Part shown: positions 1-64,000 of the stretch, piece by piece
Layout: each line of letters begins with the position of its first letter
Position numbering within the stretch: position 1 is the first letter of the stretch
Source of the DNA: a virus
Reading direction: 5' to 3' (one strand)
Virus genome (UHGV): UHGV-1455077
DNA length: 64,000 bases
Notes under the pieces: model-generated
What the model was told of the DNA's origin: nothing
What the model saw: the letters and a program-made list of their open reading frames with translations, nothing else
The model's database searches: none
Position numbers and translations under genes: made by a program

Positions 1-450
1 ACTTTTTTTCTCTTGATATGCTCGTTCATATATATCAGCTAAAAATTTTGTTAATTCAATTAATTCTTGTTTAGTCATTTCTCTAGCATTTTCTGGTTTA
101 CCACTTACGTCCCAAATAGTTAATGTCATATTATCATCTAAATATTTCTGTAATAAAGTATAATATTGTTGAGAATATTCTGGCTCATACCATAAACCAT
201 TAGTATATTGAACAGGAGTAGTAACAACAAAATCAAACCAATCTTTAACTTTTTGAATTTCTTGTTCTTGAATACTTTTTAAATCAAAAGTAGTGTAAGG
301 ATAACCATTTTCATCAGTTGCTAATGCGTAGCCATTACTCATATCTTCATATAATTTTTTATGTAGTTCTTCTGTAATTTCGACTGCATTTTCTGGAATA
401 TTTGTATTAATTCCTTCAAAATAAAAACCATCTTTATAAAAAATTTTCAT
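1..450 (-). CDS. hypothetical protein, partial (start at 450, runs off the window edge); downstream of the tail-fibre gene, possibly a fibre assembly/accessory protein
   Basis: Open reading frame on the - strand from ATG (448-450) to the window start, MKIFYKDGFYFEGINTN...; no motif recognised. Confidence 0.4.
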   Translation of the reverse strand, partial: MKIFYKDGFYFEGINTNIPENAVEITEELHKKLYEDMSNGYALATDENGYPYTTFDLKSIQEQEIQKVKDWFDFVVTTPVQYTNGLWYEPEYSQQYYTLLQKYLDDNMTLTIWDVSGKPENAREMTKQELIELTKFLADIYERAYQEKKS

Positions 451-451
451 A

Positions 452-3208
452 TTAATATCCTTTTGCTACCCAATTAATTTCTTCAGATATACTTGTATCA
501 ACTGTAAATCCATCATTATCATAAGATAAAATTTTAATACCATTTGCCATTACATACAATAATTTATTTTTATAAGATTCTGGGAATGAAACTTTACCAT
601 TAACAGGTGTTGAAACACCCCATTGTTCTATAATTTTTGTAGCAAATTTATTTTCATCTTGAATCCAGCTTTCAATTTTATTCTCAAATAATGTTCCTGT
701 AAAGCCGCCACTTTGTGCAATAGTATTTAAATCTTGTGTTGGATAATTATTATATAAATGACAAGTATTATTACTTGTGAATGAACCTATTTTAGCATAT
801 CTTGTATAACCATCAGGCAATGTTGGAATTTCACCAGATTCTGTACCAATATCAACAATATCTCCTGTATCATTAGAAATAACAAATACATTAAACTTTG
901 TATTTTTTTTCATAGTTGTTGAAAATATTGCCATAATATCAATTTCATTTGCACCAACAGCATTTCCATATGAATTTTTAATTGTTAAACCAATAGTTTT
1001 GTCTATTTGTGGAGTTGGAATTTCAATGTGTGAGTGACCATAATCTTCATTTAATGCTGTAAATGAAGCAACCACATTTGATGGTTCAGCTACCCAAATA
1101 TCAATATCTTTAGAACGGTTTTCTAATCCAGAACCTTGATTGTAAAAATCAATAGCTGTTACACGTAAAGGATAAATTGCTGTATAATACCAAGTTGCAG
1201 AAGTAACATCTGTTAACCAACCATTACCTGTTTGTTTTAATCCATCCATTGCTCTATAACCTTCACGGTCAATCTGTGCAGATGAAGTTATAACTTTACC
1301 TAATGGTTGTGTATTACTTGTCATTACTGGTTGAATCCAAGTTTCTTGTTCATCTTTTAATGAACTACCATTATTATTTCCATCTTTAAATTTTTTATTT
1401 GGATTTTTAATAATAATTGAATTAATTTTTAATAAAACTGTTCCTGTTGAATCCATAATTGAACCTGGTTGAATAACAAGAGTATCATCAGCTTCATATG
1501 GATGTTCAGGGTATGTATCAGGAATTGTTCCATATATAATTTCTGATGTAAAACCATTTTGTGTATTTCTTAATTTAATATCACCTGCTAAAGTTTTTGT
1601 ATCAACTAAATTAAAATCTGATGCATCTTCATTAACTTGTGGAATTTTACCAGCATTATTAGTAAATGTTGTTAAAGATTTAATATTTAAATCTTCTTTT
1701 AAAGTATCTTTAGTAATTAACTCATAACCACTTTCATCTTGTTTTACTCTTAAATATTCTAATGAATGTGATGTTGGTCTTGGTAATTCTGTATTTATTA
1801 AAGTCATATTACCAAAAATTGTTACTTCAACTCGTGCTCCGCTTTCAATATTATCAGTAAATGTAATAATTGTTCCTGTTGTATCAATATTATAATTATC
1901 AGATTGAATTAAAGTATTACCAATATTAATCATTAATGAATTTTTATCATTAACTGAAACTGGTAATGTAATAGTATTTGTTTCATTAACTATATCAAAG
2001 AAATAATTTAATTTATTATAACCTGCTAAGAGTTGCCATTTTGAATTATCAAAAGGTTCGGAAGCAATATTATCTTCAAGACAAATATACATTGCATTAT
2101 CATAAATACAAACATTTCCTTTTGCAAATGATAATCCGACTTGCCATTGTATAATATTAGCTCTTTCATCATATGTATGCAATACCATATTTCCCATAGA
2201 TAAAACTTCAATTATTACACCAGCTGGAATTGGTTTAATAAAAGTAATTGTTTTATGGTCAGGTTCTAATGTATAATTTTGAGATTGTTGTAAAATGCCC
2301 CCAGCATTAATAATTACAACTTCTTTATTAGGAATTTCATCGGTTAAAGTAATTGAAGTTGTTTCTTCAGTTGCATTATAAAAAAATTCTCTTGCTGCTG
2401 AAAAACCTGCTAAAATTTTCCATTTACTTTCATCAAATCCAACATCAGATGTATGGTCTTCAATACATTCAAATAATGCATTTTCATAAATAACAACCGT
2501 TCCTTGTGAATATTCAGTATTTGGTGTCCAATCAACTAATGTTGCATCATTTGTACCAATAATTGTAAAATTAGGATAATCACCAGTAATAGCAATATTT
2601 TTACCAGGATTTAATGAAATAATTTGGTCAGGTTTAGTATTTGTAACAATATTATCACGAGAAATTGCAATACCATCACCAGCTGTATAACTATTATTAC
2701 TTGCTGAAATTAACACATTGTTTGAATCAGGAGAATATTCAACAGTAATATTTTGATTTCCTGGTTTAATATTTTGTTGAACTAAATATTTAGAACTATC
2801 AGGAAAATTAACTTTAAGTGAAACAGTATTGTCAGTTTCACTTGGAATAACTGATATTGATGAATCTTCAGCTTTAATATCTTCTTTAGTTAAAAAATCT
2901 TCAACAGGATGGTCAGTTGTTGAAATTGTAACTTTATTAGTATCTGGGTCAGTAGTTACAGTAATATTTGCACCTGCAACAATATCTTCAGATTTTAAAT
3001 TATCTTTTGTTAAATCTTCAACATCTTCAGCTGTTAAGTGAATTGATTTATTATCAATGTGTTCTTGAACTGTTTTTTCTGTTTCAGTTGTTGTTCCAGT
3101 AACATCTTCAACAATAGTTGCTAAAGTTTCTGGATTAATTTTTTGATAATCATCACCATTTTTAACAACTAATTCAGCAATTGTTTTATTATCTAAAATA
3201 CTAACCAT
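452..3208 (-). CDS. tail fibre / receptor-binding protein with two CBM5/12-like (chitin-binding type) repeats
   Basis: 918-aa ORF. Repeated motif W..(N/Q)..Y..G..V.Y....(F/Y).C..(D/H)..S......(S/N)KW..LAG occurs twice. Long Thr/Asn/Ser-rich beta-rich N-terminal region typical of fibres. AATAAATA late-promoter-like box upstream at 3240-3247. Confidence 0.6.
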   Translation of the reverse strand: MVSILDNKTIAELVVKNGDDYQKINPETLATIVEDVTGTTTETEKTVQEHIDNKSIHLTAEDVEDLTKDNLKSEDIVAGANITVTTDPDTNKVTISTTDHPVEDFLTKEDIKAEDSSISVIPSETDNTVSLKVNFPDSSKYLVQQNIKPGNQNITVEYSPDSNNVLISASNNSYTAGDGIAISRDNIVTNTKPDQIISLNPGKNIAITGDYPNFTIIGTNDATLVDWTPNTEYSQGTVVIYENALFECIEDHTSDVGFDESKWKILAGFSAAREFFYNATEETTSITLTDEIPNKEVVIINAGGILQQSQNYTLEPDHKTITFIKPIPAGVIIEVLSMGNMVLHTYDERANIIQWQVGLSFAKGNVCIYDNAMYICLEDNIASEPFDNSKWQLLAGYNKLNYFFDIVNETNTITLPVSVNDKNSLMINIGNTLIQSDNYNIDTTGTIITFTDNIESGARVEVTIFGNMTLINTELPRPTSHSLEYLRVKQDESGYELITKDTLKEDLNIKSLTTFTNNAGKIPQVNEDASDFNLVDTKTLAGDIKLRNTQNGFTSEIIYGTIPDTYPEHPYEADDTLVIQPGSIMDSTGTVLLKINSIIIKNPNKKFKDGNNNGSSLKDEQETWIQPVMTSNTQPLGKVITSSAQIDREGYRAMDGLKQTGNGWLTDVTSATWYYTAIYPLRVTAIDFYNQGSGLENRSKDIDIWVAEPSNVVASFTALNEDYGHSHIEIPTPQIDKTIGLTIKNSYGNAVGANEIDIMAIFSTTMKKNTKFNVFVISNDTGDIVDIGTESGEIPTLPDGYTRYAKIGSFTSNNTCHLYNNYPTQDLNTIAQSGGFTGTLFENKIESWIQDENKFATKIIEQWGVSTPVNGKVSFPESYKNKLLYVMANGIKILSYDNDGFTVDTSISEEINWVAKGY

Positions 3209-3239
3209 TTAATAATTCCTCTTGTAAATCTATAAAAGT

Positions 3240-3247
3240 ATTTATTC
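3240..3247 (-). promoter_or_regulatory. T4-type late-promoter-like box AATAAATA upstream of the 918-aa fibre gene
   Basis: - strand reads AATAAATA about 35 nt upstream of the ATG at 3208. Same 8-mer recurs upstream of other structural genes. Confidence 0.4.
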
Positions 3248-3306
3248 ACAGTTTGAAGTATTAAAAAGGTTTGTTCTTATTTATTAAATAAGAACAAAGG
3301 GAATAA

Positions 3307-3714
3307 ATGATGACAGATACAAGTAAATTACCTATTTCACGTGTTGGTGAATTAAATGATAAATTAAGTGAAATTAATAATCATCTTAATTTATTATCTA
3401 ATAAAATAACTGCATTAGAAAATAATTTATCTAATAAAAATTATGTAATGCAATATCCAACTATTACCGAAACAGGAAGAATAACAATTCCTGTCAATAC
3501 TGATTATACATTAACAGAAAATTGCTGGGTATGGTGGGGAAATACTGTTTATGTAGGAGATAGAATTTTTTATATCAATGGTATTATAATAGGAAGGTCA
3601 TATGGTCGTTCTGGAAGCTGGGAAGAATTTAATTCAATGTTTATCCCATTAAAAGCAGGAAATGTTATTAGACATACAGGAGATAATTCTATATGTTACA
3701 TTTATCCTAATTAA
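3307..3714 (+). CDS. hypothetical protein (MMTD-family small protein; paralog of 42669..43058)
   Basis: 135-aa ORF with N-terminal MMTDxSK and a coiled-coil-like segment followed by a Trp/Gly-rich C-terminus. Shares N-terminal signature with 42669..43058. Confidence 0.5.
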   Translation: MMTDTSKLPISRVGELNDKLSEINNHLNLLSNKITALENNLSNKNYVMQYPTITETGRITIPVNTDYTLTENCWVWWGNTVYVGDRIFYINGIIIGRSYGRSGSWEEFNSMFIPLKAGNVIRHTGDNSICYIYPN

Positions 3715-3720
3715 TAACAA

Positions 3721-3742
3721 AGCTCCCAAATGGGAGCTTAAC
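3721..3742 (+). terminator. hairpin aagctccca-aat-tgggagctt followed by T-rich tract
   Basis: Perfect 9-bp inverted repeat immediately after the stop codon of 3307..3714. Confidence 0.5.
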
Positions 3743-3744
3743 TT

Positions 3745-4055
3745 ATTTATGTATTATTTCAGTCGCAGTCATTTCTGTTGCAAGGATAACTGTTTCCCCA
3801 CTAAACATAAAAGCCTTCATCCGTTAGGATTAAGCAGCAATTACATTATAGTTATAGTTAACGTTTTCGTTAGCATTCATTTTATTTTGAACCGATATTG
3901 GTGGTATCTCGCCAGGTACATTATAGCCATTTTCAATAATGTTCAAAATTCCGTCCGCCCCTAATACATTGATTTTTCATAATATTTTCCTGGTGGAGCG
4001 GCTGGGAGTTAAACCCAGGTCACTATCATTTACTTTGGGATAATTTATCAGCACC
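3745..4055 (-). ncRNA. ssrA: tmRNA (ssrA-like), apparently circularly permuted (two-piece). Acceptor piece ends with CCA at 3981; coding piece starts GGGGCGG at 3951; tag ORF at 3874..3829.
   Basis: - strand reads ...CCTGGGTTTAACTCCCAGCCGCTCCACCA (T-arm, 3' acceptor strand, CCA), almost identical to the E. coli ssrA 3' end CGGGTTCAACTCCCGCCAGCTCCACCA. After 30 nt it reads GGGGCGG (complementary to CCGCTCC with one G-U). Then GCT AAC GAA AAC GTT AAC TAT AAC TAT AAT GTA ATT GCT GCT TAA = ANENVNYNYNVIAA*, and GCTGCTTAATCCTAAC resembles E. coli GCAGCTTAATAACC. Exact 5' and 3' boundaries not determined. Confidence 0.6.
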
Positions 4056-4064
4056 ATTCAAAAT

Positions 4065-4095
4065 TATTTATAAATTATTTTATTTTAATTGTCAA
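4065..4095 (-). promoter_or_regulatory. sigma70-like promoter (TTGACA-N16/17-TATAAA) oriented into the tmRNA gene
   Basis: - strand TTGACAattaaaataaaataattTATAAA. Member of a recurring intergenic TTGACA...TATAtt motif family. Confidence 0.4.
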
Positions 4096-4156
4096 TAAAA
4101 TAATTTAGGACATAAATACAGTTATAAGCAATTCACAAATTTAATAAAGGATTATA

Positions 4157-4960
4157 ATGATATATTATGTTTATCAAATAACAAATAAAATTAATAATAA
4201 AATTTACATTGGAAAAAGAAAATATAAAGGAGAAAATCCTTTATTAGATTCATATATGGGGTCAGGAAAATTAATTAAAGAAGCAATTAAAAAATATGGA
4301 AAAAATAATTTTCAAAAAAATATTATTCAAAGTTTTGATAATGAAAATGATGCTTTTAAATTAGAAAAAGAACTTGTAACAAAAGAATTCTGTAACAGAA
4401 AAGATACTTATAATATTCACGAAGGTGGTACAGGAAGTTTTTCTCACATTAATAATAAACCAATTGAAAAAAGAGAAAATATTATAGCTGTTAGAAAATT
4501 ATTAAATTCAGGAGTAAAATTTGGTGGAAAAAAATATTTTACAGAAGAAACTTATCAAAAAATTAGTAATTTTAATAAAGAACGATGGAAAACTTGGAAA
4601 GAAAAACCAGAATTAATGCCAGATTTTTATATAAAACCTCGTACAGAAAAATTTAAACAACATTTATCAGAAATTTTTAAAGGTCAAAATAATCCTAATT
4701 TTGGTAAACATTGGTATATTCATAAAAAAGCTATTAATATTAATGAAAAGAAAATGTTTTTTGATAATGAAATACCACAAGGTTTTATTACAGTAAAAGA
4801 ATGGAAAGATTTACATAAAAATAAGAAAAATAAAGCATATGGAAAACATTGGTATAATGATGGTAAACAAAATTATTTTTTATCCCCAGATGATGAAAAA
4901 ATTAAAATATTAAGTAAAGGGCGTATTGGTACTCTTTTTAAAAAAATTGAAAGTAATTAG
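4157..4960 (+). CDS. GIY-YIG family homing endonuclease (freestanding)
   Basis: N-terminus IYYVYQITNKINNKIYIGK...KYG matches the GIY-YIG module (compare I-TevI GIYQIKN..KVYVGS). 267 aa, Lys-rich C-terminal DNA-binding-like region. Confidence 0.7.
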   Translation: MIYYVYQITNKINNKIYIGKRKYKGENPLLDSYMGSGKLIKEAIKKYGKNNFQKNIIQSFDNENDAFKLEKELVTKEFCNRKDTYNIHEGGTGSFSHINNKPIEKRENIIAVRKLLNSGVKFGGKKYFTEETYQKISNFNKERWKTWKEKPELMPDFYIKPRTEKFKQHLSEIFKGQNNPNFGKHWYIHKKAININEKKMFFDNEIPQGFITVKEWKDLHKNKKNKAYGKHWYNDGKQNYFLSPDDEKIKILSKGRIGTLFKKIESN

Positions 4961-4997
4961 AAAAAGATTTATATTAAATTTTAATGGTTCAAAGTTT

Positions 4998-5113
4998 ATT
5001 CGTTTTGCAAGCTGGTGGTAATTGGAATGATTCATCTAACTACGGAGTTGGTTCACGTAATAGTAACAATTCCCGTGCTAATTTGAATGACAATAACTCG
5101 GTGCGGGGCTTGA
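4998..5113 (+). repeat. DGR template repeat (TR)
   Basis: attcgttttgcaagctggtggtaattggaatgattcatctaactacggagttggttcacgtaatagtaacaattcccgtgctaatttgaatgacaataactcggtgcggggcttga. Matches the reverse complement of 6675-6790 except at 18 TR-adenine positions and one T. In the target frame TR encodes QAGGNWNDSSNYGVGSRNSNNSRANLNDNNSVRGL (Asn AAY-rich). Confidence 0.85.
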
Positions 5114-5119
5114 TATAAT
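5111..5119 (+). promoter_or_regulatory. extended -10-like element TGATATAAT at the TR 3' boundary (possible RT promoter)
   Basis: cttgaTATAATc immediately after the TR/VR homology ends; about 120 nt upstream of the RT start. Confidence 0.25.
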
Positions 5120-5238
5120 CTCTTTTTTGAGCATTAGCTGAATTTTGAACCTTGTCTTAACAGGCTAAACATCAAAAACCAAAAAATAATATTAGTAAAA
5201 GAATTTGAACATATTATTTTTTATTAAGAGTAAAATAA

Positions 5239-6570
5239 ATGAAAAGAATTAATAATTTATGGCACGAATTTACTTCTCAAGAAAATTGGTTTATTGCTCG
5301 TAAAAGAGCTTTACAAGGCAAAGTTAAAAAGTTTTGTGTAAAAGCTATTATGAGAAAAGGTGATGAGTATTTAGAAAAAATTCGCCAAGAAGTAATTAAT
5401 GGAACTTTTGAATTTAAAGGTTATAAAGAACATACAATTTATGAACCTAAAGAAAGAAAAATATATGTTGCTCGGATTGAAGAAAGAATTTATCATTGGG
5501 CATCAATGATGATTGCTGAACGAATTTTTGAGCCAACATTTATTTATGATAGTTATTGTTGTCGTAAAAATAAAGGTCAACATAAATGTTCTGCCAGATG
5601 TAAAGAAATTGTTAAACATAATGATTATTGTTTAAAATTAGATATTTCAAAATTTTATCCAAATATTAATCATAACATATTAAAAGATTGTTTAGCAAGA
5701 AAAATTAAAGATGTAAAATTTTTAAATGCTTTATATGCTATTATTGATAGCCATAATAAAGATACTGGTAAAGGAATACCTATTGGAAATTATTCCTCGC
5801 AATTTTTTGGCAATATTTATATGACTAAATTGGATATGTTTGTTAAACATACTCTAAAATGTAAAAATTATTTAAGATATTGTGATGATTTTTGTCTATT
5901 TTCTAATGATAAAAAATACTTAAATTGGTGCAAAGAAAAAATAATTGAATTTGTTACTAATGAACTTGATATGAAATTAAGTAAATGTGATTTATTTAAA
6001 ACAAAGCAAGGTGTAGATTTTGTTGGATATAGGCATTTTCCACAATATACTTTAGTTAGAAAAAGAACTGCTAAAAAAGTTAAGAAAAGATTATTAAAAA
6101 TTCAATATAAATTGAATAATTGTAATCTTACACAAAAAGAACTTTTTAGAATGAATGGACAAGTTGCCAGCTCTTATGGTTGGTGTAAACACGCTGATTC
6201 ATATAGATTTATGAAAAAATATAAAATAGAAGAAAGCTTAAGGGAGATAATTATGAGATATTCAGAATTTAAAAATAAATTACATACAAATAAAATGTTA
6301 TCAATGAAAATAAACGATTTTATTAATAAAGAAATTACAATAACTGGTTGGGAATATTGTAAAAAGAAAGATGATGATGAAAAAGTTAAAACTGTTAAAA
6401 TCTTTTTACGTTATGATAATGAAGAAAAAATCATTATTACAAAAGCATCAGTTATTATTCGTGATTTAGAAGAAATTTCTCAATTAGAAAAAGAAGAAAA
6501 TACAAAAATATTTCCTTTTGAAACTGTATTGAAAAAAGATACAAAACGGAATTATTTTTATTTTGAATAG
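5239..6570 (+). CDS. DGR reverse transcriptase (Brt-like) with ~110-aa C-terminal extension
   Basis: Collinear with Bordetella phage BPP-1 Brt. N-terminus MKRINNLWHEFTSQENW vs MGKRHRNLIDQITTWENL. IYEPKERKIY vs VYEPKPRLIS. YDSYCCRKNKGQHK vs YTYACRPDKGTH. LKLDISKFYPNI vs LKSDFSKFFPSI. DGR-specific GIPIGNYSSQFFGNIY (IGxxxSQ replaces QGxxSP). Catalytic RYCDDFCLF (YxDD). GVDFVGYRHFP thumb motif. Confidence 0.85.
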   Translation: MKRINNLWHEFTSQENWFIARKRALQGKVKKFCVKAIMRKGDEYLEKIRQEVINGTFEFKGYKEHTIYEPKERKIYVARIEERIYHWASMMIAERIFEPTFIYDSYCCRKNKGQHKCSARCKEIVKHNDYCLKLDISKFYPNINHNILKDCLARKIKDVKFLNALYAIIDSHNKDTGKGIPIGNYSSQFFGNIYMTKLDMFVKHTLKCKNYLRYCDDFCLFSNDKKYLNWCKEKIIEFVTNELDMKLSKCDLFKTKQGVDFVGYRHFPQYTLVRKRTAKKVKKRLLKIQYKLNNCNLTQKELFRMNGQVASSYGWCKHADSYRFMKKYKIEESLREIIMRYSEFKNKLHTNKMLSMKINDFINKEITITGWEYCKKKDDDEKVKTVKIFLRYDNEEKIIITKASVIIRDLEEISQLEKEENTKIFPFETVLKKDTKRNYFYFE

Positions 6571-6660
6571 AGTTGGGCATCACAAGGATGCCCTGCTTAT
6601 AGTATTAAGACCGCACAAGGCGGTCTAAAAAAGAAGGATTTGAGTTTATCACTCAAATCC
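6571..6660. promoter_or_regulatory. three consecutive hairpins between the convergent RT and target genes, immediately 3' of VR
   Basis: gggcatcacaaggatgccc (7-bp stem), agaccgcacaaggcggtct (7-bp stem), ggatttgagtttatcactcaaatcc (10-bp stem overlapping the target stop codon). Confidence 0.5.
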
Positions 6661-7728
6661 TTTAGCATTAGCTGTCAAGCCCCGCACCGAGCTACCGTCA
6701 AGCAAACTAGCACGGGAATAGTCACTCACACGCGAACCAACCCCGCAGTTAGATGAATCACCCCAATAACCACCAGCCCGCAAAACGAATCCTTCACCGT
6801 AAAAAGAACCTTTACCCATATCAGTATTAATTACTGTCCAACCACTTCCACCAGATGCACCAGTTGAATTTAAATATTGCCATAAAGCACCACAACAATC
6901 TTCAATACCATAAACAGAAATCATTCTTCTGCCAGCAGTATCTACGTGTCCACCAGTTGTTACAGGGTCAGCCGCACCTGAAATTGCAGTTCCTTGATTT
7001 GAACCAAATGCATAAACAGTAAATTCATTATCATTTGCTAAATGTTTTCCAACTGAAAATAAATCTTCAACGTGATTTTGATAATAACGTGTATCTGTAA
7101 TTGTACCACCAAATACTGATTTTGTATTTAAACCAGTTCCTGATTGTAAATAAATATCACACCATTTATCAATGGCATCAATATATGCCATACCATCAAC
7201 ATCAGCAAATCTCGGACGGAATGAAATACAAGATACTGAATTTGGTAAAATATCACCTGCATTATATCCTGATAATAAATGACCAGAAATAGTTCCAACA
7301 TTTGCACAAACAGTATGGAATGAAGATAGCCATTGAGTATTTGCTGTGGTATAACCAGTTGGAGCATCCGCATTTAATGAACAAATTAATTCTTTATCAG
7401 AAGTAATATAAATGTAATAAGTTTTTCCTGCCTGTAATGATGAACCAGTATCTAATATTGAAACAGGATTAATTTCTTTTGCTTCATAATTTTCATAATT
7501 AACCAATTCATTATTAAATACTAATGGAATATTACAAGGTTCAATAACAATTGTAGATTTATCAAAACAATTAGTTTTTCCTAATCTAAATAATTGTGCG
7601 TATGATTTACCTTTAATTGTAGTATCTAATTCTTTAATATGAACAAATCTAAAAGTTGGAGCAAATCCGCCTAATAAAGTTTGTAATCCATATATACGAT
7701 TTAATTGTACTTTTGAAATATCTATCAT
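6649..7728 (-). CDS. DGR target (variable) protein; C-terminal C-type-lectin/FGE-like fold carrying the VR; probable receptor-binding (tail fibre tip) protein
   Basis: 359-aa ORF whose last ~40 codons (FVLRAGGYWGDSSNCGVGSRVSDYSRASLLDGSSVRGL) are the VR. C-terminal GG.W...G pattern typical of CLec-fold DGR targets. AATAAATA late box upstream (7754-7761). Gene has noticeably higher GC than its neighbours. Confidence 0.8.
   Translation of the reverse strand: MIDISKVQLNRIYGLQTLLGGFAPTFRFVHIKELDTTIKGKSYAQLFRLGKTNCFDKSTIVIEPCNIPLVFNNELVNYENYEAKEINPVSILDTGSSLQAGKTYYIYITSDKELICSLNADAPTGYTTANTQWLSSFHTVCANVGTISGHLLSGYNAGDILPNSVSCISFRPRFADVDGMAYIDAIDKWCDIYLQSGTGLNTKSVFGGTITDTRYYQNHVEDLFSVGKHLANDNEFTVYAFGSNQGTAISGAADPVTTGGHVDTAGRRMISVYGIEDCCGALWQYLNSTGASGGSGWTVINTDMGKGSFYGEGFVLRAGGYWGDSSNCGVGSRVSDYSRASLLDGSSVRGLTANAKGFE
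6675..6790 (-). repeat. DGR variable repeat (VR) at the 3' end of the target gene
   Basis: Sense strand attcgttttgcgggctggtggttattggggtgattcatctaactgcggggttggttcgcgtgtgagtgactattcccgtgctagtttgcttgacggtagctcggtgcggggcttga. Identical to TR except where TR has A (18 sites) plus one T-to-G. GC-rich 3' end ctcggtgcggggcttga shared with TR, then the sequences diverge. Confidence 0.85.
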
Positions 7729-7753
7729 TCTAATACCTTTTGCTTATATCAAA

Positions 7754-7761
7754 TATTTATT
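7754..7761 (-). promoter_or_regulatory. late-promoter-like AATAAATA box upstream of the DGR target gene
   Basis: - strand ...tttcAATAAATAtttgatataagcaaaaggtattagaATG. Confidence 0.4.
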
Positions 7762-7766
7762 GAAAT

Positions 7767-7800
7767 AAAAATCCACCAGCAATATTGCTGGTGGATTTTT
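7767..7800 (-). terminator. hairpin aaaaatccaccagcaatattgctggtggattttt with flanking A/T runs (bidirectional)
   Basis: 12-bp perfect inverted repeat between 7827..8228 and the DGR target gene. Confidence 0.55.
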
Positions 7801-7826
7801 TAGTATAACAACAATGAAAAATTTTA

Positions 7827-8228
7827 TTACTTTTCTTTTTTAATCAATTCAATCGTCTGTTTACCAAGTTCAGTAATCATTGATTTAACAATATCTTCTT
7901 CGGTTTCACAACGATATTCATTATAAGAACCTTCAGCATTGTGATATTTTAAATTACAAACTATTTCTTCTAAATCTTCAGATGGCAATGTACTTTCATA
8001 AACTTCATCTGTATGTTTATCTTTAATAAAAATTGTAAGTTCATATTCATCTAAATGAGCTTCAATGATTTCAAAATCATTTGACAATTTCATAGGAAAT
8101 GTCTGCTCTACCCCATTAACTGTTTTAACTTCGGTTGAATTGCTAAAAGCAAACCAACTGACACAGCCAACCAAAAATGCAACTAAAATTGTTAAACCTA
8201 AAACCTGAATTTTTTTAATCATCTTCAT
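7827..8228 (-). CDS. putative lipoprotein
   Basis: N-terminal signal peptide with lipobox LVGC (MKMIKKIQVLGLTILVAFLVGC). Confidence 0.5.
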   Translation of the reverse strand: MKMIKKIQVLGLTILVAFLVGCVSWFAFSNSTEVKTVNGVEQTFPMKLSNDFEIIEAHLDEYELTIFIKDKHTDEVYESTLPSEDLEEIVCNLKYHNAEGSYNEYRCETEEDIVKSMITELGKQTIELIKKEK

Positions 8229-8410
8229 TTTTTTTATTCCTTTTCAAAAATACCTTTATAATTACGATATGAATATTTGTCGTTTGGATTAAATTTACAA
8301 CGATAAAATCCATTAAGTTTCTTTAGCCATTTAGCATAATCACGTTTTTCTTTTTCTTTCTGTTTTTTCAATTTTTCTTCTAATGTTTTTTCTTCCATAG
8401 CATACTCCTA

Positions 8411-8692
8411 TTATTTTTTAATAATTTTTCCAATTGAGCGAATACCATAATCCAACTCAAAAGGTATATTTTCGACTGAATTATACTGATATTCAACAAC
8501 ATAATTATTAGTATTGTATTTTTGATACAATCCTCTAATTTTAAAAGATGCATTAACCATTTTCCGACTTCCAACAACCATATTATATGGAATCGTTTCA
8601 ACAATCTGTCTGGTTTTAATATCTTTTATGATAACATTACCAATGATTCTTTGAAGTTTCATCATTATTCCCCTTTCTTTAACAATTACCAT
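8411..8692 (-). CDS. hypothetical protein
   Basis: 93-aa ORF; the overlapping 8380..8604 alternative is less protein-like. Confidence 0.35.
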   Translation of the reverse strand: MVIVKERGIMMKLQRIIGNVIIKDIKTRQIVETIPYNMVVGSRKMVNASFKIRGLYQKYNTNNYVVEYQYNSVENIPFELDYGIRSIGKIIKK

Positions 8693-9168
8693 TCACAATC
8701 ATCATCGTCAGACCAATAATCTGACTCGTCATCATCTTCTCCCCACATCTCATCAGCTTTTTCGGCAAATACCAAACGAGAATCATCGGTATTTTTTTCT
8801 TCAAAAATAGAAGGATTTTCTTTTACATAATTTAAAACATCTTTCGTCAACTGATTTAAAGAATTTTCATAATCATCATCATTACTATTAAAATAATATG
8901 AAGTCATTTTACTAATTTGATTTTTAAATCCTTTATCTGCCAAATAAAGAGCATCACTACCACAAGTTTCTACTCCATAACCAACAAAAAATTTATCTCC
9001 ATCGTTCCACCAACGATACCCAAGACGATTAATTGCACGAATAATCTCACCACCAACTGTTTCACACATCCCAACTTCTGGAACATATTTTTTAAACAAT
9101 TCAACAATTTCATCATCAATTGCTTGTATTTCTTTTTTTGATAGTTTTTCCATTATTTTTCCTTTCAT
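8686..9168 (-). CDS. hypothetical protein, acidic C-terminus
   Basis: 160-aa ORF with RBS-like aaaggaaaa upstream. Confidence 0.45.
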   Translation of the reverse strand: MKGKIMEKLSKKEIQAIDDEIVELFKKYVPEVGMCETVGGEIIRAINRLGYRWWNDGDKFFVGYGVETCGSDALYLADKGFKNQISKMTSYYFNSNDDDYENSLNQLTKDVLNYVKENPSIFEEKNTDDSRLVFAEKADEMWGEDDDESDYWSDDDDCEW

Positions 9169-9204
9169 ATTATAAAAAAGCTCATCATTTGTTGTTTGAT
9201 GAGC

Positions 9205-9235
9205 TTAATATAACAGCTAAAAAATAGTTGTCAAT
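9205..9235 (-). promoter_or_regulatory. sigma70-like early promoter (TTGACA-N17-TATATT)
   Basis: - strand TTGACAactattttttagctgtTATATT. Followed by a hairpin gctcatcaaacaacaaatgatgagc plus a T-run (9175-9204) before the start at 9168. Confidence 0.35.
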
Positions 9236-9243
9236 AGGAAAAT

Positions 9244-9900
9244 TTAAATTTTTTCAAGTTTTTTCATTTTTCGTTCAAATTTATTTAATTTTTCAATAAA
9301 ATAATTACAAGAATAATTACCCCATTCAAAAATAATTTGAGCTTTTTCTTCAATATAATTCTTTTTAATTTTTTGAAACATTTCTTTTGTTCCATCTTCC
9401 CATATAATTATCATATCTTTTTCTTTTATACTTAGAAAATTAAAATTTTCTTCTAAAAAGTTTATAGTAAATACTTCCCCATTAATTTTTGTTAAGTCAA
9501 TACTGGCAAGAACTGATTTACTAAATGTATAATTTAAATTTTCAAATTCTCTTAAATGATAATATAATGATTTAAAATTCCAATAATCACTTTTCTTTAT
9601 GAAATTATATGAACTACAAAACGGATGTTTTTTAAAATAATTTATAAATGTCCAACTATCTGAAAAGCGTAAAATATGAGCTACACAATAAGAATCATTT
9701 AAATAACACTTATATCTATTTAAATTCTGTATATAAACACTTACAATTTCTTCTTGTATAAAATTTTCTATTTCTTTATTTAATTTAATAATGAAATTAT
9801 TTTTATTTGCTTTTAATTTTTTATGATAATTAAAAGCTCTTAATTTATTACTTATTTTATTTTCACTAAAGTAAAATTTTTTAAATAAATTTTTAATCAT
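9244..9900 (-). CDS. hypothetical protein
   Basis: 218-aa ORF. Confidence 0.4.
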   Translation of the reverse strand: MIKNLFKKFYFSENKISNKLRAFNYHKKLKANKNNFIIKLNKEIENFIQEEIVSVYIQNLNRYKCYLNDSYCVAHILRFSDSWTFINYFKKHPFCSSYNFIKKSDYWNFKSLYYHLREFENLNYTFSKSVLASIDLTKINGEVFTINFLEENFNFLSIKEKDMIIIWEDGTKEMFQKIKKNYIEEKAQIIFEWGNYSCNYFIEKLNKFERKMKKLEKI

Positions 9901-10052
9901 TATCTTTGCTCCATTGATGTTTCATCAATCTTTTCATTTTATTTCTATTATATTTCTTTTTAGAAGGAATAACTTTTTGCTTATATAAAGGATTTGACCA
10001 TAATTCAAGTGCCGTTAAATCACGGCGTTTAATTTCTGGTTTTATAACTAAT

Positions 10053-10670
10053 TTAATTATCTTCATTTTTTATTATTCTTTCAACTTCAATCTCAAATTC
10101 ATTATTGATAGAAATAAAGAAAATTACATCACAATCTTTACTCTGTAATATTAAATAATCATCAACCCCGTTATGTTCTATATACACATCAGTTATTTTT
10201 CTACCTAAAATCTCGGCAATATCACTACAATGTTTATTAATTGTATACTTTGATTTAATTCTAAGAACAGTATTTTCTTTTAAAAATACAAAATCAATAC
10301 AATGCTGGTCATAAACAACATAGTTAAGTTCATATTCAGTAAGCATTTTAAGACTATCTTCATTAGCAACTTCAATAACTTTAAGACTTCTATCTAAAAA
10401 ATTTGAAGATTGAATAGCAGATTTCCAACTATCATATTCTTCAATAAAGTTTTCTTCTGAAATATATGAATAATTATCGCCAGTCAATGGATATGATTCA
10501 AATTCAACTTTACCATTATTATAAAATTTATGGATTCCTAAAGTATTATAACCAACTTGATTTGAATTATATGTATCAATATGCGTAATGACAAATTTAT
10601 CATTTAATTCTTGATACACTTGTCCAACTTTAATTTCAAATTTTTTCATCAATTTTCTCCTCACAATCAT
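10053..10670 (-). CDS. hypothetical protein
   Basis: 205-aa ORF. Confidence 0.4.
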   Translation of the reverse strand: MIVRRKLMKKFEIKVGQVYQELNDKFVITHIDTYNSNQVGYNTLGIHKFYNNGKVEFESYPLTGDNYSYISEENFIEEYDSWKSAIQSSNFLDRSLKVIEVANEDSLKMLTEYELNYVVYDQHCIDFVFLKENTVLRIKSKYTINKHCSDIAEILGRKITDVYIEHNGVDDYLILQSKDCDVIFFISINNEFEIEVERIIKNEDN

Positions 10671-10956
10671 AGTTTTTTATTATATATGAAATAATTTTTT
10701 CAAATTTTCGTACATCTTTGTTAAATTCTATATCAAAATTTTCCAATGACATTTTAGAATCATAACGTTTCTTAAAAACATAATGAAAATCATTTACTGA
10801 ATATTCAGCATCTACTGATGTTGACATTTCTTTAAAATATTCACTAAAAAAATGATAACATCTAAAATTAACAGTTATATTATCAATTTTAGTTTTATAA
10901 GAATATTTGTCCAATAAAGTTGATTTTTCAGGAATATCGTTTAATGTTAAACTCAT
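10636..10956 (-). CDS. hypothetical protein
   Basis: 106-aa ORF downstream of promoter 10984-11016. Confidence 0.4.
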   Translation of the reverse strand: MSLTLNDIPEKSTLLDKYSYKTKIDNITVNFRCYHFFSEYFKEMSTSVDAEYSVNDFHYVFKKRYDSKMSLENFDIEFNKDVRKFEKIISYIIKNYDCEEKIDEKI

Positions 10957-10983
10957 ATAAAAATACCTTTAATAAATTTATTA

Positions 10984-11016
10984 AAGGTATTATAGAAACT
11001 TATTTTTTAATTGTCA
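10984..11016 (-). promoter_or_regulatory. sigma70-like early promoter (TTGACA-N17-TATAAT)
   Basis: - strand cTTGACAattaaaaaataagtttcTATAATacc; consensus -35 and -10. Confidence 0.5.
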
Positions 11017-11026
11017 AGAATTTTTT

Positions 11027-11102
11027 TGGCACTCCCAGAGGGATTCTAACCCCCAATTTAACGTCCGTAGCGTTATGGTTTATACAATTAGCCTATGGGA
11101 GC
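11027..11102 (-). tRNA. tRNA-Arg (anticodon ACG), CCA encoded
   Basis: GCTCCCA acceptor paired with TGGGAGT. Anticodon stem TAACG/CGTTA, loop CTACGGA. T-arm GGGGG-TTAGAAT-CCCTC (non-canonical T-loop). 3' GCCA. Confidence 0.5.
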
Positions 11103-11107
11103 GTTTT

Positions 11108-11569
11108 TTATTTACCCCAAAGTTTATTTTGAGCCAACATAACAACATTACCTAATCTTTGTTTAGCAGTTTCTTCATCAATTTTTCCATCTTCCATTGC
11201 ACGATAAATTTCTTCTGCTTTAATTGTTAACTCATCATTTTCTGGTAAATTAGCATTAATAAATTGTAATTGCATCCAAGGATTAACATCAGAATCAAAA
11301 GGTTTTCCTTCTAACAATTTTTTAATAACTGGGTCAGAAATTTCATTTAATTTTGTTTCCATTTCAAAACTTTCTGTTAATTTAGAATATACGCCATCAG
11401 CTAAACCTTCTGCCATTTCAGCATTTTTTAATTTAGCATCTTCAATAACTTTTTCTATTTGGTCAACTGATTTATTTTCAACAATAAATTTACGACCATA
11501 AATATATCCAAATGAGTAATCTCTTGATTTGTCTTTAATTTGTGAAACATCCATAATATTATTCTCCAT
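11108..11569 (-). CDS. hypothetical protein
   Basis: 153-aa ORF. Confidence 0.4.
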   Translation of the reverse strand: MENNIMDVSQIKDKSRDYSFGYIYGRKFIVENKSVDQIEKVIEDAKLKNAEMAEGLADGVYSKLTESFEMETKLNEISDPVIKKLLEGKPFDSDVNPWMQLQFINANLPENDELTIKAEEIYRAMEDGKIDEETAKQRLGNVVMLAQNKLWGK

Positions 11570-11594
11570 TATATATAGTAATATTTATGAAATA

Positions 11595-11954
11595 TTAACA
11601 CGAACGATTTTTTATATGATTAATTAATTTATCAAATGTATCAAAATTCCAATAATCATATCCATAAGATAAAATAAAATCTTTATGAAAATATCCATCA
11701 GATTCTAATTGATTATTAATTTCTTTTAATAATCTTAATTGTTCTCTTGTTTGAATATATCGGTAATCAACCATTAATGTTTGATTGCCATTAACAATTC
11801 TAATCCAGCCTAACTCTAAAGTTTTTGTAGTGGCATCTTCATCACTATCATATGTTTCTCCTAATAAATTTTCAATAAATTTTTTATGACCAAAATCATT
11901 CATTATTGTATAAATTTTGTTATCAGGAGAAATCCAAAATCCATAAGGTTTCAT
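11595..11954 (-). CDS. hypothetical protein (position matches the clamp-loader small subunit of T4-like phages; no sequence support)
   Basis: 119-aa ORF immediately downstream of the gp44-like gene; sigma70-like promoter at 11988-12016. Confidence 0.35.
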   Translation of the reverse strand: MKPYGFWISPDNKIYTIMNDFGHKKFIENLLGETYDSDEDATTKTLELGWIRIVNGNQTLMVDYRYIQTREQLRLLKEINNQLESDGYFHKDFILSYGYDYWNFDTFDKLINHIKNRSC

Positions 11955-11987
11955 TTATATCCTTTAAAAAATAAGGTTATCTAAAAT

Positions 11988-12016
11988 ATGATAACCTTAA
12001 TATAACATATAAATTT
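11988..12016 (-). promoter_or_regulatory. sigma70-like early promoter
   Basis: - strand TTGACAaaagaaatttatatgTTATATTaagg. Confidence 0.35.
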
Positions 12017-12032
12017 CTTTTGTCAATAGAAA

Positions 12033-12986
12033 TTAGCTTTCTAATATAAATTTAATTTCAATTAAGCAAGAAATAAAATTAATATCAGGAAATGCAACAA
12101 AATTATGTTGATATAAATATTTTGCAATAGTTATTAAAATCTTATCATATTTTTTAACATCAGTTGATATTAATTCCAAATGATTATACATAAACTGATA
12201 TAATGGTTCATATTCTTCCATAGCAATTGTTTGTGCTAATTTTTGTTTCATTGATAAGCAAGACATTGTAGATATATTTGTTACAATATCACTAAATTTA
12301 TCAAATGAATATGCGGCATCATTATTTAATGGTTGAAGAACATTATTAATTGTATTTTGGTCAATTGCATTAATGCAAGCTCTTAAATCTGGCTGATAAA
12401 CTTCAACATATTTAACAACATCATTCATATTTTGAACTGTAATTTTTTCATCTTGTAAAATTGTTGCAATTCTTCCAACAAATTCTTCAAATTTTAAAGT
12501 ATTAAAATGATAACGTTGACAACGAGAAGTTATTGCTTCATCAATATGTGAAATATTGTTAGTTGTTAAAATAAATCTACACCAATTTGAATATTCTTCC
12601 AAAACAAATTTTAGCGAACTTTGAGCTTGCTTTGAAGCTCTTTCAAATTCTTCTAAAATAACATATTTAATAACTCCTTCTTGAAATGGTGGTACAGAAG
12701 CATAATCAATTACTTTACGCATATCATCAATAGAAGTTTTATCTGACATATTAAAACGAACATAATCAACAAGTTTTAATTCATTTATTAAAACATTAAT
12801 TGATGAAGATTTTCCTGTTCCAGGAGGCCCAAAGAAAATTAAATGTGTATCAATTTGCCCATTAGCAACCCAACTCTTAAATTTATTCTCATATTCATCA
12901 TTAATAAATACCAAATCATTTACAGTTTTTGGTCTATATTTTTCAGTTAATATCTGATTCATTTTTCCCCTCATTAAGATGTTCAT
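12033..12986 (-). CDS. clamp loader large subunit (RFC-like AAA+ ATPase, T4 gp44-like)
   Basis: LTEKYRPKTVNDL (RFC box II), Walker A FFGPPGTGKSS, DEAD-like ILEEFE, SRC-like TSRCQ. Confidence 0.8.
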   Translation of the reverse strand: MNILMRGKMNQILTEKYRPKTVNDLVFINDEYENKFKSWVANGQIDTHLIFFGPPGTGKSSSINVLINELKLVDYVRFNMSDKTSIDDMRKVIDYASVPPFQEGVIKYVILEEFERASKQAQSSLKFVLEEYSNWCRFILTTNNISHIDEAITSRCQRYHFNTLKFEEFVGRIATILQDEKITVQNMNDVVKYVEVYQPDLRACINAIDQNTINNVLQPLNNDAAYSFDKFSDIVTNISTMSCLSMKQKLAQTIAMEEYEPLYQFMYNHLELISTDVKKYDKILITIAKYLYQHNFVAFPDINFISCLIEIKFILES

Positions 12987-13215
12987 TTAATTTATCCATA
13001 AAATTATACCATACATTTGCATCGGTTAAATCACCAATTCGTTGCATTTCAGACGCTTCAACAATTTCTTTAATCATTGATTTTAAGCAAAATTCAGACA
13101 AATTAGTTAAACCAATTTCATTAATAACATAATCACAAAATGTTTTAGGAGCATATGTACTTCTTCCTAAACAATATCTAAATGCAAACGTTACCATTAA
13201 TTCTTTATCATTCAT
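12943..13215 (-). CDS. hypothetical protein
   Basis: 90-aa ORF overlapping the start of the clamp-loader gene. Confidence 0.35.
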   Translation of the reverse strand: MNDKELMVTFAFRYCLGRSTYAPKTFCDYVINEIGLTNLSEFCLKSMIKEIVEASEMQRIGDLTDANVWYNFMDKLNEHLNEGKNESDIN

Positions 13216-13227
13216 TATCTTAATTCC

Positions 13228-13662
13228 TTAAGAATTTTTATCATTTTCTTCAATAACTTCTAAAGGTTTTGTATCAAAAGAACAACTAACACATAAAGCA
13301 ACTGCCGTCAAATTATAATTAGATATTTTGCCTTCATTGTCAACTTCTCCTATACCAGTTGCACAACAATATACAGGCATTTTTTTATTAGAAATGACAT
13401 CATTAATAGATGCAACTATAATATCATTTTGACTATCAAATGTTGACCCTTCAATCCATAATTCATTGTTTTCAATATATGCTTTTTCAATTTTTCCACA
13501 AATATTATCAAAATCATAAGGGTCATCTGGTAATTCATACAATAGAGGAATATCATTTTCTTGAATATCTTGGTATACTTTTTCAATAATTTCTTGTGAA
13601 TAAATTCTACCATTAGCATTTATTTTGTCTGCTTGAAAACAGCAACTCTTAAATTTTACCAT
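13228..13662 (-). CDS. hypothetical protein
   Basis: 144-aa ORF. Confidence 0.4.
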   Translation of the reverse strand: MVKFKSCCFQADKINANGRIYSQEIIEKVYQDIQENDIPLLYELPDDPYDFDNICGKIEKAYIENNELWIEGSTFDSQNDIIVASINDVISNKKMPVYCCATGIGEVDNEGKISNYNLTAVALCVSCSFDTKPLEVIEENDKNS

Positions 13663-13664
13663 TA

Positions 13665-13946
13665 TTATACCTCACAAATTTGTTGAATATCAATTACATC
13701 TATAACAATAGATGCATCACCTTTAATATAGTTTTCTGAATAATCAATATCAAAACCTTCATCTTTCATTGCTTGTAAAAATCTACGTTCATTAACATCC
13801 TCAACTTCACAAACTTCTTCTACCATTTTCTTTGTAATTAAAATAGTATTTAATCTTCCAGACCCTCTACAATCCATCTGTTGTATTGGAACATAGATTA
13901 TATTTCCACGATAAGGAATTTTACAACGTATTAAATAATTTTCCAT
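13665..13946 (-). CDS. hypothetical protein
   Basis: 93-aa ORF. Confidence 0.4.
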   Translation of the reverse strand: MENYLIRCKIPYRGNIIYVPIQQMDCRGSGRLNTILITKKMVEEVCEVEDVNERRFLQAMKDEGFDIDYSENYIKGDASIVIDVIDIQQICEV

Positions 13947-13952
13947 ATATTT

Positions 13953-14315
13953 TTACCCTATAAAAAATAGTGTTGCTAAACTTATACCTATAATTGATAA
14001 AATTGTCAATATAATTGTTAAAAATGGATGAGATTTCTTCTTTCTTTGACCATACCAGTTTTCCCAATTTTTTTGAACAAAACATTTTAATTCAGTATCA
14101 TTTGGTAAATGGTCTTTTCCAAATAAAGCATATAATTCTGGATATTTTCGTTTATCAAAAATTTTATTTGGTGTCCATTTAATAAAACTTTCAGGAACTG
14201 CTCCATCAACATCCATTGTAAAACCAATAGGTGTGGTATCTTCAATAGGTTTATTTTTATTAAAATCCCACAAATCTTTTCTTTTAGTGGCTTTAATAAC
14301 AGTAATTCTTTCCAT
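13953..14315 (-). CDS. hypothetical membrane-anchored protein
   Basis: C-terminal hydrophobic helix FLTIILTILSIIGISLATLFFIG. Confidence 0.4.
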   Translation of the reverse strand: MERITVIKATKRKDLWDFNKNKPIEDTTPIGFTMDVDGAVPESFIKWTPNKIFDKRKYPELYALFGKDHLPNDTELKCFVQKNWENWYGQRKKKSHPFLTIILTILSIIGISLATLFFIG

Positions 14316-14329
14316 TGATTTAATCCTTG

Positions 14330-14740
14330 TTATATATTATTAAATATTCCAAATACTTTTTCTTTTTCCCAACAAGCAACTGACCCATCTTCACGACCAT
14401 CAGGAAGTTTAAAATATCCTGTTTCTCTTAAAACATCACCTAATGAAGTATATACAAAATGCCATCCTTGTTCTTTTAATTTATTAATTTTTTCTTCTGA
14501 ATCTTTTAAATAATCAATCCATTCTTGATTAAAGGGTAATCCATATTTTTCTGAATCTTCTTTTTGAACTTGAATTTCTTCTTCAATACTTCTAAAATCA
14601 TCTGGAACAGCTAAATCAAATTGTTCTGTATAAACTTCCCATTCTTCAAAATCAGGATATTGTTGTTTACATTTTTCAATTTCTTTTAATAAGGTTTTAA
14701 TTTTCATCTGATACTCTCTTAGCGTGTATTGTTCCACCAT
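14330..14740 (-). CDS. hypothetical protein
   Basis: 136-aa ORF. Confidence 0.4.
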   Translation of the reverse strand: MVEQYTLREYQMKIKTLLKEIEKCKQQYPDFEEWEVYTEQFDLAVPDDFRSIEEEIQVQKEDSEKYGLPFNQEWIDYLKDSEEKINKLKEQGWHFVYTSLGDVLRETGYFKLPDGREDGSVACWEKEKVFGIFNNI

Positions 14741-15166
14741 CTGCCATTACTTTTGTAACTTCAAATAAAATTCCAGAATCTGAATAAAATCTTAATCCTT
14801 TTTTAATAAGGCTTGGAAATAATTGTTTTCTAAATTTCATTTTTGAAGATGAATGATAATACAATGATTCCCAATAATATTCTAATTCTTTAGCATCATC
14901 ATTTGATATTACAACATCATAATATAATGCTCTTTCTTTTTTTGAAAATAACTTTTTTAACCAATTAATCATCGTTTTCTCCTATTAATGCTTGTCTAGC
15001 AACTTCTCCTCTATCTCTAATTTTTTCAATAATTCTACTACCGCCATTCATATAAGCATATTTTAATGTTTCAGTATCGTACTCAATATGACCACATCCA
15101 GCATAAAATCTTAAAGCTTTTTTATATCGTTCAATAGTTTTTAATAATTTATTTAAATCAGTATCC

Positions 15167-15544
15167 TTACTCATCTTCAATTCCAAATTCCTTAAGTTGC
15201 TGGGGCATAATTTTAGAAACTGCCATTAATCCTTCTTTAATTGATTTAGGAGAAACATACCATAATGTTTTATCTTCACCTTTAATTGTCATTGCCATAG
15301 ATGTACTCCAATGACCGTGCCGTAATAATATCCAATCCCCAACATTTACATAATTAATATTAGAAGCCTTATAAACAACTTTTGCCCATCGTGGTCTTGC
15401 AAATCTTCCTTCATAATCCATTTGTTCAGGCGGTAAAATAAAACCAGATTTTAAAGTTCTTTCTCCATATTCAATATTTTTAACAAATAATGAATTTGGT
15501 AAACATTCAATATAATTTGGTATAGTTACTCCATAATCAATCAT
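15167..15544 (-). CDS. hypothetical protein, possibly a GroES/gp31-like co-chaperonin
   Basis: GFILPPEQ...ARPRWAKVV...VGDWILL resembles the GroES mobile-loop and body pattern (GIVLP...GEVVAVG...VGDKVLF); weak. Confidence 0.3.
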   Translation of the reverse strand: MIDYGVTIPNYIECLPNSLFVKNIEYGERTLKSGFILPPEQMDYEGRFARPRWAKVVYKASNINYVNVGDWILLRHGHWSTSMAMTIKGEDKTLWYVSPKSIKEGLMAVSKIMPQQLKEFGIEDE

Positions 15545-15546
15545 TA

Positions 15547-15906
15547 TTAATCCTTATCTTCTTTAATTTCCGAATCCATAATTACTTCTTGAACTTCTTT
15601 CTTTTTCTTTGGCGTTGCAACTTTAATTGTTTGATTTTCAATTAAAGATTCAACAGTTAATTCTTTTAATTCATTTTCAATTTGTTCATTAGCATTAGAA
15701 TCTTTTAAATTAACTTGTGCTTGTTGCATTGTATTAGCATTATAATACTTTTCTAACATTTCTTCACGAGTTTCAATAATTTTTCCACCCTTACCAATTC
15801 TATCTCCACGCCCATTCATATGTGCATTTCCTAATGCAATTGTTTTTTCATTTTTCTTAGCTAAAGAAACCATATCAACTTCTTTACCTCTATAACTTTT
15901 AACCAT
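15547..15906 (-). CDS. hypothetical Lys-rich protein
   Basis: 119-aa ORF. Confidence 0.4.
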   Translation of the reverse strand: MVKSYRGKEVDMVSLAKKNEKTIALGNAHMNGRGDRIGKGGKIIETREEMLEKYYNANTMQQAQVNLKDSNANEQIENELKELTVESLIENQTIKVATPKKKKEVQEVIMDSEIKEDKD

Positions 15907-15915
15907 TTTTTCTCC

Positions 15916-16467
15916 TTATAAATCATATATATTAAATATATCATCAATATTAAAATATTTCAATAACCAAATATTTTTTGATGAAAATATAAAATTATTA
16001 TTTTCTCTTAACAGTTTTTTATCACTATCTAAAGTAATTAATAATGAGTCAGTATTCGGCCCTGTCATTAATTCAATTTCATATTTAGAAAATATTTTAT
16101 CGGGATATTTGTTTTCAATAAATTTTATACATTTATTAGCAAATTCTCTTTTTGTTGTCGAAACATATAAAAAAGTGTTAGTTGGAATGGGATATATCCC
16201 ATATCTTACCCAACCATTATCAAAATCTTCATATGTAAAAGAAAACTCATCATCACTATGTGTTTGTCCATCTTGTAATTCTATTATTTCACCAGATAAA
16301 ACATTATAAAATCCTGCGATTCGGTTAATACCAAATTTTTTTTCAAAAAGATTATAAAATTTTACTTTATTTTTACATCCTGCAATTTTTAATATTGAAT
16401 CAATTTCTCTATTAATTTTAAATTGTTCATCAATTAAAATGTTTCTATTCATTATTGTCCTTATCAA
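15916..16467 (-). CDS. hypothetical protein
   Basis: 183-aa ORF. Confidence 0.4.
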   Translation of the reverse strand: MIRTIMNRNILIDEQFKINREIDSILKIAGCKNKVKFYNLFEKKFGINRIAGFYNVLSGEIIELQDGQTHSDDEFSFTYEDFDNGWVRYGIYPIPTNTFLYVSTTKREFANKCIKFIENKYPDKIFSKYEIELMTGPNTDSLLITLDSDKKLLRENNNFIFSSKNIWLLKYFNIDDIFNIYDL

Positions 16468-16702
16468 ACATTTTACAATGACAATGACCTGTTTTTTCCA
16501 TATCTTCTTGAATGAATATACAAGGACATTTAATATCTTCTAATTCATCAGGTTTATTTTTTTGATATATAGCATATTTACAAGGACAATAACCATCACA
16601 TTTATTAACAGCATCATACATTTTATCAAAAATTTTACCTAACTTATAACCATTTTCATCAGCATAATTTTTATACCATTCTTTTGTATGTAAATCATTC
16701 AT
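16445..16702 (-). CDS. ferredoxin-thioredoxin reductase catalytic-subunit-like (FtrC-like) Cys-rich protein
   Basis: YCPCKYAIYQKNKPDELEDIKCPCIFIQEDMEKTGHCHCKMF matches the FtrC CPC-x16-CPC-x9-CHC-x-LF cluster (compare Synechocystis LCPCRHYEDKEAE...WNCPCVPMRERKECHCMLF). Confidence 0.5.
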   Translation of the reverse strand: MNDLHTKEWYKNYADENGYKLGKIFDKMYDAVNKCDGYCPCKYAIYQKNKPDELEDIKCPCIFIQEDMEKTGHCHCKMFDKDNNE

Positions 16703-17207
16703 TATCTTTTTCCTTTATTTCTAATAAAGAATTTACATCAAAAATAAAACCTTTGCAATATAATTCTCTATTTTCATCATCTTCATCACTTGAATCTTCA
16801 TCAAAAATATTAAACCATATACACGGAATATTTGTTTCATATTCAAATTGAACACCTTGTGGATGTTTAATAGTAATATATGGTAAACATTTATGTCTGC
16901 TATTGTTTATAACCTTCTCAATAGTATCATACAAATCATAAAACTCATCTTCAACATAATTTAACAATTCATCAATTCTGCTTGAAGAAACAAAAGCGTT
17001 GCTATCAGAAAACCAATTTAGCTGTACATTATAAAAACAATCATATTCTTCATTTAAAGCACCAACTAATTCAAATAAATCATCAGAAGCACCAAATGCT
17101 ATGACAACATTATCATTTTTTAATTCATCCATACATTCATAAATAATATCTGTTTGGTCATACTTAAGACCATCAAATTTTTCTTTCCATTTTTGTAATT
17201 TATTCAT
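16695..17207 (-). CDS. hypothetical acidic protein
   Basis: 170-aa ORF. Confidence 0.4.
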   Translation of the reverse strand: MNKLQKWKEKFDGLKYDQTDIIYECMDELKNDNVVIAFGASDDLFELVGALNEEYDCFYNVQLNWFSDSNAFVSSSRIDELLNYVEDEFYDLYDTIEKVINNSRHKCLPYITIKHPQGVQFEYETNIPCIWFNIFDEDSSDEDDENRELYCKGFIFDVNSLLEIKEKDNE

Positions 17208-17940
17208 TTATTCTCTCCTTAGCGATATTAAAATAATTTTCATCTAACTCAATTCCAATGAAATTTCTGTTTAAATTTTTACAAGCTAAACCTGTTGTTC
17301 CACTTCCCATACAGAAATCTAATACTGTATCTCCTTCATTAGTATATGTCTTAATTAAATATTCCATTAATGCTAATGGTTTTTGAGTTGGATGTAAATA
17401 ACAAGTTTGTTTATCACTTTTAAAAATTAAATGATTTCTCGGAAATCTATCTGTATTACCGCCCCCTGAAATTTCTTTAGAGCAATTTCCATAAACAACA
17501 CTTTTATTAACAGTTTTTAAATATTTTGTATATGAATTTATTGGTTTATGCCCATCAGTTTTTTGAGGATTATACATACATTGCTTTTCATAAAACACTA
17601 ATATTTCTTCAATACATCTTAATGGTTGTTTTTTAGCATTAAGAAAACCTGTTGCTTGAGTTTTCTCCCAATACCATTTATACTTAAAATTATCATTTGA
17701 AGAAATTAAATATGATGCGTATGGTTCTTGTGCAAATAACAACATAGGACTTGTTTTATCTGTTAATAAATTTAAACAATTCCACATTGAAGAAATATCA
17801 ATCATTTTATCCCATTTACATTTTTTATTTAATATTTCATACGGCGGGTCAACCATAACAGCATCAACTTTAATTCCTTTATCAATAAGTTGTTGCATTA
17901 CTTCTAAACAATCGCCTTGATATAAATCAATTTGACTCAT
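17200..17940 (-). CDS. beta-class N6-adenine DNA methyltransferase, CcrM-like
   Basis: LYQGDCLEVMQQL...DAVMVDPPY (motif IV near the N-terminus). C-terminal HPTQKPLALMEYLIKTYTNEGDTVLDFCMGSGTTGLACKNLNRNFIGIELDENYFNIAKERI closely parallels the CcrM motif I/FxGxG region. Confidence 0.75.
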   Translation of the reverse strand: MSQIDLYQGDCLEVMQQLIDKGIKVDAVMVDPPYEILNKKCKWDKMIDISSMWNCLNLLTDKTSPMLLFAQEPYASYLISSNDNFKYKWYWEKTQATGFLNAKKQPLRCIEEILVFYEKQCMYNPQKTDGHKPINSYTKYLKTVNKSVVYGNCSKEISGGGNTDRFPRNHLIFKSDKQTCYLHPTQKPLALMEYLIKTYTNEGDTVLDFCMGSGTTGLACKNLNRNFIGIELDENYFNIAKERINE

Positions 17941-18857
17941 ATCATTGCTCCAAATAAAGTATTATAAGCATCATCTAATTCTTTTCTTTTTTGTTTTTCT
18001 TCTTCAGATATTTCTCTTTTAAACCATTCTTCATCAAAAGAAGTTTCCCAAGTATCCGTATCTAAATAAAACATTGGATTCCAATTATAATCTTCTCCAT
18101 ACCGAACATAACCTCGTGGATTAGAAATAACCCGACAATTTCCAATAAGATAATTATTATAATTATGAACGTGTCCGTGAACCCAACATTTAATATTTGG
18201 ATGTTGAATAATAAATCCACCTAAATTAGAAGCATAACCACAATTAACTTTACTATCTTTATAACAAGTTGCTATTGATTGATTAGATGGAGCGTGGTGA
18301 GTAACAATTATAATATCTTTTGTTGGATTTTCTTCAACAGTTTTTTTAATAAATTCAAATGATTCATTAAACATTTGAACGTGATGGTCACCATTCAATC
18401 TTACTAATTTTTCTCCATTAAAATATTTTCCAAGACGGAAATCATTCAATCCTCTTTCAATTAATGATTTACCTCTATATGTTGGAATACCATTTAAATG
18501 GCAATTAGTATATAAAGTTGACCCAATAATCATAATATTACTATCAATAAAAGTATACACATCATTATCCAGAAATCTTATTGTACAACTTTCTGGAAAA
18601 TATTGACGAAGGTCTGCTTTTAAATCTTGTACAGATAATCCATAATTATTATATACTAAATGATTGCCAGCAACTAAAATACCATAAGGACAATTATCTT
18701 TTATCCAATCTATATAATCACGATAATGACCAGCAGTATCGCCTGCAATAAGTGTAAAAGTACCTCTATCTTTATTAGGTAACATTAATGGGTAATCTTG
18801 GTTTACATCTAAATGTAAATCACTAATTATTCTTATTTTCATTAAAATAAACTCCAT
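17937..18857 (-). CDS. calcineurin-like metallophosphoesterase
   Basis: ISDLHLD, GDTAGH, AGNHL, VTHHAP metal-binding motifs. Confidence 0.6.
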   Translation of the reverse strand: MEFILMKIRIISDLHLDVNQDYPLMLPNKDRGTFTLIAGDTAGHYRDYIDWIKDNCPYGILVAGNHLVYNNYGLSVQDLKADLRQYFPESCTIRFLDNDVYTFIDSNIMIIGSTLYTNCHLNGIPTYRGKSLIERGLNDFRLGKYFNGEKLVRLNGDHHVQMFNESFEFIKKTVEENPTKDIIIVTHHAPSNQSIATCYKDSKVNCGYASNLGGFIIQHPNIKCWVHGHVHNYNNYLIGNCRVISNPRGYVRYGEDYNWNPMFYLDTDTWETSFDEEWFKREISEEEKQKRKELDDAYNTLFGAMI

Positions 18858-19033
18858 ACAATAATAAAAATGATGATGAATAAGATAATTCTTTCCCAGT
18901 CTAATTCATCATCAAATGAATCAAATTTTCCTAATTCAATATGGAAATCTGGTTCGTCATCATCTAACATTCAATCACCATAATATATAATTTAATTTTT
19001 AATGTCAAAATATTTTTTATATTTGTTAATTAT

Positions 19034-19711
19034 CTATTTTACCAATTTTATTACATTTTCTTTAAGTTTTTCAATTGTATCGTTATTTTTAATAATATAT
19101 TTTGGATTATCATATCCGACCCATTTCCATTCAGATTCGTGAATATTTTCAAGTTTTTTCCAAAGTTCTTCTGTCATCCAATTATCCCAAGCTTTTGAAT
19201 TTTTTCCCCAATCTTCAACTTCTTTGAACCATTCAGGTAATTTACCACGTTCTACACGCCATATTTCACCACCGATATTTCTAATCATATCAATTTCATT
19301 TGGAAAACGGACATCAGTAATAACAACATTTTTATTAGTTTCCATAATTTTTCTTTCAAGACAATCAACCCAAATATTTTGATGTAATTGATTTCTTAAA
19401 AGATTTGTTCCTAAAAATTGTAATGCATATCTTGGAGTAAAATCTTTACTCATTTTATTTGACCAAAATTTATCAGGTTGTTCTCTTATAAGTCTATCTT
19501 CTGGAGTTTCACCTGCAAGCATTTTTCTATCAAAACCAAATAATAAAGATGTTACATCTTTTAAATGACTGGCAAAAGACATTTTTTCCCAGTTGGAGAT
19601 ATTACCAACAATAATATCTCCAATTGTATCTTTACCCGAACCTGCTAAACCACAAATACCAATAATTTTTTTATTCATTATTTTCCTCATTTGTTTGTTC
19701 ATACATTTCAT
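19034..19711 (-). CDS. P-loop kinase, deoxynucleoside monophosphate kinase-like (T4 gp1-like)
   Basis: GICGLAGSGKDT P-loop, as in T4 dNMP kinase GVKRSGKDT. Confidence 0.5.
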   Translation of the reverse strand: MKCMNKQMRKIMNKKIIGICGLAGSGKDTIGDIIVGNISNWEKMSFASHLKDVTSLLFGFDRKMLAGETPEDRLIREQPDKFWSNKMSKDFTPRYALQFLGTNLLRNQLHQNIWVDCLERKIMETNKNVVITDVRFPNEIDMIRNIGGEIWRVERGKLPEWFKEVEDWGKNSKAWDNWMTEELWKKLENIHESEWKWVGYDNPKYIIKNNDTIEKLKENVIKLVK

Positions 19712-20573
19712 TCATAACTCTTGTATCAATTACTATTGAAAAATCATCTAAAGGTGTAAGCCAGCTTGATTGTGGAATAACACAAATAATGTCATTAACT
19801 TTAAAACCTAATTTAAAATTAATTAAAACAACAAAGTCTTTACGGTCAACTCTTTGTATTGAAAGAGCAATATTTTCAGGGTCAAAATTATCATATACAA
19901 CTTTAATAATATTATTTAAGTTTTTCTTTGTTAATTCATCATTATATTCAACCCATTTACAATTTGTTAAAGAATAAATTTCTTTCATAATTGTTGGCAA
20001 TTGTTTTTTCATTTTTTTATTCAAATATTTAATAAGAAATCTTGTTTTAACTCGATTATCTTGATAATATTTTGGTAAATTATTAAAATATTCATTATAT
20101 TCATTTTGATTTTTATTAATAAAATCATCTAATGCAAAATCATTTACATCAATATATTTGTTTTTATCTTTTGATTCTCTACATTCAGAATAAGCAATTT
20201 TACTATTTAAATCAATAATTTGGTTAACGACTTTATTATATTCATTTTTAGTATCATTTCTGACATCATCTATAACATTTTTTCTAATGACTGGTTTTTT
20301 CTTTAACTGATGTTTGCTAAAGAATAATTTAATTTTATCTAAAAGTTGTTTAGTTTTTTGAACTTTTTTAATTTTTTTAATTGTATGATTTTCAATAGCT
20401 TTATTTAATGATTTTTGAATACCAATTAATTCATCATCCGTAATATCCATTGGATGAACACCGCTGATATAAAGAATTTCACCAAGTTCATCCATAAGTT
20501 GTTTTTCATTTTTTTTAAACATCTTATCTGCCAGTTTTTTATTATTTTTATTAAAAAATTTAAACATTTCCAT
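19671..20573 (-). CDS. hypothetical protein
   Basis: 300-aa ORF. Confidence 0.4.
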   Translation of the reverse strand: MEMFKFFNKNNKKLADKMFKKNEKQLMDELGEILYISGVHPMDITDDELIGIQKSLNKAIENHTIKKIKKVQKTKQLLDKIKLFFSKHQLKKKPVIRKNVIDDVRNDTKNEYNKVVNQIIDLNSKIAYSECRESKDKNKYIDVNDFALDDFINKNQNEYNEYFNNLPKYYQDNRVKTRFLIKYLNKKMKKQLPTIMKEIYSLTNCKWVEYNDELTKKNLNNIIKVVYDNFDPENIALSIQRVDRKDFVVLINFKLGFKVNDIICVIPQSSWLTPLDDFSIVIDTRVMNEMYEQTNEENNE

Positions 20574-20592
20574 CTCCTAAATAATTTTTATA

Positions 20593-20665
20593 TAGGCGAA
20601 GTGGGATTTGAACCCACAAAATTTAGATTTTGAATCTAACACGTATGCCATTCCGTCATTCGCCC
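20593..20665 (-). tRNA. tRNA, anticodon CAA, class I (short variable arm); identity uncertain (Leu-decoding anticodon on a non-Leu scaffold)
   Basis: GGGCGAA...TTCGCCT acceptor. Anticodon stem TTAGA/TCTAA, loop TTCAAAA. T-arm GTGGG-TTCAAAT-CCCAC. 5-nt variable loop. No encoded CCA. Confidence 0.5.
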
Positions 20666-20714
20666 AATTAGTTTATTTAGTATATCTTAAATATAAAATT
20701 AAAACAAAATATTT

Positions 20715-23700
20715 TTATTCCATAAATTTAATTGTTTTTTCAATAAAATCTATTTCTTTCTGATTTAAATTATATTTTTCATATAATTCTTTATCTGTCC
20801 AAGATTTAGAAAAATCAAGCCAAGGTACAAACTGAAAATTATTTGTAGAAATATTCATTCCTGATAACGTTTGTAAAATTAAAAATCTGACAAATTTTGT
20901 TCTTAAATATGTATATATATTCTCTGTTTCTTGATATGTATCAGTAGGACAAATAATTAAATATGATTGATTGCATATTTGATTGGGTTTTAAAATTTCC
21001 ATTCTGCTTAAAACTCTATACATACTATTTCTATCAGGATTACCTGCGTGTTCACAAGATAATTTTGAAATTAAAACTTTAAATTTGTTAATAAAATTTT
21101 TACCTTTCTGTATTTTATTTTTTTCAACATAACCCCAACCAGAGCTACTTAAAATTTCACAATCATCTGGTAATACTTTATCTTCTGTTCCTTTAAATGT
21201 TGATAAAAATCCAAAAGGAGTTTGAGGACTGCAACCACCGTCTTTTGATAAAAAAGAATTACTTTTTGAAACAACTTTATGAACAATAGATAACGCTTCA
21301 TTACGGCGGATTAATATATTAAATTCATTCAATTTTCGAGTAGTTTTTTGTACACCATCTTTTATGACACTAGAAAATTCACATAAACCATTATATTTAC
21401 TATCCCTTAAAAAATAACATATTCCGCCATTGATGTCAACATTAGGAAAGCAAATTTTAGAATCTATAAAATCAACAATATTTTTGATTCTTGTATCAGA
21501 TAGCATTTTTTTTCGAAAATCATTTAATCCTACACCACCAGAAAACCAACGAGCAGGAATAATCATTATTAAATATCTTGGGTTCAATTTTATGGCGTGT
21601 TCAACGAACTTATTATAAAGAGGGATAGCTCCTAATCCTTTGCCTTGTTCATTAACTTGTAATTGATATGGTGGATTTGTAATAATGGTAGTAAAATCTG
21701 TTTTATCCCAATAATCAAATGTTAACGCATCACCATTATGTAAATGTGATTTGATAACTGTTAAAAATTTATCTTCATCAAAATTAACATTATTTTTCTG
21801 ATAAATTTTTCTAACCATATTACACATATTAGCCAGAGTTAAAATATAATTCTTTTCTTGTAATTCAACCCCATAAAGTTGATTAGTTATGATATGATTT
21901 ACACGCTCTATTTCATTAGGAATTTTATTTTCTAATGATTTCATTATTCGTTCAAGCAATAATTGTAAAAATATTCCACTACCACAACACGGTTCAAGAT
22001 ATGTTGAATTTTCATTTTCTAAACAATCTTGTGGTATTAAATCAATCATATTATTTGCTAACCATTCAGGTGTAAACACTTCTCCAAATTCTTTAATAGC
22101 ATTGTTTTCCATTATAATCCTTTTTAAAGCATAGTATTCTTGTGTTCCCCACGTTTTTACTAATGCATTATTTATATGATTTAATTTATTTATAAATTCA
22201 GTTGAATCTATAATTTTATCAATGTTATTAATAATATCTGAAAAACTTTCACTATTTTTATATGATTCTTTTGGAAACCAAACATTATATAATAATTTAT
22301 TATTAAATGGCTGATTTAAAAAATCATTTATACCTGTTACAATCCCTTTTTCTTGAACCAATAAAAGGTCATCAATATTCATAGTAATTAAAATCATAGA
22401 ACAATATGATAAAAGCATATCAAGTAACTTTTTAGCTTGCTCAATATCTTTTTCTGTTAAAATTCTATTTTCATTTGAAACTTCAATAGACTTATCTTGT
22501 CTATTATTATTTTCAATACTAATAACATCAATGCCGTTAGTATACTTTATTTTTGGTTCAAATACATTATTATTTTTCTTTTTAGTAAAAAATTCAAATG
22601 TAAAGTCTTTTAAACTTCCAAATTGTTTAAATACTATGTCATTTGTTAATGAATCAAACAAGTGTTGAATACATTTCGGGCTATAATATGCATCCATCAT
22701 TTGATTAATAAGTTTTGTTTCATCAATCATATTAATTTCTTGATACTGAATTTCCATACAAGTTGAAAGCAAATATTTTAATTCTCTATTATTTTTTGTA
22801 AAATTTCCATTACCATTTGAAGCAATAGATATATTCGCCATTTGAAGAAATCTTTCTTTTAATGGGTCAATAAAAAAAGTAATATGCTGATATTTTCCAT
22901 CATTGTTTTTAAATGCTTGGCGAACTCTCCCCATACATTGCATATAGTTTGAAAATGATTTTGAATCATTCATCATAATAATAGCGTGATTTTTTTTAAT
23001 AGTTGTTCCAATTGTGCATTGTTTTACTGTACAGAAAAATTTTATTCTTCCATTAAAACAATCAAAAAAATTATTAACTCTATCAATTGCTTTTAAATCA
23101 ATTTGATTACTTAATTCTTCCATTATATCTTTATTTGTACAAGAAAAATCAACATCAACACCATAATTTTCTAATTTTTGCAAGCATTTAACAATTAATG
23201 CTAATTCTTCACAATTATTACAAATCATTTGAATATTGGTTGGATATTGAATTGATGGCTCATCATTAAAAATCGTTTTATTATTAAAATGATTACGAAT
23301 AATTTTTTTAAAACCATCAATTTTAATACCTTTCTTTAATGTATTAATTAAAGAAGTTAAAGTTTTTTCAAGATGGATAGGATTTGCAACCATTTCAGAA
23401 ATTGAATTATATTGAACATCAATAGCATTTGTTTCTGGTTGAAACAAACAAGAAATAACTGTTGGATTATTGTAATAATCCATATTACCATTACAAATAT
23501 CATTCAATCTATCAATTTCATCAAACATATAACCATTTTTACCATATAATGAATTTGTATATGGTGTTGCCGAACATAAAATTAATTTACAATCTTTTGG
23601 TAATAAATTAATAATTTTTTGTTGTTTTTCTGAACCATAAGCCAAATGAGCTTCATCATAAACAAATAAATTTGTTTGTTCATAGATTGTTTTAGCTTGT

Positions 23701-24743
23701 GCTTTAATTGATGAATTATAGCTATATTGAACTGACAAAAATACAACATTTAATTTATCTAAACATAATTTAATTTTTTTATCTAAGTTAGTACAAATAT
23801 TAATTTTATCAGGAGAAAAAATCTTTCTAAAATCTTCAATTACACCATTATAAATTTCAGGAATAAAACATTGATAAACTATTGTTTTTCCTTTATAGTT
23901 TTCACCAAAATATCTTTTAATAATTTCTGCACAGATAATTGTTTTTCCTGAACGACAAGGCATATTTAATAACACACTTTTATTACCATTTTGTAAAAGT
24001 TTTAAAATAGTTGTTACGGCTTCTTCTTGTCTTAATCTTAATTTAATAGGTGAATTATTTATGTATATAGTATTGAATACTTTTTCAACATCTCCATATT
24101 CATCAATTATTTTTTGAGCTTTAACATAATACATATTAAAGTCAATAAGTTTAATTGATGAATTATATATTTCATTTTTTGTAATATATTGCTTATTAAT
24201 TTTTCTCATATCTAAAAATACAATAGATAAATCAAAAACATCATTTGTTTCGATACAAGATTTCATTAACTCTAAAATATTAATAGGTAATGATGTAAAA
24301 ATAAGTCCGTGTCTTGTAACATTTAATACATTAGAATATTTTTTCAATTCAGCAGAAATTTCACTATGAGTTACAGAAAGTGTGGATTTACTTTTGCTTA
24401 AAATATTAATTTTTGATGAACCAATGTACCACTCATTTTCAATTAAAAATGATATATCACCATTATGACTACCTGAACAAGGTATTGGTTTATAAATTTT
24501 TTCAATCTTTCCATTAGTTGTAATGGTTTTGATATTTTTATGATTAATTGTAAACACATCTTTAAAAAGTTTCTCAAAAAATTTTCCTGCCAAACCTTTA
24601 TTAGAATTGTATTTACATAATTCTTCAATAATATCAATTAATGTATATAAGTCATTTTTTAAAATAAGTTGAATTAATTTATATTGTGTTGTTTCATCTG
24701 TATTTTTTTTGATATATTGTTTTATATCATTAATAGTTAACAT
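20715..24743 (-). CDS. SF2 helicase / gamma-class N6-adenine methyltransferase fusion protein (Type ISP-like single-polypeptide restriction-modification enzyme, or DarB-like anti-restriction methyltransferase-helicase)
   Basis: 1342 aa. Walker A LLNMPCRSGKT, motif II LFVYDEAHLA (DEAH), motif III CSATP, motif VI QCMGRVRQ. Methyltransferase motif X GEVFTPEWL, motif I YLEPCCGSGIFL, motif IV IITNPPYQ. About 170-aa N-terminal and about 250-aa C-terminal domains unassigned. Confidence 0.7.
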   Translation of the reverse strand: MLTINDIKQYIKKNTDETTQYKLIQLILKNDLYTLIDIIEELCKYNSNKGLAGKFFEKLFKDVFTINHKNIKTITTNGKIEKIYKPIPCSGSHNGDISFLIENEWYIGSSKINILSKSKSTLSVTHSEISAELKKYSNVLNVTRHGLIFTSLPINILELMKSCIETNDVFDLSIVFLDMRKINKQYITKNEIYNSSIKLIDFNMYYVKAQKIIDEYGDVEKVFNTIYINNSPIKLRLRQEEAVTTILKLLQNGNKSVLLNMPCRSGKTIICAEIIKRYFGENYKGKTIVYQCFIPEIYNGVIEDFRKIFSPDKINICTNLDKKIKLCLDKLNVVFLSVQYSYNSSIKAQAKTIYEQTNLFVYDEAHLAYGSEKQQKIINLLPKDCKLILCSATPYTNSLYGKNGYMFDEIDRLNDICNGNMDYYNNPTVISCLFQPETNAIDVQYNSISEMVANPIHLEKTLTSLINTLKKGIKIDGFKKIIRNHFNNKTIFNDEPSIQYPTNIQMICNNCEELALIVKCLQKLENYGVDVDFSCTNKDIMEELSNQIDLKAIDRVNNFFDCFNGRIKFFCTVKQCTIGTTIKKNHAIIMMNDSKSFSNYMQCMGRVRQAFKNNDGKYQHITFFIDPLKERFLQMANISIASNGNGNFTKNNRELKYLLSTCMEIQYQEINMIDETKLINQMMDAYYSPKCIQHLFDSLTNDIVFKQFGSLKDFTFEFFTKKKNNNVFEPKIKYTNGIDVISIENNNRQDKSIEVSNENRILTEKDIEQAKKLLDMLLSYCSMILITMNIDDLLLVQEKGIVTGINDFLNQPFNNKLLYNVWFPKESYKNSESFSDIINNIDKIIDSTEFINKLNHINNALVKTWGTQEYYALKRIIMENNAIKEFGEVFTPEWLANNMIDLIPQDCLENENSTYLEPCCGSGIFLQLLLERIMKSLENKIPNEIERVNHIITNQLYGVELQEKNYILTLANMCNMVRKIYQKNNVNFDEDKFLTVIKSHLHNGDALTFDYWDKTDFTTIITNPPYQLQVNEQGKGLGAIPLYNKFVEHAIKLNPRYLIMIIPARWFSGGVGLNDFRKKMLSDTRIKNIVDFIDSKICFPNVDINGGICYFLRDSKYNGLCEFSSVIKDGVQKTTRKLNEFNILIRRNEALSIVHKVVSKSNSFLSKDGGCSPQTPFGFLSTFKGTEDKVLPDDCEILSSSGWGYVEKNKIQKGKNFINKFKVLISKLSCEHAGNPDRNSMYRVLSRMEILKPNQICNQSYLIICPTDTYQETENIYTYLRTKFVRFLILQTLSGMNISTNNFQFVPWLDFSKSWTDKELYEKYNLNQKEIDFIEKTIKFME

Positions 24744-24858
24744 TTGTAATATCCTTTTTTATTTTAAAATATCATAACATTTTTTTGAATATTTGCAAGC
24801 ATTTTTTATAAAAAAATAGATATATTCACATTTAATATGCAAATATATCTATTCTTAT

Positions 24859-24945
24859 TGGTGGGCTTGGTGGGACTCGAACCCACAAGAGAATACTCCC
24901 GACAGATTTTAAGTCTGTTGCGTATACCAATTCCGCCACAAGCCC
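24859..24945 (-). tRNA. tRNA-Leu (anticodon TAA), class II, CCA encoded
   Basis: GGGCTTGTGGCGGAATTGGTA...ACAGA-CTTAAAA-TCTGT, long variable arm, GGGTTCGAGTCCCAC, CCAAGCCCACCA. Confidence 0.7.
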
Positions 24946-24957
24946 AATGTTTATTAT

Positions 24958-25045
24958 TGGTGGGCATACCGAGAGTCGAACTCGGATGGAGATTACCCCC
25001 GTCAGATTTTAAGTCTGATGCGTCTACCAATTCCGCCATACGCCC
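24958..25045 (-). tRNA. tRNA-Leu (anticodon TAA), second copy with divergent sequence, class II, CCA encoded
   Basis: GGGCGTATGGCGGAATTGGTAGACGCATCAGA-CTTAAAA-TCTGA, long variable arm, GAGTTCGACTCTCGGTATGCCCACCA. Confidence 0.65.
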
Positions 25046-25097
25046 AATTATTTTTTATGAATATATTTATATCATTTATTTTAAATAATGTCAACAA

Positions 25098-25349
25098 TTA
25101 TTTTTTACTATTTGCTAATTTATTTAAAAATTTCATCAATTGTTTTTTATCACAATCTAACAAATCATCAATATTTTTATAACCCATATGATTTAATAAA
25201 TCGTGATAACATCCTTCACAAACTTCAATACCAAAAAGATTAAACATATTTTCGTCATCATCTTCTGGACATAAAAAACATTTTCCAGTTTTATTTAAAT
25301 CATCTTTTTCATATGCAGTCTTTTTAAATTTATTTAAAAAATTAAACAT
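25098..25349 (-). CDS. small zinc-ribbon-like protein
   Basis: CFLCP...CEGCYHD Cys4-like pattern. Confidence 0.4.
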   Translation of the reverse strand: MFNFLNKFKKTAYEKDDLNKTGKCFLCPEDDDENMFNLFGIEVCEGCYHDLLNHMGYKNIDDLLDCDKKQLMKFLNKLANSKK

Positions 25350-25395
25350 TAATTTCTCCTAATTATATAAAAATCTCCATAATTTGTATATGGAG

Positions 25396-25432
25396 ATTAT
25401 ATTATAAATTATTAATTGTCAATATATTATTT
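25396..25432 (-). promoter_or_regulatory. sigma70-like early promoter
   Basis: - strand TTGACAattaataatttataaTATAAT immediately downstream of the tRNA-Cys 3' end. Confidence 0.35.
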
Positions 25433-25519
25433 TGGAAGTCTGGACGAGATTCGAACTCGCATCATCTTTTCAGATATACGGTTTTGCAGACCGCTGTATA
25501 GCCATTCTACCACCAGACT
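25433..25519 (-). tRNA. tRNA with GCA (Cys) anticodon, U73 discriminator and an unusually long (~17-nt) variable arm; CCA encoded
   Basis: AGTCTGG/CCAGACT acceptor. Anticodon stem GCGGT/ACCGT, loop CTGCAAA. Variable arm ATATCTGAAAAGATGAT. T-arm GCGAG-TTCGAAT-CTCGT. 3' TCCA. Confidence 0.5.
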
Positions 25520-25526
25520 TATAAAA

Positions 25527-25601
25527 TGGTACGGTAAGTGGGAATCGAACCCACATATTTAGCTTGGAAGGCTAACGTAATAGCCATTATACCATTACCG
25601 C
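25527..25601 (-). tRNA. tRNA-Gly (anticodon TCC), CCA encoded
   Basis: GCGGTAA...TTAGC-CTTCCAA-GCTAA...GTGGG-TTCGATT-CCCAC-TTACCGT-A-CCA. Confidence 0.6.
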
Positions 25602-25603
25602 AT

Positions 25604-25678
25604 TGGAGCGACTTGCGAGAATCGAACTCGCATCTAAACCTTGGCAAGGTCTTGTATTAACCATTATACGAAAGTCGC
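25604..25678 (-). tRNA. tRNA-Gly (anticodon GCC), CCA encoded
   Basis: GCGACTT...AGACC-TTGCCAA-GGTTT...GCGAG-TTCGATT-CTCGC-AAGTCGC-T-CCA; U8, A14, GG18-19, U33, A37 all present. Confidence 0.65.
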
Positions 25679-25689
25679 ATATATGAAGG

Positions 25690-25985
25690 TTCTTTTCACT
25701 CCGATTAAAAGAACCTACAACTTAACCTAACGGTTGGATAACCTTTATTAACGTATGCTATTTATCCAACAAGTATTCACATACAAAGGTTAGCTTAATG
25801 ATTACATACTACTTTATCGTCTATGTTACAGCCTTGGGCAAGGTTAGGTCAACTGTGTCTTACTGTTTCTGTCTTTCGGTTATCACGACTTACCTAAGAA
25901 AATTCCTATTAGCCTTTTGGATGGTTGCCCCTATCATTCGTGTGTTAGATTTATGTATGTAATCTCCCAAACATAGAATGGGAAA
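25690..25985 (-). ncRNA. ORF-free, hairpin-rich, relatively GC-rich ~300-nt segment inside the tRNA cluster; candidate structured RNA of unknown class
   Basis: No ORF on either strand. GC clearly above flanks. Stems ggttcttttaatcggagtgaaaagaacc (9 bp), ttggataa...ttatccaa (8 bp), ccttgcccaagg, tccca...tggga. Sits between tRNA-Trp and tRNA-Gly on the same strand. Confidence 0.3.
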
Positions 25986-25987
25986 CT

Positions 25988-26061
25988 TGGCAAGGGCAAA
26001 TTGATTTGAACAATTACTGCAAATTTTGGAGATTTGAGTGCTACCGTTACACTATACCCTT
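25988..26061 (-). tRNA. tRNA-Trp (anticodon CCA), CCA encoded
   Basis: AAGGGTA/TGCCCTT acceptor (one G-U). D-arm GTGTAACGGTAGCAC. Anticodon stem CAAAT/ATTTG, loop CTCCAAA as in E. coli tRNA-Trp. T-arm AATTG-TTCAAAT-CAATT. 3' GCCA. Confidence 0.6.
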
Positions 26062-26492
26062 ATTTTATTTATATTTATACTTAATAGATAATTTTTATAA
26101 TAATTATCTTTGTTTGTATTATCATATCTTAATGTTATAGATGTTCTATTAATAAAATCATTTGGTTCAAAAATAAAAACATCAGATGTTATATTATTAA
26201 CACAAAACAAATAATCTATTTCTCCATTTTGATAAGTTTTATAAATCCATTTACCTTGAATTAATCGTGTTGTTTTTAAATTAAATACAATTTTTTCTCC
26301 ATCAAATGTATTGGAAGATTTAACTTGTATTTTATATAATTTACCATTTCCACCATTAGATACAATAATAAAATCATACATTCTGTTATTCATTAAAGAT
26401 TTACATACATCAATATTATTTTTTATTAATTCAGTTGCTACAATCATTTCTCCAATATCACCATTATAGCAATTATTATCATATTTAAACAT
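26052..26492 (-). CDS. PD-(D/E)xK nuclease-like protein (start probably downstream of the annotated one, since it overlaps tRNA-Trp)
   Basis: GDIGEMIVATEL...YDFIIVSNGGNGKLYKIQVKSS fits the D...(E/Q)xK nuclease core. Confidence 0.35.
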   Translation of the reverse strand: MFKYDNNCYNGDIGEMIVATELIKNNIDVCKSLMNNRMYDFIIVSNGGNGKLYKIQVKSSNTFDGEKIVFNLKTTRLIQGKWIYKTYQNGEIDYLFCVNNITSDVFIFEPNDFINRTSITLRYDNTNKDNYYKNYLLSININKIRV

Positions 26493-26598
26493 TAATTATC
26501 CTTAATTGATGATTTTTACTTATTTAAATTAAAAATATTTTTTATAATTTATTAAATATTTTATAATATATAAATTAATGTCCTTCTTTTTATACATA

Positions 26599-27141
26599 TC
26601 ATTTTTCTGTTATAATATCAATATATTTTTTATTAACTTTTTTAACAAGCCAAACATTATTATCTGATAAAAAGAAATCAATATTATCTGCAAACATTTG
26701 TTTTGTATTTATTGATAAAATAATGGTTTTTCCTTTTCTTCTATCACCAACTTTTTTAGCTGTTTCAATATCTTTTGATAAATGAACATATTGTCGTTCC
26801 ATTGGCAATAGTCCTTTTTTCATTATAGATGAAAGATATTCTTCTTTTGTTCCGTGATATAAAATAACAGGTGGAATCTCTTTTTTAAAAGTTATATTAA
26901 CTTTGTTTGTTGTATGTCCTTGATTAGCTCTGATTTTCTTTCCATCTTCAGAAATAGAAAATCTTTGTTTATCATTAGTATTAACGACTTCTTTAATAAT
27001 ATTGTAAGATAATTCCATATTTGAATTATCAATAATATATTGTATGTCTGCCCATCCTTCTTTATCTAATTTTAAATTAATATTTTCAGGTTTATGACGT
27101 AAAATATAACTTAGATATTTACTAATTTCAATATTATTCAT
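26599..27141 (-). CDS. kptA: RNA 2'-phosphotransferase Tpt1/KptA family
   Basis: SKYLSYILRHKPENINLKLDKEGWADI, IRANQGHT, ILYHGT, VHLS signature blocks of Tpt1/KptA. Confidence 0.7.
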   Translation of the reverse strand: MNNIEISKYLSYILRHKPENINLKLDKEGWADIQYIIDNSNMELSYNIIKEVVNTNDKQRFSISEDGKKIRANQGHTTNKVNITFKKEIPPVILYHGTKEEYLSSIMKKGLLPMERQYVHLSKDIETAKKVGDRRKGKTIILSINTKQMFADNIDFFLSDNNVWLVKKVNKKYIDIITEK

Positions 27142-27463
27142 ATTTAATCCTTAAAAATAATGAGTGATTCCTAAATAAATTTAGGATTAAATCTGTCACT
27201 CGCAGATTATAAAAATTAATTTACACCAATCATTTTTCTATATTCAACGACTTCTCCATTTTCTGGAATAACTGATGGCATTTCATTATAAGAAGTTGCT
27301 TCAAGCAAAGGCCCAAAATTTTTAGTATTTTCTGACCAATACTGTGCATAATCAACACCAGTTCTTTTAATAACATAAATATGTTCTGGTCTAACCCATT
27401 CGTTACCTTTTCCAATTTCACTAAACAATTTTTCTTTTACTTCTTCTGACATTTTTTCCTCTC

Positions 27464-27700
27464 TTATTTTGATACTTTAATAGTTTCTTTTAAAAAGCTT
27501 GTTACAAATCCCAAAAATGCTCCGACTTGAAACATTGTAACATTTGTAATTCCCATTTGAGCTAAAATTCCAAGAATTGTATCTTCAAATACAAAACCAA
27601 CAATCCACCCTGCAACTCCGCCAAAAAATGCTGATGCAATACACGAAATTACAATTAAAAACGGAGTTAAAATTGTTAATAACATAAACATTTTACTCAT
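27464..27700 (-). CDS. small membrane protein (two predicted TM helices)
   Basis: Hydrophobic 78-aa ORF. Confidence 0.4.
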   Translation of the reverse strand: MSKMFMLLTILTPFLIVISCIASAFFGGVAGWIVGFVFEDTILGILAQMGITNVTMFQVGAFLGFVTSFLKETIKVSK

Positions 27701-28178
27701 ATCTTTTATCCTTCTCTGTTACGACAAATGAAGTTGCTGTTTCAGAAATAATTTTGTCAGTTTCCTCTACAACAAATCCATTGAATTTAATATTATACTT
27801 AGTTCTACCTTTTTTAAAAATACTATTCTTTTTAAATGTTTTTGTGATAGAAACTACTTCATCTTTATACTTGTAATTTTCAATCAAGTCAAGCAATTTT
27901 TTAAATTTTGGATTAGAATTTAATTCATCTTCACTAAATTTAATTTCTGTTATATTTTCAAGAATAGAATAAGCAAAATCATATCCTGTAATTATATTAC
28001 ACTTATTCCCTTTAAAATAAAAAACAGGTGATTCTTTATCAGTTGGAATATGAACAGTATCTGTTTTATAAACTTCATATCTCCATCCAATTTTTGAATA
28101 AAAATTATGAATATTATCACTCCAAATTACTTCATATGAAGGAGTTTTTGCTTCACAATCTTTAATTATCCAAGCCAC
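27693..28178 (-). CDS. hypothetical protein
   Basis: 161-aa ORF. Confidence 0.4.
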   Translation of the reverse strand: MAWIIKDCEAKTPSYEVIWSDNIHNFYSKIGWRYEVYKTDTVHIPTDKESPVFYFKGNKCNIITGYDFAYSILENITEIKFSEDELNSNPKFKKLLDLIENYKYKDEVVSITKTFKKNSIFKKGRTKYNIKFNGFVVEETDKIISETATSFVVTEKDKRYE

Positions 28179-28181
28179 TAT

Positions 28182-28475
28182 TTATTCTCCCAAATCATTA
28201 AAAGTTAAAACACGATTGATATATCTTTCCAAAGGAACATATGAACCATCTTTCATTTGAATTAAACATTCCGAAAAGATAGGACGTTTTGTATTTTTTT
28301 CATAAGTATAACCAGTATAAGCACACGACACTTTATCAGCCATAAAATTACCAAAACCCCAAAGACAGAAGATTCCCAAAACAATTAATAAAGTGATTTT
28401 AAAATCTCTTTTGGTGTAAGAATCATCTTCATCATAATCTTCCAAATTTTCATCTCTTTTAAACCATTTAAACAT
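28182..28475 (-). CDS. small membrane protein
   Basis: TM helix ITLLIVLGIFCLWGFGNFMA. Confidence 0.4.
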   Translation of the reverse strand: MFKWFKRDENLEDYDEDDSYTKRDFKITLLIVLGIFCLWGFGNFMADKVSCAYTGYTYEKNTKRPIFSECLIQMKDGSYVPLERYINRVLTFNDLGE

Positions 28476-28477
28476 TT

Positions 28478-28864
28478 TTAGTTTCCTTTCTTTTTAGCAT
28501 ATTTCATAAAATTACTGAACATTTCATTTTCTTTTCCATTATGAAAAGTTTTACATATAGAATCAACCAAATAAGGAGCTTTCATACCATATATAACTTC
28601 TTTTATTGAACTTAATGTTTCTGGCATTCCACAAATTAAAATGCTTGGAATAAACATAATAACCATAAATGGAAACATTAACCACGAATAATATGTCTTA
28701 ATAGTTAAATATTTCTCATCTTCATCAAGATAATATTTAAACCTTTTCAACCCATATCTAAAATTCATCGTTGGACACAAACCAAACACTTTTTTATGAT
28801 TTCTTTTTGAAATTATATATTCTTTTATCATTTCAATCTCTCTTTTACTATTATTTTGCATCAA
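28478..28864 (-). CDS. membrane protein
   Basis: TM segment WLMFPFMVIMFIPSILICGM. Confidence 0.4.
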   Translation of the reverse strand: MMQNNSKREIEMIKEYIISKRNHKKVFGLCPTMNFRYGLKRFKYYLDEDEKYLTIKTYYSWLMFPFMVIMFIPSILICGMPETLSSIKEVIYGMKAPYLVDSICKTFHNGKENEMFSNFMKYAKKKGN

Positions 28865-29072
28865 AAGTAAAATAGTTTTTAAGAGTAAAACCTTTTAAAA
28901 TTGGCATATAATAACCATTAGCACCAGTATTTTTTACTCTGTATGTATTTCCAGAAGCATCTTTCATCCAAATACTTTTTTCAGTTACTTTAGTAACAGT
29001 TCTAGTATCTAATACGCTATTAGACCAATCGTGGTATCTTGAAAATGTATCTCCAACTTTAACTTCAGCCAT
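28851..29072 (-). CDS. hypothetical protein; start revised to the internal ATG (MAEVKVG...) because a promoter motif occupies 29112-29147
   Basis: The ORF-track start is GTG at 29150, overlapping the TTGACA/TATATT promoter motif. ATG 26 codons downstream has better context. Confidence 0.35.
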   Translation of the reverse strand: MAEVKVGDTFSRYHDWSNSVLDTRTVTKVTEKSIWMKDASGNTYRVKNTGANGYYMPILKGFTLKNYFTFDAK

Positions 29073-29111
29073 TTTAAAATTCCTTTCATTAAAAACCATT
29101 ATCATCATTTG

Positions 29112-29147
29112 ATAATGGTAATATAACATAGAAAAAATACTTGTCAA
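29112..29147 (-). promoter_or_regulatory. sigma70-like early promoter (member of the conserved ~40-bp intergenic motif)
   Basis: - strand TTGACAagtattttttctatgTTATATTaccattatcaaa; near-identical copy at 33556-33597. Confidence 0.4.
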
Positions 29148-29154
29148 CACATTT

Positions 29155-29604
29155 TTACATAATTTCTAATTTTTCTTTAATTTCTTCCCACGACCAAGGT
29201 TCATAATTATGCGTATCAACCCCAACATCCATACATTTAGTATTTTGATGTGGCATTAATTTTGTAAATTCAGCTAAATTAAATTTTCCGTGGGTATGAC
29301 CATATAAATGAATTGATTGATGCCACGCACAATCCCATTCCGCAATTGGATAATGTGATAAAATAACTCTTTTATCTTCAATTGTAATTCTTTTATAAGG
29401 TACAATTTCTGCCCATACATTTGATTTTTGATGAGGTGTTAGTTTATCGTGATTACCAATTATTAAATATTTAATTCCATTCATTTTAGAAAATGTTTGT
29501 TGAATTTGATTTGAATTCCAACCCCAACAAACATCTCCTAAAACATATACGACATCATTTATATCAATTTTTTTATTCCAACGTTTAATAATTTCTTCAT
29601 TCAT
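29155..29604 (-). CDS. small metallophosphoesterase (Ser/Thr phosphatase-like)
   Basis: YVLGDV, IIGNHD, GHTHG motifs. Confidence 0.55.
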   Translation of the reverse strand: MNEEIIKRWNKKIDINDVVYVLGDVCWGWNSNQIQQTFSKMNGIKYLIIGNHDKLTPHQKSNVWAEIVPYKRITIEDKRVILSHYPIAEWDCAWHQSIHLYGHTHGKFNLAEFTKLMPHQNTKCMDVGVDTHNYEPWSWEEIKEKLEIM

Positions 29605-29777
29605 TTGCTGAACGGATGAAAATGGTCTATTTGAATGTTTAATTGAATTAGTATGGTCTAAATGGAGTCAAAGGTCCGAAGTAAAAAAATACTTCGGACA
29701 TCTACTCCTTTCTATATTTGTTAATCCATCTTTTACCATTTTTATAATCCTCTATTAATTTAATAACTAAATCTTGT

Positions 29778-30584
29778 TCATACCATTCTTTTTTTATAAT
29801 TGATGATTTTATTAAATAATTCCTCTAATGTCAAGTGATTTCCATCAATATATTTTTGTCTTTTTTTCATTATATTATCTCTATTTGTTAATATTTGACA
29901 ATTACAAGGATGTCTTAATATTTCAGGAAAAACACCATTTTCAAAGCCACTTCTTCTACTATACATATGGTCTCTAACAACACCTTTTGGATTTGTAATA
30001 GAATTAAATACATTATAGTCAGTTAATAATTTTAATTGATTTTCATCATCAATTAAATTAAACATATTTTGTTTCCAATTTGCTTCTTTATAATAAATTT
30101 CTTTATCAGCTTTATTTTCTAATGGTATCCAATAACCCAGCGTTTCATACTGCTTTCTCATTCGTTCTTTATATTCAGTAGTAAATTTTTTCTTAGATTT
30201 TTCTCCAATAATTTTTTTAGATTTTTCTGAAAGTTTTTTTCCATACATTGTTGGCTTATGTGTTTTGTAATATTCTTTTAACTTTTTACTTGTTTCAAAT
30301 AATTTTTTACCTTTATTAACTGCACATAATTCTTTTAGTTCTGGTCTTTTAATATATCTCTGTTTTACAATTTCTGATACTTTTTGTTTTGTTTTTTCAT
30401 CCCATTTATTACCATAATTAGGATTGTTTTCTCCTAACATAGAAGTTTTCATATACTCATAAAAACATTTTTTACAACAAAAAACAGCATTTTCATTTCT
30501 AACTGTTGATGGAAATCTAAAAAATGGTTTCTTGCAATTAGAACATATATAATTAGGTTCTTTAATACTTTTCTTTCTACCCAT
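29778..30584 (-). CDS. HNH homing endonuclease with NUMOD3 DNA-binding repeats and N-terminal zinc finger
   Basis: C-terminal VRDHMYSRRSGFENG...NCQILTNRDN (HNH). Repeated YGxKxSEKSK NUMOD3-like motifs. CSNC...CCKKC. Flanked by direct repeats atggtctaaatg at 29653 and 30621. Confidence 0.6.
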   Translation of the reverse strand: MGRKKSIKEPNYICSNCKKPFFRFPSTVRNENAVFCCKKCFYEYMKTSMLGENNPNYGNKWDEKTKQKVSEIVKQRYIKRPELKELCAVNKGKKLFETSKKLKEYYKTHKPTMYGKKLSEKSKKIIGEKSKKKFTTEYKERMRKQYETLGYWIPLENKADKEIYYKEANWKQNMFNLIDDENQLKLLTDYNVFNSITNPKGVVRDHMYSRRSGFENGVFPEILRHPCNCQILTNRDNIMKKRQKYIDGNHLTLEELFNKIINYKKRMV

Positions 30585-30657
30585 ATATTTCTCCTTTTAT
30601 TATATGAGTATTTATTGATTTAATGGTCTAAATGTAAATCGCTTGTAAACCAAATCA

Positions 30658-30951
30658 TTATTTAATCCTATAAATCGTTTTAATTACATTATAGTAATCA
30701 TCAAATGAACAATTTTTCATCAAAAGAATTTCAGTAACTGAACCTGATGCAGGAAAATGTTCAACAACGGAAATTTCTTTTTCATCATCATTGATAAAAA
30801 GTTGTATTCCATTGACATTAACTTCAATATAATTTTCATATACATTTGCATCTTTATTGAGCCAATATTTCAATATTCTTCCATTATTTTTAATAATCAT
30901 TGGCTCAATAATAGTATCTACAAAATCCATAAAATCTTTAAATTCAACCAT
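30658..30951 (-). CDS. hypothetical protein
   Basis: 97-aa ORF. Confidence 0.4.
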   Translation of the reverse strand: MVEFKDFMDFVDTIIEPMIIKNNGRILKYWLNKDANVYENYIEVNVNGIQLFINDDEKEISVVEHFPASGSVTEILLMKNCSFDDYYNVIKTIYRIK

Positions 30952-31760
30952 TATTCAACTCCATACATAATTGGTTCAGCATCATAAAAGTATGTTTCAA
31001 CTTTATTTTCAACTTTTTTCATTATAGGAAGTTGCATTTCTTGAACTTCACTACGGACTACTATACCATTTTCAGGACGTTTATCCAAAGGTATTTTTGA
31101 TAAAGTTTCTTCATCAAGAACTTTATTTACATTTACTCTTTTAAAATAAGAACCTCGTTTTAAATATGGTTTTATATCATTAAAATTTATGCCTTTTTCT
31201 TGAAACAGCATTTCATTCATTTCAGCAGTTGATTTACCTTGAAGTTCTTTATGACTAAAATTAGCTTGTGCAACCATTGATACTGCATTTCTTGCGGCAT
31301 CATTTTCTCTCCAAACAAAAGCATTTGCTAATTCTACCATATTTGGCAATTGAAAAACCCTGCAATCAAAGTTTGGTTTAAGATTTTCAACTTTTTCTGT
31401 AAGTTTTGGATATTTCATACAATTCAAAACAAAAGATACTGTTGCCATTGATGCCAAGACAGAAGTTAATTTAAACAGTCTACCATCAAATGGTGCTTTA
31501 CTCATATCTTCCCAAGCCAAAGAAATTTCATCAGATTGAACATAACCAAGTTTGGCATTAGTTTGTTTAACTAAATCTTTACAAACTTCTCTCATAACCG
31601 CAACAAATTCCATATCAAATGGTTTATCCAAACCACGACAAAAAGTATGAAATGCACGCCCATCTAATCTAACATATACAGGCAATCTTGGCATTAACAT
31701 TGTTGAAGTTGTCAATGCTTCATAAGTTTTCATTCTATCGCCTAAATTATCATTACTCAT
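30951..31760 (-). CDS. Thg1-like protein (tRNA-His guanylyltransferase family / 3'-5' polymerase, tRNA 5'-end repair)
   Basis: MKTYEALTTS...LPVYVRLDGRAFHTFCRGLDKPFDMEFVAVMREVCKDLV follows the Thg1/TLP N-terminal catalytic pattern (...VRIDGRGFHKF...KPND...). Confidence 0.5.
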   Translation of the reverse strand: MSNDNLGDRMKTYEALTTSTMLMPRLPVYVRLDGRAFHTFCRGLDKPFDMEFVAVMREVCKDLVKQTNAKLGYVQSDEISLAWEDMSKAPFDGRLFKLTSVLASMATVSFVLNCMKYPKLTEKVENLKPNFDCRVFQLPNMVELANAFVWRENDAARNAVSMVAQANFSHKELQGKSTAEMNEMLFQEKGINFNDIKPYLKRGSYFKRVNVNKVLDEETLSKIPLDKRPENGIVVRSEVQEMQLPIMKKVENKVETYFYDAEPIMYGVE

Positions 31761-31772
31761 TTATATTCTCCT

Positions 31773-32618
31773 TTAAATTCTTTCCTTATATTCTATATTA
31801 ATTAAAGTATTTGTCAAGAACATATTTGGATAATTATTTGGTACATTCCAACAATGACGGTCTGGAGTACAATATTTTTTACCAAAACATTTAACCCTTC
31901 TTCTTTCCAAATTTTCAAATTTTTTAATCTTCGGATTATATTTTTTAATAAACATAAAATCTTCCCAATTTTCTTCTTGTTCTAATTTTACTTTACCAAA
32001 AAATTCATATCCATTAGAAGTTTGAAGCCAACAAATTTTTTCATCTCCATCATTCATTTCAACAGGAAAATATTGTTTATAATTTTCTTCAATTGTTCTT
32101 AATCGTTTCATAAATGAATGAAAAGATTCATTAATTAGATATGTACAATTATCAAAAGTATTTAAAACTAAAAATTGTTGTTTTGGTATTCCATTATGAG
32201 GAATAGTTGGTATATGTATTCTTTCAATATCTGAATCTGCTACATAATCAAATAATTTATTATATCCAATACCAATAAACAATATATTCATTAAATTAAC
32301 TGTATGAATTTCATTATCTATACCAATAAATTTAATATCTAATGCATTATCATAAAAAATATGCCAGCTTTTTTCTATTGGTTTTTCTTTAGGTATTAAT
32401 TTATTTTTTGAAATATAATCATTTTCATTTATTGTTTTTAATGATTTAAAAACAAATGAATTTGTTTCAGAATTATATATTTGACAATAAGATTTTCTTT
32501 CTTCCATAAAAGAAGATTTCATTTCTTTAATATCATTTTTAATATTTTTTATTTCTTTATTAATATGTGATGTAATAATTTTCTTTGATTTATAATTTCC
32601 TATTTTTTTATTTTTCAA
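31773..32618 (-). CDS. hypothetical protein
   Basis: 281-aa ORF. Confidence 0.4.
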   Translation of the reverse strand: MKNKKIGNYKSKKIITSHINKEIKNIKNDIKEMKSSFMEERKSYCQIYNSETNSFVFKSLKTINENDYISKNKLIPKEKPIEKSWHIFYDNALDIKFIGIDNEIHTVNLMNILFIGIGYNKLFDYVADSDIERIHIPTIPHNGIPKQQFLVLNTFDNCTYLINESFHSFMKRLRTIEENYKQYFPVEMNDGDEKICWLQTSNGYEFFGKVKLEQEENWEDFMFIKKYNPKIKKFENLERRRVKCFGKKYCTPDRHCWNVPNNYPNMFLTNTLINIEYKERI

Positions 32619-33246
32619 TTAAACTTCTCCATCAACCTCAATTTCTTTACATTCATAAAGTTTTAATTTTAATTCTTTGTTTTCAAACATTTCTTTTGAT
32701 TTCTGAAATTCCTCAATTGTTTCGCAAGGTAAAACTTCATTATTTGTATTACCATACTCATCTGTCATAATTAGTTCAATGATATATTTCATAATTTTAA
32801 CTCCTCTTTAAGTGTTTTGTTATATTTTGAAGCATTTAATAAAACTTTGGTAAATGTTTCAACTTCAACCTCACCTGTTTCAGGATTTAAATAATCAGAA
32901 TATGATAAATCACATTTATCACAATAACTACTATCAAGAGATAACTTTGTTTTTTTACCTTCAATAATCAAACCACTTTTTCCAGCAGAAACAGGATTAA
33001 CATCTATAAAATATCGCATTTTTTACTCCTAAAAATCAGATTCAATTTCTATAATTTTATGCTGTGAAGGAAATAATTCTATTGATGATAAGAATTTTTC
33101 AGCATTTTCTTTTGAGCGAAATAAACCTTTAATTTGAAAATCTATTTGACAATCTTCAATTATAGAATCATATTCATCATTTTTAAAATGAACATTTTTC
33201 AATGTATCTATGTAAACAATTGCATATAACATTATTTTATTCCTTA

Positions 33247-33534
33247 TTAAGCAGTTTTGTAACGACAAGAACCAATTTCATAGCCTTTTTTAGCTAACAA
33301 TTCATTAAAATACCATAAATTAGTTCCACCAGTATAATCTTGACGATTTTTTGCTGTCCGAAACATAATAAAATTATTATTTGTCATTGGACAAGTTCTT
33401 ACATCAGCAGTTGAAATGTAGTACAATTGACCATCCAAATTAAAAAATCCTGAACAGTAATAATAGCCAGCTTTTAACTCAATATCTGTTCCACCAATAA
33501 TTTCAATTGCCTTTTTCAAAGAAACTTTTTTCAT
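33247..33534 (-). CDS. hypothetical protein
   Basis: 95-aa ORF downstream of promoter 33563-33597. Confidence 0.4.
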   Translation of the reverse strand: MKKVSLKKAIEIIGGTDIELKAGYYYCSGFFNLDGQLYYISTADVRTCPMTNNNFIMFRTAKNRQDYTGGTNLWYFNELLAKKGYEIGSCRYKTA

Positions 33535-33562
33535 TTTATTAACCTTTCATTGTTGTTTTTGA

Positions 33563-33597
33563 TAAGGTTAATATAACATATAAAAATTACTTGTCAA
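33563..33597 (-). promoter_or_regulatory. sigma70-like early promoter (TTGACA-N16-TATATT)
   Basis: - strand ccTATTGACAagtaatttttatatgtTATATTaacc. Confidence 0.4.
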
Positions 33598-33606
33598 TAG
33601 GAAAAA

Positions 33607-33633
33607 TAAAAAAATCTGCCAAACTTGGCAGAT
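33607..33633. terminator. hairpin aaatctgccaagtttggcagattt flanked by A/T runs (bidirectional)
   Basis: 10-bp perfect inverted repeat. Confidence 0.5.
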
Positions 33634-33639
33634 TTTTGA

Positions 33640-33939
33640 TTATTTAAAAGGTTTAACTTTTGCATATGAAATAATTCTAAATGGATTTTTAAGATACCAA
33701 TCACGATTAAATTTATGTTTAATAGCGTGATAAAACTTACCTTTTGATGGTGATTTAATCCAATCTAAATAATCTTTTCGTGTTAAACCTCTTACAATAT
33801 ATGTTTTTGGATTTTTTTGAACTTTAAATGTGATAATTTCTTCACCTGGAAAAAAACGATTTCGGCGACCATAATAAGATACATCTTTTAACCAAGATGA
33901 ATTAACTAATCTTTCTTGTAACAATGTGCTTACTTTCAT
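33640..33939 (-). CDS. small basic protein
   Basis: 99 aa, Lys/Arg-rich. Confidence 0.4.
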   Translation of the reverse strand: MKVSTLLQERLVNSSWLKDVSYYGRRNRFFPGEEIITFKVQKNPKTYIVRGLTRKDYLDWIKSPSKGKFYHAIKHKFNRDWYLKNPFRIISYAKVKPFK

Positions 33940-33948
33940 TTATATCCT

Positions 33949-36900
33949 TTATTCAACAATAATATTATTTTTACCACGTAAATAGTCAACAGTAATTAAA
34001 ATTGTTCCAGCAGTTGAAACTTGAATTACCGCAGATGAATCATCAACATTACTTAATGGAATGAATTTATTAATTAAATTCATATTTTCATCTAATAATT
34101 CCAAATACAAAGTATAATCAGAAAAATTATATTCTAATGTATAATCAGTATCATCTGCAATAATTTCAAAAGTTGTTGGATTAACTTTTTGTAAATCTCT
34201 TTCAAAGTTAAAAATAAAGTCATAACCTGTTTCTGGGATAACGAACCAATATGTTGAATTAAATAATTCGTGAGCATCAGATGAAGTATGTGCCAATTTA
34301 CATTCATAATATCTATCGCGATAAGCTACTCTATCACCAACTTTGTATTCAACACTTGTAGCCCAATTTTGGTAATACTTACCATTAATATCTCTTTTTG
34401 TTACATCTAATATATTTCTATTAAATAATAAACGAGCTGAATCTTCATTATTTGATGCAACAATAGAAACATATTTAATATCTTTTAAATCAACAGTTAA
34501 TCCCGTGTCAAAATCTTTTCCTTGTGCATAAACATCTTCCCACATTGATATTTTACCAGTTCTGCCTGCATCTTCATCAAAAGATGATGATGAAATATGA
34601 GCTTGACTACACATATAATAATAAGTTTCTTCAACTCCATCATATGTTTCATTATGTTTTACAATATCACCAACAGCATATGATAAATTTGATTCCCAAG
34701 TTAATGTATCTTGATTAATTTTATTCACAATAGAATAAAATGGTCGTCTAATATTAATTGATATTTGTTTTAAATTAACAAAATCTCCATAAATTCCTTT
34801 ATCAAAGAAAATTAAAGGAATTCTTGTTTTATTAATTGTTTGAATAGCTTGATAATCAATACCTAAACGATTTTCAGTTGATGCTAATTTATTAACATAT
34901 TCAACATTAGGAATAGCATCATTATCTGAAGCAATACGTTCAGCATATGATAATCCTGTATGTGTTGAATCATCAATAACTAAATAATTATCTCTTGTTG
35001 TTTGGAAAGTAATCTTTTGTCCACTCTCATAACTACGTATTGGATTACCATTTAAATCTAATGTTTTATCTAATAATATTGATGGAGTATAATAATTTTC
35101 TAATTTCCAATAATTACTATTATCTGTTGTTATATCAGTTGATGAAGTATGAGCTTGTAAGCATACAAAAATTTTATAACCTATTTCAAATGGTATTTGA
35201 ACATAATCATTAACATTATATTCAACTCCAATTTCCCAATCAGGATAAGATATTGAGTTTCCACCTAATTCTAAATGTCCATAAAACCCTGAACCAATAG
35301 AAACATCACCTATTAAATTTGTTCCTGTAACGGCAACTTTATTATTATTAGTTTCATCGCCTTGTTCAATAGTTAAACCATTTGTTAATGGTTTAACAAC
35401 TTCTTGACCATTAACAATTTCAGTATTATAAAGTCCTTTAACTAAATAATCTCCATTTGGAGTTGCTAAATAATCTAAAAATACCCATTTAGGTTGATAA
35501 AAACCAAATTGATAAATTCTTTTTGAACTCATTTCTGGGTCTAATGTATCAATATTATTTAATTCTGAATTATTAGAAAAACGAGTTGCAACAGTATTTG
35601 TTTCAGTAACTTCTTTATCAAATAAAGTATTAATAAATGTTAAATATTCTGTTCTATTACTTAAAGTAATAATATTTTTTCCCAATGAACAATTAGTAAA
35701 TTTATTACTAATAAATGAACCATTAGATGTTTTTCCAGCATCATTAAAGGCAGTAATATTTAACGCTTGATTTGTAATATCTTTAAATAAACAATTATTA
35801 AATAAAAACCAACTTAAATTATTTGATATACTTACACCATTTTTACCATTTTCAAATATGCAATCAAAAAAATGTATATGTGATGAATCTTGTAATCCTT
35901 GTGTTTTGTAAATATTAACTAATGTTGAACCGTTTCCATTTTGAACGTCTGAATAGCCAACAAATTTAACATTTTTAAACCATACATCAAAAGTTGAACC
36001 TAATAGTAAAACAGTTTCTAATGTACTTTCAGATACATCAAATGTCATATCTTCAACAATAATATTATGAGCAATTTCTCCATTAACACCATACTTATTT
36101 GTTGCTGATAAATCACTTAATACATAATTACTGTCTAATGTTGTTAATAATATATTTAAACCATTTTCATAACTATTAGTTTTAATAATTGTTCTATCAA
36201 TTCCTTCACCTTTTAAATGAATACCAGTTGGCAATGCAATAGGTTTAGAATTAATAATGTATTCTCCCGCAGGAACAAGCATTGTTTTATAACAATTTGG
36301 TTTATTATCTGAACAAAAAACAGTTAAAATTGCATTATAAAAACTATCTGAATCATCAGTTGTTCCATCTCCTAACACACCAAAGTTTTTAACTGAACAA
36401 TAATCATCTAAAACTTCTTGAATAGTTCTATCAGATGGCGGATTAGCATTTTCAGTATAACTTGAATCAGTTGTGATACCAATAATATCTAAAATACCAC
36501 CTTGTTCTTGACCTTCTCCATTTTCTAAAACAAGAGTATCTCCATTACTAATTAATTGTATTTTTCCACCTTCAACAACTTGTGCTTTAACATCTAAATT
36601 TAATGAATTAATAATATCACAAAATCCTTGGGCATCAGTTTCTTTATCAAAAGTTATAGTTTGACCATTGATTACAATTGTTGTTCCAGCAGGAATTGAT
36701 GGATATAATTTAGAACCTGTTACAATAATTGGAAGATTGCTTTCACTACCATTTGAAAAAACATATTTTATCATTTCCAAATTATCACTAAATTCAGTTA
36801 ATACTTGAATATTACCATATGGAAAAGTATTTGATTGAATTCTTTCTTTTAATTTTGGATTATTTGGATTACCAATAAAAAGGCTATTAGTATCAGTTGC

Positions 36901-36993
36901 TAAACCAAATTCACCTTCGTGTAAATCAGTCAATTCACTTTGATTTCCACGTCTATGTTGCATTAATGCTATCTGCTTTGTATTCTTTGCCAT
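33949..36993 (-). CDS. tailspike/tail fibre with right-handed beta-helix (pectate-lyase-like) and two CBM5/12-like repeats
   Basis: Beta-helix-like Asn-ladder segment (FDCIFENGKNGVSISNNLSWFLFNNCLFKDITNQALNITAFND). Repeats WEIGVEYNVNDYVQ...CLQAHTSS...YW and WATSVEYKVGDRVAYRDRYYECKLAHTSS...YW. Late box 37024-37031. Confidence 0.6.
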   Translation of the reverse strand: MAKNTKQIALMQHRRGNQSELTDLHEGEFGLATDTNSLFIGNPNNPKLKERIQSNTFPYGNIQVLTEFSDNLEMIKYVFSNGSESNLPIIVTGSKLYPSIPAGTTIVINGQTITFDKETDAQGFCDIINSLNLDVKAQVVEGGKIQLISNGDTLVLENGEGQEQGGILDIIGITTDSSYTENANPPSDRTIQEVLDDYCSVKNFGVLGDGTTDDSDSFYNAILTVFCSDNKPNCYKTMLVPAGEYIINSKPIALPTGIHLKGEGIDRTIIKTNSYENGLNILLTTLDSNYVLSDLSATNKYGVNGEIAHNIIVEDMTFDVSESTLETVLLLGSTFDVWFKNVKFVGYSDVQNGNGSTLVNIYKTQGLQDSSHIHFFDCIFENGKNGVSISNNLSWFLFNNCLFKDITNQALNITAFNDAGKTSNGSFISNKFTNCSLGKNIITLSNRTEYLTFINTLFDKEVTETNTVATRFSNNSELNNIDTLDPEMSSKRIYQFGFYQPKWVFLDYLATPNGDYLVKGLYNTEIVNGQEVVKPLTNGLTIEQGDETNNNKVAVTGTNLIGDVSIGSGFYGHLELGGNSISYPDWEIGVEYNVNDYVQIPFEIGYKIFVCLQAHTSSTDITTDNSNYWKLENYYTPSILLDKTLDLNGNPIRSYESGQKITFQTTRDNYLVIDDSTHTGLSYAERIASDNDAIPNVEYVNKLASTENRLGIDYQAIQTINKTRIPLIFFDKGIYGDFVNLKQISINIRRPFYSIVNKINQDTLTWESNLSYAVGDIVKHNETYDGVEETYYYMCSQAHISSSSFDEDAGRTGKISMWEDVYAQGKDFDTGLTVDLKDIKYVSIVASNNEDSARLLFNRNILDVTKRDINGKYYQNWATSVEYKVGDRVAYRDRYYECKLAHTSSDAHELFNSTYWFVIPETGYDFIFNFERDLQKVNPTTFEIIADDTDYTLEYNFSDYTLYLELLDENMNLINKFIPLSNVDDSSAVIQVSTAGTILITVDYLRGKNNIIVE

Positions 36994-37023
36994 TTTAAAT
37001 AAACCTTTTACATTATATATGAT

Positions 37024-37031
37024 TATTTATT
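37024..37031 (-). promoter_or_regulatory. late-promoter-like AATAAATA box upstream of the 1014-aa tailspike gene
   Basis: - strand attaAATAAATAatcatatataatg...ATG. Confidence 0.4.
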
Positions 37032-37099
37032 TAATAAATGTTTGTATAACCTTATTGATTGGGTTGAAATAAAAATAAAAAGAGAGGATTTTACCTCTC

Positions 37100-37708
37100 T
37101 TAATTTAAATCAATACCTAATTCTTTTGCTTTATTAATCATCTGTACTCTATTAAAACAATTCATTCTTTTTAGTATATTTGTTATATGAACTTTAACCG
37201 TGGATTCAGATATATTTAATTCATAAGCAATTTGTTTATTTGATAATCCTTTATTAATCAACTTAATAACATCTATCTGCTTATTTGTAACAATATTATT
37301 AAATGATTTCATTATTAAGTTATTAGGAAAATAATTTTCATTTAACATAATTAAGTTTATTATATTGAAAATTTTATCATTTGAATACTTTTTAGAAATA
37401 TAACCAGCAACATTAAACGCCATATATGTTTTAACATCTGATGAAATATATTCTGATGTAAAAATAACAATTTTTGATTTCGTATTACTATTTGTAATAG
37501 TTTTAATAAGAGATTGCATATCTATTTTGTTAGTTTTTGTAATAAAAATTAAATCATACATATTAAAATCAACATTATTTTTAACTGCCAAATAATCACA
37601 GTACGCATCAACATCACATTCAATATTAAATCTTTTTAATAATTCTTTTAGTCCAGTAACATATAGTTCCTCATCATCTAAAGTTAGTATTTTCATTCTT
37701 AACCTCAC
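37100..37708 (-). CDS. NarL/FixJ-family response regulator (receiver domain plus LuxR-type HTH), orphan
   Basis: KILTLDDEELYVTGLKELL (acidic pocket), YDLIFI (phospho-Asp position), GYISK (conserved Lys). C-terminal LSNKQIAYELNISESTVKVHITNILKRM LuxR HTH. Confidence 0.65.
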   Translation of the reverse strand: MRLRMKILTLDDEELYVTGLKELLKRFNIECDVDAYCDYLAVKNNVDFNMYDLIFITKTNKIDMQSLIKTITNSNTKSKIVIFTSEYISSDVKTYMAFNVAGYISKKYSNDKIFNIINLIMLNENYFPNNLIMKSFNNIVTNKQIDVIKLINKGLSNKQIAYELNISESTVKVHITNILKRMNCFNRVQMINKAKELGIDLN

Positions 37709-37933
37709 TTCTGTTTGTTATAAAACTATCACAATAATAAAAGAGGTATTAATAATTCTTTAGAAGCGTAGCACATAATTCTTAATATTTAGTTTTCAAT
37801 ATGAAAATAGTTTTAAAAAAAATTTATTAAGTAAAAACAATAAGTTATCTCATTTTTATCTCAAATTTCATTTAATTTTGGTCAATAAATATTTTTGTGA
37901 GAAGGACATCACGATTAAATTGAGAGGTTAAAA

Positions 37934-38392
37934 ATGAATACATCTTATGAAAAATTATCATTTTATAACACCTTTTTTGGTGGTTCAATAGATGGTGATA
38001 ATATTGTTTCAACGGACTTTTATGGCAACAAGCAAATCGTTGGTGTAACAATGAAAAAATATCAAGATACGTTAGATTTATTAAACACATATTATAATAA
38101 ATTGATTGAACTTGGTGTCATTGAAAAGGAGAAAACTCCAGAAGATATTGCTAAAGAGCAACAACAAATGATGCAAGCAATGTTTACCCAAATGCAGATG
38201 ATGCAAGAGAAATTGGATAATTTACAAAAGAATACTGATGAAAATATTATGAAAGGCGAAAATAATGAATATGAATCAAATAGCGAATTTGTTAACACAG
38301 AAATTCAATCTGAATCAAAATCAACAGAGCAACCTATCACAGTCAATAGAAAAAGCAAGAACTCTGCTAAATTCAGTAAACAATCCAACTGA
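37934..38392 (+). CDS. hypothetical Gln/Met-rich protein
   Basis: 152-aa ORF; 3' end overlaps the next ORF in a different frame. Confidence 0.4.
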   Translation: MNTSYEKLSFYNTFFGGSIDGDNIVSTDFYGNKQIVGVTMKKYQDTLDLLNTYYNKLIELGVIEKEKTPEDIAKEQQQMMQAMFTQMQMMQEKLDNLQKNTDENIMKGENNEYESNSEFVNTEIQSESKSTEQPITVNRKSKNSAKFSKQSN

Positions 38393-38657
38393 AGCATTAT
38401 CTAAAGCAAATATTGACCCAGGTTTTTTAGAAAAAATTAAAGGTTACTTAAACAATCCAATGTATAGCTTTTTATTACCTATGATTGGAATAGATAAAAA
38501 AGTTGCCTTACAAAAGATAGATTCATTGGAACAAATGTTGAATAATCAGTCAACTAATCTTACAACATACTCTAATGAATCTCAAACTTCATCATTCCCA
38601 ACGAGTCAGAATGATGATTTAGAAAGATTTAGAAAAGGTCTAAATTCTTTCAAATAG
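38265..38657 (+). CDS. hypothetical protein
   Basis: 130-aa ORF. Confidence 0.4.
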   Translation: MNMNQIANLLTQKFNLNQNQQSNLSQSIEKARTLLNSVNNPTEALSKANIDPGFLEKIKGYLNNPMYSFLLPMIGIDKKVALQKIDSLEQMLNNQSTNLTTYSNESQTSSFPTSQNDDLERFRKGLNSFK

Positions 38658-38709
38658 GACTCAATATTATTATGTTTATTAAAATATTATTATAAAAGGA
38701 GATATTATT

Positions 38710-39294
38710 ATGAACGAAATGATGTCAAATGATACTACATTTAGTTGGGGTTGGGTAATTTTCTTAATCTTAATTTTATGGTTCTTTGTTGGCGGAAACG
38801 GTTTTGGTTTTGGCGGATATGGTAACAGAGCTGGAAGTTTTTTAGCTGGTGATATATTAGGTCAATTACAAGGTCGTGATGCTTCATTAAGTTGCGGAGC
38901 TTCAAACTGTGAAGTTGAAAGACGTGGCTTAATTACTGCCGCTGAAACAAATTATAGAATTATTGACCAAGCTCAGCAAACTCGCAATGTTGTAGAAGCA
39001 ACTTCTGCTACAACAAATGCAAAAATTGACTTCTATGCTTACCAAGATTTAAGAGATAAATTATCTGAATCTCAAAGAGAAAATATGATGTTACAAAACA
39101 AATTATATTCTGATGCGAAATTCGGTGCAATTGAAGCTCAATTAGCTTCTATCTCTTGCAGAATGGCTAAACAACCAGAAGTTTATGCAACAAGTGCTGT
39201 TTGTCCAAATGCCGCTGTAATTAACGGTTTAGGTATCAATGGTATGCCTTACGGTTTTTACGGTTGCGGATGCAATGGTAACGTATTATCTTAA
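38710..39294 (+). CDS. membrane/Gly-rich protein
   Basis: TM helix WGWVIFLILILWFFVGG followed by GNGFGFGGYGN; terminator hairpin at 39312-39340. Confidence 0.4.
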   Translation: MNEMMSNDTTFSWGWVIFLILILWFFVGGNGFGFGGYGNRAGSFLAGDILGQLQGRDASLSCGASNCEVERRGLITAAETNYRIIDQAQQTRNVVEATSATTNAKIDFYAYQDLRDKLSESQRENMMLQNKLYSDAKFGAIEAQLASISCRMAKQPEVYATSAVCPNAAVINGLGINGMPYGFYGCGCNGNVLS

Positions 39295-39365
39295 TTAAGA
39301 TAATATAATTAAATCGGGTGATGATGATTATTCACCATCACCCTTGAATTACAAGGAGAATTATT

Positions 39366-39698
39366 ATGTTTTGTGATATATTACACGTTAAAAGTACAGC
39401 AGTAGCATATAACGCCGCAACTGCTGATGCAACATCTAATTTATTAATTACTTTACCAAATGCTACTTTAACAAATGGTCAAGTTTTTACTTTAGATATT
39501 TGCCAATCAATTCCTGAAATTCCAGCAGGTGATAATCCACAAGTGATGTTAGTAATTAATTCATCACCTTATCCTGTTTATTTACAAATGGGAAATTATG
39601 TACGTGCAAATAGCTTAAAATGTCGTAAAAGATTAACATTAGTGTTTGGAACAGACCCATCACATATGACTGTTTTATCACCTTGTTTGAAATTCTAA
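39366..39698 (+). CDS. hypothetical protein
   Basis: 110-aa ORF. Confidence 0.4.
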   Translation: MFCDILHVKSTAVAYNAATADATSNLLITLPNATLTNGQVFTLDICQSIPEIPAGDNPQVMLVINSSPYPVYLQMGNYVRANSLKCRKRLTLVFGTDPSHMTVLSPCLKF

Positions 39699-39765
39699 AA
39701 TAAAAAGGAATAAGTTGTTGTATGCCTTTATTCTTTATGAGTAAAGGCATCTGAAAAGGATTAAA

Positions 39766-40140
39766 ATGAATTGTAAATTTAATGTTAAAAAATGTCTTAC
39801 TTGTCCAAAATATAATCATTGCTTATTACAAATGGTTTATACAAATACTTTGGGTCTTGCTGATATGATTAATGATTTAGTTGAAAATCAACAAAAATTA
39901 ATTAATACATTATCTAATATTCAAACATCTATCTATCCTAAATCTTTAGAAGATAGTGTTGATTTATCAACAAATGTTGATGAAATATCGACAAAATTAG
40001 ATACATTAACAAGAATGTTTGAAAATAATGAAGATGATAAAAATGAAATGAATATAGACTTATCACAAATACAAGCAACATTATTAAATATTAAATCAAG
40101 AATTGATAATCTTTTATTAGAAAAGGAAAGAGATGCTTAG
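39766..40140 (+). CDS. hypothetical coiled-coil protein
   Basis: 124-aa ORF. Confidence 0.4.
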   Translation: MNCKFNVKKCLTCPKYNHCLLQMVYTNTLGLADMINDLVENQQKLINTLSNIQTSIYPKSLEDSVDLSTNVDEISTKLDTLTRMFENNEDDKNEMNIDLSQIQATLLNIKSRIDNLLLEKERDA

Positions 40141-40301
40141 ATTTATTGGAGATATGTTTATTGGTTGGATACTTTTTACCGATACTGGTAAAAAAACAAT
40201 TAATATGGTAGTGAATAAGGCGTATAAACATATTCAATCAAATGTGTTAAATTCAACACAAATGAAAGATTTATTGTCATTAAAAGATATTTTTATAAAG
40301 G

Positions 40302-40559
40302 ATGAAAATGATAAATCTACCACTAACAATTGAACAAAAAATTGATGAAATTCATACCGAAGTTGTTCAGAACGATAATATGTTAGATGTATTAAATTTA
40401 ATTTCCATTGCATTAGGTTTTTATAACTCATATTTGAATATCCAACAGATTGATAACAACTCTATTATGGCAGAATTAAATAAGCAAGATAAAATTTATT
40501 TTGAACGAATAATTAAATTACTTGAAGAAATAAAAGGAGCAAAAAATGATGATGAGTAA
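40302..40559 (+). CDS. hypothetical protein
   Basis: 85-aa ORF. Confidence 0.35.
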   Translation: MKMINLPLTIEQKIDEIHTEVVQNDNMLDVLNLISIALGFYNSYLNIQQIDNNSIMAELNKQDKIYFERIIKLLEEIKGAKNDDE

Positions 40560-40848
40560 TGGAATGATGCGTGGTAATAACGTTCCTGAAATGTCTGAAG
40601 AAAAGACAGAAATTAAAGTTAAAGATGAAGAAACATCACAAACTCAAATTTGTGAAAACAATGTTGAAATTAAAAAAGATTCTTCAACATCAGATTTTAT
40701 GAATCTTGCAAAACTTTATATTCCATTAGTTACTTCTATGATTAATACAAGTAACGAGTCTTTTGAAATTAAATGTTTACACGAAAAGTTGCACGAATTA
40801 GATAAGAGAATTGCAGTTTGTGAAGCATTAATCCATTCAGGAAAATAA
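40546..40848 (+). CDS. hypothetical protein
   Basis: 100-aa ORF followed by bidirectional terminator aaagaaaagggctgtatagcccttttctttt. Confidence 0.4.
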   Translation: MMMSNGMMRGNNVPEMSEEKTEIKVKDEETSQTQICENNVEIKKDSSTSDFMNLAKLYIPLVTSMINTSNESFEIKCLHEKLHELDKRIAVCEALIHSGK

Positions 40849-40877
40849 AAAGAAAAGGGCTGTATAGCCCTTTTCTT

Positions 40878-42116
40878 TTAGAATTTATAATGTTGAGGAT
40901 ATAATATATAAGGAGCAAATTCATCCGCATATTTTTTTAATTTTTCATCTAAATCTTCATCTTCAATAGCGTTATCAAATTTTTCAATTGATATATATTC
41001 AATACTTAAAGCTCCATCAATTTTACCATCATTATATATTGGAGCTAAAAATATACCTTTAACACCTCGCATATTAAATCTTTCAATAGTATTTGCTCCA
41101 AATTTACTTATATCTGCCGCAATATTACCACTTTTTGACATTATATTTTTAATATTTTTTTCTCTATCATCACTAATCATTTGCACATTTGCAATTTCAC
41201 TTGTTACACCAACAATTGTTGATTCGTAAACTGCTGAATGATAATGTTCTCCATCTTTTGTAAAATATTTAGAAATCATTGCACGAGAACCATTAAATTC
41301 TCTTAAAATTTCATCTAATTTTTCTTTAACAATTAAAGTATAAGTTGGATGAGGTGGTTTTAAAATTGTTTTATAAGATTTACACATTGGTTTTCCATCA
41401 AATAACTCATCTTTTAAATCCCCATTAATAACACCAATCGTTTCACATAAATTATTAAATATTACGTTTAAATAACCATCTATTGTATTAAATGCAAAAT
41501 ACATTTTTGTTGCAGGTGTTGTATCACAACCACGAGAAAATAAATTCTTAACAGAATTAGAAACTAATTTTTCTGTAATATCTGAAAGCATATAAAATTT
41601 ATTTAAAAATTTTACAGGTATCCCTCTTTCTAAAAATTTTCTTTTTTGATTAATGTTATTTTTTGTTAAGCATTCCATTAAATAAGAGCAAGCAACATCA
41701 CAATCTAAATTATCAATATCTATTTCATCAACAAAAGTTTTAAAAGATTCACGAGCATTTTCATATATAATATGAATAACTTCTTTTGCCATTTTTTCTT
41801 TATTTGCCATATAATCTTCATCTTCTGGATGTAAATTATTTTTTAATTTAATTGCATCTATTCCTGTATTTAACCAATAATCTAAATTTCTAAAAATTGG
41901 GTGCTTTAATAAATCTTTTTTGGTATAACTTAAAGAAGTTTTTTTAAAAGTTAATTTATTAATAATAGCTTTAAATAAACCACATATTTGTTCTTTAAAA
42001 TAAACTAAACTAAAAATTGTTAAAAATGCCCAAAAAGAAGGGCCTAAATCTTTAATGTCATTCCATATTAAAAGCCAACCTGAATCGTTTGCTAGTGTTG
42101 GTAAATCTGTCATCAA
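40878..42116 (-). CDS. hypothetical protein
   Basis: 412-aa ORF beginning MMTD. Confidence 0.4.
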   Translation of the reverse strand: MMTDLPTLANDSGWLLIWNDIKDLGPSFWAFLTIFSLVYFKEQICGLFKAIINKLTFKKTSLSYTKKDLLKHPIFRNLDYWLNTGIDAIKLKNNLHPEDEDYMANKEKMAKEVIHIIYENARESFKTFVDEIDIDNLDCDVACSYLMECLTKNNINQKRKFLERGIPVKFLNKFYMLSDITEKLVSNSVKNLFSRGCDTTPATKMYFAFNTIDGYLNVIFNNLCETIGVINGDLKDELFDGKPMCKSYKTILKPPHPTYTLIVKEKLDEILREFNGSRAMISKYFTKDGEHYHSAVYESTIVGVTSEIANVQMISDDREKNIKNIMSKSGNIAADISKFGANTIERFNMRGVKGIFLAPIYNDGKIDGALSIEYISIEKFDNAIEDEDLDEKLKKYADEFAPYILYPQHYKF

Positions 42117-42210
42117 CTTATCCTAAAAATTTTCATTACTAGAATTATTTATACATTTTATAAATTCCATAAATATTCTTATTAAAAAGACATTAAACAA
42201 AGGTTAAAAT

Positions 42211-42672
42211 ATGGATAATCAAATTACAAAAAATTTTACTTTATCAGAATTAACATATTCTGATACTGCAAAAGCTAAAAAATTAGATAATACTCCAACA
42301 GAAATTGAATATAATAATATGAAAAATTTATGTGAAAATGTATTGCAACCTTTAAGAGATGCATTAGGAAAACCAATAAGAGTTAATTCTTGTTATCGTG
42401 GAAAACAACTTAATGAAGCTGTCGGTGGTTCAAAAACTTCTCAACATTGTAAAGGTCAAGCTGCTGATATTGAAATTATTGGTATGAGTAATTATGATTT
42501 AGCTTGCTATATTCGTGATAATTTTGATTTTGACCAATTGATTCTTGAATTTACTGATAATATTAAGAATGATATTAATGCTGGTTGGGTTCACGTATCT
42601 TATGTTTCACCAAGTGTTAATCGTAAACAATGTTTAACAATTAATAAGTCTGGAACAAAATTAGGATTTTAA
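42211..42672 (+). CDS. peptidase M15 family (zinc D-Ala-D-Ala carboxypeptidase-like) cell-wall hydrolase, probable endolysin component
   Basis: SCYRG...SQHCKGQAADIE...WVHVSY matches the H-x6-D ... H zinc ligand pattern of M15A/VanY-like peptidases. Confidence 0.55.
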   Translation: MDNQITKNFTLSELTYSDTAKAKKLDNTPTEIEYNNMKNLCENVLQPLRDALGKPIRVNSCYRGKQLNEAVGGSKTSQHCKGQAADIEIIGMSNYDLACYIRDNFDFDQLILEFTDNIKNDINAGWVHVSYVSPSVNRKQCLTINKSGTKLGF

Positions 42673-43058
42673 TACCCACACGCATACCAATCAATCCCAA
42701 ATACAGCATTATTATATAATCTTATATAAGCACTTGATTTTGTTTTTGCCGTAAAATTTACTGGATTATTTGCATAATATTGTTCATCTGTTGAAGAAGT
42801 TGCATTGGAAGTATTTCCAACGATAATATAGTTTGTATTTGAAAAATTTTTTATAAAATAGATATAATTATGAACAAGTTTATGCCCACCTTGTTCAATC
42901 CAGCCATCTGACCAAACACGATACCATTGACTTCCATCTTCTGATTGACCTGTTTCAATAACATATTTCATTGAATTAAGTTTATTAGTTATTTCTTCAA
43001 GTTTATCAAGTAATCCATTAATTCGTTCCATATCTATTTTACTTACATCAGTCATCAA
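42669..43058 (-). CDS. hypothetical protein (MMTD-family paralog of 3307..3714)
   Basis: MMTDVSKIDMERINGLLDKLEEITNKLNSM parallels MMTDTSKLPISRVGELNDKLSEINNHLNLL. Confidence 0.45.
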   Translation of the reverse strand: MMTDVSKIDMERINGLLDKLEEITNKLNSMKYVIETGQSEDGSQWYRVWSDGWIEQGGHKLVHNYIYFIKNFSNTNYIIVGNTSNATSSTDEQYYANNPVNFTAKTKSSAYIRLYNNAVFGIDWYACGY

Positions 43059-43100
43059 TTTATCCTTTATTTGTATTTAATAAATACAAATAAACCATTA

Positions 43101-43128
43101 AAAAACCGCCTATATAGGCGGTTTTTTA
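43101..43128 (-). terminator. hairpin aaaaaccgcctatataggcggtttttt downstream of the GroEL gene
   Basis: 10-bp stem with flanking T/A runs. Confidence 0.55.
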
Positions 43129-43145
43129 TAAATATTTTCAACTGA

Positions 43146-44780
43146 TTACATTCCCATTTGTGATGGTTTCATTGCCGACATTAACTTTAAATTAGTTTCT
43201 GTATCATCAATAATTAATCCTTCAACAGTAAGCAATGAACCAGCAATAGATGCTCCGTTTTCCAATGCACAACGAACAACTTTCGTTGCATCAAGAATAC
43301 CTGCTTCAATTAAATCACAGAATTTATCATTACGAGCATCATAACCATATGAATAAGTTTCATTATCTTGAACCTTTTCTACAATTACTTCACCAGTTTT
43401 TCCTGCATTTTCAGCAATTTTTTTCATTGGAGCAGATAAAGAATTAAGAACAATACCATATCCTGTCCATTCATCATCTGTTATAGCAAAATCAAGATTA
43501 TTACTAATTTCTTGATATGCTCTTACAAGAGAAACACCACCACCTGGTAAAATACCTTCTTCAAGTGCCGCTCTCGTTGCACATACAGCATCTTCAACAC
43601 GGTCTTTCTTTTCTTTAACTTCGGTTTCTGTTGCACCACCGACTTTAATAACAGCAACGCCTTTAGTCAATTTTGCAAGTCTTTCACGAAGTTTTTCTTT
43701 ATCATATGAAGATTCAGTATTTTCAATTTCAGCAATTAATTGTTCAGCTCTTTCAGAAACAGCATTTTTATCACCGTGTCCACCAATAATAACTGTTTCA
43801 GTTGGTGAAATACGAATTTTATCACAAGAACCTAATGATTCTATTTTAACATCTTCTAATTTATATCCCATTTGTGTTGAGATAAATTCACCACCTGTTA
43901 AAATTGCAATATCTTCCATTTGAAATTTACGAATATCACCAAATGAAGGAGCTTTAACTGCACAAACTTTTAAACCTGCTTTCATTCTATTAATTACTAA
44001 TGTTGACAAAGGTTCATCAGCCATTTCATCTGAAATAAGAACTAATGGTTGACCAATTTGCATAACATCTTCAAGCAATGGCAAAATAGATTGAATTGTA
44101 TTAATTTTACCATCATATAAAAGAATCAATGGATTATCATATTCAACTAATTGTCTTTCTGCATTAGTCATAAAATATGGAGAAAGATAACCTTGGTCAA
44201 ATTGTAAGCCATCAACAACTTCCAATTCAGTTTTTAATCCTTTTGCTTCCTCAACCGTGACAACACCACGTTCACCAACAATTTCAATAGCTTTAGCAAT
44301 AAAATCTCCAATTTCAGCATCGCCGTTTGCAGAAATAGTTGCTAATTGTCTAATTTCTTCATTAGTTTCAACTTTTTTAGAATGAGATTTTAATACTTCA
44401 ACAACATCTTTAACAGCTATATTAATACCTTGCTGAATTTCAGTTGATTTACGACCTTTTGAAATCCATTTTAAGCCTTCTTCAGCAATTGCAGATGCAA
44501 TAATACAAGTAGCTGTTGTTCCATCACCTGCATCTCTATTTGTTTTTTCAGAAGCCTGAACAATTAATTTTGCTCCTTCACCTTCTGCATCCATTAAAGT
44601 AATAGATTTTGCAACTGTTACACCATCTTTAGTAACTTTTGGTGTTCCCCAAGACTGTTGAATTGCAATTGTTCTACCACCAGGGCCTGATGTTTGTGCA
44701 ACAACATCAGAAACTGTTTTTAATCCTTTATATAGCTCTGTACGAGCTTCATCGCCTTTAATAACTTTTTTAATTGGCAT
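43146..44780 (-). CDS. groL: chaperonin GroEL (Hsp60)
   Basis: 544 aa, collinear with GroEL: AVKAPGFGDRRK-like [21 protein letters not shown]-like [10 protein letters not shown]-terminal GGM-type tail MGM. Confidence 0.9.
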
Positions 44781-44840
44781 ATTTTTAACTCCTTATTTTA
44801 ACTTTTCTATTATATTATAAATTATTTTATAAATGCAATA

Positions 44841-45143
44841 TTAATGTAAAATACCTAAAATATCAGTTTCTCTTAAAATGGTTTTTTCTTCTCCATTTAA
44901 TTTGATAACTTGACCAGCAAATTTACCAAATAAAACTCTATCACCAACTTTAACAGTCATTGGCATTGTTTTACCTGTTTCTTCATTATATAAACCATTT
45001 CCACAAGCAATTACAACACCTGTTGATGGTTTTTCCTTGGCATTATCAGGAATAATAATACCTCGGTCAGATACTCCTTTTTCTTCATCTTTTTCAACAA
45101 CCACAAAATTAAATAATGGTTGAATTTCTAATTTATTTTCCAT
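44841..45143 (-). CDS. groS: co-chaperonin GroES (Hsp10)
   Basis: 100 aa; IQPLFNFVVVEKDEEKGVSDRGIIIPDNAKEKPSTGVVIACGNG...VKVGDRVLFGKFAG matches GroES. Confidence 0.85.
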   Translation of the reverse strand: MENKLEIQPLFNFVVVEKDEEKGVSDRGIIIPDNAKEKPSTGVVIACGNGLYNEETGKTMPMTVKVGDRVLFGKFAGQVIKLNGEEKTILRETDILGILH

Positions 45144-45182
45144 AATATTTTCTCCATAAAAAAATAAGCTAACTTGTTTGTT

Positions 45183-45217
45183 AGCTTATTATAACGGAGA
45201 ATGAAAATGATTGTCAA
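45183..45217 (-). promoter_or_regulatory. sigma70-like promoter upstream of groES-groEL
   Basis: - strand TTGACAatcattttcattctccgTTATAAT. Confidence 0.4.
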
Positions 45218-45227
45218 AAATAAAAAA

Positions 45228-45782
45228 TTATTTTTTTATTTCTTTACCCATAGTTGATAAATCAAAATCTTTTGAAGGGTCTTTCATAAAAGTTTGATTA
45301 AATAAATTTGTTTCATCTGTCATATTTTTATAATTAATTAAAACTTTTTCAAAATATGTAACCAATTCTTGTCTTGTTGGAAACTTTTTATATTTTTTAA
45401 AAAATCTTGATAATTTTGGTAAAATAAGTTCTTGTTGAAATGGTATATAAATATCGTTTGTTTGAACATCATTTCCGTCTGTTTCTAAATAGAACATAGG
45501 GATAACAAACTCATATCCTAATAAAATTTTCTTAAATCTTGAATTATCAATAGTTCCACGAGTACCAATGCCAAATGCAATTGTAATTCTTCCTGTTCCA
45601 AAAACTTCTTTAATTACTTCATTAATGAAATTTAGTTTTTTAAAAGAAATATCTTTTGAAAGTTGTTTATAATTTCTGTTAGCCTTAATCGCTGTTCTAA
45701 TTTTTAGTTTATTAAAAATTTTCGAACCATTTTGTTTTTTATTCCATACATTTTTAACTATAAGCATAATATTTTCTTTCAA
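45228..45782 (-). CDS. hypothetical protein
   Basis: 184-aa ORF; promoter-like motif at 45806-45837. Confidence 0.4.
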   Translation of the reverse strand: MKENIMLIVKNVWNKKQNGSKIFNKLKIRTAIKANRNYKQLSKDISFKKLNFINEVIKEVFGTGRITIAFGIGTRGTIDNSRFKKILLGYEFVIPMFYLETDGNDVQTNDIYIPFQQELILPKLSRFFKKYKKFPTRQELVTYFEKVLINYKNMTDETNLFNQTFMKDPSKDFDLSTMGKEIKK

Positions 45783-45845
45783 AAAAAATTAGCACCATTG
45801 CTGATGCTAATTTATTATTATATTTTTTAGTTGTCAAGAACTTTT

Positions 45846-47657
45846 TTAGTTCCATTGTAAATGCCAATAGAATGTTGTTCCTGTACTATCATTTGTAACT
45901 CTGGCAATTGAAAACTTTTTAGTTGATTCAAAATAATTCATTACTTGTTGCATTTCATCTTGTAATACATCATTTTCAATTAATTGTTTCCAAACCTGAT
46001 AATATTTTTTAGACATTGTTGGAGCTTCCATTACATAATTAACTTCAGGAACTTCTGTATATGTACCCCCATTTATTAATTTTGTTTCTAAAATTTTATC
46101 ATTAACAATTCTAACTGTTGCATTTGCATCGCCATCATTAAAGACAACACTTGTTGGATACATATAACCATCACCATAATTATCCATAACAATATATTTA
46201 ATTGTCCATTCTAAATCTGTATCTACTGGTATACGACCTAATAAATAATCATTTAAATTCCATACTTTATTAACAAGTGTCCAATGACCTGCAATTTTAA
46301 CATAAGTTGTATATGCTTCTAATTCTCCAGAATATGCTACAACATCGTGGTCTTCACCCCAATCATCATAAAGTTTAATTTGGTCAAATCTATATTCATT
46401 TTCTGTTTCAACCCAAGACCCATTAATTTTAATTCTATAACGACCTTCATCCCAAATGAATATATCTAAATTTTCACCAAATACATCTGGTGGTAAATTA
46501 TCCCAATCATATTCAACTACAATTTCTTGCCAGATACGATGGCAACATTTATACACTTTATGAGGTATACGATTTATAATATTTCCATCTTCATCATATA
46601 CTAATTCATTGTAATAGCCAACATCATAATCTAAACCATCTTCTGCGGTTGGTTTTCTATCTCCAAAATTCCAAATATTATGTGATAAATTCCATCCACA
46701 ATTTGTTTTTACATAATTTTTTCCAAATACATTATAACAAACTGTTCCTTCAACTCCAAAATTAAATGGTAATTTAAAAGTTTTATAATCATATATTGTT
46801 GAAACTTCAACCCAACCGTCAGATGTTTTTACATATATTTTATCTTGCTCTTTTGTATAAGTATCACTAATCATACCAAATGCTTCTGGTGGTAAAGAAT
46901 TTATATCATAAATTGTTCCAATAGGAAACCAATCAGTTTCACCTGGATATATACTATTACCATTTAAATCTTTAACTTGTTGTTCATTATCTCTTGTAAT
47001 TTGTAAATCTGAAATTAAACCATAATCTGAATCTATATCTAACCAAACAGAATCTCCTGGTTTTATTGTTTCATCATTCCAATATTTCATATTTTTATAA
47101 ACTAATTTAGCCGTATCAAAAATAGTTGTATATTCTCCACGATTAACAATTTCTAAATTAATAATATCTCCGTTATCATTAATTTCTGAAACTCTAAATT
47201 CTAATGGAATAGAATTATTATCATCTTTAACTTGTAAAACTTCTCCAACTCTAAAATAGTTTTTTGGATATATTTTACCAGCAGAATCACCTGCATTTGC
47301 AAAATTTTCAAAAATATTAGTTTCAGAATTACCCCCATCAATAATTTCTTCAAATAATTCAGTTTCAGAATTACCACCATCTACATATTTAATTAATGGT
47401 GAATTATTTAAATCTTCATTTTCATAATCTTTATGAATAGTAACTTTTGATAATTCCATTATACAATGAGATTTTGCTTCTTTAATTGGGTCTGCAAATT
47501 CACGAGCATCTGTCATTACTGTATTATATACATCACATTCAAATTGATTTTCGTCAACCGCTTGCATAATATATTCTTCAATATCATTAATCTCTTTTAA
47601 AATACGAGATTTATTTCGGGCATATTGTTTAGCTTCAGTTGCATTATAAAAATCCAT
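45846..47657 (-). CDS. structural protein with internally duplicated beta-rich domain (probable fibre/baseplate component)
   Basis: Two related about 90-aa repeats (WFPIGTIYDINSLPPEAFG...WNLSHNIWNFG and WDNLPPDVFGENL...WTLVNKVWNLNDYLLG). Late box at 47692-47699. Confidence 0.45.
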   Translation of the reverse strand: MDFYNATEAKQYARNKSRILKEINDIEEYIMQAVDENQFECDVYNTVMTDAREFADPIKEAKSHCIMELSKVTIHKDYENEDLNNSPLIKYVDGGNSETELFEEIIDGGNSETNIFENFANAGDSAGKIYPKNYFRVGEVLQVKDDNNSIPLEFRVSEINDNGDIINLEIVNRGEYTTIFDTAKLVYKNMKYWNDETIKPGDSVWLDIDSDYGLISDLQITRDNEQQVKDLNGNSIYPGETDWFPIGTIYDINSLPPEAFGMISDTYTKEQDKIYVKTSDGWVEVSTIYDYKTFKLPFNFGVEGTVCYNVFGKNYVKTNCGWNLSHNIWNFGDRKPTAEDGLDYDVGYYNELVYDEDGNIINRIPHKVYKCCHRIWQEIVVEYDWDNLPPDVFGENLDIFIWDEGRYRIKINGSWVETENEYRFDQIKLYDDWGEDHDVVAYSGELEAYTTYVKIAGHWTLVNKVWNLNDYLLGRIPVDTDLEWTIKYIVMDNYGDGYMYPTSVVFNDGDANATVRIVNDKILETKLINGGTYTEVPEVNYVMEAPTMSKKYYQVWKQLIENDVLQDEMQQVMNYFESTKKFSIARVTNDSTGTTFYWHLQWN

Positions 47658-47691
47658 TGCTTTATTCCTTATATCATAAACTTTATAATAT

Positions 47692-47699
47692 TATTTATT
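47692..47699 (-). promoter_or_regulatory. late-promoter-like AATAAATA box
   Basis: - strand tatatcAATAAATAatattataaag...ATG. Confidence 0.35.
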
Positions 47700-47739
47700 G
47701 ATATAAAAAAACCGAGAAGTTATAACTTCTCGGTTTTGA

Positions 47740-48288
47740 TTATTTTTTAAATGCCTTTAATGGAATATCAATTTTAATTTGTTTTCCTTCAATTTGACAT
47801 AAAACCGAAGATTCATTTAATGTTAAACAAGGCTTGATTTCTTTAACAACATAATTAACATTTGAAGCTCTTGCCCCTTTATGAATAAAATAGTAGTTAT
47901 CATTTTCATTTAAAACAATATTTTTAGCTGGGATAATATCACCAACATTTATTGTTTCTGAAATATTAATAACTTCTGTATATTCTTTAGATTCAGAAGT
48001 CATTTTTTCTCCAGCTTGGTCAACAGCAGTATCGTGAATTTCATCTTGTGTATCATCTTCTTCATTTTGTTTTTGACCATCAATAATAATTTTATCGTCA
48101 ATAATTTCAGTTACTGCTTTATTATTTGATAATACGTCTTCTAAACCTTGTTCATCAAGCTCAACTCTATATTTTTTATTTAATAAAAGTAAAAAGTTAA
48201 CAGTTGATAATACTTTTACTCCGTGTGAACGTAAAAGATAAATTAAGCTATTAATATTTTGAATTATTCTATCTTCAAAATTAGCCAC
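47740..48288 (-). CDS. hypothetical protein
   Basis: 182-aa ORF followed by terminator hairpin 47709-47737. Confidence 0.4.
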   Translation of the reverse strand: MANFEDRIIQNINSLIYLLRSHGVKVLSTVNFLLLLNKKYRVELDEQGLEDVLSNNKAVTEIIDDKIIIDGQKQNEEDDTQDEIHDTAVDQAGEKMTSESKEYTEVINISETINVGDIIPAKNIVLNENDNYYFIHKGARASNVNYVVKEIKPCLTLNESSVLCQIEGKQIKIDIPLKAFKK

Positions 48289-48290
48289 GA

Positions 48291-48743
48291 TTATTTTTCC
48301 TCTCTATCAATTTCTTCAATTTCAATATCATCTAAATCTAAATCATCATCAGCATTAGGGTCAAATTCATTGAAATCTTCATCTCCACCAAAGTCGTCTT
48401 CAAAATCTCCCATATCTGAATCAACAGAATCTCCAATATTGTCACCATTAAACAATTTAACAACTTCATTATCAATCTCACCTTTAATATCAGTAATTGA
48501 ATTAATGATAGTGTCTAATTTTTGACTAATTGAATCATTAAAAGAATCTGCTTTTTCAATATCACCATCATATTTGATTTTTTTAACTAAATTTGCTAAA
48601 TCTTTAGTTTTAATGTTTGAAATTTTTTCAATCATATTTTGTAATTCATCAGAGATTGATTCAACAGCCAATGCTAATTCAGTTGATTTAATTTCTGATT
48701 CACATAAATTTTTAATAAAATTTGATTTCATTTGTTTCTCCAT
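48291..48743 (-). CDS. hypothetical acidic protein
   Basis: 150-aa ORF with Asp/Glu-rich C-terminus. Confidence 0.4.
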   Translation of the reverse strand: MEKQMKSNFIKNLCESEIKSTELALAVESISDELQNMIEKISNIKTKDLANLVKKIKYDGDIEKADSFNDSISQKLDTIINSITDIKGEIDNEVVKLFNGDNIGDSVDSDMGDFEDDFGGDEDFNEFDPNADDDLDLDDIEIEEIDREEK

Positions 48744-48869
48744 ATTAATTTGAACATTTATAATTATATTTATATAAAAAAATCTAAACCTCTTTATCCA
48801 GATAATAAAATATATTGACTTTTATATTGACAATGTTTATTATACTACTAAAAATTTGAGAAAAAATTT

Positions 48870-49871
48870 ATGAATGATATTTTAGAAACAATATATAACT
48901 TATTACCATCAGATAAAAAACAACGGAATAATGGGTGGATTTTTTTTAATTGCCCATCTTGTTATCATACAGAAAATCCAGATACTAAACATCGTGGAAA
49001 TATTTTATTTACAGATGATGGTTTTGTTTATCAATGTTTTAATTGTAAATTTAAATGTGGATTTACATTAGGTCAATATCTTTCTAAAGATACTACTCAA
49101 TGGTTAAAAGATTTAGGAATTTCAACAAAAGATTTAAATGATTTAAGATTAAAAATTAGAGAATATAATGAAGCAAATTCTGAAAAGCCAAAAGATTCTA
49201 AAATTATTATTAAAAAAAGAGAAATTAAGCAAATTCCTACTGGATATAAATCTATAATTAAATCTTTAAATGAAGGTGAAAATTCATATACTTTTATGGA
49301 AGTATTGAAATATATCAATAATAGAAATCCATATCTATTGGAATGGACAGATTTATTATGGTGTCCAAAACAATTTAATTTTTTAATACCTTGTTATGAA
49401 TATGAAGAAATTGTTGGTTATTCATTAAGAAAATTAACTGATGAAACAAATAACAAATATATTCATTATATACCAACAGGATATATTTATAATTACGATA
49501 ATTTATTAAAGCCACGCAAATATGAAATCGTTTGTGAAGGGCAAACAGATGCAATTGCAATTAATGGTGTATCAATATTAAGTAATACTTTTACTCCAGA
49601 AAGATTAAAAAGAATTTTACCATTCGTTAATGATAAAGAAATTATATTATTACCTGATAGAGATAAAAGTGGCAATAAAATGGTTCAACAATTATTAGAA
49701 GAAAACTTACCTTTTAGTGTTGCTTTTCCAAATTGGGAAAGAGGAATAAAAGATGCTGAACAAGCCGCTAAAAAATATGGAAGATTATATACAATTTACA
49801 GTATATTAAATTCTAAGGAGAATAATAAAGAATTAATTAAAATGAAATCATTAAAATGGTTTAGTATATAA
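48870..49871 (+). CDS. DNA primase (zinc-ribbon plus TOPRIM; T4 gp61/DnaG-like)
   Basis: N-terminal CPSC...CFNC zinc ribbon. TOPRIM EIVCEGQTDAIAI (E..GxxD) and LLPDRDKSGNKM (DxD). Confidence 0.65.
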   Translation: MNDILETIYNLLPSDKKQRNNGWIFFNCPSCYHTENPDTKHRGNILFTDDGFVYQCFNCKFKCGFTLGQYLSKDTTQWLKDLGISTKDLNDLRLKIREYNEANSEKPKDSKIIIKKREIKQIPTGYKSIIKSLNEGENSYTFMEVLKYINNRNPYLLEWTDLLWCPKQFNFLIPCYEYEEIVGYSLRKLTDETNNKYIHYIPTGYIYNYDNLLKPRKYEIVCEGQTDAIAINGVSILSNTFTPERLKRILPFVNDKEIILLPDRDKSGNKMVQQLLEENLPFSVAFPNWERGIKDAEQAAKKYGRLYTIYSILNSKENNKELIKMKSLKWFSI

Positions 49872-50950
49872 AGGAAATAAAATGGGTAAAATAAACATTG
49901 AAACTATAAAAGATAAAAACTATACAATGATAAAATGTGAAGATGAAGATAGTGATGATATAATAATTGGATATAAATCAAATGATAATAATGAATTCGA
50001 ATCTAAAGCATTTTATTTACCAATCATTCCATATGGATATTATTATAAATTAACAAAAGATGTTGATTTAGAAGATGACATTGTATATGCTATGGATGGA
50101 TATAGAACCAAATATGTTAATGGTGTTAAAGTTGGCGTAATGTCTGATGAAGATTTAAAATGGTATGAAGAAAATGTCAAAGAAATTAATATAGAGGAAA
50201 TATATGGCAAATAGTTTATTATTAAATAGTGATTTAGCATATAATAAAATTAAAGATAATTTATCAAAAGATATTAAAAATTCAATATTAAAAGAAGAAT
50301 TTTGTTCATTTTTAGATAAATTACGAAACAAATTTAAAAATGAAAATTTTAGTTCATATGATATAGTGTTTTTTAATAAAATTTTATTGCCTTTAACTAA
50401 AAAAGTTTATCAATTAAAGGAGTAAAAAATGAATTTATTTACAATAAGCGATAATACACAATACTGTGCAAGAAATTTAGATGATGTATTATTAAGAAAA
50501 ACAATTGTTGAAGCGGCACAAATGCTTTCAACAGCAATTATAATTAATGATAAAATTAAAGATAAACCAGAAGGAATTTATAAAAAATATAATGCTAATG
50601 AAGAACATAACCAATGGGTTAGAGAATCAAAATATAACTATAAGTGGACATATATGTATCTTATTGATTGCTTAAATGAATATCAATATAGATTTGATAA
50701 GACACACGATACTCATAAATTAGCCTTTATATTTCCACAATATGAAAATTATTTTCCATTAATTGATATGACTCCATTTACTCGTAAATTTAATCAAAAT
50801 TATGAAAATTATAATCAATTGATGGAAACTAAAAATACGTGTAATGCTTATAAACAGTATTTAATTACAAAATGGAAAAAAGAAACTTTAGATGGTAAAG
50901 CACCAATATGGACAAAACGAGAAAAACCTGATTTTTATAAAGGATAAAAA

Positions 50951-51586
50951 ATGATTATTGAAAAATTAATTGAATTGCATAAAATTCCATCATACACTTT
51001 AGATGGCTGGGAATTAAAAGGTAATCCCATTATAACTTTAGCAAGTTATCAATATAATGGAACTGAATTAAGTCAAGTTAATAATAAAATTATGCAACCT
51101 ATTATAAAATATATTGATATTAATAAATCTAATGAATCTATTATTAAAAAATTATTAATAGATTTATGGAATAATATGTCTTTTCGAGAAGAATTTTATG
51201 AAGTATATCATCGTTTAAAAAGGGAGAAAAACATTAAAAATATCACATATGCAACTAATGAATATTCTCAATTAAGAGAAGATGATATTCAAATAGAATG
51301 GAAAGAAAATAATACTTATAATTCATTTTATGATAATGATTTTTATCCATTTAATGTTAATAAAATAAATGATATTGATGATTTTAAAGTATATATAGAT
51401 ACTATTAAATGCCCTTTCTGTGGATATGATACAAAATTACCTGCAAATTCACCTTTATTCATATCATTACAAAAAGATTTTATCTGTCCAAAATGTAATA
51501 AAATCATTATTCAACATTCTCCTATAACAACATATTGCTTAGATGATGAAAAAATAATTAAAGAATTAGGATTAAAAAATGAGTAA
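50951..51586 (+). CDS. hypothetical protein with C-terminal zinc ribbon
   Basis: CPFCGY...CPKCNK. Confidence 0.4.
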   Translation: MIIEKLIELHKIPSYTLDGWELKGNPIITLASYQYNGTELSQVNNKIMQPIIKYIDINKSNESIIKKLLIDLWNNMSFREEFYEVYHRLKREKNIKNITYATNEYSQLREDDIQIEWKENNTYNSFYDNDFYPFNVNKINDIDDFKVYIDTIKCPFCGYDTKLPANSPLFISLQKDFICPKCNKIIIQHSPITTYCLDDEKIIKELGLKNE

Positions 51587-52034
51587 TTTTACAAACGATT
51601 TACATAAACATAAATTAATTTTACGAGGAGTATTATATAATTTAGCAAATCAATTAAAAGAACGTGCTGATAATCACGACAATTCAAAATATGATAAAGA
51701 AGAAAAAGAAGTATTTGAAAGCATTGATAATATTAAAAGAGAAGATTTTGATTCTTATGAAGAATATTATAATTGTACAAAACCTCTTATTCAAAAAGCA
51801 TTAGACCATCATTATGCTAAAAATAGGCATCACCCTGAACATTTTGAACACGGTGTTGAAGATATGAATCTTTTAGATATTTTAGAAATGGTTGTTGATT
51901 GGGATTCCTCTGCATCTTGCAGAGGAACTGAATTAGATACCGATTATTCTTTTAAAAGATTTAAAATTACCCCACAACTTCAAAAAATTATATTAAATAC
52001 TTTAAAAATACTTTATGATGAAGATAAAAAATAA
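51579..52034 (+). CDS. hypothetical protein, possible HD-domain phosphohydrolase
   Basis: RADNHDNSKYD and HHYAKNRHHPEH His/Asp-rich motifs; weak. Confidence 0.3.
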   Translation: MSNFTNDLHKHKLILRGVLYNLANQLKERADNHDNSKYDKEEKEVFESIDNIKREDFDSYEEYYNCTKPLIQKALDHHYAKNRHHPEHFEHGVEDMNLLDILEMVVDWDSSASCRGTELDTDYSFKRFKITPQLQKIILNTLKILYDEDKK

Positions 52035-52086
52035 TGCAAAAGTATTATAAATTATATATAATGAGTTAAATTTATAAAGGGGTAAA

Positions 52087-53436
52087 ATGATTATACCAAA
52101 TAACTTTGATGAACAAGACCAAAAATCACTAATTCAATTTTTGTTTAGTGAGCCATCTTTGTTTATCCGAGCAAAACCGATTTTAAAACCAGAATATTTT
52201 GATAAAAAATTTCAAGAAACAATTCAATATTTACTTGATTTTTCAACTGAATATAGTACATTGCCAACTGTTGAGCAATTGAATAATAATTCCAGAATTG
52301 ACTATCAAAAAGTTGAAGGTTTATCTGATACAAACATTCAAAAATCTGTATTAGATATGGCGGAATGGTTTTGTAAAAAAAGAGGTTTAGAAATTGCAAT
52401 TGAAGAATGTTATGAACGTATTTCTAAAGGCGATACCTCTGGAATTGACCAACGAATTAGAGAAGCTCAAATGATTTCTTTAACAAGAGATTTAGGTATT
52501 AATTACTGGGATAATACGGCAGAATGGTTACATAAAATTGATAAAGAAATGGGAGTTATTCCAACAGGTTGGACAGAATTTGATAAACTCTTTAATGGTG
52601 GATTTTCTTGGGGTCAATTAAATTATGTTGTTTCTCCATCTGGTGGTGGTAAATCATTATGTATGGCTAATTTAGCATTAAATTGGTCTTTAATGGGTTT
52701 TAATGTTCTTTATTTTACATTAGAATTAGATAGAGAATTAGTCGGTAAAAGAATTATGGCAATGGAAAGAAATGTTGCATATTCTGACATTTCATTAAAA
52801 GCAGATGCATTATGTGAACAAGTTCAAATTAAAAAATTAAAAGACCATCCAGGAGTTATTCAGATTATTGATTTACCTCGTGGTGCAACACCTACTGATA
52901 TACGTTCACAATTACAAAATTTTGAATTAGAAACAAAAATTATTCCAGAAATATTAATATTTGACTATGCTGGAATTATGAATCCTTCTGATAGAAAAGT
53001 TGATGTGAATAATATTCATTTAAGAGACAAAAATATTGCTGAAGAATTACGAGAAATCGCTAGGGAAAGAACTCATAATAATAAAAGAACTATGTGTATA
53101 TCAGCAAACCAAATTACAAAAGATGGTGCTTCTGAAATGGAATTTACTCAAACTGATATTGCAGGCGGTTCAACATTAGTACATACTTGTGATAATTTAT
53201 TTTCAGTAAGAACAAATGAAAGTATGCGGCAACGTGGAGAATATGAATTTAAAATTATTAAAAGTCGTAATGCAGGTTGTACGGATGTTAAATTTAAAAT
53301 GGGATATAATTCTAAAACATTAAGAATTTCAGATTTTTCAATGATAGGAAAAGATATTCCTGATAATTCTAATAATTCAACTTCTGTTTTATCAGCACTT
53401 AAAACATTAGAACAATATAAAGAAAAGGGAGAATAA
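52087..53436 (+). CDS. replicative DNA helicase (DnaB/T4 gp41-like)
   Basis: Walker A SPSGGGKS, Walker B ILIFDYAG, RecA-like core, adjacent to the primase gene. Confidence 0.7.
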   Translation: MIIPNNFDEQDQKSLIQFLFSEPSLFIRAKPILKPEYFDKKFQETIQYLLDFSTEYSTLPTVEQLNNNSRIDYQKVEGLSDTNIQKSVLDMAEWFCKKRGLEIAIEECYERISKGDTSGIDQRIREAQMISLTRDLGINYWDNTAEWLHKIDKEMGVIPTGWTEFDKLFNGGFSWGQLNYVVSPSGGGKSLCMANLALNWSLMGFNVLYFTLELDRELVGKRIMAMERNVAYSDISLKADALCEQVQIKKLKDHPGVIQIIDLPRGATPTDIRSQLQNFELETKIIPEILIFDYAGIMNPSDRKVDVNNIHLRDKNIAEELREIARERTHNNKRTMCISANQITKDGASEMEFTQTDIAGGSTLVHTCDNLFSVRTNESMRQRGEYEFKIIKSRNAGCTDVKFKMGYNSKTLRISDFSMIGKDIPDNSNNSTSVLSALKTLEQYKEKGE

Positions 53437-53448
53437 ATTCTCCCTTTT

Positions 53449-54891
53449 TTATATTTCAACTCCAGCAATTCGTAAAGTTTCATTAATTTCATCATCAAAT
53501 TCACTTGTATCATTACATTCTGATACTTTATATCCATTGGCAAACATAGCTTTTCTTTGAGCATCAGCGGCTTTTTTAGTTTTAAATTTACCGTGTGTTC
53601 CTTCTTTACCTTTATTTGTCCAACCTGAACCTGATTTAACTGTATCTTCTTCTAATTCATCATCTTTTTCAAATAATTCTTCTTTATCTAATTCTTTTGA
53701 TTGTTTATTTTTATAATCACTAAAATCTTTTTTTAATTTTTCGTGTTTATCTTTAATTCTTTTCATTTTTTCATCTTCGCATTTATTACATTCTTTATCA
53801 GAATCTTCTGCTTCTTCAAAAGGTTGTGTTGCTCCATCTAAATAAGGGTCTTCACCTTTCATTAATCTTTCAAATTCTTCTCGTGTCCATTCATTACCAT
53901 ATTGGTCAACAATTGTTCCATCTGATTTAACATTTTTTATCATTGGTTTTTCATCTTGAACTTGTTCATAAGAATCTTCAAAAGGTTGTGTTGCTCCATC
54001 TAAATAAGGGTCTTCAATACCGTGAGCATTTCCTGCTAAAGCTCCTGCCATTGCCGCACCTGCAATTGCACCTTTAGCAAATTTACCAGCTTTTTTCAAA
54101 CCACTTTTAAAATCTTCATCAATTTCTTTAGATTTTCCAAATATTCTTTTATATTCTGCATAATATTCATCAAAATTATCTAAATCATCTTTAGAAACTC
54201 TACCAAATCTATCACCTTGAGCATATTTTACTTTAGCAATAATTTTAGCTTTTTTAATTTGTTCAGGATTACCTTGCCCAAAAAATGCACCCTCTTTTTT
54301 ATTAGAATTTTCATCTCTAATAAATCCTGCCTTTGGAATATAATCCATAACTGATTCATTTACTTTTTTTTCATCATCTTTATTTTCTGATTTTTCTTCT
54401 TTAGAATCTTCTTTTTCACTTTTTACTGAATCTTCTTTATTAGTATCTTCTGATTTTTCTTCATATTTAAATTCTGAAAAATTTGGACTTACTTTTTTAG
54501 ATTGTGAAGATTCAGAATTATCTGTTTTCACAGAAGATTTTTCAATTTTTGGAGTTTCAGCTTTATCTGCACTTTCACTTGATTTTGAAAATTCAAAAGA
54601 AGCATTATTTTTAAATACTCCTGAATTTCCTGTTGGTAAAATTTGTTCACCTTTTTCACCATCGCTATCTATATCTCCAAATGCAGAAGCATCTAATTGT
54701 TCCCAACCTTTTGATGTTGAAGCCTTTGGTAATTTCACAGGCTTATCATTATAAGGCATATCGGCTTCCATAACTGCTTTAATTTTATGATTATTAACTG
54801 TCATAAAATTAACAAATTCATTTAAATCATTGAAATGTTTAATTCCTTTTCTTCCTGAATTTGTTTCAATTGCCATTCTAAAACTATTCAT
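53449..54891 (-). CDS. Lys/Glu-rich low-complexity protein with internal tandem duplication
   Basis: 480 aa. EDPYLDGATQPFE repeated twice. About 40-bp perfect nucleotide direct repeat at about 53827-53869 and 53971-54013. Confidence 0.45.
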   Translation of the reverse strand: MNSFRMAIETNSGRKGIKHFNDLNEFVNFMTVNNHKIKAVMEADMPYNDKPVKLPKASTSKGWEQLDASAFGDIDSDGEKGEQILPTGNSGVFKNNASFEFSKSSESADKAETPKIEKSSVKTDNSESSQSKKVSPNFSEFKYEEKSEDTNKEDSVKSEKEDSKEEKSENKDDEKKVNESVMDYIPKAGFIRDENSNKKEGAFFGQGNPEQIKKAKIIAKVKYAQGDRFGRVSKDDLDNFDEYYAEYKRIFGKSKEIDEDFKSGLKKAGKFAKGAIAGAAMAGALAGNAHGIEDPYLDGATQPFEDSYEQVQDEKPMIKNVKSDGTIVDQYGNEWTREEFERLMKGEDPYLDGATQPFEEAEDSDKECNKCEDEKMKRIKDKHEKLKKDFSDYKNKQSKELDKEELFEKDDELEEDTVKSGSGWTNKGKEGTHGKFKTKKAADAQRKAMFANGYKVSECNDTSEFDDEINETLRIAGVEI

Positions 54892-55025
54892 TGTATTTAA
54901 TCCTTTAAAAAGTCTATATTTGATATTATTATTTATGCTATTTTAATGTTAGTTAATATTTTTTATGAATTATAATAAATATATTCAGATACAAAAATTT
55001 GTATCATTAATTTAAGGAGAAAAAA

Positions 55026-55433
55026 ATGGATTATGGTTTCGGTAAAACTTATACACTTCCTAACAAATTTACTGCTTTGAACGGTTGTGTACAATATTAT
55101 ACAGTTGTATTCACAAATGTTGTTGTTGATAAAACTCAATCAGCATTAGATACAGATGCTAAAAAAGCAGAAGCAGAAGCAAACTTATTAAGAGCTTTAG
55201 AAGTTTTAAGAACATATGGTGGTCAGCCAATTATCACCGTTGTTGATAACAAAACAATTAAATTCACTTTAGAACAAGCTAATGTTTATGGTGATGCTTC
55301 TAAAACTCAACCATCTGCTAAAAATTTATTAACTGATGCTGAAGCTCAAATTGAAGCTTTATTTGCTAATTTAAAAGCAGTTGATGGCTCAACATCATTT
55401 GCTTGTACAGCAACTGTTGAAGAAGTATTTTAA
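55026..55433 (+). CDS. small probably highly expressed late protein
   Basis: Strong RBS aaggagaaaaaaATG, late box 54974-54981, strong terminator hairpin 55463-55494. Confidence 0.45.
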   Translation: MDYGFGKTYTLPNKFTALNGCVQYYTVVFTNVVVDKTQSALDTDAKKAEAEANLLRALEVLRTYGGQPIITVVDNKTIKFTLEQANVYGDASKTQPSAKNLLTDAEAQIEALFANLKAVDGSTSFACTATVEEVF

Positions 55434-55554
55434 TTTAGGATTATAAGTTAAAACATTTAAAAAGAGAGAGTTTAATAACTCTCTCTTTTCTTTTATCCAA
55501 TACTGTATTCAATAAATAATTCTATATAGATAAAAATTTATTAGAGGATTAATT

Positions 55555-57942
55555 ATGAATCAATTATATAAACTTTTTAATGTAAAATCAGATAGAGAAT
55601 ATAGAAAAGTTATGGAAAATATGGATTTATCTCCATATGATATGTTTAAAATTGAAGATATTGCAAACAACGGACAAGATTTAACTGAACAACGTCAATT
55701 AGTTTTAAGTTTGCTTGCATTGACAACTAATGATAATTATAAATTTTGCAAAAATCAATTTAATAAAAACAATACTCCACGTAAATTAAAAGAAAATGTT
55801 ACTGTTCCACAAGAACAATCATTAACATTAAATGACATTATGGAACTTAATGATATAATTGATTTAGTTGCAAAAAAATGCCATAATAATAAGATGGCAT
55901 ATCAACAATTATATCAAGTTGTTGCAAAATCAACAAGTAAAAATATTGCTAACGCATTTTTTAATATGGCATTTAACGCTCAAAATACAGATGACAATTT
56001 AAAATTTAATACAGATTTAGTTGTTGATAATCAAAATGTTGCTCAAGCAATTTATCAAATTAAATCATTAATTAAATCAGCACTTAATTCAATTCAAGAA
56101 CCAAAAAAAGAAGAAAAAATTAATGAATCTGTTTTAAATGAAGATAACTTTCCTGAAGCAGTAAAAAATATATATGCTTTATTTCACAGCAATAATAATG
56201 TTGATGATTTAAATAAAATTATTTCAATGTTGGATAATAAAATTAATGTTTCTCGTTCAACAAAAGAAAAGAATTTTTTTAATTCTATTAAAACAAATGT
56301 AATTGCAAAATTAAATAAATTAAAAAAAGATAATGTTACAGAATGTTTAGCAAGTAATGTTGTTTCTACTGCTGTTGAAGAAGATACATTTAATGGCTTA
56401 TTAGATGATTTAGCAAAGCCAACTATTATTAATATAACTGTTAATAAAGAAACAGGAAATATTGATGATGTTCAACCAGTTTTAAATGATACACCAAATA
56501 TGGATTTAATTAATGGTGTTCAAGCTGTTCAGCCTTTAACATTATCACCAACTGCAATTGATGCTCCAATTTTACAAAAACCAGACCAAGCATCTGTTGT
56601 TTCTGCATTATCAGCATTATCTTCACATTTAAATGATACTAAATCAGATTCTCGTGAAAATAATTTAGAATGTTTACAAACAATCAATACATTATTAAAT
56701 CAAATATCATCATATTTTAATAGTTTACTTTCAGAAAGCAAAATGAAAATTAACAATGATGGCGTAATGGAACTTAATGAAGCAGATATTTTTGAACATA
56801 ATGCAAAACCTGATTTCACATATACTTTTCAAACACCAGATAATCACTATATTGAATTTAGTGGATATAAATTAAATGATAATTCATATGATATTGATTT
56901 AATGGATGAAGATTATAATTATATTACAACTTCTGAATTTACAAAAAATGGAGCTTCGGATAATAATATTAAAAATAATATTATTAAAATGAAACAAAAT
57001 TGGAATTTAATTGAAAAAGCATTAATAAACAAAATTAATACTTATAATGAAGATTTTCAACTTTCAGAAGATGTTGATTCAAAAAAACTTTTCAAAAATG
57101 ATGATGCAATAGCTCGTTTACAAAATGAAATTATTCGTCTTAAACAAAAATTAAAAGAACCAACATCTGATAAAAAATACTATGGTGTTAAATTATCATA
57201 TGCTGAAACTAAATTAAGAAAATTATTAGCCAAAAATGATGAAATAATGAATGAAGAAACTGTTTTTGACCATTCTTGGTATGAAAATGATGATGGAGAT
57301 TTTCCAAAAAGAACAAAAGAAGGTGTAATCATTGAAGATGAAGAAGTTGATGAAACTTGTTCTGCTGGAGCTACTGGGGCAGGAAATGTTGCAATGACAT
57401 CTCTTCCGATTGGTAAAAAAAGAAAATTATCAATAGGAGAATCTTTATTATTAAAATTTATTAAAGAAGGTCGTGATTGTACATCAATTTTTGATGGTCA
57501 TCATTATATGTTAAAAAATGGCTATCTTTATAAAGATGCTCAATTAGTAAAAACAAAAAACTTAAATGAAATGGTTGAATTTATTCAAGGAAATGTTGAT
57601 TTACCAATATTAGATGGGTTTTTACCAATGCATTTAGATATGATGTTAGAAGAAGATGTTAATAATCCAAATGAACTTTCAGATATGGATTTAACTCCTG
57701 AACAACGTCAATTAAAACAAAAGCAAGAACAAGATTTAGATACTCGTATTGATTCGGGGACAGATACAAAAGTATCTGTTGAAAATACAGATGATAATAA
57801 GATTGAATTAAATCAAGAATTAGTTGGCGTTGATGATACAGATATTAACAATAAACAATATGTTGTAAAAAATCCATCAACAAATAAAATTAAAATTGTT
57901 AAATCAAGTCAAATTAAAACTACTGATGACCAAGGAATTTAA
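55555..57942 (+). CDS. hypothetical large protein
   Basis: 795-aa ORF; late box 55511-55518. Confidence 0.45.
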   Translation: MNQLYKLFNVKSDREYRKVMENMDLSPYDMFKIEDIANNGQDLTEQRQLVLSLLALTTNDNYKFCKNQFNKNNTPRKLKENVTVPQEQSLTLNDIMELNDIIDLVAKKCHNNKMAYQQLYQVVAKSTSKNIANAFFNMAFNAQNTDDNLKFNTDLVVDNQNVAQAIYQIKSLIKSALNSIQEPKKEEKINESVLNEDNFPEAVKNIYALFHSNNNVDDLNKIISMLDNKINVSRSTKEKNFFNSIKTNVIAKLNKLKKDNVTECLASNVVSTAVEEDTFNGLLDDLAKPTIINITVNKETGNIDDVQPVLNDTPNMDLINGVQAVQPLTLSPTAIDAPILQKPDQASVVSALSALSSHLNDTKSDSRENNLECLQTINTLLNQISSYFNSLLSESKMKINNDGVMELNEADIFEHNAKPDFTYTFQTPDNHYIEFSGYKLNDNSYDIDLMDEDYNYITTSEFTKNGASDNNIKNNIIKMKQNWNLIEKALINKINTYNEDFQLSEDVDSKKLFKNDDAIARLQNEIIRLKQKLKEPTSDKKYYGVKLSYAETKLRKLLAKNDEIMNEETVFDHSWYENDDGDFPKRTKEGVIIEDEEVDETCSAGATGAGNVAMTSLPIGKKRKLSIGESLLLKFIKEGRDCTSIFDGHHYMLKNGYLYKDAQLVKTKNLNEMVEFIQGNVDLPILDGFLPMHLDMMLEEDVNNPNELSDMDLTPEQRQLKQKQEQDLDTRIDSGTDTKVSVENTDDNKIELNQELVGVDDTDINNKQYVVKNPSTNKIKIVKSSQIKTTDDQGI

Positions 57943-57951
57943 GGATAAAAA

Positions 57952-60486
57952 ATGAAATTAGAACAAATTATTACAGAGAATTTTCAAACTGTTTCTATTA
58001 ATGGTATTCTTTATTCATTAAATACTGATGAAAAAGCAATTTATGATAAAATTAAAAAAGAAGAAAATAAAAAATTATTTAAAAAAGATTTAGATGAATT
58101 TAGTCAAAGAATTGCTTCTGGATTAGTTACTAAAGGTATTTTACAACGTAGAAAAAATCCACAACACGAAATTTATTTTACAACTCGTGGACGTAGAAAA
58201 AATGCTGTTTTCAATAGACCATTGGAAGAAGTTGCTCCACCAGATATTGCAAGTGAAAAATGGATTAATAAAAATAAAGAAAAATTTAAAGAAAAATATG
58301 GAAGTAATTATAAAAAATATCTTTATGGTAAAGCTTGGAATATGTATAATGGAAAAGGTTTATCAGAAAGTTATAATGTTTTACTTGAAGGCATTACTGA
58401 ATTACAAAAATATTTTCCAAAAATTCCTTTAAAAAGAATTCAGGAATTAGTCGCTCTTGACCCAACATATAAGGGTGGTAATGAATTGGGTACATATGGT
58501 AAATGGATTTTAAAATTAGTTAATAATAATTTAAAAAATGAAGAAAATATTAAACAATTTGAAGAACTTAAAAAGAAATATCCAGATGGAATTAATCCAA
58601 AATCAGGTCAACCATTTATGCAACCAAAATTATTACCAGCTATTAAAGATGAAGACTTATATAAAATTACTGATTCATTAAAGCAATATAATATTAATAA
58701 AAAAGAAATTGGTAAGCCAATTGATTCTTTTCAAACATTACAAGATTTGGATAAAGAATTAAGCACTATTAAACAATCTGGAATACCAACAAATGAATTA
58801 GCATTAAAACGTTACAATATTGCTAAAAAAGGCGTTGAAAAAGGATTTAAAATAGTATACGAAGATGCAGATTGGTTAGTTGGTATTCCAACAACTAAAG
58901 AATCATCTTGTTTATTTGGTGATGATACATCTTGGTGTACAACTTCACCAGGTCAAAGTTATTATGAACATTATACAAAAGATGGGCCTTTATATATTAA
59001 TTTAAATAAAAATACAGGTCAACTATATCAATTCCATTTTGAAACAGATTCTTTTATGGATGAACACGATAATGAAGTTAATATTTTGAAATTATCTCGT
59101 AAATTTTCAAACGATTTAGTTAAATTTTATGATAATGTTGTTAAAAATGGAATTAACAATAATAAAACTAAAGATAAATTTATTCAATATCGTTATTTAT
59201 TTAATGATGATGATTTTGAAAATAATGATTTAGAAGATTATAAAGAAACACTCAAAAGTCGCCCATATTCTATTCAGTATATTCGTAACCCAACACAAGA
59301 ACTTATTGATATAGCAATCCAAGTATCTCCTTCAGTTATTAAATATATTGAACATCCAACACAAGAACAAATAGATTTATATATTAAAGAAAATCCAAGA
59401 GAAGCCATACATTTTATGGATACATTTTCGGATGAAAAATTATTAGAAATTATAAAAGAAAGAAATGATTTATTTAAATATTTTTATAATAAAGATGTTT
59501 CTCGTTTTACACCTGATTTATTTAATAAAGCATTAGATGTTTTAGATTTAACAAAAGATGATGATATTTTAAATACTAATTTTTCAGAAAAAGATGTATT
59601 TACAATTGTTAATAAATTTTTTAATATTAAAAATACAGACTATTATTCTAAAGAAAATTTAAAACTTTGTGTTAGATTATCAAAAATTGATATTAACAAT
59701 GTGCCAGAAGATATGAGATATAAATTATTAGTTATATATCCAAAACTTTTTGAAAACCTTAATGAAATTAGAGAAATTGATATGCAAGCACTCGTAGATA
59801 CTGCTAAAAATCAATATAATATTGGCGATACATCTGATTTAGAAATTAATTCAAATATTAAAACTATTTCAAAAAAATGTATTAATTTATTATTTAAATA
59901 TGTAAAAATAATAATACAAAAAGGTTTTAGTGTTTATATATCATCATTTTATGAATTTTTTAGTGTTGAAGATGCTATAAAATTTATAAAAATATTACCA
60001 GGTAATTTAACAAATATTGTATATAGCTTTGTTGAAGATACTGATAAATTTATTTCATTAATTAATACTTTATTTACATCTGAATTTGATTTTATAAAAT
60101 CTAATTATGTTAACAATGGATTGCTAAATAGATTAAGAAACTTAATTTTAAATGATATTCTTCCTGTTTATAATCGTTTAGATGAAGATGCCAAAAATAA
60201 TATTTTAGAGGTATTTATTGATAATATGGTATCAAAAGAACATAAATATTCAAGAGATTATAAATTATTAAAGAGATTTAATATTGACATACCTTATAAA
60301 TTACAAAAGAAAATAGCCGTTTTATCACCTGAAAGCGTTGTTGGAATTAAAAATTTAGATATTAGACTTCAAAAAGCATTGATTGAAAAAAATCCATTTA
60401 ATATTAAATTTATAAATAATCCAGATGCCGAAATTATTAAAATGGCATATGAAAAAGACCCTGATACAAAAAATTATATTAGATAG
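57952..60486 (+). CDS. hypothetical large protein
   Basis: 844-aa ORF. Confidence 0.45.
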   Translation: MKLEQIITENFQTVSINGILYSLNTDEKAIYDKIKKEENKKLFKKDLDEFSQRIASGLVTKGILQRRKNPQHEIYFTTRGRRKNAVFNRPLEEVAPPDIASEKWINKNKEKFKEKYGSNYKKYLYGKAWNMYNGKGLSESYNVLLEGITELQKYFPKIPLKRIQELVALDPTYKGGNELGTYGKWILKLVNNNLKNEENIKQFEELKKKYPDGINPKSGQPFMQPKLLPAIKDEDLYKITDSLKQYNINKKEIGKPIDSFQTLQDLDKELSTIKQSGIPTNELALKRYNIAKKGVEKGFKIVYEDADWLVGIPTTKESSCLFGDDTSWCTTSPGQSYYEHYTKDGPLYINLNKNTGQLYQFHFETDSFMDEHDNEVNILKLSRKFSNDLVKFYDNVVKNGINNNKTKDKFIQYRYLFNDDDFENNDLEDYKETLKSRPYSIQYIRNPTQELIDIAIQVSPSVIKYIEHPTQEQIDLYIKENPREAIHFMDTFSDEKLLEIIKERNDLFKYFYNKDVSRFTPDLFNKALDVLDLTKDDDILNTNFSEKDVFTIVNKFFNIKNTDYYSKENLKLCVRLSKIDINNVPEDMRYKLLVIYPKLFENLNEIREIDMQALVDTAKNQYNIGDTSDLEINSNIKTISKKCINLLFKYVKIIIQKGFSVYISSFYEFFSVEDAIKFIKILPGNLTNIVYSFVEDTDKFISLINTLFTSEFDFIKSNYVNNGLLNRLRNLILNDILPVYNRLDEDAKNNILEVFIDNMVSKEHKYSRDYKLLKRFNIDIPYKLQKKIAVLSPESVVGIKNLDIRLQKALIEKNPFNIKFINNPDAEIIKMAYEKDPDTKNYIR

Positions 60487-60495
60487 GAATATACA

Positions 60496-61536
60496 ATGAT
60501 AAGAATGATAAAATTAGTTAACCAAAAACCTTTACATAAACAAATTATCCAAGAAGATTGGGGTAAACTTATTGTTCTTGATAAAAATGTACGTAATATT
60601 CTTTCAGGATGGAACACATCATCTTCTGATTTAGGAAAAGATGCTGAAGTAAAAGTTGTTCAAACATCAGGAAAAGAATTATGGTCTATATTAAATGAAG
60701 ATAATATATTAGGTGTTGTTATTAGATATAAGCAAGACAGTTTAATTCTTATTACAAATAATTATTCTAATGAATTTAAAATTAGAGAATTAGCTGATTT
60801 AGAAGATATTAATTCAAATATTACCTATTATGAAAATCGTTTATCTGTGCCAAGAACTTTTAAAAGTGAATCAGGATGTGTAAAATTATGTAATTCTATT
60901 ATTAAGTTTTTAGCATCATTATCATCGGTTAATCCTGATGAATTTTCTGACATTCCTAATACAACAAAAGAAATTGCATCTAAAATTAATTTTCAAATTG
61001 TTTATGAAGATTTAGAAAGAAATAAAAAACAGGCAGAAAGAAAAAAACTATCGTCATATAAAAATACAGTTAATCGAAATAATATTTCTACACCTTCAAA
61101 TTATGCAATGGAATCAGGAACTTTAAAACAACGTTTAAAGGATTTCCTTGAAAATAGATTACCTAATTATAATGATATTTCACAACTTCCAAAAGATATG
61201 AAGTTATTTAAAGAAAATACTCAATTTAAATTATTTGGTTGTGTTTATAAATTTGAAGGTTATAATAGCAGTTCATTGAAAAAACTTCTATTAAATAAAA
61301 CTGGTTATATTAATTTTGAGAATGAATATCGTTATAATTATAAAGACCACTTTAATGAATATCCAAAAGATATTGTATTTGAAATTGGTTTAAATAATCA
61401 ATATCAATTATATGTTAAAAATATATATTTTTATGCTGGTAGCAATTATTCATATTCTATTGATGAATTACAACCAATAGAACAATTTACAGCTTATATA
61501 GCTAATATAAAAAATAAATCTAATGACGAAGAATAA
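60496..61536 (+). CDS. hypothetical protein
   Basis: 346-aa ORF. Confidence 0.4.
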   Translation: MIRMIKLVNQKPLHKQIIQEDWGKLIVLDKNVRNILSGWNTSSSDLGKDAEVKVVQTSGKELWSILNEDNILGVVIRYKQDSLILITNNYSNEFKIRELADLEDINSNITYYENRLSVPRTFKSESGCVKLCNSIIKFLASLSSVNPDEFSDIPNTTKEIASKINFQIVYEDLERNKKQAERKKLSSYKNTVNRNNISTPSNYAMESGTLKQRLKDFLENRLPNYNDISQLPKDMKLFKENTQFKLFGCVYKFEGYNSSSLKKLLLNKTGYINFENEYRYNYKDHFNEYPKDIVFEIGLNNQYQLYVKNIYFYAGSNYSYSIDELQPIEQFTAYIANIKNKSNDEE

Positions 61537-61585
61537 TTAATTTATTTAAACTATAAATATTAAAAAATCCATCATAAATATTATT

Positions 61586-62032
61586 ATGATGGATTTTTCT
61601 GAAATTAAACAAAAGATTTTAACTGATGATAATGTTGCATCAGCGTTTGAATATATGCTATCAAAAATGATTTTTGAAAATCCTGTAAAACCATTACAAT
61701 TCATATATAAGAAATGTAAAATTGCTACGGGAAAAAATAATTTATATTCAATATATGATGCTAAGACAGGCGTTAAATTATATAATAAAATTTATTTTCA
61801 AGAAGTTGCCAAATATGTAGTCGATAATCTTAATTGTTATGGAAAAATTTCTCATATATTATTTTTAGAAAATGAGCTTATTAGATATAAAGAAAAAATA
61901 GATTTTTTTAAAAAATATTATATGCAGAAAAAAACAGATATTTTAGGAATTAAATTATCTGCAATGTATGATTCATATTTTCAAATTAAAAATAGTTTAT
62001 TAAATGTTCTTAAAGAGAATATTGGATATTAA
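61586..62032 (+). CDS. hypothetical protein
   Basis: 148-aa ORF. Confidence 0.4.
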   Translation: MMDFSEIKQKILTDDNVASAFEYMLSKMIFENPVKPLQFIYKKCKIATGKNNLYSIYDAKTGVKLYNKIYFQEVAKYVVDNLNCYGKISHILFLENELIRYKEKIDFFKKYYMQKKTDILGIKLSAMYDSYFQIKNSLLNVLKENIGY

Positions 62033-62489
62033 TTATTTCGTATTCATTATCATTATATTCAAAATAATCATTCAATGATAATCCAATCATTTCTTTAACA
62101 AATGGTGCTTGAATAGATATTAACCCATTGCTTATATCAGATTCATACGTACTAACAATAGTATATCTTTTAATTTCTTCAGTTTCAGTATTTATAAATG
62201 TAACTGTTGCTCCAAATCCAATTTTATAATTTCCTTTTTCATTATAACAAATCATTGTTTTTTCAAATATTCGAGAATCTCTTAAAATATCTTGTAAATC
62301 TGATATTTTTTTTTCAATTCTATTTTGAAAATCTATGGCTTGTAAATATTCAGGCGGAAATTCATCTGAAACACCAATTGGACGTGTTTCCTCAAGCATT
62401 TGATAGGCTTTGGGTCTTTCATTATGAACTAGCTCATTTAGTTCATTACTTAATTTATCATATCCTTTTCTTGTTATAATTATTGTCAT
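62010..62489 (-). CDS. GreA/GreB-family transcription elongation factor-like protein
   Basis: N-terminal coiled-coil TRKGYDKLSNELNEL. C-terminal GATVTFINTETEEIKRYTIVSTYESDISNGLISIQAPFVKEMIGLSLND parallels GreA [26 protein letters not shown]...ISVNSPIARGLIGKEEDD. Confidence 0.55.
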   Translation of the reverse strand: MTIIITRKGYDKLSNELNELVHNERPKAYQMLEETRPIGVSDEFPPEYLQAIDFQNRIEKKISDLQDILRDSRIFEKTMICYNEKGNYKIGFGATVTFINTETEEIKRYTIVSTYESDISNGLISIQAPFVKEMIGLSLNDYFEYNDNEYEIINIQYSL

Positions 62490-62887
62490 ACATTTTTTCC
62501 ATTCTAAATATAATGGTCAGATATATAAATTATAAATCTAACCATTATATAATTAATTTATGGTAATATTTATTACATATTATACAAAATACTTAATCCT
62601 GTTTCAACTTCATCTAAAACAGTTTTTGTTTTTTCAATATCTTCTTTATTTTTCATTTTTGATTTAGCCATTTTTTTAATTAATGCAGGCTTAATCATCA
62701 ACTCTTTATCATCAATACCTTCATTTAATGATTCACATCTTGACTTAATATCATCATTCATACTATCAGTTAAGTCTTTAATTTCTTCTAATGCAGTAAT
62801 GGCACTTTCAATAACATTTTTTAGTTTTGTTCGGTCTTCTGCATTAAAATTTCTTTCTTCAAAAATATTCATAATCTTTTTTTCTCC

Positions 62888-63205
62888 TTATATAATTTTT
62901 AATGATGAGCCAATCCATTCATCTAACTCATCTAAATCCATAGCAATTGAACTATCTAACAATTCTGCTTTTATATGAGATGTAATAAGCATAACAACAG
63001 GAACAGCATTATAACCTAATTGTGTTATAATATCAATATTAGAACATTCGTAAAAATCTAAATCATATTTCTTTGAATTTTCAATTTCTTCAAGATTTTC
63101 TTGAGTCATTTTACAAGGAATACAATTTGGCTGTCCAAATTTTACAAGTGATGGTCTAATACCTGTAAGAGCATTTAGTTCTTCCATCGTTTTAATTTCT
63201 TTCAT
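62888..63205 (-). CDS. thioredoxin/glutaredoxin-like redox protein
   Basis: CIPC active-site-like motif after a beta-strand (VKFGQPNCIPCK); cis-Pro-like AVPVV later. Confidence 0.35.
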   Translation of the reverse strand: MKEIKTMEELNALTGIRPSLVKFGQPNCIPCKMTQENLEEIENSKKYDLDFYECSNIDIITQLGYNAVPVVMLITSHIKAELLDSSIAMDLDELDEWIGSSLKII

Positions 63206-63711
63206 TAGTATTCTCCATATTTAATTTTATTATAGCTTGATGAAATTAAATTAACCATCATTGGTATATCCTTAATACCATTATGTGTTTTTTTCATCAT
63301 TGGTAAATTTGAAATATAGCATAAAGTGCTTATATCTTTAAATTTATACATTGTTGGCCCTTTAAAATTTAATGTATCATAGGCATTTAAAAGTATTGGA
63401 GCATCAAATGAAGTATTACACCATACATTTGTATTCCATATATCATCTCCATTGATTTCATTTAATACATTAAATAATGGTTGGGAATTTGAAAAAAATG
63501 TTTCTTGAACATCTTTATCTAAAGTTTCAATCCAATTAATTGTTTCAGCATCAATATCAAACAGTTGAATATCAATTAAATTTGCATCAACATTTAAATG
63601 TTTTTCAAGGAATATCTCTCCATTTTCAATATCAAACATTGCGTACGATATTCTTGCAATCGCCGCATTTCTTTTTAATGAAAATGTTTCTAATGTTAAT
63701 ACAGTTTCCAT
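63205..63711 (-). CDS. hypothetical protein (possible DEDD-type exonuclease)
   Basis: AMFDIENGE near N-terminus resembles exo motif I; weak. Confidence 0.3.
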   Translation of the reverse strand: METVLTLETFSLKRNAAIARISYAMFDIENGEIFLEKHLNVDANLIDIQLFDIDAETINWIETLDKDVQETFFSNSQPLFNVLNEINGDDIWNTNVWCNTSFDAPILLNAYDTLNFKGPTMYKFKDISTLCYISNLPMMKKTHNGIKDIPMMVNLISSSYNKIKYGEY

Positions 63712-64000
63712 ATTAAAATATTCCTATAATTGTGATTTTATTTTATTTAATACATCAAAATCAATATTTTCTAAATAATTATCAGAATTTTCTTTTTTTA
63801 CAACCCAGCCAAGAGTTTTTTTACCGTTACCTTTATCAATCCGTCTACGTAAAAAAACATAATTATCTCTTTTAACAGTATTTTTCAAATAATTTATAGT
63901 TTTTTCTAAATCTGACATAGTTTTCCTTACATTAAATGTCTATATGAATTTGGAGTATATGCAAGTAATTTTATTTCAATGATGTCAGCATCATCGCCAT

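Follow-up and report, generated by a model that had tools for sequence, protein, structure and literature searches.

The stretch of phage DNA analysed here (the window, 64,000 nucleotides) very probably carries a phage-encoded two-piece tmRNA (ssrA) gene that is intact and likely to be functional, and that belongs, as judged from its sequence, to a lineage combining an alpha-type mRNA-like domain with a standard-type T loop. Both covariance models for permuted tmRNAs score the locus above their curated gathering cut-offs: tmRNA_permuted (RF04321) gives 87.5 bits against a cut-off of 47 (E = 2e-15; 3830-4055, minus strand, full model 1-213), and alpha_tmRNA (RF01849) gives 77.9 bits against a cut-off of 50 (E = 1.9e-19; 3761-4099, minus strand, model 1-355, likewise a full-length match). 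In these Rfam scans one lower-scoring overlapping match of the same clan was suppressed at the locus in favour of RF01849, and the score of RF00023 was not displayed. On the minus strand the parts follow one another in permuted order, with ACCA (3994-3991), a 29-nt spacer and GGGGCGG (3961-3955), and 50 of the 51 hand-drawn base pairs form (acceptor stem 7; T arm 5; P2a, P2b and P2c 7, 7 and 5; PK1 4/5 and 4; PK2 5 and 6). No protein gene is called across the locus, and its features lie far beyond chance.

Identification of the gene

A permuted, two-piece ssrA at 3745-4055 had been proposed in the preliminary description of this DNA, with a covariance-model search as the suggested check; that search supports the proposal through RF04321 and RF01849 alike. 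The location given was right, but the extent was slightly short, as the whole gene including promoter and terminator covers approximately 3712-4095 on the minus strand. Every part then listed (T arm, CCGCTCC, A, CCA, GGGGCGG and the tag from GCT to TAA) is present where it had been placed, and the acceptor strands, described as complementary with one G-U pair, indeed form 7 of 7 pairs, including G3959-U3997.

The other suggested check, ARAGORN, gave a divided answer. With default settings no call was made at the locus, nor for the two diverged homologues described below (L165 and L197) or for the 187-bit alpha tmRNA of record MT836065; because a bacterial alpha tmRNA with such a score is missed as well, this silence is no evidence against the gene. 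With the lowered threshold (-ps), the locus was reported as "Permuted" and the same two halves of the tRNA-like domain were correctly located, but the wrong tag was picked.

The RNA is best classed, from its sequence elements, as an "alpha-type mRNA-like domain with standard-type T loop" and is atypical for RF01849, since its T loop reads UUUAACU where the RF01849 consensus has GGCRGUA and the tRNA-like domain is consequently not of the alpha type. The alpha-type PK1/resume region and the conserved GCAACAGAA element of the 3' part are both present in the phage RNA.

Anatomy of the locus

The features assigned to the gene and its divergently oriented neighbour are collected in Table 1.

Table 1. 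Features of the tmRNA gene and the adjacent endonuclease gene (window positions)
Feature	Position	Strand	Basis or detail
Sigma-70-like promoter	TTGACA 4095-4090; 17-nt spacer; TATAAA 4072-4067	-	read from sequence
Predicted transcription start	few nt upstream of G4055	-	
Acceptor piece (3' half of tRNA-like domain)	3991-4055	-	Rfam alignment, pairs checked, ARAGORN -ps "3' tRNA domain"; contains 5' strands of P2c, P2b and P2a, T arm, 3' acceptor strand, A3994, CCA
T arm CTGGG/TTTAACT/CCCAG	4018-4002	-	5-bp stem, 7-nt loop UUUAACU
3' acceptor strand CCGCUCC; discriminator A; CCA	4001-3995; 3994; 3993-3991	-	
Intervening sequence, 29 nt	3962-3990	-	presumed removed in processing
Coding piece	3761-3961	-	RF01849 alignment ends at 3761; actual 3' end may reach the terminator
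5' acceptor strand GGGGCGG; D-loop analogue; 3' strands of P2a/b/c	3961-3955; 3954-3943; 3942-3915	-	
PK1	3894-3914	-	stem 1 3914-3910/3903-3899 (4/5 pairs); stem 2 3908-3905/3897-3894 (4/4)
Tag reading frame	3830-3874	-	resume GCU 3874-3872; 14 codons, ANENVNYNYNVIAA; stop UAA 3832-3830
Helix 5-like hairpin including stop codon	3815-3834	-	7 pairs; weakest element of the model
PK2-like pseudoknot	3766-3799	-	stem 1 3799-3795/3786-3782; stem 2 3792-3787/3771-3766; 11/11 pairs; loop GCAACAGAA
Intrinsic terminator	3712-3739	-	8-bp stem (5 G-C), 4-nt loop, T-rich tail
GIY-YIG/NUMOD3 homing endonuclease	4157-4960	+	Pfam and PHROG matches; divergent from tmRNA promoter

The acceptor stem is complete (7/7 bp) and its third pair is the G3:U70 wobble, an alanine identity element; the discriminator A and the CCA are both encoded. 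The T loop UUUAACU carries U at its third position, where C is usual. One C-A mismatch interrupts stem 1 of PK1, leaving 8 of 9 pairs in PK1 overall. The model of P2, PK1 and PK2 is homology-guided: minimum-free-energy folding of the two pieces recovered the acceptor stem and the T arm, and the remaining fold, which was unlike the homology-guided one, was not used for these elements.

The sigma70-like promoter placed here by the preliminary description gains support from the conservation of its hexamers in the homologues and from the enrichment of the motif. The window contains 5 copies of TTGACA-N16-18-TATAA where 0.82 would be expected, and none of 100 shuffles has as many; the same motif also stands ahead of the tRNA-Leu pair and upstream of GroEL. 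A generic promoter scanner did not list the tmRNA promoter because its second hexamer ends in A and not in T. Terminator-like sites number 3 against 0.4 expected.

Two further candidates were rejected. A T4-type late promoter (the -10 region reads TATAAATA) was discarded, as the window shows no excess of this octamer, with 16 copies where 28 would be expected. Derivation of the T arm by copying from one of the phage's tRNAs was likewise dismissed, since the window holds no second copy at up to 3 mismatches. Furthermore, the Rfam scans detected no glutamine riboswitch of the kind found in phage Melnitz.

Diverged homologues

The two homologues L165 and L197 have the same layout as the window copy, from which they have diverged by approximately 16% (mean column identity over the aligned locus), and score 101-104 and 88-90 bits. 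L165 sits on a phage contig together with dUTPase, UvsY, UvsX and a gp32-like SSB. On the three-sequence alignment, 95.3% of pairing cells are paired, against 37-47% with the partners slid, and 8 pairs differ in both partners, a number that drops to 0-1 after sliding; these counts rest on three sequences, two of them close to each other, and on a structure drawn from one. In the acceptor stem, two pairs differ from those of the homologues in both partners, with the G-U pair retained, and in PK2 three pairs differ in this way. The first pair of PK1 stem 1 is U:A in the window and C:G in L165, L197 and the bacterial relatives. In both homologues, helix 5 has lost its outer 2 pairs.

The tag of the homologues, ANDNLAYNYNVMAA followed by a stop codon, has the same length as that of the window copy, with no indels. 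The two frames are separated by 5 silent differences, one of them stop-to-stop, and by 4 amino-acid changes, a substitution pattern which at the level of sequence is typical of a translated frame. Both tag ends, AN(D/E)N...AA, and the YNYNV motif are conserved in the phage lineage. The promoter hexamers and their 17-nt spacing are kept in L165 and L197 over a different spacer sequence, and at the equivalent place L165 has a terminator-like hairpin with a T run, again of different sequence. The segment between CCA and the coding piece is only 5 nt long in both homologues, as compared with 29 nt in the window. Its range of 5-29 nt across the homologues and the bacterial relatives indicates that neither its sequence nor its length is constrained, as expected of a segment that is removed.

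Tentatively, the window copy, L165 and L197 might represent a phage-resident two-piece tmRNA lineage (standard-type tRNA-like domain, alpha-type mRNA-like domain and YNYNV(I/M)AA tag) that moves between different large phages as a promoter-to-terminator cassette and has been spread among strains of the gut jumbo phage by the adjacent GIY-YIG homing endonuclease; we regard this wider reading as possible but doubtful. If it is true and the host lies outside the Alphaproteobacteria, infection would bring a two-piece tmRNA into a cell with a one-piece tmRNA.

Bacterial relatives and mosaic relationship

Caulobacter crescentus provided the first demonstration of the two-piece alphaproteobacterial tmRNA (Keiler et al. 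2000, as cited in PMC9004378). Among 185,579 species genomes, a 33-nt block of the phage gene matches only 19 species, all of them gut or rumen alphaproteobacterial MAGs, including "Azospirillum sp. 51_20", UMGS149 and RUG and MGBC bins (uncultured); no bacterial copy of the phage sequence type was found in this genome collection. Block 3908-3866, which runs from PK1 past the resume codon into the tag frame, is nearly identical to the tmRNAs of gut alphaproteobacteria. In the phage collection, a distant search found DNA similarity only to a 50-nt block in MT836065, an unannotated human-faecal contig of 50% GC with a classic alpha tmRNA, and megablast of window positions 1-20000 found no match.

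The phage RNA shares with the alphaproteobacterial two-piece tmRNA the permuted order and the succession of P2c, bulge, P2b, internal loop, P2a and tRNA-like domain. The likeness to the gut MAG tmRNAs is closest from PK1 through the resume codon, where the sequences are near-identical (GAGATACCACC..TATCGGTTCAAAA.AAAATGAATGCTAACGA), and it extends to the tag ends (ANDN...AA, with IAA in some relatives, as in VAIAA) and to a PK2-like pseudoknot with the GCAACAGAA loop, which is also invariant in 14 aligned bacterial relatives. On a rough alignment, 10 pairs are kept through two-sided changes with respect to the bacterial relatives; when MAFFT aligned the phage RNA with its bacterial counterparts, the acceptor stem came out off by one base, and the resulting counts of "broken" pairs are artefacts.

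In contrast, the tRNA-like domain is of another type. The T loop is GGCRGUA in all 21 bacterial-type relatives (19 MAGs, MT836065 and the IMG/VR contig L032) and UUUAACU in the phage, a loop found in bona fide standard tmRNAs, with 16 of 20 such loci hitting RF00023. The phage further differs from the alphaproteobacterial MAGs in the sequence of its acceptor stem, in its AU-rich helices and in the lack of the 5' leader hairpin and of one 3' hairpin. The spacer has 29 nt, as against 10-21 nt in most bacterial relatives, and the middle of the tag reads VNYNYNV, rich in Asn and Tyr, where the relatives have ELAPVAL (tags ANDNELAPVALAA or ANDNNVAPVAIAA). The RF01849 score is 78 bits for the phage and 189-221 bits for the bacterial relatives, with a GC content of 25% versus 35-51%. 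The mosaic of a gut-alpha-like mRNA-like domain and a standard T loop, together with the endonuclease linkage, makes this locus a concrete example in which the movement of structured-RNA genes between bacteria and phages can be studied.

Phage strains and linkage to the endonuclease

A 288.5-kb contig from the human gut, with approximately 25% GC, matches the window at 100% identity, and the same tmRNA arrangement occurs at the same site in more than 10 assemblies, independent of one another and 200-289 kb long. In the index of the assembly collection, the neighbouring protein by itself accounts for 696 blocks, which indicates that the phage is widespread. In every strain seen, the tmRNA is linked to the endonuclease, whose sequence shows 100% identity across all contigs with the tmRNA, three of them found through a tmRNA motif alone. 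The block 3761-4960 (approximately 1.2 kb) is 99.7-100% identical among strains, compared with about 89-90% in its flanks, and similarity ends sharply at about 3715, just past the terminator. Inside the mature RNA, the only strain polymorphisms are at 3815 and 3813, at or just past the 3' end of helix 5. Since the endonuclease is equally identical, silent sites included, recent spread is indicated and the near-identity of the strains is not evidence of purifying selection; the retrieval of strains was also partly biased towards identity.

Motif scans of IMG/VR returned only near-identical strains. The search for diverged copies by reverse-transcriptase synteny gave relatives at 56-65% identity, of which L036 and L037 end short of the site and the syntenic L038 carries neither the tmRNA nor the endonuclease there. 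A crude tblastn search of the 64-kb window, out of a genome of approximately 288 kb, did not find an SmpB gene.

Proposed mechanism

We infer the following course from established knowledge of two-piece tmRNAs, and this holds for expression, processing, charging, use of the host SmpB and benefit to the phage; the results reported here concern sequence anatomy, family membership, structural covariation, the tag substitution pattern and promoter/terminator conservation. Host RNA polymerase would start at the TTGACA/TATAAA promoter and run to the terminator, making a transcript of approximately 350 nt. RNase P would cleave 5' of G3961, and 3' trimming would remove the 29-nt spacer as far as the encoded CCA, yielding an acceptor piece of approximately 65 nt and a coding piece of approximately 200-250 nt, which would stay paired through the acceptor stem (7 bp) and the three-part P2. 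Charging with alanine would be directed by G3:U70, and together with SmpB and EF-Tu the RNA would enter stalled ribosomes, where PK1 and the A-rich stretch upstream are expected to fix the frame at GCU. Addition of the ANENVNYNYNVIAA tag would then free the ribosome and mark the product for proteolysis. For the phage, the benefit would most likely be added ribosome-rescue capacity in infection, which would fit its tRNAs, Thg1-like enzyme, Tpt1 and GroEL.

Some observations run counter to a functional reading, namely a score under half of that of the bacterial relatives, the missing hairpins, the C-A mismatch in PK1 and the poorly conserved helix 5.

Alternative explanations

An ordinary one-piece tmRNA, with its 3' tRNA-like end overlooked downstream of the tag, is refuted by the sequence. 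Such an end, named in the preliminary description as the observation that would overturn the permuted reading, was looked for and not found: neither ARAGORN nor Rfam reports a tRNA-like end or a standard tmRNA downstream of the tag, Rfam giving two permuted-type models only. The tag is followed by PK2 and then by the terminator (3739-3712), and the sole CCA-ended acceptor strand that matches GGGGCGG lies upstream. No more credible is the view that the gene does not belong to the phage, being either mis-assembled bacterial DNA or an attP-type ssrA fragment from integration. It is true that tmRNA genes are common integration sites (PMC11915505) and that one "viral" IMG/VR contig (L032) has a bacterial-type tmRNA with a score identical to those of the MAGs. 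However, the window gene is complete and not a 3' fragment, shares its phage-type promoter with other genes of the window, and recurs at the same site in more than 10 independent long assemblies; integrase families match 0 of the 4 neighbouring ORFs scanned (452-7728), and no bacterium in the genome collection carries a copy of this type of sequence. This explanation is effectively refuted.

It is unlikely, though deserving of some weight, that the RNA is made but modified or antagonistic, so that it competes with the host tmRNA-SmpB or redirects stalled products through a phage-specific tag (Asn/Tyr-rich middle, ...VIAA end). A precedent is offered by mycobacteriophage DS6A, whose CDS-less tmRNA is reported to act in E. 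coli as an inhibitor of the endogenous tmRNA (PMC11915505). The tag middle VNYNYNV as opposed to ELAPVAL in the nearest bacterial relatives, the retention of YNYNV in the phage lineage and the different type of tRNA-like domain point the same way. Yet every part needed for normal tagging is retained, the Asn/Tyr codons may merely reflect the 25% GC genome, and both tag ends are conserved; in studied systems, the tag ends carry the recognition determinants (ClpXP/SspB recognition). Less probable still is a passenger gene, captured from an alphaproteobacterium and kept or homogenised only by the co-conversion tract of the GIY-YIG endonuclease, with little or no benefit and in slow decay. The tmRNA-endonuclease block, 99.7-100% identical with sharp edges between flanks that differ by approximately 10%, would be accounted for in this way, as would the syntenic L038 without both genes at the site and the Rfam score, low in comparison with bacterial tmRNAs. 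Against it, homologues diverged by approximately 16%, one of them in a different phage gene neighbourhood, keep the helices through compensatory changes and also retain the tag frame, the promoter and the terminator, a pattern unexpected for decay. A two-piece tmRNA that is intact and probably functional is the reading we prefer.

Host inference

The suggestion in the preliminary description that a permuted ssrA may report on the host lineage was overstated, as permuted tmRNAs occur in phages whose hosts carry another tmRNA type: Melnitz on OM43 (PMC9004378), the Streptomyces phage BRock and the Stenotrophomonas phages Mendera and Moby. With such mismatches on record, inference of the host is weak. 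Furthermore, the tRNA-like domain of the phage is unlike that of the bacteria whose mRNA-like domain matches. GroEL and the LuxR-type response regulator were considered as host markers and discarded as uninformative: the closest matches of GroEL are other jumbo-phage contigs, the first named cellular match being only 51% identical, and the response regulator finds copies only from the phage itself and its relatives, one of them labelled "Myoviridae sp. ctWb16". The tmRNA is a lead, and no more, towards the host of an abundant gut phage.

Comparison with known phage systems

The permuted gene had also been described as rare in a phage, which goes too far: 53 of 133 unique phage tmRNAs are two-piece (PMC9004378), and more than 120 IMG/VR contigs match the generic permuted motif. 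Phage two-piece tmRNAs are already documented, as in Melnitz and the pelagimyophages; the unusual part is the human-gut, jumbo-phage setting. The finding leaves the understanding of how tmRNA works unchanged, and adds a human-gut jumbo phage to carriers that are otherwise mostly marine.

The marine myophage carriers comprise the Methylophilales phage Melnitz, the Pelagibacter phage Mosig and pelagimyophages, and some cyanophages (PMC9004378). The window phage resembles them in having a complete alpha-type permuted ssrA in a large lytic-type phage with tRNA genes and an early-type sigma-70 promoter. Unlike Melnitz and the pelagimyophages, it is from the human gut and not marine, has a genome of approximately 288 kb, shows linkage to a homing endonuclease and has no detected glutamine riboswitch. 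Huge phages carry tmRNA and SmpB genes (Al-Shayeb et al. 2020, PMC7162821; the survey used ARAGORN), and the present phage is like these in being a jumbo phage with translation-support genes, tmRNA included. It is unlike them in that no SmpB was found in this window and in that its gene is missed by ARAGORN at default settings. Pipelines based on this default miss the gene and its relatives, and such phage tmRNAs are therefore probably under-counted in virome catalogues.

In T4-like phages, free-standing GIY-YIG homing endonucleases of the Seg type adjoin tRNA genes, as does T4 segB. The present arrangement differs in that the neighbour is a tmRNA and not a tRNA cluster, and in that the homing activity is putative; it agrees with the T4 case in placing a free-standing GIY-YIG/NUMOD3 endonuclease beside a conserved structural-RNA gene, with the pair homogenised between strains.

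Identification and Anatomy of the tmRNA Gene

The preliminary description, which placed a permuted, two-piece phage ssrA gene at 3745-4055 of the minus strand, is borne out: all the elements that it named are seen on that strand within 3500-4300, and the curated Rfam models agree. In a scan of the whole 64-kb window, tmRNA_permuted (RF04321) matches over its full length at 3830-4055 (87.5 bits, E = 2e-15) and alpha_tmRNA (RF01849), also full-length, at 3761-4099 (77.9 bits, E = 1.9e-19), both exceeding the gathering scores of 47 and 50 bits, respectively. At a lowered threshold ARAGORN calls a "Permuted" tmRNA with matching tRNA-domain halves and a wrong tag, and at its default setting it reports eight tRNAs and no tmRNA in the window. 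This silence carries no weight, because three clear tmRNA relatives are likewise missed at default. The permuted order also survives the test for a one-piece gene, which is ruled out: downstream of the tag, ARAGORN and Rfam find nothing tRNA-like, although the Rfam scans suppress one weaker overlapping match of the same clan and so display no score for the standard one-piece model (RF00023). Contamination and an attP remnant are ruled out by the data.

The anatomy, every base pair of which was individually checked, is collected in the table. The 5' strand GGGGCGG pairs with the 3' acceptor strand at 7/7 positions, and the third pair is the G-U that serves as the alanine identity element. The tmRNA promoter is not listed by a generic scanner because its second hexamer has a final A. 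The window contains five copies of the motif TTGACA-N16-18-TATAA, versus 0.82 expected, and none of 100 shuffles reaches five. Copies are found upstream of the tmRNA and of a tRNA-Leu pair, with another some 400 nt before GroEL.

Positions of the tmRNA elements, the promoter motif and other features of the window
Feature	Position	Strand	Detail
Promoter	4095-4090, 4072-4067	minus	TTGACA / 17 nt / TATAAA; predicted from sequence
Acceptor piece	4055-3991	minus	5' strands of three-part P2 helix, T arm, 3' acceptor strand, discriminator A, CCA
T arm; 3' acceptor strand	within acceptor piece	minus	CUGGG/UUUAACU/CCCAG; CCGCUCC
Intervening sequence	3990-3962	minus	29 nt
Coding piece	starts G3961	minus	
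D-loop analogue	coding piece, 5' of P2 3' strands	minus	
P2 3' strands	coding piece	minus	P2a 7 bp with one bulge; P2b 5+2 bp; P2c 5 bp
Pseudoknot PK1	coding piece, after P2c	minus	4/5 + 4/4 pairs
A-rich single strand	between PK1 and resume codon	minus	
Resume codon	3874-3872	minus	GCU
Tag	stop 3832-3830	minus	ANENVNYNYNVIAA; stop UAA
Helix-5-like hairpin	after tag	minus	weak
Second pseudoknot	3' of helix 5	minus	5 + 6 bp; invariant loop GCAACAGAA
Intrinsic terminator	3739-3712	minus	
TTGACA-N16-18-TATAA copies	4068-4095, 10990-11017, 13982-14009, 25067-25094, 45189-45217	minus	
GIY-YIG/NUMOD3 endonuclease gene	4157-4960		
DGR template repeat (TR)	4998-5113		116 nt
RT-14-like match	5120-5223	plus	between TR and RT
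DGR reverse transcriptase (RT)	5239-6570	plus	
DGR target gene	6649-7728	minus	Mtd-like tail protein
DGR VR	6675-6790		
Helicase-methylase	20715-24743	minus	ResIII/Eco57I-type, 1342 aa
Six-tRNA cluster with adjoining Tpt1/KptA and Thg1-like genes	24859-26061, 26599-27141, 30951-31760	minus	
tRNA-Cys (GCA)	25433-25519	minus	87 nt
Second protein with Mtd N-terminal domain	33949-36993	minus	
Response regulator	37100-37708	minus	NarL/FixJ-type
GroEL	43146-44780	minus	

Diverged Homologues and Covariation

Two diverged homologues, L165 and L197, were retrieved from metagenomes by searching with the T arm. The first belongs to another phage: its 36-kb contig encodes a dUTPase, a gp32-like SSB and proteins resembling UvsX and UvsY, and its gene neighbourhood differs from that of the window. 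The second lies on a contig of 1.3 kb. The permuted model gives the two homologues 101-104 bits and the alpha model 88-90 bits; both keep the TTGACA-17-TATAAATA promoter, the 5' start and a terminator, with a spacer of just 5 nt.

In the alignment of these two sequences with the window, 95.3% of cells pair versus 37-47% when the partners are slid by 1-3 columns, and 8 pairs change on both sides versus 0-1 when slid, figures that describe three sequences, two of them close, and a structure drawn from one of the three. The compensated pairs are located in the acceptor stem, P2b, PK1, helix 5 and both PK2 stems. The tag frame shows zero indels relative to the window, with 5 silent changes (one stop-to-stop change counted) and 4 amino-acid changes, giving ANDNLAYNYNVMAA. 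It is these two homologues, not the identity among strains, that make the case for selection on the RNA.

Linkage to a Homing Endonuclease

The GIY-YIG/NUMOD3 endonuclease gene and the tmRNA promoter point away from each other, so that the two genes are divergently transcribed. Between the window and three strain loci (L005, L009 and L010), a set partly biased because it was fetched via the exact endonuclease protein, the block 3761-4960 containing both genes is 99.7-100% identical, versus about 89-90% for the reverse transcriptase and target gene and about 74% for genes further on. Similarity ends directly past the terminator (~3715), where the ORFs differ between strains: one of 135 aa occurs in the window and in the strain locus L006, and one of 171 aa with a Collar domain occurs elsewhere. 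Three contigs fetched by the tmRNA motif alone each carry an identical endonuclease, and both genes are absent from the site in the relative L038, which is syntenic and whose reverse transcriptase is 56% identical. In our reading the block has spread recently as a unit, and it resembles a tract of homing or gene conversion. Because of this spread, between-strain identity is no evidence of selection on the RNA.

An intact diversity-generating retroelement (DGR) adjoins the tmRNA. Its template repeat precedes the reverse transcriptase, the inverted copy is located at the 3' end of the Mtd-like tail protein gene, and 18 of the 19 mismatches between them fall at template adenines, the hallmark of DGRs. 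The Rfam RT-14 match (41.1 bits, E = 0.001, below the gathering score of 48.1) may be a DGR-associated structured RNA. The Mtd N-terminal domain recurs in a second protein of the window.

The Phage

The window, with a GC content of about 25%, encodes a clamp-loader-like ATPase, a DnaB-like helicase, a primase, GroEL, homing endonucleases, eight tRNAs, a Thg1-like enzyme and the RNA 2'-phosphotransferase Tpt1. The ENA contig ZEEV15-1 scaffold_5 (288,538 bp) is 100% identical across 12,960 nt of it. Many gut assemblies yield near-identical contigs of 200-290 kb, one short contig is labelled human gut metagenome, and the neighbouring protein alone returns 696 indexed blocks in the assembly collection. 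Because of these large gut contigs and indexed blocks, the source is identified as an uncultivated jumbo phage that is widespread in the human gut. The phage record collection searched (megablast, window 1-20000) does not contain it; one of the phage's proteins bears the UniRef name "Myoviridae sp. ctWb16".

The six-tRNA cluster adjoins Tpt1/KptA and the Thg1-like tRNA-His guanylyltransferase/repair enzyme, which suggests a tRNA maintenance/repair module alongside the tmRNA in the same phage. The tRNA-Cys called by ARAGORN has a long variable arm, unusual for this tRNA, and may be a class II tRNA whose anticodon has changed. The GroEL belongs to a large homologue family, 53-82% identical, on other contigs of 200-390 kb; a response regulator and a helicase-methylase are also encoded.

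Bacterial Relatives and Mosaic Relationship

When 185,579 species, one genome each, are scanned with the 33-nt PK1/resume block of the phage (three positions free), only 19 match, all of them uncultured gut, rumen or mouse-gut MAGs, which we take to belong to the GTDB order RF32. The titles of 18 read Alphaproteobacteria, "proteobacterium" or "Azospirillum sp.", and that of the remaining one "Clostridium sp."; all 19 contain classic alpha tmRNAs (189-221 bits). These tmRNAs have the helix plan of the phage RNA, match it at nearly every base from PK1 through the opening codons of the tag, and also have its tag ends (ANDNELAPVALAA, ANDNNVAPVAIAA) and its 3' pseudoknot with the GCAACAGAA loop. 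In contrast, their T loop is GGCRGUA, versus UUUAACU in the phage, which also lacks the 5' leader hairpin and one 3' hairpin of the bacterial form; GC is 35-51% at the bacterial loci versus about 25% in the phage. The UUUAACU loop occurs naturally among standard tmRNAs, as 16 of 20 tested metagenome loci that carry it match RF00023, and the phage acceptor piece is closest, weakly, to permuted tmRNAs with standard-type T loops. Because an alpha-type mRNA-like domain is shared and the T loop is of standard type, the relationship is mosaic, with the mRNA-like domain of the phage closest to gut Alphaproteobacteria and its tRNA-like domain differing.

In 91 metagenome loci (L159-L249), the UUUAACU loop is followed by an acceptor strand ending CTCCACCA, a combination widespread in environmental one-piece tmRNAs. 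Two rumen MAG tmRNAs, RUG14511 (L019, 3630-4141) and RUG10873 (L025, 831-1343), have CCA-to-GGGG spacers of 166 and 168 nt versus 10-21 nt in relatives, with an insertion in the spacer. Two records filed as viral, MT836065.1 (L001, 2817-3168; GC about 50%, its tmRNA missed by ARAGORN default) and IMGVR_UViG_3300029245_000277 (L032, 6198-6549), contain alpha tmRNAs of bacterial type that score 187 and 200 bits, and are probably bacterial DNA or prophages at ssrA, not phage-encoded tmRNAs.

Proposed Function

The RNA most probably works by the usual two-piece tmRNA mechanism, which is established for Caulobacter and reviewed in the literature (PMC11915505, PMC9004378). For the phage RNA the analysis establishes the anatomy, the family membership and the covariation, and we infer expression, processing, charging, a source of SmpB and a benefit to the phage. 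One precursor would be transcribed, RNase P would cut 5' of G3961 and the spacer would be trimmed to CCA, the acceptor stem and P2 keeping the two pieces together. The RNA would then be charged with alanine and delivered to stalled ribosomes by SmpB and EF-Tu; translation would resume at GCU, the tag would be added and the product degraded. A crude search finds no SmpB gene within the 64-kb window.

The phage would most plausibly benefit from extra ribosome-rescue capacity in the infected cell, which fits its other translation and RNA-repair genes (tRNAs, Thg1-like enzyme, Tpt1). Two minor alternatives are that the phage tmRNA has a modified or antagonistic role and that it simply hitch-hikes with the endonuclease. 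It seems rather unlikely that a phage-resident hybrid cassette is moved by the homing endonuclease, possibly into hosts with one-piece tmRNAs.

Comparison with Known Phage tmRNAs

The suggestion that the gene may report on the host lineage is overstated: the tmRNA points to gut Alphaproteobacteria, but this pointer is weakened by the GC gap, the differing tRNA-like domain and the known phages whose tmRNA type is foreign to their host. The proposed rarity of permuted ssrA in phages is likewise overstated in view of existing records, in which 53 of 133 unique phage tmRNAs are two-piece, 50 of those 53 from marine or aquatic phages (PMC9004378); the generic permuted-tmRNA motif matches at least 120 IMG/VR contigs. 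Described examples include Methylophilales phage Melnitz and, among the exceptions to a marine or aquatic source, Streptomyces phage BRock and Stenotrophomonas phages Mendera and Moby (PMC9004378). Huge phages with tmRNA and SmpB have been reported (PMC7162821), and the tmRNA database paper counts 79 bacteriophage tmRNAs (PMC11915505). What is new relative to these systems is a human-gut jumbo phage as a two-piece carrier, a gene missed by default ARAGORN annotation, the linkage to a homing endonuclease, and the mosaic, kept across a small phage lineage, of an alpha-type mRNA-like domain and a standard-type T loop.

Follow-up and report, generated by a model that had tools for sequence, protein, structure and literature searches.

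The homing endonuclease SegB, encoded in the tRNA gene cluster of phage T4, has been shown experimentally to recognize the T-arm motif of tRNA genes (GGTTCRANTCC), often to cut directly after CCAR, and to convert the locus that it cuts to the SegB allele, flanking DNA included (PMC2330249). It also drives adaptive segmental amplification of neighboring genes, a process described for SegB and tRNA-Tyr as countering host defense; the 2026 survey of SegB neighborhoods relied on tRNAscan-SE and never mentions tmRNA (PMC13096335). Genes for tmRNA themselves occur in several forms, including the two-piece genes of Alphaproteobacteria and intron-form genes, in which a group I intron lies in the T-loop and sometimes carries an endonuclease gene (PMC11915505). 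The DGR of Bordetella phage BPP-1 (mtd-avd-TR-brt) provides the corresponding reference for retroelements that diversify phage fiber proteins.

The window analyzed here, a stretch of 64,000 nucleotides from virus genome UHGV-1455077, belongs to a common jumbo phage of the human gut with a genome of about 285 kb and 25% GC. A sequence-only reading had described a tmRNA gene, a GIY-YIG endonuclease, and a DGR between fiber genes, and all of these elements are present. This 4-kb region consists of two independent modules side by side and is not a single island. The explanation that best accounts for it, to which we assign a probability of about 70%, is a tmRNA-endonuclease module with homing beside a separate, active DGR. 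On the left, the gene at 452-3208 (minus strand) encodes a long tail-fiber protein of 918 aa with a CBM5/12 domain and a weakly gp53-like C-terminus, consistent with the proposed fiber-like flank. This gene is recombinationally mosaic among strains, with the window matching one relative (L002) at 1-1400 and another (L003) at 1600-2800, and it contains segments of about 100% identity common to individual relatives. The adjacent small ORF (3307-3714, plus strand; 135 aa with an N-terminal coiled coil) is an exchangeable cassette that is replaced in most relatives by a 171-aa 'Collar' ORF.

The tmRNA gene and its neighboring endonuclease

The proposed tmRNA gene is borne out at 3761-4099 (minus strand) by two Rfam models: RF04321 tmRNA_permuted scores 87.5 bits against a gathering score of 47, and RF01849 alpha_tmRNA scores 77.9 bits against one of 50. 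A predicted promoter (TTGACA at 4095-4090, a 17-nt spacer, and TATAAA at 4072-4067), conserved among homologs, precedes an acceptor piece at approximately 4055-3991 that ends in CCACCA, a 29-nt intervening segment (3990-3962), and a coding piece that starts with G1 at 3961. The tag ORF (3874-3830) encodes ANENVNYNYNVIAA followed by a stop, and tag frames are conserved among the homologs (ANENVNYNYNVIAA, ANDNVNYNYNVMAA, and ANDNLAYNYNVMAA). The molecule has a G3:U pair, 7 of 7 acceptor pairs, and 5 of 5 T-stem pairs; across six homologs, G3:U is invariant, 71 of 72 pairs are canonical, and both stems show compensatory changes. The intervening segment ranges from 7 to 84 nt among homologs, with the mature parts retained. 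A bidirectional terminator hairpin (3720-3739) is common to this gene and the small ORF. Judged from these sequence features, the gene is a functional, two-piece, alpha-type tmRNA gene, and its product is probably expressed and processed.

Like the two-piece tmRNAs of Alphaproteobacteria (RF01849/RF04321; PMC11915505), the phage tmRNA matches the alpha model over its full length, with the CCUUGCAACAGAA motif close to the 3' end, follows the order of acceptor piece, intervening segment, and coding piece, and has a tag of the ANxN...AA type; it differs in being encoded by a gut jumbo phage of 25% GC. It is further distinguished from known two-piece and huge-phage tmRNAs by an atypical T-loop (UUUAACU) and by the constant company of a SegB-like endonuclease. 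The survey of huge-phage tmRNA genes used ARAGORN (PMC7162821), which misses the gene at 3761-4099. Intron-form tmRNA genes (PMC11915505) likewise tie a homing endonuclease to the tmRNA T-arm region, whereas here the tmRNA gene contains no intron, is permuted instead of interrupted, and has the endonuclease gene outside it.

The endonuclease gene (4157-4960, plus strand; 267 aa) is divergent from the tmRNA gene. Its assignment as a free-standing GIY-YIG homing endonuclease is upheld by matches to PHROG 314 'homing endonuclease' (5.8e-39) and, above the Pfam cut-off, to NUMOD3; the Pfam GIY-YIG and SegE domains score slightly under their curated cut-offs, the N-terminal domain aligns to I-TevI (1LN0), and no Rfam group I intron match surrounds the gene. 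The top match in an isolated phage (38% identity, residues 1-210) is to a T4-like gene whose annotation reads 'best matched to T4 SegB'; through it, T4 SegB is the closest characterized relative. Both proteins combine a GIY-YIG N-terminal domain with a NUMOD-type DNA-binding tail (PMC2330249; PMC13096335), both are free-standing and adjoin T-arm-bearing genes, and both are associated with co-conversion of flanking DNA; moreover, some homologs of the window protein lie inside tRNA arrays. In contrast to SegB, the endonuclease here is paired with a two-piece tmRNA gene instead of tRNA genes, and in the window lineage the two genes have opposite orientations.

The tmRNA T-arm, GGTTTAACTCC at 4005-4015, matches the SegB core motif at 10 of 11 positions, and CCAG at the end of the acceptor piece resembles the CCAR context of SegB cleavage. 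By analogy with SegB, the endonuclease may therefore cut the tRNA-like portion of the tmRNA locus in related phages that infect the same cell, a putative target because it is derived from an enzyme of 38% identity. The ensuing repair would carry over the endonuclease gene together with the tmRNA gene or its promoter, plus a short stretch on the other side, which in the window lineage would be the first 30-90 nt of TR.

Recurrent linkage and zero-divergence tract of the pair

Many unrelated phages contain the pairing of a selfish SegB-type endonuclease with a two-piece phage tmRNA, for which no earlier description was found. Homologs at 30-100% identity adjoin permuted tmRNA genes in every lineage that could be checked; such a gene lies next to the endonuclease in the window lineage, L230, L232, L235, L236, and L238. 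A permuted tmRNA is present at 14 of 20 IMG/VR loci with matches covering most of the endonuclease protein, and three more of these loci lie in tRNA arrays, compared with zero tmRNAs detected by an in-house pattern detector in 1.23 Mb of control phage loci. The pairing still holds among proteins of 30-48% identity, spans phage GC contents of 25-48%, involves tmRNAs of both the alpha and the beta type, and occurs in two orientations, which favors repeated association over inheritance. The locus L264 has a further, partial copy of the tmRNA beside its endonuclease gene; a close relative with an empty site (tmRNA present, endonuclease absent) was not found.

A tract of 1.26 kb (3716-4975), whose left edge is marked by the terminator hairpin and which spans both genes, shows no differences from L001 and L003 and one from L002, whereas the same relatives are 89% identical in the RT gene, 91% in the DGR target, and 68% in the right flank. 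This contrast, 0% against roughly 10%, indicates different histories. Positions 3901-4900 contain no segregating sites across 14 genomes, a profile biased in its endonuclease part because 10 of the genomes were retrieved through the exact endonuclease protein and only L001-L003 are unbiased; over 2.8-8.7 kb, the comparison amounts to just two lineages. The exact protein is recorded on 411 contigs, and its 90% cluster contains 68 distinct sequences versus 339 for the RT. Independent knock-out alleles circulate (L147 has a nonsense mutation at 4511 and L148 a 43-bp deletion), so the gene is dispensable.

The more distant L230 shares 47% aa identity with the window in the fiber protein and 70% nt identity in the tmRNA body, against 99% in the intergenic region and 94% nt in the endonuclease gene; its 37-nt spacer and the first 31 nt of TR also match, forming a TR stub. 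The first 30-90 nt or so of TR thus fall within the endonuclease-associated conversion tract, for which homing is the probable cause. It had been suggested that the endonuclease, said to end 38 bp before TR, could mobilize TR and RT together. The adjacency is real, with an actual gap of 37 nt, but the endonuclease drags along the TR start only: the conversion tract stops inside TR, and the RT is about 11% diverged.

An active DGR adjoining the module

The DGR was located in full. TR (4998-5113, plus strand; 116 nt with 31 adenines) and VR (6675-6790, minus strand; 116 nt) are 84% complementary, and 18 of their 19 mismatches fall at TR adenines. Across genomes, VR varies in 28 of 30 TR-A columns versus 12 of 86 non-A columns (Fisher p = 3e-15). 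VR differs among otherwise near-identical genomes, and the cognate VR mirrors non-A polymorphisms of TR; the DGR is active in the population. The TR-RT spacer (5120-5223, plus strand) has a DGR-type RNA structure by its fold and resembles Rfam RT-14 below the gathering threshold (41.1 bits versus 48.1; E = 2.3e-4 on 421 nt). Next comes the RT (5239-6570, plus strand; 443 aa; motifs IGNYSSQ and YCDD), whose C-terminal extension of about 110 aa is also covered by Bacteroides-phage RT matches. The target (6649-7728, minus strand; 359 aa), convergent with the RT, is an Mtd-like tail-fiber/receptor-binding protein that matches the Mtd second domain (PF21916, 6.2e-10) and PHROG 11262 (1.7e-40; 'tail protein'), in agreement with the fiber-like right flank previously described. 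VR covers target codons ~313-351 and has a GC-rich, IMH-like 3' end. A hairpin (6634-6662, minus strand; 12-bp stem, 5-nt loop, then a T-run) lies 13 nt 3' of VR, where a DGR target-recognition hairpin would be placed, and is terminator-like as well (region z = -6.6). The TR-spacer-RT transcript would be reverse-transcribed with adenine-specific errors, and the cDNA would replace VR at the C-terminus of the fiber protein, diversifying receptor binding.

This arrangement shares with the BPP-1 DGR adenine-specific TR-to-VR mutagenesis, an Mtd-like fiber target whose C-terminus holds VR, a GC-rich VR 3' end followed by a hairpin, and the RT motifs IGxxxSQ and YxDD. However, no avd-like accessory gene lies near the window DGR, the target is convergent with the RT, whereas in BPP-1 it lies upstream in the same orientation, and the RT extension and RT-14-like spacer set it apart.

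It is the tmRNA gene, and not the DGR, with which the endonuclease is linked, its adjacency to the DGR being specific to the window lineage. L230 and L232 carry the tmRNA and endonuclease genes with no adjacent DGR, L230 having a different DGR elsewhere, and L019 has a DGR on the other side of the fiber block, with neither a tmRNA gene nor the endonuclease.

Alternative explanations and region composition

An explanation that we consider unlikely is that ordinary homologous recombination, a selective sweep of a favorable tmRNA allele, or purifying selection produced the tract, with the endonuclease as a passive passenger whose place beside tmRNA genes is inherited and does not stem from target preference. 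Given the blocks of about 100% identity in the mosaic fiber gene next door, general homologous recombination could generate tracts of this kind with no endonuclease involved. In addition, structural selection acts on the tmRNA, and the comparison is effectively limited to two lineages. Selection cannot, however, give zero synonymous change over 804 coding nt beside an RT gene differing by about 11%, and the knock-out alleles indicate weak constraint; the persistence of the pairing at low identity and across GC contents, tmRNA types, and orientations argues for repeated association, and targeting of T-arm DNA by SegB is experimentally established (PMC2330249). Still less probable is its domestication as a DGR accessory nuclease or as a SegB-type amplifier of the tmRNA/DGR locus countering host defense. 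The gene occupies the usual place of the absent avd, upstream of TR on the same strand and ending 37 nt before it, with a promoter-like site at 4947-4975, and both SegB-driven amplification (PMC13096335) and the partial tmRNA copy in L264 would fit this role; against it, endonuclease and DGR each occur without the other, knock-out alleles circulate, and locus amplification was seen in 0 of 14 aligned genomes.

[quoted passage not shown] In L019, the homologs of the small ORF (orf135) and of p133 are directly adjacent, so window positions 3715-7826 look like one insertion between them; the location of the L019 DGR across the fiber block and the 31-nt TR stub right behind the L230 endonuclease gene point the same way. 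Uneven divergence, the separate occurrence of the modules, the different DGR of L230, and histories of tmRNA, endonuclease, RT, and target that are already incongruent among the window, L230, and L232 oppose it. The specifics of this reading are also not borne out by the gene order, which 13 of 13 related contigs fetched have in common, or by the occurrence of the exact endonuclease protein on 411 contigs. [quoted passage not shown] The earlier notion of a hot spot survives in spirit, as one of recombination and mobility, in view of the zero-divergence tract, the L230 endonuclease unit with its TR stub, and the L019 DGR that lacks the other two genes.

Composition gives no sign of the horizontal acquisition that the sequence-only reading drew from elevated GC. 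The region 3745-7728 has a GC content of 0.272 against a window value of 0.2565 (sd 0.0143 for same-size windows; 85th percentile), a slight excess that arises because structured RNA and repeats are GC-richer (tmRNA 0.333, TR 0.414, VR 0.543); the supposedly mobile endonuclease (0.214) and RT (0.233) genes are below average. The endonuclease, RT, and target genes are genome-typical in synonymous codon usage and GC3 (residual z -0.82, -0.37, and +0.63), and the GC-skew switch at 4-6 kb coincides with genes on the plus strand.

Organisation and composition of the region

The region is composed of two juxtaposed modules, a putatively selfish endonuclease of probable SegB type together with the tmRNA gene that it appears to track, and a conventional, active diversity-generating retroelement (DGR) of a fibre. 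The leftmost feature is a tail-fibre gene of 918 aa (452-3208, minus strand) with CBM5/12 and a weak gp53-like C-terminus, followed by a 135-aa ORF (3307-3714, plus strand) and a bidirectional terminator hairpin (3720-3739); with the tmRNA gene, the endonuclease gene and the elements of the DGR (template repeat, TR; structured spacer; reverse transcriptase, RT; and a target gene containing the variable repeat, VR), these features account for the whole region. An ORF at 3662-3964 (plus strand) was rejected as a gene, being antisense to the tmRNA and an outlier in codon usage (z = 6). Elsewhere in the window, a second large tailspike-like gene (1014 aa, 33949-36993) has a pectate-lyase fold, CBM5/12 and a weak Mtd_N match under the Pfam cut-off, and a 1342-aa helicase fused to an Eco57I-type methylase (20715-24743), a GroEL-like chaperonin (43146-44780) and a DnaB helicase (52087-53436) represent typical jumbo-phage content.

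The sequence-only reading had taken 3745-7728 for a mobile cluster with a higher GC content than its surroundings. The GC content of this segment is 0.272, compared with 0.2565 for the window (standard deviation 0.0143 among windows of the same size), which corresponds only to the 85th percentile, and the small excess is confined to structured RNA and repeats (tmRNA 0.333, TR 0.414, VR 0.543); the endonuclease (0.214) and RT (0.233) genes lie under the mean. In GC3 and in the choice of synonymous codons, the endonuclease, RT and target genes are typical of the genome, and the GC-skew switch coincides with the plus-strand genes. The order of genes is identical in 13 of the 13 close relatives retrieved, and the ORFs scanned over 1-9.2 kb give no sign that the tmRNA gene is used as an integration site in the manner of integrases.

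A two-piece tmRNA gene and its endonuclease

The tmRNA gene (3761-4099, minus strand), detected with Rfam, is, as judged from model scores and covariation, a genuine two-piece (permuted) gene. Against the whole models, it scores 87.5 bits for RF04321 (tmRNA_permuted; threshold 47) and 77.9 bits for RF01849 (alpha_tmRNA; threshold 50). The acceptor piece ends in ...CCGCUCCACCA at 3991, with CCA encoded, and is followed by an intervening segment of 29 nt and by the coding piece, which starts with GGGGCGG at 3961; the tag frame (3874-3830) encodes ANENVNYNYNVIAA, beginning with alanine and ending in ..AA before the stop codon. The tRNA-Ala-like domain possesses 7/7 acceptor pairs, 5/5 T-stem pairs and G3:U. 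A structural comparison of six tmRNA homologues adjoining related endonuclease genes shows G3:U in every one and canonical pairing at 71 of 72 acceptor and T-stem pairs; compensatory double changes occur at acceptor pairs 5 and 6 and at T pairs 1, 2, 3 and 5, and the length of the intervening segment varies between 7 and 84 nt. The tag frames of homologues behave as coding sequence, differing by synonymous or conservative changes, and the tmRNA homologues have a conserved promoter, TTGACA-17-TATAAA. Alpha-type permuted tmRNAs are otherwise almost restricted to Pseudomonadota (PMC11915505, Table S2), and tmRNA genes of huge phages are already known (PMC7162821). Because ARAGORN, which does not report the window tmRNA, supplied the tmRNA calls of that huge-phage survey (PMC7162821), genes of this type may be under-counted, leaving a gap in annotation. 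A scan of genome contigs with the acceptor pattern GCCGCTCCACCA-N{15,45}-GGGGCGGA provided no host clue, as none of the matches listed is tmRNA-like; the pattern is too loose, and the matches listed are chance matches in GC-rich genomes.

The endonuclease gene (4157-4960, plus strand) encodes a protein that matches PHROG 314 (5.8e-39) and NUMOD3 (23.7 bits, cut-off 20.4) and remains slightly under the Pfam cut-offs for SegE_GIY-YIG (24.4, cut-off 25) and GIY-YIG (17.3, cut-off 22.6), while its N-terminal domain aligns to the catalytic domain of I-TevI (1LN0, E = 0.006). Among isolate phages, the protein is most similar to the product of a T4-like gene that carries the annotation 'best matched to T4 SegB' (residues 1-210, 38% identity), and the probable placement of the endonuclease in the SegB family is based on this match and annotation. 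SegB recognises a 27-bp site whose core, GGTTCRANTCC, corresponds to the tRNA T-arm, frequently cleaves directly after CCAR, and ensures that it and the tRNA genes around it are inherited at nearly 100% (PMC2330249). SegB homologues are enriched next to tRNA genes and are able to amplify their neighbours, in a study in which tmRNA is unmentioned (PMC13096335). In the window, the tmRNA carries GGTTTAACTCC at 4005-4015, a candidate site by motif that matches the SegB core at 10 of 11 positions, and the acceptor piece ends in CCAG, which by motif resembles CCAR. A tmRNA gene adjoins the endonuclease in all six lineages looked up, and the window, which covers 64 kb of a genome of about 285 kb, contains no endonuclease paralogue. 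The window also contains eight tRNA genes (Leu x3, Gly x2, Cys, Trp and Arg; 24859-26061, 11027-11102 and 20592-20666), three of which have a perfect SegB-core motif with no adjoining endonuclease gene.

The pairing of this endonuclease with tmRNA genes is general. Homologues with 44-48% identity on contigs L235, L236 and L238 (31% to 48% GC) are followed by a permuted tmRNA 0-21 nt past the stop codon on the same strand, in contexts as unrelated as T4-like replication genes (L235) and PstS and ligase genes (L236). In IMG/VR, 20 loci that match the endonuclease protein over most of its length (30-42% identity) were scanned with Rfam, and 14 of them have a permuted tmRNA of alpha or beta type directly downstream; three loci (L258, L292 and L303) are embedded in tRNA arrays, two are truncated by the end of the contig, and one has neither a tmRNA nor a tRNA array. 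The three array loci resemble T4 segB in their dense setting, with 7-11 tRNA genes within 3.6 kb. The endonuclease gene is always situated at the acceptor-piece side of the tmRNA gene, and is inverted relative to it in the window and in two relatives, L230 and L232. A regex tmRNA detector, which under-calls (7/80 loci, against 14/20 by Rfam) and was used for the negative control only, found six of six positive controls and gave no match in 1.23 Mb of control phage loci. In locus L264 (1274-2358), the endonuclease gene is located between two tmRNA-like elements, the upstream one a tRNA-like two-piece domain with CCA but without a tag, and the downstream one a full beta-type tmRNA with a degenerate acceptor end (..CUACACUA) and the tag ANDELFALAA; this arrangement may represent a duplication intermediate. 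In the isolated phages of INPHARED, window 1-12 kb has no near DNA match, the tmRNA has just a 50-nt match in one unannotated faecal contig, and the endonuclease-tmRNA units of L235 and L236 retrieved only the endonuclease N-domain or nothing relevant. The literature search returned nothing specific on a link between tmRNA and homing endonucleases or between DGRs and GIY-YIG enzymes.

Zero divergence and incongruent histories

The close relatives comprise ten contigs from human-gut metagenomes (204-288 kb) and three from IMG/VR (22.6, 203 and 282 kb); contig L008 represents the strain of the window itself. Records of 411 contigs include the identical endonuclease protein, and the numbers of distinct sequences per 90% cluster are 68 for the endonuclease, 339 for RT and 314 for the target. 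In the diversity profile of 14 genomes, 10 of which were retrieved via the endonuclease protein, the window shows zero differences from the unbiased relatives L001 and L003 over 3716-4975 (1,260 nt), compared with identities of 89% in RT, 91% in the target and 68% in the genes to the right. At a flank divergence of ~10.5%, a run of 1,260 identical sites has a calculated probability of about 10^-61. The left bound of the tract is the terminator, beyond which most relatives have an unrelated 171-aa 'Collar'-domain ORF replacing the 135-aa ORF, and the right end fades within TR, where the first differences appear at 5055-5088. Strong constraint on the gene does not explain this uniformity, since two independent knock-outs are in circulation, a nonsense change at 4511 in relative L147 and a 43-bp deletion (4516-4558) in L148. 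Two further split endonuclease genes were discarded as knock-outs: in L146 the split is due to a stretch of N at a scaffold gap, and in L149 the left portion consists of unrelated sequence. No empty site without the endonuclease was found among the close relatives retrieved. The 135-aa ORF is itself an allele cassette, whose N-terminal ~110 nt are also present at other places in the relatives' loci (87%, L001:612-720).

More distant relatives contain the modules apart. In L019 (RT 56%, clamp loader 77%), TR, RT and target are present, and neither tmRNA nor endonuclease occurs in the 14.8 kb read, the endonuclease being missing at the syntenic place; the 135-aa ORF homologue adjoins the homologue of p133, the gene to the right of the DGR target, and the DGR lies across the fibre block on the other side. 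L230 (endonuclease 87% and fibre 47% at the amino acid level) has the order fibre (-), tmRNA (-), endonuclease (+) and unrelated genes, and L232 (endonuclease 60%) has fibre (-), tmRNA (-), endonuclease (+) and dUTPase, with no RT gene called in the 14.8 kb read. An extra relative from a clamp-loader anchor scan, L152 (56%), has no DGR, tmRNA or endonuclease within 10 kb, and the other matches of that scan are too distant. The RT relatives L017 (65%) and L018 (59%) are uninformative on the upstream side, as their contigs begin at TR and share only RT with the window. By nucleotide identity, the tmRNA and endonuclease appear to have incongruent histories: between the window and L230, the endonuclease gene is 94% identical, the intergenic region 99% and the tmRNA body 70%, whereas between the window and L232 the corresponding values are 77%, 77% and 84%.

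L230 also retains a TR stub. The 37-nt spacer of the window recurs past the endonuclease stop codon of L230, together with the first ~31 nt of the window TR; from window position ~5029 onwards, similarity gives way to a 13-bp palindrome composed of TR sequence. The stub (L230:7793-7880) ends in this perfect palindrome (AACTGGTGGTAAT...ATTACCACCAGTT), which lies 3 nt from the stop codon of a convergent GGACT gene and could be a fold-back repair scar of a break near 5029 or just a terminator. Either the endonuclease unit was acquired from a donor where it was already next to TR, or a DGR was lost by deletion at this place.

For the endonuclease-tmRNA module, the most economical mechanism would be SegB-like cutting with co-conversion, in which the enzyme would cleave the tRNA-like part of a sensitive tmRNA locus carried by a co-infecting phage and repair would be templated by the endonuclease-bearing genome, co-converting the flanks. 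Ordinary recombination is also active in the fibre region and could lie behind the same pattern: the fibre gene is a mosaic, in which the window shares 99-100% identity with L002 over 1-1400 (about 70-90% with L003 there) and ~100% with L003 over 1600-2800 (82-95% with L002 there), which implies that recombination is generally frequent in this part of the genome. SegB-like homing would account for the centring of the zero-divergence tract on the endonuclease gene, for the incongruent histories of tmRNA and endonuclease, for the L230 stub and for the recurrent pairing, as well as for the knock-out alleles, which are in keeping with the normal life cycle of such endonucleases.

Homing of this kind would extend SegB biology by adding tmRNA genes to tRNA genes as partners, and would offer a concrete route for the movement of tmRNA genes between phages. 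If endonucleases carry tmRNA genes around, an 'alpha-type' tmRNA in a phage need not imply an alphaproteobacterial host. The contigs with the pairing range from 25% to 48% GC and include both alpha- and beta-type tmRNAs. It is tentatively proposed, at rather less than even odds, that a SegB-like clade has specialised on the two-piece tmRNA genes of phages and spreads them between phages of unrelated hosts, and that in the window the conversion tract reaches TR and homogenises the master copy for hypermutation between strains. A homing gene beside TR could in this way overwrite part of the template between strains, and the TR stubs left behind would be useful markers of past rearrangement. It is very improbable, by comparison, that cutting just after CCA combined with SegB-type segmental duplication gave rise to circularly permuted tmRNA genes, in which case its traces would be the partial second tmRNA copy of L264 and the variable length (7-84 nt) of the intervening segment.

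The diversity-generating retroelement

The DGR of the window is complete and active. TR (4998-5113) lies 125 nt upstream of the RT gene (5239-6570, plus strand), with a structured spacer (5120-5223) between them that resembles Rfam RT-14 (41.1 bits, under the gathering score of 48.1), and the RT belongs to the DGR clade (PF00078, RVT_1, 4.4e-15; PHROG 1423, 5.2e-99), its translation showing the motifs IGNYSSQ (pattern [ILV]GxxxSQ) and YCDD (YxDD). The target gene (6649-7728, minus strand), convergent with RT, encodes 359 aa with an Mtd second domain (Pfam, 6.2e-10), and VR (6675-6790) occupies codons ~313-351 at its C-terminus, with a perfect 12-bp hairpin 13 nt 3' of it. The ORFs scanned over 1-9.2 kb include no Avd-like match; Avd is not universal among DGRs, and its absence does not exclude DGR membership. 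Besides the VR-adjacent hairpin, the RT-target intergenic region (6571-6648) contains two more strong hairpins, GACCGC...GCGGTC and GGGCATC...GATGCCC.

Mutagenesis is directed to adenines: 18 of 19 TR/VR mismatches in the window fall at TR adenines, the 13 other genomes have 18-24 at A and 0-2 at non-A per genome, and across all 14 genomes VR is variable in 28/30 TR-A columns as against 12/86 others (Fisher p = 3e-15). Non-A polymorphisms of TR (5055, 5073 and 5088), like the 1-nt indel at 5105, reappear in the VR of the same genome, which indicates that transfer from TR to VR went on after the divergence of the lineages. Between L002 and L003, identity is 99-100% across most of 2.8-8.8 kb, with 0.91-0.97 in early RT and 0.91 in the VR bin. 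Since the phage is common in human-gut metagenomes, this fibre-diversification locus bears on gut phage-host dynamics.

The sequence-only reading had suggested that the endonuclease could mobilise the TR-RT cassette; at most the first tens of nucleotides of TR appear to have moved with it. The DGR cassettes of relatives do differ in type and position, but independently of the endonuclease. L230, for example, has a different DGR at the far side of its fibre gene (L230:1-3125), on one strand throughout, in the order target (369 aa, weak DUF6273 match), 138-aa ORF, TR, RT-2 RNA and RT (TR 1306-1431; VR 2028-2153; Rfam RT-2 RNA 1053-1301). Its 138-aa ORF occupies the avd position.

The lone non-adenine mismatch of the window (T in TR, G in VR; 5068-5071 and 6717-6720) is common to L008, and L002 and L007 each have one T>G mismatch; a T-to-G mismatch may stem from an infrequent error at a non-A position or from a point mutation acquired later. 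Among the relatives, L016 has an RT of 404 aa and a target of 410 aa, and the RT of L149 is split into 97 + 255 aa, variants that may be decaying DGR copies or assembly errors.

Follow-up and report, generated by a model that had tools for sequence, protein, structure and literature searches.

A diversity-generating retroelement diversifying a convergent Mtd-like gene in a human-gut jumbo phage, with an OB-like module fused to its reverse transcriptase

The diversity-generating retroelement (DGR) of BPP-1, a 42 kb temperate podovirus, is ordered mtd-avd-TR-brt (Architecture B, target-avd-TR-RT): the target lies upstream of the reverse transcriptase (RT) on the same strand, an Avd protein is encoded, and the structured RNA between the template repeat (TR) and the RT belongs to the RT-10 motif (Weinberg et al., PMC5737381). 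Architecture A DGRs have a TR-RT core with no avd, HRDC, MSL or CH1 gene (PMC5758913). According to Wu et al. 2018 (PMC5758913), ~20% of DGR RTs have C-terminal extensions, in which no motif was recognized except MutS_I in three cases. In the gut, the temperate transposable phage Hankyphage (Bacteroides phage p00 / BX-TP1; 42 kb) carries a DGR in the order target, TR, RT, with a very large target upstream on the same strand and a spacer RNA assigned to Rfam RT-3 (145 bits). No bAvd-type gene is annotated in BX-TP1; a figure in a 2025 paper labels an Avd in hankyphage, at odds with that annotation.

We analyzed a 64 kb stretch of DNA (the window) from a human-gut jumbo phage and found a cassette that shares with BPP-1 a homologous RT, a homologous full-length Mtd target with the variable repeat (VR) at its 3′ end, an AAY-rich TR, adenine-specific TR-to-VR differences, a GC-rich IMH-like end and a structured RNA between TR and RT. 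It differs in that the target lies downstream of the RT and is convergent with it, that the spacer RNA is RT-14-like, and that no Avd is detectable while the RT has an extra OB-like C-terminal domain. We assign a probability of about 0.93 to the reading that this is an active DGR of a ~288 kb human-gut jumbo phage that diversifies the convergent Mtd-like target.

The TR (4998-5113, plus strand) is 116 nt long and contains 31 adenines and, read in the frame of the VR, 10 AAY codons; the VR (6675-6790, minus strand) spans codons 313-351 of the 359 target codons. Together they form a 116-nt inverted repeat with 84% complementarity, and the repeat that the first-pass annotation had placed here, with its copy at the 3′ end of the convergent gene 6649-7728, is correct to the base. 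When the TR was compared by blastn with the whole window, the VR was recovered at E = 1e-31 and no other TR-like sequence was found (next best E = 0.4). Realignment gives 19 mismatches, of which 18 fall at TR adenines (13 A>G, 4 A>T, 1 A>C), the remaining one being T>G; thus 18 of 31 adenines are changed but only 1 of 85 other positions (Fisher p = 6.1e-12), and the adenine bias claimed earlier is borne out. In three relatives (L004, L005 and L007) the TR/VR differences likewise lie at TR adenines; the adenine-biased pairs in related viral loci with a detected TR/VR pair are all in direct orientation. The TR could generate 4.6e18 DNA variants and 7.4e14 peptide variants, and none of its templated codons can mutate to a stop. 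The ORF at 4984-5118 was rejected as a gene; it arises only because the TR is a copy of coding sequence.

The 3′ end of the TR is an IMH*-like, GC-rich 17-mer (CTCGGTGCGGGGCTTGA, 5097-5113, plus strand; 71% GC, compared with 25.7% for the window), and the same sequence forms the IMH-like end of the VR (6675-6691). This end marks the 3′ limit of adenine mutagenesis: A-type mismatches extend no further than 5096, and homology stops at 5113. Because the 17-mer is identical in TR and VR, any distinction between IMH and IMH* must reside in the flanks; DGRs with identical TR and VR IMH ends are among the cases given by Wu et al. (PMC5758913).

The target gene (6649-7728, minus strand) encodes a 359-residue Mtd-like receptor-binding protein with a C-terminal C-type-lectin fold. 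Sequence searches matched it to Pfam mtd_2nd (6e-10), to Mtd in the PDB (E = 1e-15 over residues 95-337) and to the tail protein family phrog_11262 (2e-40), and NCBI TPA records name two members of its clusters 'major tropism determinant'. The AlphaFold2 model has a pTM of 0.84, and a Foldseek search with it returned Mtd first (E = 2.5e-22, TM 0.70), followed by TaqVP, FGE and TvpA. The C-lectin-fold target proposed from the DNA is thus a full-length Mtd homologue by both sequence and fold.

The RT ORF (5239-6570, 443 aa) is intact and carries GIPIGNYSSQFFGNIY and RYCDDF. Its core (residues 1-335; 5239-6243, plus strand) contains both predicted elements, the IGxxxSQ motif (as IGNYSSQ) and the YCDD box. 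The proposed collinearity with BPP-1 Brt holds for residues 2-287, which align to residues 3-286 of bRT, but not for the last ~105 residues, which have no Brt counterpart. This extension is an OB/SSB-like module that continues the RT reading frame (residues 339-443; 6253-6567, plus strand), with an SD-like AAGGGAG located 6 nt before Met339. It has an OB-like fold and is homologous from end to end with ORFs that adjoin related RTs, so that, whereas the window RT resembles the extended RTs of Wu et al. (PMC5758913) in having ~105 aa past the thumb, its extension is a distinct module that is usually a separate gene. Architecture A cassettes, whose core the window cassette shares, therefore may not truly lack an accessory factor. 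The 434-aa RT of Hankyphage, although only 26% identical, aligns over 98% of the window RT with the fused module included.

The module matches no family in Pfam, PHROGs or NCBIfam, and we found no published description of it. A word-indexed protein search yielded 5 close matches, and an exhaustive profile search was needed to recover its homologues. Avd was not detected. No ORF of at least 93 aa in the neighbourhood matched Pfam bAvd or 23S_rRNA_IVP, and neither phmmer with BPP-1 Avd nor a two-sequence Avd profile revealed one anywhere in the 64 kb of the window (lowest E = 0.44). The description of this locus as a complete DGR therefore stands for the TR, the RT and the target with its VR, but not for Avd, in place of which the RT carries a fused OB-like domain. 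Across 80 related viral DGR loci, jackhmmer from BPP-1 Avd was also negative, a weak result because Avd is poorly conserved. The positive controls BPP-1 and BalMu-1 matched Pfam bAvd at 7e-36 and 6e-42.

What might the module do? We consider it an even bet that it performs the nucleic-acid-handling job of BPP-1 Avd or else binds single-stranded cDNA, and we give equal weight to accepting or doubting the broader proposal that it represents an unrecognized fifth class of DGR accessory factor, beside Avd, HRDC, MSL and CH1, which would stand in functionally for Avd in a broad clade of phage DGRs comprising 968 representative clusters, from contigs of gut and other viral metagenomes, from Hankyphage and from a Methanosarcinales-associated virus. 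A tentative alternative, which we regard as possible though rather doubtful, is that the module has no part in retrohoming: it would be a phage gene often found near DGR RTs and fused here by chance, with the RT and host factors being sufficient or an undetected Avd lying elsewhere. DGR-type RTs with neither Avd nor module detectable do occur, in cr53_1 and Perkons, and 29% of DGRs have no accessory gene (Wu et al., PMC5758913); moreover, 8 of the 80 related loci have no detectable module, and the protein is only weakly basic, with a pI of about 8.1-8.6 compared with 9.55 for Avd. The tightness of the linkage speaks against chance association. A homologue of ~100 aa lies after the RT in 59 of the 80 loci and in the avd slot in 12 more; the module is linked to the RT in 72 of 80 (these 12 included), across RTs only 34-49% identical to that of the window. 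It also follows the RT in an archaeal-virus candidate and occurs as an RT fusion in the window, in L007, L013 and L014, and in Hankyphage, while the two Avd-bearing controls do without it.

The sequence between TR and RT (5120-5223, plus strand) is a structured spacer RNA, best called an RT-14-like relative. It aligns with the full length (1-144) of Rfam RT-14 (RF02921; Weinberg et al. 2017) at 41.1 bits (E = 9e-5 to 9e-4), below the gathering score of 48.1, and shares with this motif the 5′ hairpin, the CCUU-hairpin-UAAA segment, the long stem around UAGUA...GAA and the position directly upstream of an RT gene; it differs in that its first hairpin has 4 nt, compared with 47 in the model, and the spacer is 24% GC. 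RNAalifold predicted zero pairs on MAFFT alignments of the whole spacer; the structure was found by anchoring on the UAGUA motif and applying a covariance model. The 12-bp stem of the 3′ hairpin (5181-5222), which encloses UAGUA...GAA, shows compensatory changes at 12 of 12 pairs in the seed set and at 11 of 12 in independent matches, in which 95% of cells are paired, compared with 54% in shuffles. All 15 hairpin matches lie directly upstream of an RT start, and the window contains a single match. We rejected the idea that this hairpin is an undescribed element, as an Rfam E-value scan places it within the RT-14-like motif.

Other elements flank the cassette. A promoter-like site, TTGAAA-17-TATATT (4947-4975, plus strand), matches the consensus at 10 of 12 positions and lies 22 nt upstream of the TR, where it may serve as the start of a TR-spacer-RT transcript; L004 and L007 retain the TATATTAA block at this site. 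In the gap separating the RT from the convergent target gene, the sequence shows two GC-rich hairpins that have the same ACAAG loop (6575-6593 and 6609-6625); L004 retains the pair, with a mismatch in the stem of one, and L007 also has GC-rich stems here. [quoted passage not shown] This hairpin occupies the position of the BPP-1 post-IMH hairpin but is AT-rich and terminator-like, and it may play a part in retrohoming.

To follow the cassette in nature, we compared target genes between samples. The three contigs with an identical RT are identical over the shared 7.8-16.5 kb and therefore carry no population signal, so members of the target clusters were taken instead: two 90% clusters contain 314 and 400 sequences, many on 285-290 kb contigs, from which we obtained 29 full-length natural variants belonging to near-identical ~285-290 kb phage genomes. 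Among these variants, the mean number of alleles is 7.7 at codons whose first or second base is templated by A, 1.26 at other VR codons and 1.13 outside the VR, and the ten AAY-templated VR codons have 7-14 alleles each. Relatives with RTs 90% and 56% identical to that of the window have the same layout and adenine-biased TR/VR pairs, with different VR outcomes. Because variation is concentrated at the adenine-bearing codons of the TR, we conclude that the DGR is active. The identity of the three available contig copies could suggest a fossil cassette, formerly active, whose TR/VR differences are relics, but we consider this very improbable: distinct VR alleles number in the hundreds across near-identical genomes from many samples, while no site in the remainder of the protein has more than 3 alleles (nearly all two), the RT reading frame is unbroken and keeps its catalytic YCDD, and the TR retains all 10 AAY codons with no stop in any VR variant seen.

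The RT itself matches RVT_1 (4e-15) and phrog_1423 (5e-99), with 3,991 homologues found. In a search of the PDB, bRT (8ub7) was recovered at E = 3.5e-35, group II intron RTs at ~1e-14, and retron RTs more weakly; the nearest phage relatives are DGR RTs, and the question of whether the RT clusters with DGR, group II intron or retron enzymes is answered on the DGR side. That the RT is instead of group II intron, retron or defence type, beside a coincidental duplication of a coding segment, is refuted by the PDB ranking, which the DGR RT leads by 20 orders of magnitude, and by the adenine-specific spectrum, unexpected from plain duplication; NCBIfam did return a group II intron RT/maturase model first (E = 1.6e-31), then retron and Drt models, and no DGR-specific model, but all fell far below their cut-offs (109.7 compared with 300 bits for the first), the IGxxxSQ motif is present, and we found no intron RNA domains and no retron msr/msd, the only Rfam match being RT-14-like. 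The adenine-specific TR/VR pair, the DGR-type RT, the Mtd-homologue target and the hypervariation at A-templated codons together establish the element as a genuine DGR of known kind.

These components suggest the following sequence of events. A transcript probably starting near 4975 would carry the TR, the RT-14-like spacer and the RT coding sequence, its boundaries being placed from sequence features. The RT would copy the TR RNA into cDNA from a presumed priming site, misincorporating opposite adenines, and the cDNA would replace the VR of the convergent Mtd-like gene, at that gene's 3′ end, through a presumed integration step, with the 17-nt GC-rich end common to TR and VR as the likely boundary of replacement. 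In this way as many as 15 codons could be randomized on the ligand-binding face of the C-type-lectin domain, giving ~7e14 peptides with zero templated stops. The analogy of BPP-1 Mtd suggests that the phage would thereby retune its receptor binding and host range.

The carrier was described at first as a jumbo, T4-like phage. The former label is correct, since the contig measures 288,602 bp; the latter is loosely supported but not established, and the description of the target as a late protein is likewise not established. Set against the T4-type core genes (gp23 major capsid, gp17 terminase, gp44/62 clamp loader, gp41/61 helicase and primase), the window encodes a clamp loader (phrog_168, 1.5e-58) together with a primase and a DnaB-like helicase; the clamp loader is nearest to those of PA5oct, Vibrio 2.275.O and Rak2/121Q-type jumbo phages, at 33-36% identity, with T4-like phages among its 2,508 matches. 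No capsid or terminase gene was found within the 64 kb window. A permuted tmRNA was found by Rfam and not called by ARAGORN. A scan of GTDB genomes for GroEL gave 45-52% matches to unrelated lineages and no clue to the host. As to whether the element has been catalogued, the genome is present in public assemblies, but nothing close to it was found in the GenBank phage collection: neither megablast with 4100-7800 and with 40000-64000 nor tblastn with a 603-aa ORF returned a match there.

Because gut phages carry tens of thousands of DGRs (PMC8241571), this one is ordinary in kind. Its carrier gives it value: a survey of 224 jumbo phages had no DGR-type (FGS) C-type-lectin domains (PMC7824862). 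Since the natural data show that an Mtd-like receptor-binding protein is being diversified, the locus offers a model of how an uncultured jumbo phage keeps its host range plastic. The most useful point is that the comparison exposes a conserved OB-like module as a likely cofactor of Avd-less DGRs, and the RT-module fusion, being one compact polypeptide, is a candidate for reconstitution work and for building mutagenesis tools from DGRs. If the module does constitute a fifth accessory class, many DGRs now classed as accessory-less would use an SSB-like cofactor, and this would provide a handle on Avd-independent mutagenic retrohoming, an open issue raised by Wu et al. 2018 (PMC5758913).

The only long inverted repeat that a repeat finder returned in positions 4000-9000 has 116-nt arms at 4998-5113 (+; the template repeat, TR) and 6675-6790 (−; the variable repeat, VR) that are 84% complementary, an exact match to the coordinates in the first-pass annotation, which had read the region as a complete diversity-generating retroelement (DGR). 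Compared base by base, TR and VR differ at 19 positions, 18 of them TR adenines (13 A>G, 4 A>T, 1 A>C) and the other a single T>G, so the proposed near-restriction of differences to adenines holds: 18/31 adenine sites are changed versus 1/85 other sites (Fisher p 6e-12). The homology ends sharply at both edges, and the 17-nt 3′ end common to both repeats (71% GC) marks the limit of mutagenesis. Permissive blastn of TR against the whole 64 kb found TR itself and VR and no further copy (E 1e-31; next best, E 0.4). TR can encode 4.6e18 DNA or 7.4e14 peptide variants, and stop codons cannot be reached by mutation from any TR-templated codon.

The ORF at 5239-6570 (+; 443 aa) contains both the DGR motif GIPIGNYSSQFFGNIY and RYCDDF, confirming in translation the motif and YCDD box noticed earlier. 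It matches RVT_1 in Pfam and phrog_1423, 'reverse transcriptase', in PHROGs (5e-99). Its affinity to DGR reverse transcriptases (RTs), rather than to those of group II introns or retrons, is clear from a search of all PDB sequences: the best match is the BPP-1 DGR RT (8ub7, E 3.5e-35, residues 2-287), versus ∼1e-14 for group II intron RTs and weaker scores for retron RTs. NCBIfam gives far sub-threshold matches only (group II, retron, Drt), and tblastn against GenBank phages retrieves the DGR RTs of crAss-like phages, BalMu-1, Hankyphage, Faecalibacterium phages and Bordetella phages.

The convergent target gene (6649-7728, −) matches the Pfam 'Mtd second domain', tail protein phrog_11262 in PHROGs, and, over residues 95-337, the Mtd crystal structures (E 1e-15). 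Its AlphaFold2 model (pLDDT 82.6, pTM 0.84) superimposes on Mtd over the full length (Foldseek E 2.5e-22, TM 0.70), followed in rank by the DGR variable proteins TaqVP and TvpA and by formylglycine-generating enzymes, all of C-type-lectin fold. Together with the position of VR (codons 313-351 of 359), these matches bear out the earlier assignment of a VR-bearing C-type-lectin fold. The target gene ends a fibre-gene block: its neighbour encodes a protein of 918 aa with CBM5/12 and, at its C-terminus, a weak gp53-like match below threshold, and collar and discoidin-domain proteins are encoded directly upstream of the window. NCBI TPA records name two members of the target clusters 'major tropism determinant'.

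The contig that begins with the window (JGI 3300045988 Ga0495776_098122) measures 288,602 bp, a length that justifies the term 'jumbo'. Its sequence also occurs in ENA ERZ28663558 and Logan ERR1136621; the copies are identical and therefore give no population signal. Natural variation was found among relatives of the target, which form two 90%-identity clusters (314 and 400 distinct sequences) with many members on contigs of 285-290 kb. Among 29 full-length cluster members, each AAY-templated codon (321, 323, 327, 334, 336, 337, 341, 343, 345, 346) has 7-14 alleles; the mean is 7.7 for codons with A at position 1 or 2, 1.26 for other VR codons, and 1.13 (at most three per site) for the rest of the target. 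The layout of TR and RT with a convergent target is kept in the related loci L004 and L005 (RT 90% identical) and L007 (RT 56%), where the TR/VR pairs again show an adenine bias and the resulting VRs differ. These natural, between-sample data are strong evidence that mutagenic retrohoming is ongoing. The DGR interpretation is thus supported: the element is genuine and active.

The 125-nt spacer between TR and RT contains conserved motifs flanked by stems that differ in sequence between loci. In its 3′ hairpin (5181-5222), a 12-bp stem enclosing UAGUA...GAA, compensatory changes occur at 12/12 pairs in the seed set. Searching 630 kb with a covariance model from this set gave 15 further copies, each lying on the RT strand just 5′ of the RT start; their paired cells amount to 95%, versus 54% in shuffles and 43-51% in slid controls, a count biased towards structure because the alignment was fitted to the model. 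In an Rfam E-value scan, 5120-5223 aligns to the full RT-14 model (RF02921) at 41.1 bits, short of the 48.1-bit gathering score; the hairpin corresponds to the 3′ stem of RT-14. RT-10 lies between TR and brt in BPP-1, and other RT motifs have been speculated to serve other DGRs (Weinberg et al. 2017, PMC5737381). We therefore conclude that the spacer belongs to a known kind of RNA element and that the window copy is a divergent, AT-rich member.

Other features surround the cassette. A promoter-like site (4947-4975), partly conserved in relatives, precedes TR, and a 12-bp hairpin with a T-run (6634-6662, −) overlaps the target stop codon 12 nt past VR. Two GC-rich hairpins after the RT stop, between the convergent genes (6575-6593, GGGCATC/GATGCCC; 6609-6625, GACCGC/GCGGTC), have identical ACAAG loops in a genome of 25.7% GC; both are kept in L004, one with a stem mismatch, and they might act in termination, processing or retrohoming. 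A two-piece (permuted) tmRNA at 3761-4099 (−) scores 77.9 bits with Rfam alpha_tmRNA and 87.5 bits with tmRNA_permuted (tag from the Rfam alignment, ANENVNYNYNVIAA), with no call by ARAGORN; it is a possible hint of a host whose own tmRNA is permuted, e.g. an alphaproteobacterium. The same tmRNA adjoins TR directly in L004 (1164-1557). Between the tmRNA and the promoter lies a GIY-YIG/NUMOD3 (SegE-like) homing endonuclease gene (4157-4960, +); L004 and L005 lack it (their homology jumps from window position 3915 to 4961), which marks it as a recent insertion next to the cassette.

At 33-36% identity, the replication genes are similar to those of PA5oct and Rak2/121Q-type jumbo phages; the window holds no capsid or terminase gene, and the label 'T4-like' is not established. 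It also encodes a Thg1-like tRNA-His guanylyltransferase (30951-31760, −; phrog_4717, 7.7e-82), eight tRNAs (Arg, Leu x3, Cys, Gly x2, Trp; 11027-26061, −), a 1342-aa fusion of ResIII/DEAD helicase and Eco57I-type methylase (20715-24743, −), and a GroEL (43146-44780, −; phrog_5725, 5e-152) only 45-52% identical to its GTDB genome matches, which come from scattered lineages. A 1014-aa protein (33949-36993, −) without a VR, in which a pectate-lyase-like beta-helix and CBM5/12 accompany a weak, sub-threshold match to the Mtd N-terminal domain, resembles a second receptor-binding protein or a depolymerase. GenBank phage records do not include the genome, but public metagenome assemblies do; since gut-virome DGRs have been catalogued in bulk (PMC8241571), the element is probably already listed automatically. 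None of 224 surveyed jumbo phages was reported to have an FGS-type C-type-lectin domain (PMC7824862).

The BPP-1 DGR has the accessory protein Avd, whereas no Avd was found here: neighbouring ORFs do not match bAvd or 23S_rRNA_IVP, and a BPP-1 Avd query and a two-sequence Avd profile found none in any frame of the window (positive controls on Pfam bAvd: BPP-1 Avd, 7e-36; BalMu-1 B51, 6e-42). Instead, the window RT carries a fused OB/SSB-like module (residues 339-443). Some close relatives, on ∼36 kb contigs with a gene for an integrase or recombinase, have short RTs (340-385 aa) whose stop codon is overlapped by an ORF of 97-110 aa; this ORF aligns end to end with the tail of the window RT (E 2e-27, 3e-27, 4e-19). 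When 1.84 billion representatives were searched exhaustively with a profile, 968 members emerged (277 at E ≤ 1e-10), mostly standalone (95-105 aa) with a few C-terminal fusions (420-507 aa). Among 80 IMG/VR loci with RTs 34-49% identical to ours, the module lies directly 3′ of the RT in 59, in the avd slot (upstream, between target and TR) in 12, and further downstream in one; none was detected in eight. It stands alone directly after the DGR RT of Caudoviricetes sp. vir525 (3992-4279 of its locus), a virus assigned to a Methanosarcinales host, and is fused to the RT in Hankyphage BX-TP1, yet the Hankyphage spacer (3809-3958 of its locus) is RT-3 (145.5 bits), not RT-14-like. It was not found in the Avd-bearing BPP-1 or BalMu-1; in cr53_1 and Perkons neither Avd nor module was detected.

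An SD-like AAGGGAG lies 6 nt 5′ of Met339 (6240-6255, +), exactly where the module starts, so the module might also be made separately; the site may be a leftover of independent translation of the module or may still signal it. Relatives contain a 111-aa standalone module (P0281, 83% identity). At three IMG/VR loci (L019, L031, L053; ∼4972-5024) the window RT aligns by tblastn through residues 411-443, with core and module in different stop-to-stop ORFs, in one frame in L031; the pattern points to an in-frame stop separating the two, with readthrough, recoding or a sequencing error as possible explanations. Two 'module-less' loci, L097 and L098, have a 138-aa ORF ∼400 nt after the RT (5398-5814) that by eye resembles a longer, divergent module (MAKF.E..., ...FTGSDIL..., ...C/YFQFT), so the profile may miss part of the family.

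No family in Pfam, PHROGs or NCBIfam matches the module. Wu et al. (2018, PMC5758913) list only Avd, HRDC, MSL and CH1 as accessory genes, and report that ∼20% of DGR RTs have unexplained C-terminal extensions and that an Avd-independent mechanism is likely; the other DGR surveys consulted are silent on accessory genes. The element is thus of a known kind, a DGR, in an Avd-less, convergent-target form, and the fused OB-like module, widespread and unnamed, is the leading candidate for the absent accessory factor.
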